This document shows positions 1-25,741 of a stretch of DNA of 25,741 bases, one piece after another. A program made the position numbers and the translations under genes. Below the pieces are notes generated by a model. It ran no database searches. It worked only from the letters and a program-made list of their open reading frames with translations, and was not told where the DNA came from. Each line of letters opens with the position of its first letter. Position 1 is the first letter of the stretch. The DNA is from Atractiella rhizophila (lineage: Eukaryota), in assembly GCA_021432655.1 (NCBI GenBank), contig MU271216.1, positions 124,001 through 149,741 of the forward strand, given 5' to 3'.

Positions 1-3000
1 CATTCTCATTGTCATCCATCAAACGATCAGCACTGAGATAAATTCGTTCCTGTCAGGAGATAAATCTTCAGATAAGCTGATCGTTTATCAGGTCGACATC
101 AACGTTTCGGACAGTGAGGACCATGTGCTCTTGGAAGTATTGCCTCAGTTGATCACGATATAGGTCTTTAGTTACGGTGTTAAGCTCAGGATAGATGTCA
201 TTTAAGAGACCTTACAGGCCACGTGATTATGGGATTATTGTTCCATCCTTCATTGTCAATGGACCACAACCACAGTCATCTGGGTTATCAGTTGCATCAT
301 TTCCAACTGACAGCAACCAATTAGCAAAGTCAGAAGCGATAGCAAAGTCATCGGCTGCTCGGTGACGGAGAAGACGCATGTTGACTGTGAGAGGAAGAAT
401 CCTCACTGCTAGCCAAAACGGACTGTTGATGACACATGCATCAACAATCTGTGCACGTGAAGCCTTGGGAATAACAGAGAGACACTGTCACATGTCACCT
501 AATCTATTTATCAGAGGTGAACTCTTTGAATTATCCCACTTACCACCTAGAACAAAAATTACTCCGCCAAAAGGCGCATCTACTTTACACATATCTCTCA
601 GCATCCGATCGACTGCCTCAAAGCACCAACGATGGCTCATACCCACTTCATCCCGTATTATGGATTCTGCCTCACGGCAAAGTTGTCCATGATCACTCTG
701 AGCCTTAACACCACAGATTGAATCTGCTTCGAGGTCCAATGGTATTCGAAAGCGTGTGTGGGCAGTTCGTCCTCCTTCCAACAGGATAGCAGCAATGCCC
801 GAGGAGGCCACAGCGAGTGCAATCTTCCCAGTCGAACGAACGTTGGCAAGTAGTAAGTTTTCAACAAAAGTCTGTCCTGTCCCTCCTGGCCCATCAATGC
901 AGAACAGATCTCCACTTCCCTCTTCCCAAGCTGCTATGATGGTGTCATAAGCATGCGTTGATCCTGATTGAGCACCAGCAGCTCCCTGTTGAGATGCTCT
1001 TGAAGTTGCAGACGATCATATGCCAACTCTTCACCAATTATCCTTGTCTCACCCCCCCATCTTTCTAACCTCTCTGTCGGTTGCGGTAGTCCAAAATCCG
1101 ACAGAGACTTAGTGTGAGCCTGTAAGAGATCTTCAATCTCGAGGGGACAGAGACTGATGATTTGTTCTTCGTGTGGATTGGCTGTGCTGTACTTTGTTTG
1201 CAGTAAGCGTTTGCAATCATCGCTAAGTTGTTGATGACGGTTGTCCCATAACCTTCTTGGTTCACTTGCCACACCAAAAAGAAGGATATAGACAAAAAGA
1301 GACTGCATAGCATGACCATTCTTGACTGAGCTGGCTTCCTCAAGGCAAAAGTCCCATTCTTCATCACTTTCTAAAAGTCCTAGAGCCACACATGCAGCCT
1401 TAGATGTTTCATAAACCCTTCCCTCCACAGTCTGAACATCCTCAAAAAACTACCTTGTGTAAGAGAAGTTGGAGGTAGAAAAGCTCTCCTTGCAATGGTG
1501 CAACAAAGTAGATCCTTCCAATAGCTTCTCCTCTCTGCCTGATTTTCCATGAGCGTGTGTTTGATTTCCAAGTAAGGTATTGAGGTGCTTTTGGATACAT
1601 CAAGTCCTCAGTAATGTCGCGGTGTTCCTTGCAGAAGTCAAAAAATTGGGTTAGTGTCGTCTTGCTAATGTTTGGCCTGGAAAGGATATCGTTGAGGGAC
1701 TCTTCATCTGGATTGAACATGATAGACTGTTGATTGGGAAGGTGGATGGCTAATCGCTTGACTATTGGAAAATGGTGATGCAATTGAAAGCGGAAGATGC
1801 GGTAACAGGCTAAGATATATGTCAGACAATCTAAAATATGGTCTCAAAACTGCTTACCTTCAGAAGATCCAATGAATCTAGCATCGAGATACTCTTGGAT
1901 CTCATCCACCTCTTAAGCAGCATTGCCCCTTGTATCACAAATAATAGCTTGGGCTCGATCATAACCTTTATATATGTATTTGAAGAGATATTTCACAGAT
2001 TTGATAGAGATGCACAGTTCGACGTTTATATGAGCCATAAAGCGTCGAAGAACGTATGGGTTGAATGGTACAACCCAACGATTATCGTAGATAAATCCAT
2101 TTGGTGTTTTCTGAAACGTACGTCCATTGTCACGGCGTCGATAAGTTGGATATCCATTGTCATTGATGCCTGTCTCTGCTGCAATGGTTTGGGGCACCCC
2201 TTGCTACAGATCTTTCTGCCTGGCCTTTTAGGATCCTCTACCATGCAGGGACTATCTGGATTAATGTCTCCACATGGTCCATGAAGCATATGCTGACACA
2301 CAATATCGAAAAGCTCGGGGTCAGCATCTTTTGTCTGGTAGTTCGGCGGATACAACACGGTCGATAGCTTCAGCATCCCTAATGGTATCTTGTGGATGAA
2401 GAATGATGAGAATATGAGCATGAGGTAGACCACGTTTCTGAAACTCAATTACCCAAACAAATCTGACTGTCCTCCCGAAGATTGCGTTCTCTCTAATCGC
2501 CCGCATATAGGCTTTAACCTTTACACTGAAGACCCTAGAGACCAAATCTAGTCTATCTGTAGCGGTTTGTCCAGGCAGTAAAGCTTCAGTGATTTCTGGC
2601 CAGCGAGGATTGCAGGTAAATGTTGTAAAGATAGTAAGAGAGCCTCGGTTTCCAACAATCGCCATTGCATCCTGAAACTGTTAATTCATCTGCCGAGGAC
2701 TGCCACTGTGCGATGAGGGCAGAATAGTTCGCCTGCCAACATTTACAGGGTCTCGTCCATCCTCCAAGGCATCGCCAAGCCCAGCATAAGACTCTGTTCG
2801 GAGCAATCCTTGATTGAATCGAAGGAAGTTCAATCGTCCACTTTCAATTTGTGTATATGCATCACAAACAAATTCCTGAAAGAGACGGGCACCATGATGA
2901 ATGAGAGAGAAGGTGTCCTTTTTCAGATGGAGAAGATAAGAGTAGTAGTTCATTTGAGTAACATGATCCTGTTCTTCCATGTTTCCAATGATTTGTCCAT

Positions 3001-3271
3001 CATCGTTTCGATATTCCTCCCATGGTCCAGGTCGAAGCAAATCTTTGTCCCGTAGGGGAATATAGGCATGCCATCCTTGCTCACCATAAGGAAACAAAAG
3101 TGGAAAACGAAGTGGAAGGTAGTTGGCGTTCTGATCACTGACTTTGTCGTAATAGCGCTGACCATCAGGACGCCTAAGTTTGACTATAATGTCTCTCGTA
3201 ATCCCTGCTGAGGCTCCTGATTCCCCTCCAATGAGTAGAACCACTATTTCTCCTATCCCATGTCCTGTTGG
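1..3271 (-). mobile_element. Helitron RepHel (HUH Rep endonuclease + Pif1-family helicase) pseudogene; lacks its N-terminus and runs off the left window edge
   Basis: Minus-strand fragments carry the three Rep motifs FTTFTCNPRWPEI, VIEFQKRGLPHAHILI (HUH) and KYLFKYIYKG, plus RDII...LRFPLLFPYGEQGW. Pif1 motifs: IDGPGGTGQT (Walker A, ~868-898), ASSGIAAILLEGGRTAHTRFRIP, IIRDEVGM, PFGGVIFVLGG/D, LTVNMR. Many frameshifts and stops. GT-AG introns at 1810-1857 and 499-543 rejoin conserved motifs when removed. Confidence 0.95.
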
Positions 3272-3285
3272 CTATGAATGCTCAC

Positions 3286-4842
3286 TTCCGCTGATATAAC
3301 ACCGTGTAATACCCTCTAAGGCAGCCCAATAACAGTCGAAGAACTGTCCCAGATCTTCAGGACGCGAAGCGGGGACGATACTCATGCGATGGAACACGAA
3401 GACGTCCGTGAAGATACGATGGTCTGGGATAGAGTGACCGATGGGGTCGTACTTTTTGTAATCAGCGTCTAAGCTAACATCATCCGACGAGTCAGGGATC
3501 CACTATCAGAGTAACACATAAAGGCAAGAAGGGAGAGGGCGACAAACAGTTCCGGTGTTCCCCAGTAGCTGAAATGCACGATGTTGTCTGCCTATCGCAC
3601 CTCTCACGTCAGTATTTAGCTTCTCGGGATAAAAATAGATAAAATATGGCACTTGAATTATGCTCTCCAAATAACTGGCCTTGAGCCTCACCTATCGCTC
3701 AAATCTGCACCTTCATACAAAGCATCAAACTGGGACACAGCTACCTTCAACAATTCCTTCCCTTTCTCGTGTATGACCTCCGCAAAGGTATAAACAAGTG
3801 TAACAAGCATAGCGATCGACTTCTCCGAAGGTCTCCAAATCGGGCTCATAGGAGCCCAAAGCGATCGCGAAGACGTGTTGAATCAACCTCCTCCTCGCCT
3901 CAGTCTTCATCTTACCATGAGCCCTCCAATCTCCTGTCTCATCTGACAACGGGATCGCAGGCAGGCTGAACTTTCCCAATAGCTCAGAATGTGGCGAATC
4001 TCCCGCTGCCTAAGCGAGATAAAACATAGTCAAGAGTTCCAAAAAAATCAGCCTCCTTCCTTCCCTCCTCCTCCTCCTTAGCCAAAGCGACTGCAGCCCG
4101 GCGTCGATCCTCGTACTCAGCCCAACTGGAAGGGGAAAAGCCTAAGGGGGAGTTGATGGCGGTGAGACGTTCAAGTTGGAGGTCGGGGAGAGCGAGAAGG
4201 TGGTCGGCCAAGGACCATGTCCTGGCTGCGAGCACAAGACGTGTGTTTAGGGAAGACAGGGAGAGGGAGGGAGAAGAGAGCAACTTTGAGAGCAACGAGA
4301 CAGATGGGGTAGGCCCTGTACCATAGCTGCCCTTGAGCAATGACACCGTGTCATCATTACATCCGGTTGCTCCTAGAGATAATTTCACTTTCGATCAAGA
4401 ACTCGAGACTGCCAGATGAGACTGAGACTTTGCTCTTGACGTCGTCTTTAGCTTCTTTTGGATGCGAACGTCTCGTGGCAAGTCTGCGGAGGAGCTGTAC
4501 TGCTTCTTGAGGAGAGACATATCTATGCTGTCCACCCAAAGCAAACGCTTTAGAGAGAAAGAAGGGAGATGACTTGCACGAACCCTTCTCGTCGCACTTC
4601 CCCTTTCAAGTAATAAATGCTTGAGACTTCGCATCTGCACACTCAATAATCAGCACTTTCACACAGTTGAACAACCTAAACTGAGTGTAAAGAGTTTACA
4701 CAGGCAAGGTCATGAAGTGCTGCAGACACACGTATGCTGTTCCCGCGAGGATGCAGGCATTGCATTTTGGGCTGATGGGCTTTCGAGCGCATGGCAGCTT
4801 TTGAGGTTGACAACTCTCGCAGGAGAATGTCCAGCGCTGCAT
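3286..4842 (-). pseudogene. Multi-exon pseudogene: N-terminal Zn(II)2Cys6 cluster, Ser-rich linker, then a kinase-like (possibly FunK1/fungal-type) region truncated by the Helitron junction
   Basis: ATG at 4842 gives MQRWTFSCESCQPQKLPCARKPISPKCNACILAGTAYVC, which is C-x2-C-x6-C-x8-C-x2-C-x8-C (4726-4821). Later exons read TCLYL/AEVIHEKGKELLKVAVSQFDALYEG and (3502-3286) WIPDSS...FHRMSIVPASRPEDLGQFFDCYWAALEGITRCYISG, ending at a GTGAGC donor. The Zn cluster is well supported; the kinase call is tentative. Confidence 0.55.
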
Positions 4843-5207
4843 TTTATCCCCCTGTTGTGCCTTGATGTCGTTGCTAGTGCAGAGTGTCTTTTCCTGTACA
4901 GCAGTTAGTCTCTGATCCGAGATAGCAGTCCTACAAAGATAAAACTAACCTAAAGCAGAGTGATAGAGATGTTTGCAGCGACTTCCTATAGACGTCGAGA
5001 GCAGAAATAGGGGAATAAAGCGGACCAACCTAAGAAACAGAAATTCGCAGCAAAGCTTATCTGATAACGCAGCAGAAGTGATCTGCGATGTATTATCAGT
5101 CAATTCGAAATTTCATATCATTAACCACACCCATTGGCATCAATATGCACGTCCCATCTTCCACAGAATACATAGTAGTGAGAAATTGACTTTCTATCAC
5201 TTTGCAG

Positions 5208-5340
5208 TAACAATCCCCAATCACTTATTAGTGAGTGCAAATGATATAAACAAGTATGTGATTTCAGTATAAGTAATCGTACATACCTAACAATCCCCAA
5301 TCACTTATTAGTGAGTGATAAACGAATATGTGATTGGGGA
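5208..5340. repeat. 30-bp direct repeat (80-bp period) plus an 11-bp inverted repeat
   Basis: TAACAATCCCCAATCACTTATTAGTGAGTG occurs at 5208-5237 and 5288-5317. GTGATTGGGGA (5330-5340) is the reverse complement of TCCCCAATCAC (5294-5304, also 5214-5224). Confidence 0.9.
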
Positions 5341-5448
5341 GAAGAAAAGGAAAGAAAACGCATCAAGCATACTTATAAGTCTGGACTAGCGGTGAAGTGC
5401 ACATGTTTGGCACGGCATCCGGAACGCAATGTAAATAGAACAAAACAG

Positions 5449-6500
5449 ATGACATCCGCCGATCGCCAACAATAGTACTCAATGGCTGTCGCTTCTGCTT
5501 TTCCCAGTCCACTGTCACTACGTCTCGCAAAGTCCCGCTGTTCATCACTTTGCACTGGGGACAAGGCTTCGGACAACACGGGGGGACTTCAACACTTTCC
5601 TCCCACTAGCAAACGAAGGGAAGCTCCGTATTCTGTCGTACGACCAGAGGGGACATGGACAGTCTGAAGTCGTGGGGCCATTCACTTTCGATCAGCTCGT
5701 CCAAGACGTCGAAGCTTTTTGCAAGGTGTTTGTGGAAGGCAAGACCCCTTCGTCTTGCTTGGAGGATCCTTTGGCAGATTCATTGCTCAGCAGGTCCGCT
5801 TGTTTCCTTCTATTGACGTTATGAAATCATTTTGAGTGTTGGTGTCAGTACGCGATCACTTATCCTCACCATTTACACCACCTCGTCCTTCATGGCACCG
5901 CGCCATCATACCACAGTGCGTCCCATTCTCACCTCTTCGCTTCTGGCGTCCATGGCTGACAAGGAAGTAACCAGCCGAAGATGACGCCCGAGAAGTGCTC
6001 TGATCTAGACTGTACAAAGTCCCTAGCGCAAGTCCTGGGATGCTAGACAAGATCTTCAGCCCTGTGGATAACGACATAGAGTTCCATCTTATCGTCTTTG
6101 CTTTGGCTCCGCTCTACGTCGAAACTTACGACGCGGATGCAGGGTTGAACCACGTCGAGGGAATCTACCGGGCCAAGGTGCACAGTGAGTCCAAACATGC
6201 TTGGATTTCTGCCATTTGTTATTGACAACGCTTACTGGATTGGGAAGATGATCTCTATTCTGAGCACGAAAAATACTTCGATTACACCGAACGTCTCCCT
6301 AACCTAAAAGTAAAGACCCTGATTCTCGTCGGTGAATTCGACTGGATCTGTCCTCCAAGACAGGCGAAGAGAATTCACGAGCTCGTATCCACTTCTAAGC
6401 TCTTCGTCGTCAAAGGAGCGAACCATTCTTGTCACTTGGAGAAGACCTCACTAATCTTGGGGAAGCTGAAGCTGTTTTTGGAGGATATTTTGCAACCTTT
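5449..6500 (+). pseudogene. Proline iminopeptidase-like (peptidase S33) alpha/beta hydrolase pseudogene with 3 introns
   Basis: Reconstructed translation: PLFITLHWGQGFG...RILSYDQRGHGQS...FTFDQLVQDVEAF...FVLLGGSFGRFIAQQ/YAITYPHHLHHLVLHGTAPSYH...KTLILVGEFDWICPP...VVKGANHSCHLEK, with a Ser-Asp-His triad. Introns 5794-5848, 5916-5974 and 6185-6247. Frameshifts near 5470, 5581 and 5745; in-frame TGA at 6001-6003. The 3' end is approximate because the frame stays open to 6669. Confidence 0.88.
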
Positions 6501-6931
6501 AGATGAGTTCAAGCTCTTCTCACGGACTACAAGTCATCTTGTTAGGCACAGCGTGTGGAACACTGCCAATGGCACGGAGGCTGAATCCAACTTCTGTCAC
6601 CCTTTTCTTCAGACAACATTGGCTTCCTGCTTCCTGTTTCAAATGGAGCAAAAGAAGGGCATCGTATAACAACTGCGTAACGGGACTGGAAACGTTTTCG
6701 CACGGATCGGAGCCACAGCAACTTGTCAGTCTTAAGTACGACAGGGGACATTGTTTCATTGAAGAATATCAGATGGTGTACCCTTGAGTGTTGGAACAGC
6801 AATTGGGACCGATCGAAGAGAGAGAGAAGATAACAAATCACTTTTTTTTTTAGCAAAGCCCGGGAAGTGAGAAAGCAAAAAGCAACATTGAGCAACTTCA
6901 GCAAACGTCCATGATCGCTCTCCAATAAGGA

Positions 6932-7081
6932 CTATAATGCCAACAAGCCCGGATCGACGGGACAGCAGTTTACTTGCCCTTGATTCGGATTACAGGTGAA
7001 AGGATCACAGCCTGGCTTGTCCGGCTTCTTGTTGGCATCGCAGATTGAACAGTCAGGGCAGCGAAGGCATTCATAGGCCGT
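6932..7081 (-). other. Fragment of a small cysteine-rich protein (8 Cys in about 35 aa)
   Basis: TAYECLRCPDCSICDANKKPDKPGCDPFTCNPNQGQVNCCPVDPGLLAL-stop. The upstream part of the called ORF overlaps sequence better explained by the plus-strand gene. No signal peptide is visible. Confidence 0.45.
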
Positions 7082-7211
7082 ATGATTGAAGAATTCATTC
7101 TGAGTCCTGGAGGAAGCAAATTCGTTAGGACTTCCCAAGCTCTGGAGGAGTGGCTGGAGCATTATTCTGTCCATCTCCCACCTGATCCTGACACTTCTTC
7201 CACTCATCTAG
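7082..7211 (+). pseudogene. 5' piece of the Ulp1/P-like transposase gene, separated from the rest by the Copia insertion
   Basis: Removing 7212-13371 gives a continuous frame MIEEFILSPGG...DTSSTHL-V-TLICRSSLLIHQFVLMVSSINLSV..., in frame with ORF 13416-13634. Confidence 0.6.
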
Positions 7212-7355
7212 TGGTCCCTGTGTAAGGATCTAAGGCTAGGAGTAGTTGGTGGTCAATAATGAGCACCAACACTCCTAGGCAAAACTAAACTACATAGTGA
7301 TGACTCATATGAGTCATAAGAGGCAGATGACCAAAACAACACACTACAACTAACA
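7212..7355 (-). repeat. Copia family A 3' LTR (~144 bp, TG...CA)
   Basis: 7244-7355 matches 13251-13366 with 4 substitutions and one 4-bp indel. It starts TGTTAG on minus, directly after the PPT. The left boundary is inferred from a TG following the TSD-like TCTAG. Confidence 0.85.
7300..7317. promoter_or_regulatory. Perfect 18-bp palindrome made of two tandem Gcn4/AP-1 consensus sites, in LTR A
   Basis: ATGACTCATATGAGTCAT. The other LTR copy keeps one ATGACTCAT (13311-13319). Function is inferred. Confidence 0.55.
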
Positions 7356-7364
7356 CTCCCACCT
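7356..7364 (-). other. Polypurine tract of Copia A
   Basis: Minus-strand AGGTGGGAG immediately before the LTR start TGTTAG. Confidence 0.75.
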
Positions 7365-7559
7365 GGGCAGCTGTCTCTTGTTGCTCCCACCAAATCCAGA
7401 GAATCTCCCACCAAATTCATACAATGTATACTCGATATAAAGCAGAAAGCATATTAGTTTTGCAATGAAAAGAAGATGAAAAGTCTTCGTACCGCTTAAA
7501 GCAGCGTCTTATAACCCCACAGAGGGGGAAAGGATTGTTTATTGCGCCCCATAACTGCC

Positions 7560-9239
7560 TCAGACACTTGGGTAGGGGCGCAAACCCATCATAACTCGAA
7601 ACTTGTCCACGCTGGCGACTGGAAGTGCCTTGGTGAGGAGGTCCGCTGGCATATCGACACCTGGACAGAAGACTGGACTGATCTTGCCCATCTCAACAAC
7701 ATCTCTGAGCCAATAAAAGCGAAGGTCCAGGTGTTTCATTCGACCATGGTGCTCAGGGTTCTTGGATACCTGGAGAGCACTGCTGCTATCTGTGAAGAGA
7801 GCTGTTGGACCTTGAGGAGCGAAGCCAATCTCTTCTAAAAGATTCCTTAGCCAGATGACTTCTTGGCCAGCTGAGACTCCTGAGACATATTCTGCTTCGG
7901 TTGTGGAAAGGGCAACGAGGGATTGTAGTTTGCTGCTCCAACTGACTGCTCCATTGCCCATCTTGAGGAGATAGCCTCCCGTAGAACGTCCAGTATCCTT
8001 GCACCCAGCAAAATCCGCATCGCAGAAGGCATGAAAAGGTTGGTTGAGGTTGGAACCAGTTGCAGAATACTCAATTCCTAAGTTCTGAGTGCCTTTGAGG
8101 TATTGTAGAAGATGCTTGGCTGCTTCCCAGTGCTTCTTTCCAGGATTAGAGAGGTACTTTCCAAGGACAGAGACTGCGTGAGCAATATCTGGACGAGTGG
8201 ACATGGCCAAGTACATCATGGAGCCAACAACGTTGCTGTAAGGGATTGTGCGCATTTCTTCTTGTTCTTCCTTTGTCTGAGGGCAGTCCTCCTCGCTGAG
8301 ACCGTGTCCAACGTTAAGAGGAGTGAGGACAGGGTTGCAGTCATCCATCTGTTGGCGTTCCAGAAGGTCCTTGACATACTGTTCTTGATCCAACCACATC
8401 ATTCTTCGCTTCCTATCCCTCCTAATGCGAACCCCAAGTAGGAATTCCGTTGGTCCAAGGTCTCTGAGCTTGAATCGCTTCCCTAACTCCCTCTTGAAGT
8501 TCTCCACAGCACCCTTGGATGTGCTAGCGATCGTAATATCATCCACAAAGACCGGGACAAGTACTTTGATGTCCCCCTTCGAGTAAATCCACAGACTAGA
8601 GTCGCTCTTGATCTTCTTAAATCCCATATCGACAAGTTCCTTATCGAGTTTCTTCTGCCATTGCTGTCCTCCTTGCCTTGTGCCATAGATGGCTTTGATT
8701 ACCTTGAGAACGTACTCTGGAGGACCCTGTGGATGACCTTCTGGTTGTTGTGCATAGACCTCTGCATCCATATCGCCGTTAAGGAATGCCGTAGAGATAT
8801 CCACTGACTCCAACTCCATGTCCAAGACACAAGCGAGCGAAAGAATCGTCCTAAGTGTCGCCCATTTGAACGTAGATGCAAAAGTATCAAAGTAGTCGAA
8901 TCCAGGGCGTTGAGAGAACCCCTTGATGACGAATCTGGCCTTGAAGCGCTCAATGGAACCATCCGACTTCTTCTTTACCGCAAACACCCATCGAGAACCA
9001 ACGATTTTTGCTCCTTTAGGCGGTTTGACCAGAATCCAACTCTTGTTGTCCAAGTGAGATTGAATCTCCTTCACTGTCGCTTCATGCCATTCCTTTGCAT
9101 TTGGGCTTGCCATCGCTCTTGAATATGACTGAGGGACCTCTACTCCTGTTGCTGCACTCATGGCATGCTCTGTGACAAGCATATAGCCGTATTCCATCGC
9201 CTCTGGCTCAGTGAGGATGTCATATTCCTTTACCAACAT
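7560..9239 (-). CDS. Copia A pol remnant: reverse transcriptase + RNase H (559 aa open; the frame extends upstream to ~9510 through a TGA at 9381-9383)
   Basis: SRWVFAVKKKSDGSIERFKARFVIKGFSQRPGFDYFDTFA, DISTAFLNG, KAIYGTRQ, VFVDD, YSNVVGSMMYLAMSTRPDI, CDADFAG...RSTGGY, ALSTTEAEY, KHLDLRFYWLRD, ADLLTKAL. Confidence 0.95.
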   Translation of the reverse strand: MLVKEYDILTEPEAMEYGYMLVTEHAMSAATGVEVPQSYSRAMASPNAKEWHEATVKEIQSHLDNKSWILVKPPKGAKIVGSRWVFAVKKKSDGSIERFKARFVIKGFSQRPGFDYFDTFASTFKWATLRTILSLACVLDMELESVDISTAFLNGDMDAEVYAQQPEGHPQGPPEYVLKVIKAIYGTRQGGQQWQKKLDKELVDMGFKKIKSDSSLWIYSKGDIKVLVPVFVDDITIASTSKGAVENFKRELGKRFKLRDLGPTEFLLGVRIRRDRKRRMMWLDQEQYVKDLLERQQMDDCNPVLTPLNVGHGLSEEDCPQTKEEQEEMRTIPYSNVVGSMMYLAMSTRPDIAHAVSVLGKYLSNPGKKHWEAAKHLLQYLKGTQNLGIEYSATGSNLNQPFHAFCDADFAGCKDTGRSTGGYLLKMGNGAVSWSSKLQSLVALSTTEAEYVSGVSAGQEVIWLRNLLEEIGFAPQGPTALFTDSSSALQVSKNPEHHGRMKHLDLRFYWLRDVVEMGKISPVFCPGVDMPADLLTKALPVASVDKFRVMMGLRPYPSV

Positions 9240-9501
9240 CCCAAGCTCGTCTGTTGACCCTTCGTCGTTGTTTTGAGGCGCTTCTGGGGTCCTAAATCTG
9301 TTGACAGGTCGTCCTCTACTCGTAGAATAAATTCTTGAAGGCCTGGTGACAGGGGGAGGTGTTGAAGCTGCTGGAGGAGGTCAATCTCGTGTTGTTGGGC
9401 GGATCTGGAGTGGATCTGGAGACTCTGAGAATCTAGGCATGTGAACTCCTGTCCAAGGATCTCTCTGCATGGTGTACTGACGAGGTGGTGTCCTAGGGCG
9501 T

Positions 9502-12500
9502 TCAGGAGAGGGAGCCGACTGCTTCCCTGTACCGACCGTTCCAGGATTTTGGTATGTGTGTTCCTTCGTTTCCGCCTTCCCCTTCATTCGTGGCTGGTTC
9601 TAACTTCCCTCCAAGCTCGAATGGCGTTGCGGCGGCGTTGCAGTTTTTCATTTCGAACTTCTCCAGCAGGCGCTCTGTGTAAGCTTGTTGATCGATGGAG
9701 ATTCCATCGTTAGACTGTGTGATGCGAATGCCTAAGAACTGGTGAGCTCTTCCTTCGTCCTTGAGTTTGTAGTGTTTCTGAAGCGCTTCCTTCACAGCTG
9801 CTGCTTCCTCATCATCCTCGGCCATGATGAGGATGTCGTCGACATATAGTCCTACGAGTGCGTACTTTCCTGTTTTCCCATCTCGTCTCATGTAGATTGT
9901 GGCTTCTGACATGCTTTGTGTGAATCCTAGACTTCTCAATTTTTCATCGGCATCCCCGTTCCATACCCGTCCACTCTGGTGCAAGCCGTAGACACCTCTC
10001 GTCGCTTTTATCACCCAATCAGGGTGTTCTGGGTCTTCCCAACCTGGAGGTGGTCGAAGATAGACCGGTTTCTCAAGTTTACCATAAAGGTATGCCGTTG
10101 ATACATCTACCATGTGTACTGGCCACTTATTCTTTGCCGCAATAGATAGGATAAGGCGAAATGAGGGCATGGAGAGGACTGGGGAGAATGTCTCGTCGTA
10201 ATCAACACCTTCGCGCTGTGTGTACCCTTGTGCAACTACCCTTGCACGATATCTGACAGTTTCTCCCCCTGGACATAGCTTTTCCCTCAGCACCCATCGT
10301 GACCCAATCACATTCTCCCCCTTTGGCAGCGGTACCATCTCTCCAACGTCCTTTTCCCTCCACGACTCCCTTTCCTCGTCAAAGGCAGCTTGCCATTCGT
10401 CGGCATTCGGACCAGCAACGGCCTCTTCGTATGTCGGAGTGAGGTTGCGAGGGGAGGAGGCGACTGTGATGCGAGCTACTGCATCTGATAAGGGTGAGTT
10501 GCCGAAGTACTTTGCTCTATTGTCTTTCTGAGCTTCTGCAGGTGTGCGCCGTGTGCGCTGTGGGCGTTCTGGAGGCGGCAGCGGTTCTGTTTTCGCTTTC
10601 GACGGCCCTTCGGTGGGTTTCTCCCCCTCATTCGGTTGTTCTCTTGTTACGACTGGAATTGACGTTGTTTCGGGAACAGGAGGGTCCACTGGTTCGCTCG
10701 TTTGGACTTCAATAGGCTGTAGGAGTGTTGCGGGGTACGTTTCGTCGAATTGAACGTGTAGGTGCTTCGTTACTGATCCGTTCTTGGGATTATAGATCCT
10801 ATACGTTTTGCTCTCCCAATCATAACCGACCAACCTGCCCTCCGTCGATCGCGCGTCGAGTTTCTGTCGGTTTGGCTCAGGAGGGATCAGACTGTGAGTC
10901 CTACATCCCAATACTCGCAAGTGATCCACTGACGGTTTCTTACCGGTCCAGGCCTCGTACGGCGTCTTTCCTTCAAGGGCAGAGGTTGGGCGCCGGTTGA
11001 TGATGTGGATGGCGGCCATGGCGAGCTCTCCCCACAACTTCTTGGGGAGGTCGGATGTGTGTAACGTGGAGCGGATGAGGGCGGCGATTGTGAGATTGAG
11101 GCGTTCGGCAACGCCGTTCTGCTGGGGTGCGTAGGCAGCTGTGTGCTCGTGTTTGATGCCGTGCGACTTGAGGTATGTCTTGAACTCATTGCTTGTATAT
11201 TCGCCGCCGTTGTCTGATCTTATCGTTTTGATCTTCAGGCCAGTTTCGAGTTCGACTTTCGCTTTGAATTCCTTGAACGCGGAGAAGACATCGGATTTGT
11301 ACTTCAGTAAGTAAATCCACTTTCTTCTTGTTGCGTCGTCTGTAAAGCTGAGCCAGTATTCAGCTCCTCCGAACGATTTGACGGGCGCAGGACCCCATAC
11401 GTCGGTGTGGATCAGTTCGAGCTTCTCTGCGCGTTCGGTGGGGCCGGAGGGGAATGGGAGTTTGCGTTGTTTACCAAGGAGGCATCCGGTGCACGGTGAG
11501 TGGTGATCCTCATCTCCTATCTCTAGTCCTCTGACCATTCCCTTTTCTTGCAACAGCTTGAGGCTCCCGCTTCCGATGTGACCTAAACGACAGTGCCAGA
11601 CATGCGAGGAGACGGCTTTCGAGGCGGCGGTGAGGTTTGTGCTTGCTTCCTTTCCTTTTGGGAAGATTACTGATGCATCTAATCTTCTCAGACCGCCTTC
11701 TGGCACAATCTCCGCCACCACCGTTCCATCTCTCCTTACCACCTTCCCTCGCCTGTCCGCGGAGAACACGACCTCGAATCCTTTCAAGTTGAGTTTGTCG
11801 GTGGAGAGAAGGGCGCAATCGATTTCGGGATCATAGAGTACGTCGTTTATGCTGATTTCCCTCTGGATCCCTTCGACTTTCGTTAACACTTTGACAGTTC
11901 CAATGCCAATTGCCTGTGTGACGATACCGTGAGACGAGCGGATTCGGCGCGTGTGGGGCTTAAGCGAGGAGAACCAGTCGGCGTAGGGGACGATGTGGTC
12001 CGTGGCAGCGGAATCTGCGTAGATTCCCTCACGGTGAGTTCCTTCCCCTGTCACTGTATGAAAAGCTTCTGAAACTTTTGCTTCTCCAGGTTTCTCTCCT
12101 CCTTCCCGCTTCTTCTTCCGACAATCCCTCTCCCAGTGCCCTTCGATGCCACAGTAGTGGCACTTTCCTTTCTTCTTTTCGGTTTTCGCCTTTCCACCAC
12201 TTGATTTGGTAAAGTTCCTTCCTCCTCCTCTTCCAGTTCGAGTAACTAATGCTTCGGAGGTAGATTTCGATTCCGGATTCCTACGGTCCGCTTCGAGCAG
12301 GAGACGGGAGGCGACATATGAGGATGTGAAGTCAGAGGTGGCGACGGCGTTGAAGGAGGAGACAACCTCGATCCATGATTGTGGGAGCGAGATGAGGAGG
12401 AGCATGGCGATATCGTCATCGTCAGTCTTGTCCCCCATTGCTTTCAACTCCTGTCCCATTGTTCTGATTCTGTTTACATGCTCCCGCATAGATTCTCCTT

Positions 12501-12924
12501 CGACATAACGCGCCGTGTAAAGCTTCTGGCGGAGCAGTACACGCGCTTGTCGGTCCTGGGTCTGGTACAGCTCCTTGAGCTTATCCCAGACCTCTTTCGG
12601 CTTCTCCACGTCGATGTCGCGGATGTCGGTAAGTACGTGATCCTTACATGCTTCGATAATGATCGAGTAGGCTAGGTACGCTCGCTTTGTCCAATCCCTC
12701 TGCGACGCTTCGATTGTGTCGACCCTCGCGACATTCTCCGGTTTCGCAGCCTCCGCTCCCTCGAGACTCGCCGGCTTGGGATCCGTTCCTGCAACGATCC
12801 CCCAGCAGTTCCTTCCGAGGAGCTTAGCCTGGACTCGAAAGTACCAGGTATGGTAATTCTCCCGCCCTTCGAGTTTCGCGATAGTCGATGCAGCAATGAA
12901 CGATGTGTCATTACCTTCAGACAT
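9502..12924 (-). CDS. Copia B gag-pol polyprotein (Gag, CCHC knuckle, protease, integrase, RT), truncated before RNase H
   Basis: Uninterrupted 1140 aa: KLEGRENYHTW (Gag N-terminus), CHYCGIEGHWERDC, YADSAATDH (protease), WHCRLGH...CTGC, IHTDVWGP / RSDNGGEY / QNGVAER (DDE integrase), KLDARS, RYRARVVAQGYTQREGVDYDETFSP, LYVDD. Ends at YREAVGSL. Confidence 0.96.
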   Translation of the reverse strand: MSEGNDTSFIAASTIAKLEGRENYHTWYFRVQAKLLGRNCWGIVAGTDPKPASLEGAEAAKPENVARVDTIEASQRDWTKRAYLAYSIIIEACKDHVLTDIRDIDVEKPKEVWDKLKELYQTQDRQARVLLRQKLYTARYVEGESMREHVNRIRTMGQELKAMGDKTDDDDIAMLLLISLPQSWIEVVSSFNAVATSDFTSSYVASRLLLEADRRNPESKSTSEALVTRTGRGGGRNFTKSSGGKAKTEKKKGKCHYCGIEGHWERDCRKKKREGGEKPGEAKVSEAFHTVTGEGTHREGIYADSAATDHIVPYADWFSSLKPHTRRIRSSHGIVTQAIGIGTVKVLTKVEGIQREISINDVLYDPEIDCALLSTDKLNLKGFEVVFSADRRGKVVRRDGTVVAEIVPEGGLRRLDASVIFPKGKEASTNLTAASKAVSSHVWHCRLGHIGSGSLKLLQEKGMVRGLEIGDEDHHSPCTGCLLGKQRKLPFPSGPTERAEKLELIHTDVWGPAPVKSFGGAEYWLSFTDDATRRKWIYLLKYKSDVFSAFKEFKAKVELETGLKIKTIRSDNGGEYTSNEFKTYLKSHGIKHEHTAAYAPQQNGVAERLNLTIAALIRSTLHTSDLPKKLWGELAMAAIHIINRRPTSALEGKTPYEAWTGKKPSVDHLRVLGCRTHSLIPPEPNRQKLDARSTEGRLVGYDWESKTYRIYNPKNGSVTKHLHVQFDETYPATLLQPIEVQTSEPVDPPVPETTSIPVVTREQPNEGEKPTEGPSKAKTEPLPPPERPQRTRRTPAEAQKDNRAKYFGNSPLSDAVARITVASSPRNLTPTYEEAVAGPNADEWQAAFDEERESWREKDVGEMVPLPKGENVIGSRWVLREKLCPGGETVRYRARVVAQGYTQREGVDYDETFSPVLSMPSFRLILSIAAKNKWPVHMVDVSTAYLYGKLEKPVYLRPPPGWEDPEHPDWVIKATRGVYGLHQSGRVWNGDADEKLRSLGFTQSMSEATIYMRRDGKTGKYALVGLYVDDILIMAEDDEEAAAVKEALQKHYKLKDEGRAHQFLGIRITQSNDGISIDQQAYTERLLEKFEMKNCNAAATPFELGGKLEPATNEGEGGNEGTHIPKSWNGRYREAVGSLS

Positions 12925-12969
12925 CCTGGGCTCGTGAAGCGACGGAGAACTTGGCTAGATATGAACGTA

Positions 12970-12982
12970 GCTCTCGCTACCA
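12970..12982 (-). other. Primer binding site of Copia B (probably initiator tRNA-Met)
   Basis: Minus-strand TGGTAGCGAGAGC, 2 nt after the LTR B end. TGGTAGC is complementary to the ...GCUACCA 3' end typical of initiator tRNA-Met. Confidence 0.8.
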
Positions 12983-12984
12983 AT

Positions 12985-13238
12985 TGACAAATGTGCGAGT
13001 GCTGCGAAGTGCGAGATAACAAATAAGTGTGTGTTGCATTTAGTATGTAAGGGAACTACATTACCTGCGAAGTGCAAGATAACAAATAAGTGTGAGTCTC
13101 GCACTTGCAGGTGAAAGGCTTTTATAGCTAAGATCCCTGTGGCAAAAGAGAAGTTGCCACAGTTCCAAAACACGCTCGACGAAAGTGGAAACGCGCAAGT
13201 GCGCAAGTGGCGAAAGGAGGAGGCGTACGATTTTGTCA
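12985..13238 (-). repeat. Copia family B 5' LTR (254 bp; partner LTR absent)
   Basis: Bounded by the 7-bp inverted termini TGACAAA...TTTGTCA, followed by PBS and gag ATG. TATAAAA on minus at ~13120-13126. Internal 30-bp repeat at 13002-13031 and 13065-13094. Confidence 0.82.
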
Positions 13239-13242
13239 ATAC

Positions 13243-13366
13243 CTACGAGCAGTTGGTGGTCAATAATGAGCACCAACACTCCTAGGCAGAACTAAACTAC
13301 AGACATAGAGATGACTCATAAGAGTCACAAGAGGCAGATGACCAAAACAACACACTACAACTAACA
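13243..13366 (-). repeat. Copia family A 5' LTR, missing about 25 bp of its U5 end where LTR B abuts
   Basis: Homologous to 7236-7355; ends CTAACA, followed by CCTAG. Confidence 0.88.
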
Positions 13367-13371
13367 CCTAG

Positions 13372-16300
13372 TAACTCTGATCTGTAGGTCTTCACTTCTC
13401 ATTCACCAATTTGTTTTGATGGTATCAAGCATTAATTTGTCTGTACTCTCATATGTATGGAACAATCTGTTAACTCTCCAAATGTTCACTTCATTGGGTC
13501 GGAAAGGGACATCGTTGGAAGGATTTGCCAGAGGAAGTAAGGTCACCACTCAAGCAAGAACTTCTCTTTGCACCCTCAGACTACGTGAAAAGCCTAACCC
13601 CGCCACCATCATTGACGCTCCAACAACTCTATGACCTGCCTCTGCCTCCCAGATCTGGTACCCAGCTCATCTACCAGCCACTCCCCCAAACTTTATCCCT
13701 GCAAGCCACAACTATATGCACAACAATTTCTTCCTCCATATCCTACCAACAATGGGACCTGGTGGGAGAATTTGTAGCAAGAAGCTCTGCAGTCATGTCT
13801 GGATGGAGCGATGTCTATCAGCATACCTGGATCTCCTCTATGCTTCCTAGTCTGGATGCTTGATATCTGGCGGCGATGGCAGTACTCAGCCGGTTATTTC
13901 CAAGTTTGCGATAAGTTCAGGAATATCACGCAATGGAGGGATACACAACTAGATCAGCGGCAGAGGGAAGTGCTTGACAAGATACTTCTATCACCAGCTT
14001 GAAATGAGACTGGTTGGCCTTCAAGATAAGTGATCATCCATTTGATGCCTTTCAACTTTGTAGGACTCTAGCATAAGAGTGGTATTCAGATGCCAATCTT
14101 GACTTTCTGCTTGAAGCCTTCTCCAGGGCATTTCTTCATACCAATCCTGCTATGGCTGCCTTTTCTATTGCTTCTTGTTCTCTTTGGACCCATATCTTTG
14201 ACTCTTATCGTTTTGGCCGGGGATTTTATCAGTCACTTTCAGACCATTATGGCAATCTATTGACAAGCGTGTACATTGTTATCATTCCCAGTTAATCAAC
14301 AATTGTAATCTGCATTGGATCCATTGCAGTATCAATTCACCACACTATTTTTTATAGAAATTCAATGGGTATTAATCCTTCAGATAGATACGTTAAAGAT
14401 TCTGTTCAAGCTATACAGTTCAGTTTCTACCTTTTACCTTTATAGCTAATTTTAATGCTCTGGTTATTTCTCGCCAATCTCTTCAAAATACTTATTCTTG
14501 TGGACCATTTGTCATGAATTCAATTTTACCTTTTCTCCCCCAACAACTTTCCAATAATTCAAGAGCAAGAACGGAACATGTGGCGTTTGCAACTTACTCG
14601 TATGCTGTTGCACTTCACTGGACCTGTAAGTGATTCCTGCAGTCGTTTGCAAAATAATTTTGATGGAGTAGAGATCAAATGAAGAAAATTATCCAGATTG
14701 AAAGAAGTAAGTGGCTACTCAACTGTCATGCCTATGACATCACACAAGGTCCCCCGCACTTCATGTTCCACCCGGATTACATTGAAGTGACTCCTCCCAT
14801 GAATGTTGACCACCAGTCTTTTCACTTTGCCTTCTGCCTAGTCCTCCGCACGATTCTTTCAGTATGTTACTTGCGGCTTGCCTTCAAGGCTAGGTTGACG
14901 ATTCAGCCATTTTCGATGATGTAGATGAAGAGGGGACAGTTTTATCAGATGAAAACCAACACATCTTGCTACTGGCATCAACTCCAGAAGGTCATACCAC
15001 TCCACCTTTACAAAATGCTTACAACTTGCTCCAGCTTTCTTCTTCTGTTCAATTGGCATTGCTAAAAAAGAACAAGGCTCTGACAGTAGAAAAGGTGATA
15101 TCAACTCCCCCAAAATCAGTCCGGAACTCCATCTCAGCAGAAAACAACATGTTGCCAGTGAAGAAGTGCTCTGACTTTCGAGGTTTTCAAGAAAGGATAT
15201 GGAATCTTGATCCTGAGGCAACGTCTACGAATGAAGGTGGAGGAATATGCTGCAGTTGCTGCAATCGTGTCGTTATCGTCCAAAAGATTGGGGCCACAGC
15301 ACAATTCTGACAGCATCGTACAAAGAAGCTTTGTACTGAAGGTCCAAAGTCCCTCGAGAGATGAGATGGTGCTTAGGATAATACTCGAATACATTCCTTC
15401 TTTTCTCAGCTTCACTCCATGGCTGATAAGTCCACAAATGTAGTTTCAAAAAGCAGAATGTTCTGACCCCTGTCCTGGTCTGGCATCAAAGGACATCCCA
15501 CAATTGACAACTTACCTGAACGGAACAAGTGTTGTGAGTGGCGGTAATCCATCGATCACAAAGCTTTCTCAAGCCTTGTTTAGAAAAAAGTACAGCGATC
15601 TCACGAACTCGCAATAAAACCGAATCAAAGTTCGCGCAACACAACTGTTCCCATGGCACAACTTCCATGATCTACAAATTGTCTATGCAGCTGCCTGTAG
15701 CAAAGTAATGACGAGATTCTTGTCCAAGGGAGAACCTTTACCACGGGTAGCCTGCTTCAAGATCCAATGGGATCCAATCTTCCTCCATCAAGTATCAGTC
15801 AAGCTTCCCAAGTGTGAAAAGCGCAAGTTTACGCAGAAAGTCTACTGTAGCAACAAGCTGAACAAGATCTATTGCTACCATGCCGATCTTGAGGAGATGC
15901 TTTCTATCCATCTTGTTTTTATGTTAAAAGCAAAGCTGATGAAAATTCAGGATCCCACTGATCCCTTCCTTACAATGGCTCGTCGTGCATCAAAAGGCCA
16001 CTTCCAAGATAGAAAGCTGTTCATTGGTTTAATCAAAGTGATGCTCCTTAAAGAAGACCAAGAACATAGCGGGAAACAGCTCAAAGGAGCCATGAAATAC
16101 AGCGCAGAGTTCGATCAGTTCTGTCATCTTCTAGTTGTCAGCTCCCCCCCATGCATATTGGATCATCAGACATAGTTTCGCTGGACGTCATGAAAGAAGC
16201 TTTAGGTATATTTGAGCTTCAAGTCTATCAAATATTAAGCAAGGGTTAGAGCTATACGTGCAAAAGACGAACGTTTCCAGCTAGGAATCATGGAGCAGAA

Positions 16301-19050
16301 CTTCAAGATGGTGAGACAACATTTGAAGAAGCTGGACTACAACAGTCCCCTGGGAGTCTCTGTGGATGACACCGAGTGCCATCCTGACATATGACCATGG
16401 AGTGATGTTGTGGGAAAGAAGGGGGTCAGGTATTTCGTTGGAGGAGTTGGAGAGCCAAAGGAATTTATGGCGGCGACCCTTGAGCAGGTGCTCAAAGAGG
16501 CCCATGATGGAGGGTTGGCAACCAAGGTCTTTACTGGATCCCTCTCCAAGTAGTTCTGATGGTTCACTACTATAGACTCATCTCTACCCGCTTAATATAC
16601 CCCTTCCGGATATCCCACCCATCTTTCTTGCGTTTCTGCCAATCTCATCGAAAACCACTTCCACCGCTCTTACAAGTCTTCAAACCAAACTTTTTGAATT
16701 CATTGCCAAGTATCGTTTTCGTGTAATCTCATACTGCTCGGATGGAACAGAATATGAGTGTCAAGCGCAGCACAGATTCCATTCTTTGTACCCACCTGCT
16801 CGATTCAGCATCTCGGCACCGTTCATTCCAGGGCCACAGAAAGAACTCACATTCGAGGCTACACATCATGATGCTGAAGGAATACTCCCCCGCTGTCAAG
16901 CTTCAGAACCCCAAACATGCCACCAAAACTGCCTGCAATAACTGTATGACAGGCATTTCACATTCTCGCATTAGGAGACCAGCTCCACGACATTGCCTTT
17001 TCAGACGTTAACCAAGGGCCGTTGCTACATCAGGATGTTGAAAGAAGCGACCGTCAAGATGATCATGCAGCTACTCAAGTTTTCTCTGCTCCTCTTCTAG
17101 AACACCTGGTACAAACCCACTCTGAAGGGTTAGGCCTCATTGTTTATACCTTCATCCATGGACAACTGCGAGATGCATGGGAGAACCGGTGCTTACTGTT
17201 GGTCAAGCGTATTGAAATGGTGCTAAGAGGAAAGTTCTTGCTTGCCGGTTGGAAGCACTTTGTGGACCGTCATCATCTTTACTCCGTCTCCTGCCAGTTT
17301 ATCTCTCGTGAGCCTATGACATTATCAACATTGAAGCTGATAGCTTGGTCATGCTCATCTTTATCTATCGCCAATTCTTTCCAGATTATCCTCTTCTCCC
17401 ATGGCGACTGACAACCGAAACGAACGAGCGTGTTTTCACTGGAATGCGCATGATTGTCGAGACATTTGGCGCTGTTGATGCCCTCCTCATGATTCCGAAG
17501 CTTTGAGTTCTGCTGGCGGGTGCCTTTCACAATTTGTTGACCAAAGATAATGCTGCCACAGGAGCTGCTGGCTACCATCACACTTATGTCAATTCAAAAG
17601 ATAAGATATTGACCTTGCTGCCCGTGCTCAATATCCTACCAATGTTGAACTTGAGAGGTGCACTAAAGCTGCCTACAAAGGCGCACAGTCCCTTCTAAGA
17701 GCAGTTGGAATGGTTGTTCTTCCAGGCACCAATGAGCGTAGAGTGGGGCAGCTTCAGATTATCTTCGTGATGCGGAAATGGATATTGATTGCCAGGATGA
17801 GACTGATTACGGAGAAGATTAATAGCCAGCAGGAAGTCATGTGCAGGCACAATTGGAATTGAAAGAGGTGTTACTCTGAGCAGAGGATTATCTATTGGTG
17901 CGTGAGAGGTATCAAGATCAGGATCAAAGCAAAACAGTCTAGCCCTCTCGCTTGGTGCAGTATCCAGTCTTGTTACCCAAGAGAATTTAATGTACGTACT
18001 CCCTTATGGCTACTTGAGAGACATTCTGATAAACGTATATAGCAATGATCTTACACCAGAGTCTGACGAAGACCTTCAACCTTCAACATTTGTGCAAAAC
18101 GATAAAGCAACACTTATGAGCAGCAATGCATTCAGACTGTATATGCCTCCCTCTCAAGTTTCTCAAGGATGTTAATGGCTAAGTCAGGCTAATGCAGCTA
18201 TGGCAACCATATCCTTCACAACCTTCCTTGGAAAATCAGGATGCACTCGATCTTAATCGTCTCGTCAGCTTGCGAAGGAAACATCAGTCACCAGAGATGC
18301 TCAAAGCTGTCCGAGTTGTCGTACCAAAATGTCCTTCCTCAGCCAAATTGTTCCAGCATACTGAAATCCATATCTTCATGTCAATGGAATCCTTGCTGCT
18401 CGCTTGGCCGCCATTCTGCCACAGCCAGAGGCAATGTTTTAAGACCGAACTCAAACAGTCTCTTCAGGACTTGACAGGTCTGTTTGATGGGGAGGGAAAG
18501 GTACCGGAAAAGTTGATGTTGTGACTTGTAATCAAGCTCCGGTTTCAAGCAGGGTAAGTTCGTTTCGAAATAACTGGCCACAATGAGGCATACTGATTTG
18601 GAGTGTAGCTGTCCCTCTGAGCAAAATCTTTCCAGAGCCTCCCCGACACGTTGAGGAAAGGACTAAGCTATGGCAACGTTACAGCCGATTATCCTTTGTG
18701 CTCAGGTTCTCTTGTCCTCTTCTATTTCTAAGTCGATCGTGCATTTCACACCGGAGAAGGTTCATCTTCTTGTTATTCTCTGACAGAGGTCTGAAATCTA
18801 GGTATCTAGTTATCACAATGTACATGTGGGTGCCCAAAACTACCGATGCCATGGTACTTTCCTACGTCGTTGTCAGGGTCTTTTCCCCCTCAGTGCAGAG
18901 CTTGGAATTTTCTGCACCAAATCACCACCATCCTTTCACTCCTCTTTTCTCCACATTCCCGCTGCACAGGTCATCAGTTCTTTGGACCACTTTGGTGTTC
19001 CACCTTTCCGCCAGGACAAGCTGATGGGCGGGCAAGACTCATTGGAACAG
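13372..19050 (+). mobile_element. Heavily decayed large gene: Ulp1/C48 peptidase, zinc finger and P-element/THAP9-like DDE transposase (putative DNA transposon)
   Basis: Transposase-like motifs in order: LGVSVDDT (DDT at 16365-16373), VISYCSDGTE (SD at 16738-16743), QNPKHATKTACNN (16904-16942, matching DxxHxxKxxRN with D>N and R>C), DVERSDRQDDHAATQVFS (~17049), PLLPWRLTTETNERVFTGMR (17400-17450). Zinc finger ICCSCC...F*QHRTKKLC (~15245-15335). Many stops, frameshifts and probable introns. Ends approximate; no TIRs found. Confidence 0.68.
14060..14530 (+). pseudogene. Ulp1/SENP-like (C48) cysteine peptidase domain within the large decayed gene
   Basis: EWYSDANLDFLL (14077-), NLHWIHC (His at 14313), FYRNSMG (14359; the usual DS position), LQNTYSCGPFVMN (Gln 14484, Cys 14499). 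Order and spacing fit the C48 His-Asp-Cys triad with its oxyanion Gln. Confidence 0.75.
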
Positions 19051-19242
19051 GATTAACTCGACGTCGGCACTTTGAAGGTTTTATGTCCACCCTTTGTTCT
19101 ATTGCTAACTTTCTTTGCTGAAAAATTACTCACCAATAGCAGTGATATTGCCCTGATATCAAAACGACCACCACGGAAAAAATCTGTCCACCTAACTCCA
19201 CCAAAACACCACCAGTAATCCCCACAATTCCACCCAACCCAG

Positions 19243-20811
19243 ATGCCCACCCCTCCAGGCTCTCAGAGGGAAAGAGAAGAGCCCGTGTCACCATCCCCTG
19301 TAAGGAACGTTGAAGTAGATTCTACTTCAATGTGGGACCCGCTGCTAAAGGTCCCTGGCTATGCTCCCAACACTGCTCTAGCTCCCCAAACTCCGAAAGC
19401 CAACAGATTCCTTGACGTGTTCATACCCAATACTTGGGACCAGGATGACCCGACCAAAGTCCTCTAACTCCTACGAGATTTCCTAGACGAACACCCGAAG
19501 GCTCAAACGAAATCAAAACTCTATGACATTCAAAAATCAAGAGTTCAACTTCCTCGACAGCTTGGTGGAACACCTAGGTTACCTCCTGAGCTCCCCAGAG
19601 GCAAATCCAACCACAAGATCGGTAGGCCTTGAGGTCAAGAAGGGTGTCGAAACCCTGAAGGGCCAAATCGTGGACCTCAAAGATGTGATGCATGCTCTAT
19701 CACAAGCGGTCAATCCTGCCACTCTGGGAGCGAAGACGGCGGAAAGTATGGCCAGCCACCTGTCAAGGCTACATGGAGGACCAAACGCTAAGCACTTCCC
19801 CCCTCTCTCTCTCCTCGCTCTGCACCCCATCCTCCTATACCGCCTACCAAAAACCTCACTAACGACTCGCTACAGCTTACTTTGACCTGGAAAGCCCCGG
19901 AGATATTGCAGGCAGACTCCCCATCGACAAACTACTTGAAGAAGAAGCCATACCTGAGTGTACCCCTCATAAAAGAGAAGCCTCAGAAACTAGTCATGAT
20001 ATTCAATGGCCTGTTCATGGCCAAGTGCATTCCCAGCGAGGTCTATCAAAAGACCCCCGGAGCCGAAAGAGCTGCCAGCAAGATGTCCCCATTCCTGAGG
20101 ATACGAGCTGCCCAACGACTCAAAAGCAGAGACCTCAGGCTCCATCTCTACCACGCTTCCAAAGTACAACTGGCGATCGACACCCAAGAGGTGTGGCTTC
20201 CACACCTTGAAAGTGGCTGGTCCATCAAGCGCAAATCCTTTCCAATTATCGTCCACGCCGTCCCCACCTCATTCGACATCAACTCTAAGGAAGAGGTTCA
20301 AAGACGTATCGAACCTTTCAACCTCAACCTATGCGAACACATCGCCAAAATAAGCTGGTGCCGCACCAAGAAGATGTCTTCTACGCCCTCGGAAAAGGTC
20401 AAAACCCACTCCTCCCTCATCATCGCCCTCGACCTCGCCTTAGTAGCCGACGCGCTCATCGAATTCGGTCTCATCATTGACGGGAAAGCGTACACGGTGG
20501 AAAAGTCCATCCGAGATGTCCTAAGATGTTTTAAGTGTCAAAAACCTGGTCACACCGTCGCGAGATGCAAAGCTCCAGTTTCCTGCGGGGTTTGCGCCGG
20601 CCCCTACTTCACGACGACCTGCACCCTCTCCTGCGCAAATCTCAAACCCTGCCGTGATGCGCATTTCTGTTCCCATAGACCAATCAAGTGCAGTTTATGT
20701 TTTGCTACTGATCACAATGCCCTCTCCAAAGGTATGGAGTGTGAGGTCATTAATGCCGCAAGACTTTCGCACAGAATCCAGGAGGGCTCTTCCCGATTCT
20801 TTGCGAAATGA
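19243..20811 (+). pseudogene. LINE ORF1 (Gag-like nucleic-acid-binding protein), frameshifted
   Basis: Fragments 19243-19467, 19523-19885 and 19882-20811. FPIIVHAVPTSFD, KTHSSLIIAL, CFKCQKPGHTVARC, CGVCAGPYFTTTC, CSLCFATDHNALSKGMEC. Confidence 0.88.
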
Positions 20812-23800
20812 GCGGAGACCTACCACCCTTACCAGAGGATCTCCTTAATCAGCTAAGTTATTCTGCTTCACCTTCAGTTTCCATTTCTTCACCCCCTTCC
20901 TTTTCATCTCCTTCTCTCCCCGCTTCCCCCATCGCAGGCTCCCGGACTGCTCAGGTCACTCCTTATCAAAACCCATTTCTCACTTCTTCTGTCACCAAGT
21001 CTCCTAACACTGACGAACCACAATATGGGAACAGCTACTCCGACGACACGAGCGAAGCTTCTTACCCAAAACCTTCATCATCTTCTCTCCTTTGAGTCTA
21101 CCAATACAACACCCAAAAGTCTTTATCTGCATTTCATTCACTCCTTTCAGACGCTCACTCCAATTTCGATCTTCTGCTAATCCAAGAACCATACATCGCA
21201 CCGGGGAACTCCCTGCCTTTTTCCATCAGATGGCGCCGTTCTTCTACCTCCTTGTCTGCGCGGTCAGTTATTCTCGTGAACGCCAACACGATTTCTGGAT
21301 CCAGTATCCACCCGTAGCATCTCCGTCTCCTGAAATCTCTGCGGTCAAGATCCACTTCCCACCATTTACCTTTATTTTTGTTAATGTTTACAATGCCGCC
21401 CACCTAATGTCTGAGACATTAAACGCTTTAATTTTGTTCATTCAACAACTCAGAAGGGAATACGCTTCTATCGAAAACTTTCTGCTTTATGTCGGAGGAG
21501 ACTTCAACCTACACCACGATCTCTGGAACCAGGAAGGCTACTTTAGACGAGACCCTAAGGCGGATGACTTACTAGAAAGGTTAACGGAAGAAGGACTGGA
21601 ACTTAGGTCAGAACAAGGCATCATCACTTGGGCAACAAGGGAGTCTCAAACGGTCATCGACTTGGTGTTCTTGAACACTGAAGCCAAAGACCTAGTAGAG
21701 CGATGTATAACCTCCCATGATCCCTCGATGAACCATGGTTCTGACCATTTCCCCATCCTGACCACTTTTAACCTCAACAAGCAAGCTCCGTCAATGCTGC
21801 GCAGATTCAACCTCTCTAAGGCTGACTGGGAGAAGATGGCGGAAGAAGTAGAAATGAATTAGGAAAGTACCCCTTTAACACAGAGATTCCTCTGAGGGAT
21901 AGGGAGGACATTGACCTAGCAATTGAACACCTCACCAAATCGATCCAAAAAGTGCTAGAAGTGTCGACATCAACGGTGAAGGTGTCGAAGTTTTCCAAAA
22001 GATGGTGGGATGAGGAACTCTCAGAGCTCCATGCTTGGGCTGGGAAGTGATGAAACAGGTTCCAAAAAACGAAAGATGGACGGGACTATGATTTGTGGCA
22101 AAGTTCCCTCCGTCATTTTCGAAGTGCAGTCCAAGCGCGAAAGCATTCGCACTGGAACAATTTTCTCCCATGCCTAGATGAGAAGTCCTTATGGACCGCT
22201 TCAGCATATGCCAAGCATGAAGAATGAGAGCGACAAATTCCAGCGCTTAAGAATCCAGACAACACCTTTACCATTGATAACCAAGAGAAAGCGAGGATCT
22301 TCCACGACACCTTCAGTGCTATGCACCCCAACCCTCTACTCGAAGATCTAGAATATGTTCAAGAGACACCAGAGGACCACATTATCTTTGGCGATATCGA
22401 AATCCAAGAGCTAGACAGATATATCGAAAACGCAAAAGCAAAGTCAGCTTCTGGTGACGACGGAATCTCAAATATGGTGCTCAAGGAACTTTGGCCTACT
22501 ATCAGGGAAGTCCTATTCCACATTATCTCCTCTTCATATTCAATCAACTACTACATACAAAAGTGGAAGAGCTTTACAACGGCAATATTAAGAAAGCCAA
22601 AAAAGCCAGATTATACGGTTCCTAAAGCCTACCGCCCAATAGCCCTTCTAAAATGCCTCGCTAAAGTATTTGATGGGGTTCTAGCATCGAAATTGGCTTT
22701 TTTTACCGAGAAACACGAGCTTCTTCCTCCGCAACACTTTGGGGGCAGAGCTGGAAGGAGCAGCACCGATGCCCTGTTAACAGTGGTTGAATTCGTAATG
22801 GATGGCTGGCGGAAAGGGGAAGTGACAGCTGCCACCTTCTTAGACGTTAAAGGAGCTTTCCTGTCAGTCATCCATCCCCGCCTTGTCTCCAATCTTCTCA
22901 AAGCCAAGGTTGACCCTCTCTTCTGTGGCATGATCGAAACCTGGCTGGAGGGACGATCAACATCCTACTCTTTCGACGGGTTCAGTTCGAACCAGCTCAA
23001 AATCAAGATTGGGCTAGTACAGGGGTCTCCCTTATCCCCCATTCTCTTTCTACAATGCCCGGGGGTTGATTTAAAGGCACCCAGCATAAGCTGTTGGGCT
23101 AAGTGGTGGAGGACCTCCAATCTGCGGACGATGGCTGTTCGGATATGTGGTTGATGCCACACTATGGCAGCATAGTCAGTGGCGGTACAGACGATAGAGA
23201 TGTATAGGCGACGGAATTGGGCCAGTGGGATGCCTTCAGTCGTTTTCACCAGTGATGCAATTGCCATGAGGCGCTTGCGTCCTTTTTCTTCTATTGAAGC
23301 GAGCTGCTGTTTCCATCGAAGCTCCTTGTCTAGGACTATCCCAAGGAGTGTTGCGCCGTCTGACATCTTTATCTTCTCGCCACCAAATCGAAGTCTAGGA
23401 TTTTATATTATCTTTTTGTGATTTCGAGTGAACAGAACAAACTTTGTTTTGTCTCTTTCGAACAGTGCTCCATGTTCTTCTCCCCATCCCTCCGCCTTGT
23501 CAAGGATACTTTCCAGATCCCGGATGGCCAGGGCCACTGACGACAATCTGGTCATGAAAGATACGTCGTCAATGAAGCCGGCTGAAAGGGAGTTATGTTG
23601 GACAGCTAGCCTAAGTAAGGATCCCTGGCCTCACCTTTGATACTAACCTTCCAGACCCAGTTGTCCGCCTGGATAAGATTATTTTTCGTGGCGCAATGCG
23701 CCTCCTCACCCTTCCAGACTCCAATCCGGCTAGTGTGCTGGCACACACATGTAGGCTGGCCTTTGTTACCAAATTTCCTTCCCCTTTATACAAAGTTTTT

Positions 23801-24832
23801 CACCAAGGCGCCCTTTCTTTCCCCTCAGACCTAGAAATCCTCCACCCTCTCCCTCTTCCTCCCAATTTCTTACCCTCTTTCACCACCATCATACCCGAAT
23901 CCAAAGAGTCAGCACTGGATGCTTACAACACAATCGCCAACAACAAACCCGACCTCCACATCTTCACGGATGGATCTAGTACTGAGGACGGGGTAGGGGT
24001 GGCTGCAATTGATCTGTCATCAGAGTGGTCTTCAGTAGTCAGAATTGGCGACCCCAACCAGAACTCAATCTTCGAAGCCGAGCTAACTGGAGTAAGGCGA
24101 GCATTGGGTCGCCTGGCACATCTGGAAGAAGTTCCACCAAATGTGGTGATATTCTCTGATAGCCAGAGCGTCATCAAAACTCTGGAGAGGCGGCCCAGCC
24201 ACAGACCTGGACAACATATCGTACTAGACATACACTCAAAGCTAAGTCTCATCACTGATCTTCTTCCACGCATAAGAATCCATCTTCAATGGGTTCCAGG
24301 ACATCAGGAGATCAAGGGCAACAAAGCAGCAGATTCCCTGGCACGCAAAACGACAAAGAGAAAGGACGCCGCTCCACCCTCCCCATTCCCGTTCAGCCCA
24401 TCCTCCTTTGCATAAACCATCCATGGATACTCCCCTCCTCAAAACGAACCATCTGGCAACGTGGGGAAGCACCACACCAAAGCAAGAGGAAAGCTACCTT
24501 CGGCCAAGACTTACGCTATGCTTGCTGAGCTCCCAAGACCAGTGGCTTCAATCGTGGTTCAACTCAGATCAGGTCACATAGGACTCGGGGATTATATATA
24601 TCGCAAGAAAGTGCAGGAGTCTCCCCTCTGTGAGTTCTGTCACTCCCGCGAAACGGTAAAACACTATCTGCAATCAGCAGGAGGCACAGGCTCCACCGAG
24701 ATAAGCTTAAGAAGAAGTTAGCGAAAGTCGGAATCTGTCTCACAAGCAATGCTTCGGTTCTCTCTAACCCGGACGCGTTACCACCTCTGGAAATTCATCA
24801 GAGCCACTCGAAGGTTCACCCATCACACGTGA
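20808..24832 (+). pseudogene. LINE ORF2 (Ser/Pro-rich leader, APE endonuclease, RT, RNase H, CCHC), disrupted by stops, frameshifts and an inversion
   Basis: APE: VYQYNTQKS, FDLLLIQEPY, GDFNLHH, VIDL, GSDHFPI. RT: KPKKPDYTVPKAYRPIALL, FLDVKGAF, GLVQGSPLSPILF, and FIDD inside the inverted block. RNase H: IFTDGS, EAEL, FSDSQS, WVPGH. C-terminus: QLRSGH, CEFCHSRETVKHYL, FIRATRRF then TGA at 24830-24832. Confidence 0.93.
23061..23620 (-). other. 560-bp internal inversion of the LINE RT core and thumb
   Basis: The minus strand reads PLLRLAVQHNSLSAGFIDDVSF...TLLGIVLDKELRWKQQ...LMLGAFKSTP. Re-inverting restores YNA-P-LL at the left join and STP-IPGLTFDTNLP at the right join. Confidence 0.9.
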
Positions 24833-25284
24833 GCAGCAGAAAGGATTCTCCGTTACAAGAAAGAAGAACCATGAGGAAGCGCAACGTCACACTGCCCGAA
24901 CAGGAGTGGGATAAATCTCTAAACCACCTATGTTACGAAGATAAGCCTCTCTGAATCCTTTCTTCCCTCCGTTTTTATTCATAATTCAACCGTTCTTTAA
25001 TTTTTTTACTTTCACACTTTTGGCCTCTCTTTCTTTCTTTACATCTATTTTTATTTCAACATAAAGCACGTTCTAACCATCCTGTTAGCAGTCATTACCG
25101 CACATCATGTCAACCCTCTCATGCTAGGGAGTTTTGAATCTCACCCAGCCATCTCAGAAGCCATCACAGCAAGCTGGTCCCCAAGGCCGACAAATGCTAG
25201 ACCAGAAAAGGAGAGGATTGAATAGGAGTGAAGGGGTAGTGAGGAGAAGAGCAGGAGATTACATTCCATAAGGGTGGGGGGGAT

Positions 25285-25710
25285 TTACGGTCCAGCTGTC
25301 GTTGCGCATACTAGGAGAAGAGCTTCATGACTATTAGGCCGGAAAAAGCTCTGAAATATGATTTCATCATCATCATCATCATCATTGCCATGATACTGTG
25401 TGGGATCAGGAACTTTAACAACTAAGGTTGAAATTTTACCATAGATCTTTAACAACGCGTCTTTGTACCCAGAATACAATGGCTAGCTTGTGCGGATGAG
25501 CCGGGAAACCTCGTAATAGGTCTTCCCTAGACCCCTGTAAGTTCTCAGAGCGAAATCACGTCTCCTTGCTCAGCCACAGCACTCTGATTGAGGAGTACTC
25601 ATTTTGGACAAAATGATCATGAGTCTGCTCAAACGGTCGCGATGATCGTTGATGAAGCGGTCGCGCACTTCCTTTTTGGGCCAAATTCTAACGAAGCGCC
25701 TCGCAACCAT
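25285..25710 (-). other. Possible degraded 3' exons of an unidentified gene
   Basis: Coding-like frames (DFALRTYRGLGKTYYEVSRLIRTS*PLYSGYKDALLKIYGK...DDDDDDEIIF) with an in-frame stop; no recognisable motif. Confidence 0.25.
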
Positions 25711-25741
25711 CCTCCGACCAATTTCCATCATTTACAAGCTT

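Follow-up and report, generated by a model that had tools for sequence, protein, structure and literature searches.

The locus and its decayed gene copy

Between a Copia-type and a LINE-like retroelement of the window (i.e., the whole stretch of 25,741 nucleotides of Atractiella rhizophila DNA analyzed here, from contig MU271216.1), the + strand segment 13495–18984 is colinear with the profile of a family of intact proteins, covering profile positions 20–1724 of 1773. An HMM of 28 full-length relatives yields colinear + strand matches from 13492 to 18922 with E values down to 1.2e-38, and tblastn matches of relatives are colinear with this remnant as well. The features are the following:

7236–13367, − strand: Copia-type LTR retrotransposon with gag, integrase and RVT_2 domains
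13495–13873, + strand: remnant of the conserved N-terminal domain, function unassigned (profile 20–144; 1 frameshift, 1 stop)
14053–14582, + strand: remnant of an Ulp1/SENP-like C48 peptidase (profile 206–385; 4 frameshifts, 1 stop)
14080–14091, + strand: WYSD
14313–14318, + strand: HW, His codon of C48 kept
14359–14364, + strand: NS (in YRNSMG), with Asn (14359–14361) at the position of the protease catalytic Asp
14484–14504, + strand: QNTYSCG, Gln (14484–14486) and Cys (14499–14501) codons kept
15170–15307, + strand: first Cys/His cluster, weakly recognizable (profile 579–625; relatives read [C/H]x2C...Hx3-5C)
~15250–15290 and 15468–15760, + strand: Cys-rich stretches
15462–16206, + strand: second Cys cluster (PCPGL...) and pre-core helix-turn-helix (HTH) region (profile 673–907; 3 frameshifts)
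16207–16247, + strand: gap at profile 907, coinciding with a short intron position conserved in intact relatives
16248–16529, + strand: first part of the RNase H-like core, in-frame stop at 16392
16362–16373, + strand: VDDT, first catalytic Asp motif (CDDTKL in the family)
16530–16581, + strand: gap at profile 998, coinciding with a second conserved intron position
16582–17712, + strand: remaining RNase H-like core and helical insertion domain (4 frameshifts, 2 stops)
16738–16746, + strand: SDG, second Asp
16904–16942, + strand: QNPKHATKTACNN, degraded D..KH..K..RN motif in which Asp and Arg read Asn and Cys
17049–17063, + strand: DRQDD
17411–17449, + strand: TTETNERVFTGMR, catalytic Glu motif ExxFxxxR, Glu at 17426–17428
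18106–18984, + strand: scattered, heavily frameshifted remnants of a long C-terminal tail (profile 1468–1724)
19792–24415, + strand: LINE-like retroelement (Pfam CCHC, Exo_endo_phos_2, RVT_1, RNase_H), forming the 3′ boundary

All the motifs that a preliminary description of this DNA had placed on one strand over ~5.7 kb were found on the + strand where it had put them, and its remark that only scraps of the gene are left as open reading frames is borne out, since no open frame exceeds 185 aa and the motifs are distributed over all three frames. The N-terminal remnant starts with WVGKGHRW (family consensus WIGxGxxYP), gives an HMM E value of 4.4e-5 over 13492–13710 and is identical to the family at 40/121 positions in a frameshift-aware alignment. 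Raw window fragments gave no match to Pfam PF02902; in frameshift-tolerant alignment the C48 remnant (14053–14582) scores 52, as compared with 29.7 ± 3.6 (maximum 39) for 30 shuffled queries. The first Cys/His cluster (HMM E 0.22) is colinear with the neighboring matches and is present in the relatives' alignments A2 and A3 and in relative P0073. The best preserved regions lie downstream: 15462–16206 (E 9.1e-12 and 1e-25; 86/234 identical) includes an HTH remnant at ~16070–16206, the equivalent region being matched by Pfam Tnp_P_element HTH in relatives P0002 and P0024, and is followed by the two parts of the core, 16248–16529 (E 2.5e-12; 35/91 identical) and 16582–17712 (E 1.2e-16 to 1.2e-38; 163/367 identical). 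Both core Asp codons and the core Glu codon are retained. At profile 907, relatives L010, L015 and L018 have gaps of 23–53 nt between consecutive matches, and the region equivalent to 16582–17712 is a single uninterrupted exon in L010, L014, L015, L018, L002 and L003. Within the tail, 18228–18329 gives an E value of 8.8e-5, the remaining alignments being weak. One fragment of the window shares 69% identity with a partial protein of Atractiella and 45% with a Lenzites protein of 1588 aa, in which Pfam detects Peptidase_C48 (E 1.5e-7) and the Tnp_P_element HTH (23.1 bits, cut-off 23); the closest named relative of the window copy is that of Atractiella (Pucciniomycotina).

The copy is dead. Its well-aligned parts contain at least 12 frameshifts and 5 in-frame stops, and CpG is depleted; given these lesions, the Asp → Asn replacement in two motifs and the lack of recognizable ends, it cannot be capable of either transposition or proteolysis. 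The projected end of its frame (~19130) is slightly past the 19050 initially proposed, while the initially proposed start, 13372, corresponds to the first bases beyond the outer boundary of a Copia LTR (13243–13367), which is 92–95% identical to its partner at 7236–7356. This outer LTR end adjoins the remnant ~70–130 bp ahead of the start of its reading frame; the Copia element lies within or beside the 5′ region of the copy. Helitron remnants also occur in the surroundings, along with those of Copia and LINE elements.

Domain structure of the intact relatives

The single gene of the intact relatives is interrupted by about seven short predicted introns and encodes a protein of about 1,600–2,000 aa. 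The family comprises 503 cluster representatives at E ≤ 1e-30 and is widespread in mushroom fungi, its members being labeled in the databases just as protease-like or hypothetical (“Ubiquitin-like protease family” or “hypothetical protein”). Protease and transposase parts are found together in 85 of the 92 relatives of at least 1400 aa, C48 being without a match altogether in two long proteins, and they co-occur in 22 of the 32 metagenome loci having sufficient upstream DNA. C48 was looked for and not seen in the other 10, one of which (L002/L003) appears 5′-truncated compared with L004. In L010 one stop-free frame (7442–8941) runs from the C-terminal half of the C48 domain into the Cys clusters.

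Of 28 long relatives, 19 match PF02902 at E ≤ 0.01 and 17 score above the cut-off; P0002 and all 28 named public-record matches also carry this domain. In alignments A2 and A3, HW, D and Q.D..SCG, corresponding to the catalytic His, Asp and Cys and to the oxyanion Gln, are invariant or nearly so. The Ulp1-like domain recognized by the preliminary description is recovered at the level of the predicted structure: in the model of P0073, the N-terminal part matches the papain-like Ulp1/SENP fold of clan CE, the Z scores being 19.8 for SENP3, 19.6 for SENP5, 18.6 for Ulp1 and 18.1 for NEDP1, with 178–205 residues aligned to SENP3, SENP5 and Ulp1 at an rmsd of 2.6–3.2 and a Foldseek E value of 1.3e-9. 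The best matches are SUMO proteases, but NEDP1 is among the matches too; the substrate may be SUMO, another modifier or the element's own polyprotein.

As to the core, the AlphaFold (AF2) model of relative P0003 (pLDDT 81.2, pTM 0.76) indicates an RNase H fold that is structurally far closer to the P element transposase of Drosophila than to any other match. Foldseek gives E values of 3e-11 (6pe2_A) and 7e-11 (6p5a_A), followed by RAG1 at 3.7e-4; in VIA-align, 6p5a_A reaches Z 26.5 (rmsd 4.5 over 389/442 residues, beginning at chain residue 139), the next match being Transib at Z 9.8. Sequence identity in these structural alignments is 14–16%. In the model, D219/D220 lie within a strand, D326 after a strand and E553 in a helix past a helical insert. 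The helices of this all-helical insert (404–536), whose counterpart in P is the GTP-binding domain, follow the last strand and precede the Glu helix, inside the 389-residue alignment. The motifs CDDTKL, DGTxVE, QDSKHxxKTxRN, DRQDD and ExxFxxxR are invariant or nearly so among relatives and follow the order D..D..D(2)H..K..RN..E..F...R, as in P/THAP9. Among ESM Atlas clusters, the 10 best named ones are all TNP-like/THAP9 families (PF21787–PF21789), with a top score of 0.97. A hAT identity was rejected, none of 30 relatives matching a hAT Pfam model and Hermes reaching Z 9.4 as against 26.5 for P.

At the sequence level the signals are weak. PF12017 (HTH) is borderline in 2 of 30 relatives (P0002, 23.1 bits; P0024, 25.9 bits), none of the 30 matches the TNP-like RNase H N, GBD and C models (PF21787–PF21789) at E ≤ 0.01, and the core sequence profile matched nothing in the PDB. 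Nor is THAP (PF05485) detectable in the 30 relatives, in agreement with the preliminary description, the fold of that region being barely probed. Because direct sequence significance is missing, placement in the P superfamily relies on fold, motif order, length of the target site duplication (TSD) and language-model features.

Mobility and relation to known transposons

Nine complete relatives in metagenome contigs, 5.6–7.7 kb long, have inverted repeats (TIRs) beginning AGGACCCC at both ends; seven of them are flanked by perfect 8-bp TSDs, mutually different, and two have perfect TIRs with unlike flanks. Homology between L023 and L031 stops exactly at the TIRs, the terminal octamer precedes the frame by 374–578 bp in 7 of 10 loci, its complement follows the frame 216–467 bp downstream in 13 of 16 loci, and L050 is an internally deleted derivative. 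The proposal that TIRs and TSDs should be sought at the copy ends was rewarded in the relatives and not in the window copy, where no TIR, terminal octamer or TSD is recognizable; for this reason the status of the window copy as a transposed element is derived from homology alone.

The Drosophila P transposase, vertebrate THAP9 and the zebrafish P-like elements share with the family the fold made of HTH, RNase H core and helical insertion (6p5a_A), and the P superfamily has the same order of acidic and D(2)H..K..RN motifs and an intron-interrupted gene. In the available portion of PMC7776569, P elements are described as having 8-bp TSDs and the HTH/RNase H/insertion-domain layout; 8-bp TSDs and short TIRs are likewise found in the relatives. 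Unlike the P superfamily, the family is without a detected THAP domain, in whose place stand two other Cys/His clusters, and possesses an additional N-terminal domain and Ulp1-type protease and a long C-terminal tail, for a total of 1,600–2,000 aa; furthermore, it resides in fungi, its TIRs begin with AGGACCCC and it lacks Pfam TNP-like sequence matches. Ulp1/C48 domains are carried by Ginger1 and Mutator-like elements (excerpt of PMC2836005) and by oomycete Cryptons (excerpt of PMC3212892). From what these excerpts report, these elements likewise encode a SENP/Ulp1-type peptidase whose catalytic residues are intact and which is often part of one fusion protein with the transposition enzyme, but their transposases belong to other superfamilies. 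The Ginger1 protease is C-terminal to the transposase, whereas that of the present family precedes both the DNA-binding and the catalytic regions. A survey with Pfam P models recovered, according to the accessible text of PMC5751038, only 11 fungal P elements, in contrast with the hundreds of clusters of the present family that such models miss; the fungal P entries of Repbase (Pucciniales and Allomyces, as listed in that portion) may represent the same or a sister lineage. A literature search, Repbase not included, found no paper connecting Ulp1 with P/THAP9 elements.

The premise that a decayed copy of a P-like fungal family is present here, as first surmised, has to be weighed against other readings. 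KDZ (Kyakuja/Dileera/Zisupton)-type and Plavaka-type elements of basidiomycetes are also large and have cysteine clusters upstream of the core, as does the present family, and Basidiomycota are rich in KDZ elements (PMC5751038, in the part available). However, none of 30 relatives matches the KDZ transposase/CxC models at E ≤ 0.01, nor do they match Pfam models of other transposases; both the fold of the core, compared with matches that did not include a solved KDZ structure, and the language-model neighbors are P-like, and we deem such an identity highly improbable. That the locus could instead be the pseudogene of a domesticated host gene, in which an Ulp-like protease was joined to a co-opted transposase domain, might be suggested by the names given to relatives in public records and by the missing ends of the window copy; it is scarcely credible, and a single-copy host gene is excluded, in view of the 503 cluster representatives, of the relatives endowed with TIRs and TSDs, of the internally deleted derivative and of the position of the pseudogene among other transposon remnants.

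Somewhat less easily dismissed, albeit still improbable, is a separate lineage of superfamily rank having in common with P/THAP9 only an ancient plan (HTH, split RNase H, 8-bp stagger). The failure to match the TNP-like RNase H/GBD models or the P transposase sequence, the low structural-alignment identity, the undetected THAP domain, the different domain set and the doubled protein length are what such a lineage would display; on the other hand, the structural match spans 389/442 residues, insertion domain included, and lies 17 Z units over hAT, Transib and RAG1, while the motif order and the 8-bp TSD agree with P. None of the outcomes that the preliminary description had named as refuting its reading was observed. 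Taken together, these data lead us to consider the segment 13.4–19.1 kb, with a probability of nearly 0.9, as a dead, near full-length gene copy of an autonomous cut-and-paste P-like transposon equipped with an Ulp1-type protease and belonging to a large basidiomycete family.

Proposed mode of action and implications

In the predicted protein of intact relatives, the conserved N-terminal domain is followed by the Ulp1/SENP-type C48 peptidase, which has the His-Asp-Cys triad as well as the Gln, and then by a disordered linker, the two Cys/His clusters, the P-element-type HTH, the RNase H-like D-D-E core split by the all-helical insertion domain and the long C-terminal tail. The Cys clusters and the HTH presumably bind the element ends, which the D-D-E site would cut and join to target DNA opened by 8-bp staggered cuts, in a P-element-like manner. 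The protease, for its part, could favor transposition by removing SUMO, or a modifier related to it, its possible substrates being the transposase itself, chromatin-silencing factors and repair factors.

A more far-reaching reading, which we advance tentatively, is that the family represents the main, so far unrecognized form of the P/THAP9 lineage in Basidiomycota, in which the THAP finger has been swapped for other zinc clusters and a newly acquired, catalytically intact Ulp1-type protease is obligatory for transposition. In this case the clade would be abundant and apparently still intact in some genomes, and the protease might either act on silencing or repair factors by removing their SUMO or cleave the transposase itself within the disordered linker. 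If this were true, P-type elements would be common in fungi, not near-absent, and transposases would account for many of the fungal proteins that carry the annotation “ubiquitin-like protease”.

A decayed P-like element and its neighbourhood

The window is a transposon graveyard, in which the P-like remnant is flanked by a Copia element on one side and by a LINE-like element on the other.

Mobile elements of the window. Segments of the P-like remnant are those of a frameshift-tolerant alignment to the profile of its relatives (1773 positions).
488-3271, - strand: Helitron-like remnant with broken frames (PIF1-type helicase fragment, E 2.7e-43; Helitron_like_N, E 1.2e-15)
7236-7356 and 13243-13367, - strand: LTRs (~125 bp, 92-95% identical) of a Copia element
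13495-13873, + strand: P-like remnant, profile 20-144; 40/121 identical; 1 frameshift, 1 stop
14053-14582, + strand: P-like remnant, protease segment, profile 206-385; 4 frameshifts, 1 stop
15462-16206, + strand: P-like remnant, profile 673-907; 86/234 identical; 3 frameshifts
16248-16529, + strand: P-like remnant, profile 907-998; 35/91 identical; 1 stop
16582-17712, + strand: P-like remnant, profile 1000-1373; 163/367 identical; 4 frameshifts, 2 stops
18106-18984, + strand: P-like remnant, tail segment, weak match; 6 further frameshifts
19792-24415, + strand: LINE-like element in four frames (CCHC ORF1, AP-type endonuclease, RVT_1, RNase H domain)

Every motif quoted in the preliminary description of the P-like remnant was found in its place on the + strand, where the longest open frame does not exceed 185 aa and the frame changes repeatedly, the ORF track having been rightly said to display only scraps of the gene. 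Pfam searches with 22 raw ORF fragments returned nothing useful and a word-based protein search with the fragment 15618-16175 gave no match. An HMM built from 28 full-length relatives yielded colinear + strand matches extending from 13492 (profile position 19) to 18922 (position 1702), with E down to 1.2e-38, and nothing significant elsewhere in the window; the protease segment 14053-14582 scored 52, the corresponding value for 30 shuffles being 29.7 ± 3.6 (maximum 39). The frameshifts and in-frame stops of this alignment bear out the earlier view that the copy is decayed. The gaps at profile positions 907 and 998 occur where intact relatives have conserved short introns. The exon spanning positions 998-1460 is one open frame in the metagenome loci L010, L014, L015, L018, L002 and L003, and since it is uninterrupted in these relatives, the breaks found within it in the window result from damage and cannot be put down to splicing. 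Both core Asp codons and the core Glu codon are retained, while in the D..KH..K..RN motif the Asp reads Asn and the Arg reads Cys, and the protease Asp also reads Asn. The copy is near full length and dead; in itself it is an ordinary dead transposon insertion. The window sequence is present in two DNA sequencing runs of one sample, with no RNA run listed for it.

The observed/expected CpG ratio is 0.51 in the P-like remnant (13440-19135), 0.60 in the Helitron-like remnant (1-3300) and 0.84 in the Copia element. Both remnants have an excess of TpG/CpA without TpA enrichment, a dinucleotide pattern that resembles methyl-CpG decay more than RIP of the ascomycete type; the CpG depletion of the P-like remnant fits a long exposure to methylation-type decay. 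The Copia element contains two separate RVT_2 (reverse transcriptase) matches on the - strand, one at the end of a 1150-aa frame that occupies 9502-12954 and one in the next frame, at 7560-9380; this doubling (7560-12954) points to a duplication within the element, or to nesting or recombination.

Relatives of the remnant and their ends

The fragment 16950-17411 of the remnant is 69% identical to a partial Atractiella rhizophila protein and 45% identical to a 1588-aa protein of Lenzites betulinus, which carries a Peptidase_C48 domain at its start (E 1.5e-7) and, at residues 667-710, a borderline match to the Tnp_P_element HTH (23.1 bits, cut-off 23). The cluster representatives retrieved by an exhaustive phmmer search with the first 1200 residues of the latter protein numbered 2094 at E ≤ 1e-3, 1307 at E ≤ 1e-10 and 503 at E ≤ 1e-30, many of them being 1,600-2,000 aa long, with matches extending from the protease across the core. 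The named members belong to many species of Mycena and to Cytidiella and are labelled "hypothetical protein" or "Ubiquitin-like protease family". In a Pfam search of 28 long members, 19 had a C48 match at E ≤ 0.01 (17 above cut-off) and one had the P-type HTH; neither THAP nor KDZ nor any further transposase family was detected. One relative, P0033, ends in a methionyl-tRNA synthetase fragment (residues 1874-1945; PF09334, E 2.5e-11) and is probably a chimeric gene model.

The examination of copy ends proposed in the preliminary description revealed both terminal inverted repeats and target duplications in the relatives. Indeed, two metagenome loci, L023 and L031, are 78% identical over ~6 kb and homologous precisely up to inverted repeats starting AGGACCCC, with perfect 8-bp duplications outside. 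L031 contains, with respect to L023, ~1.2 kb of extra DNA in the 5′ region of the element (L031:1984-3195).

Nine complete elements of 5636-7720 bp emerged when all loci were scanned and then inspected with the terminal octamer as a guide. Perfect 8-bp duplications, all different, flank seven of them (L010, L014, L018, L023, L029, L031 and L050); the remaining two, L012 (569-7155) and L009 (1703-8272), have perfect terminal repeats of 28 and 34 bp and unlike 8-bp flanks, possibly as a result of recombination between copies, of chimeric assembly or of flank decay. Despite an internal deletion of profile positions 863-1073, comprising the region of the first catalytic Asp, the element L050:6503-12138 has AGGACCCC repeats as well as its perfect duplication and is likely a non-autonomous derivative. 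The terminal octamer lies 374-578 bp upstream of the frame in 7/10 loci having sufficient room and its complement 216-467 bp downstream in 13/16, the two occurring only 21 and 30 times, respectively, in 425 kb. The family is a transposon, and the length of its target duplication is also that described for P elements, namely 8 bp (PMC7776569). Some relatives, having perfect terminal repeats and duplications, have the look of intact, recent insertions.

A family fragment at L080:835-5268 lies in a large palindrome with perfect arms of 51 bp and is matched by L058 in both orientations, which suggests a head-to-head duplication.

As to the window copy, the inverted repeats inside 12800-19800 are short, chance-level pairs only, comparison of both Copia flanks with 18850-19850 gave only matches of 7-13 nt, and a search for the terminal octamer of the family, tolerating as many as 1 or 2 mismatches, did not find it at the expected places. 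A 5-bp duplication flanking the Copia element, sought by eye, is unconvincing (3/5 bases). The distance between the Copia LTR end and the start of the frame is ~70-130 bp, compared with about 375-580 bp of 5′ sequence in the relatives; in light of this spacing, the Copia element probably resides inside the 5′ region of the P-like copy, or the 5′ end of the latter has been lost.

Core, protease and their fusion

The core was modelled with AlphaFold on P0003, a relative occurring as a natural 722-aa fragment, with 40 aligned relatives (pLDDT 81.2, pTM 0.76). Foldseek ranked two Drosophila P element transposase entries at the top (3e-11 and 7e-11), followed by RAG1 (3.7e-4), and in a structural search against all representatives 6p5a_A was matched with Z 26.5 and rmsd 4.5 over 389/442 residues (model residues 121-584), the runners-up being Transib (Z 9.8), RAG-like (9.7) and Hermes (9.4). 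In the P element transposase an HTH is described as preceding an RNase H fold into which, between strand 5 and helix 4, an all-helical GTP-binding part is inserted; the residues given are D230, D303 and E531 (PMC7776569). The modelled family core has the same layout of HTH and split RNase H, with acidic residues where the fold expects them: D219/D220 in a strand, D326 after a strand and E553 in a helix following a helical insert (404-536). An independent language-model look-up returned THAP9/TNP-like families as 10/10 of the best named clusters (top score 0.97); a plain sequence profile of the core found no match in the PDB. At the level of predicted structure, the P/THAP9-like transposase originally proposed thus appears to hold, with an RNase H core whose far best match is the P element transposase.

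The relative P0073 (968 aa, pLDDT 71) is modelled confidently over 121-552 and 695-963 and is disordered between. It matches SENP3 (Z 19.8), SENP5 (Z 19.6) and Ulp1 (Z 18.6), with a Foldseek value of 1.3e-9, and the HW, D and Q.D..SCG elements are invariant or nearly so across the relatives; the model is in keeping with the Ulp1-like protease initially suggested. Two Cys/His clusters lie between protease and HTH; they and the first ~200 residues gave no clear fold match within the 968-residue P0073 model.

The co-occurrence of protease and transposase, anticipated in the preliminary description, is found in 90/177 family proteins and in 85 of the 92 having at least 1400 aa; a core devoid of protease is present in 65 proteins, mostly short fragments, and two long proteins have no protease at all. 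The core is present in 79/80 metagenome loci; the protease lies upstream in register in 22 of these, is not detectable despite sufficient room in 10, and cannot be judged in the other 47, which are too short. One of the group of 10, L002/L003, shares 93% identity with the protease-bearing L004 over the core and everything after it, and looks truncated. Upstream ORFs of eight loci without detectable C48 gave no informative Pfam domain and a single sub-cut-off match. In L010 a stop-free frame (7442-8941) begins in the second half of the protease and continues across the linker and the Cys clusters.

Placement and significance of the family

P-type transposons are considered rare in fungi: a survey lists 11 elements, and the fungal P entries of Repbase are given therein as limited to Pucciniales and Allomyces (PMC5751038). 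Among the transposons known to carry Ulp1-type domains are Ginger1 and Mutator-like elements (PMC2836005) as well as Cryptons (PMC3212892). A literature search, Repbase, Dfam and subscription journals being outside its range, found neither a fusion of Ulp1/C48 with a P element, THAP9 or Tnp_P_element nor a description of Ulp1/C48 fused with KDZ/Zisupton. The family is classed as a P-superfamily-like lineage whose putative DNA-binding front end is a different one and which has a SUMO-type protease built in.

The 503 cluster representatives found at E ≤ 1e-30, missed by the standard Pfam P models, contrast with the presumed rarity of such elements in fungi, and if the family were recognized, the annotation of genes and transposons would be set right in many genomes of basidiomycetes. 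The family is a further example of a DNA transposon that has independently recruited a SUMO-type protease, here with its catalytic set conserved. What Ulp1-type proteases do for the transposons that carry them is a question posed in the Ginger1 paper (PMC2836005), and the intact-looking relatives provide material on which it can be tested.
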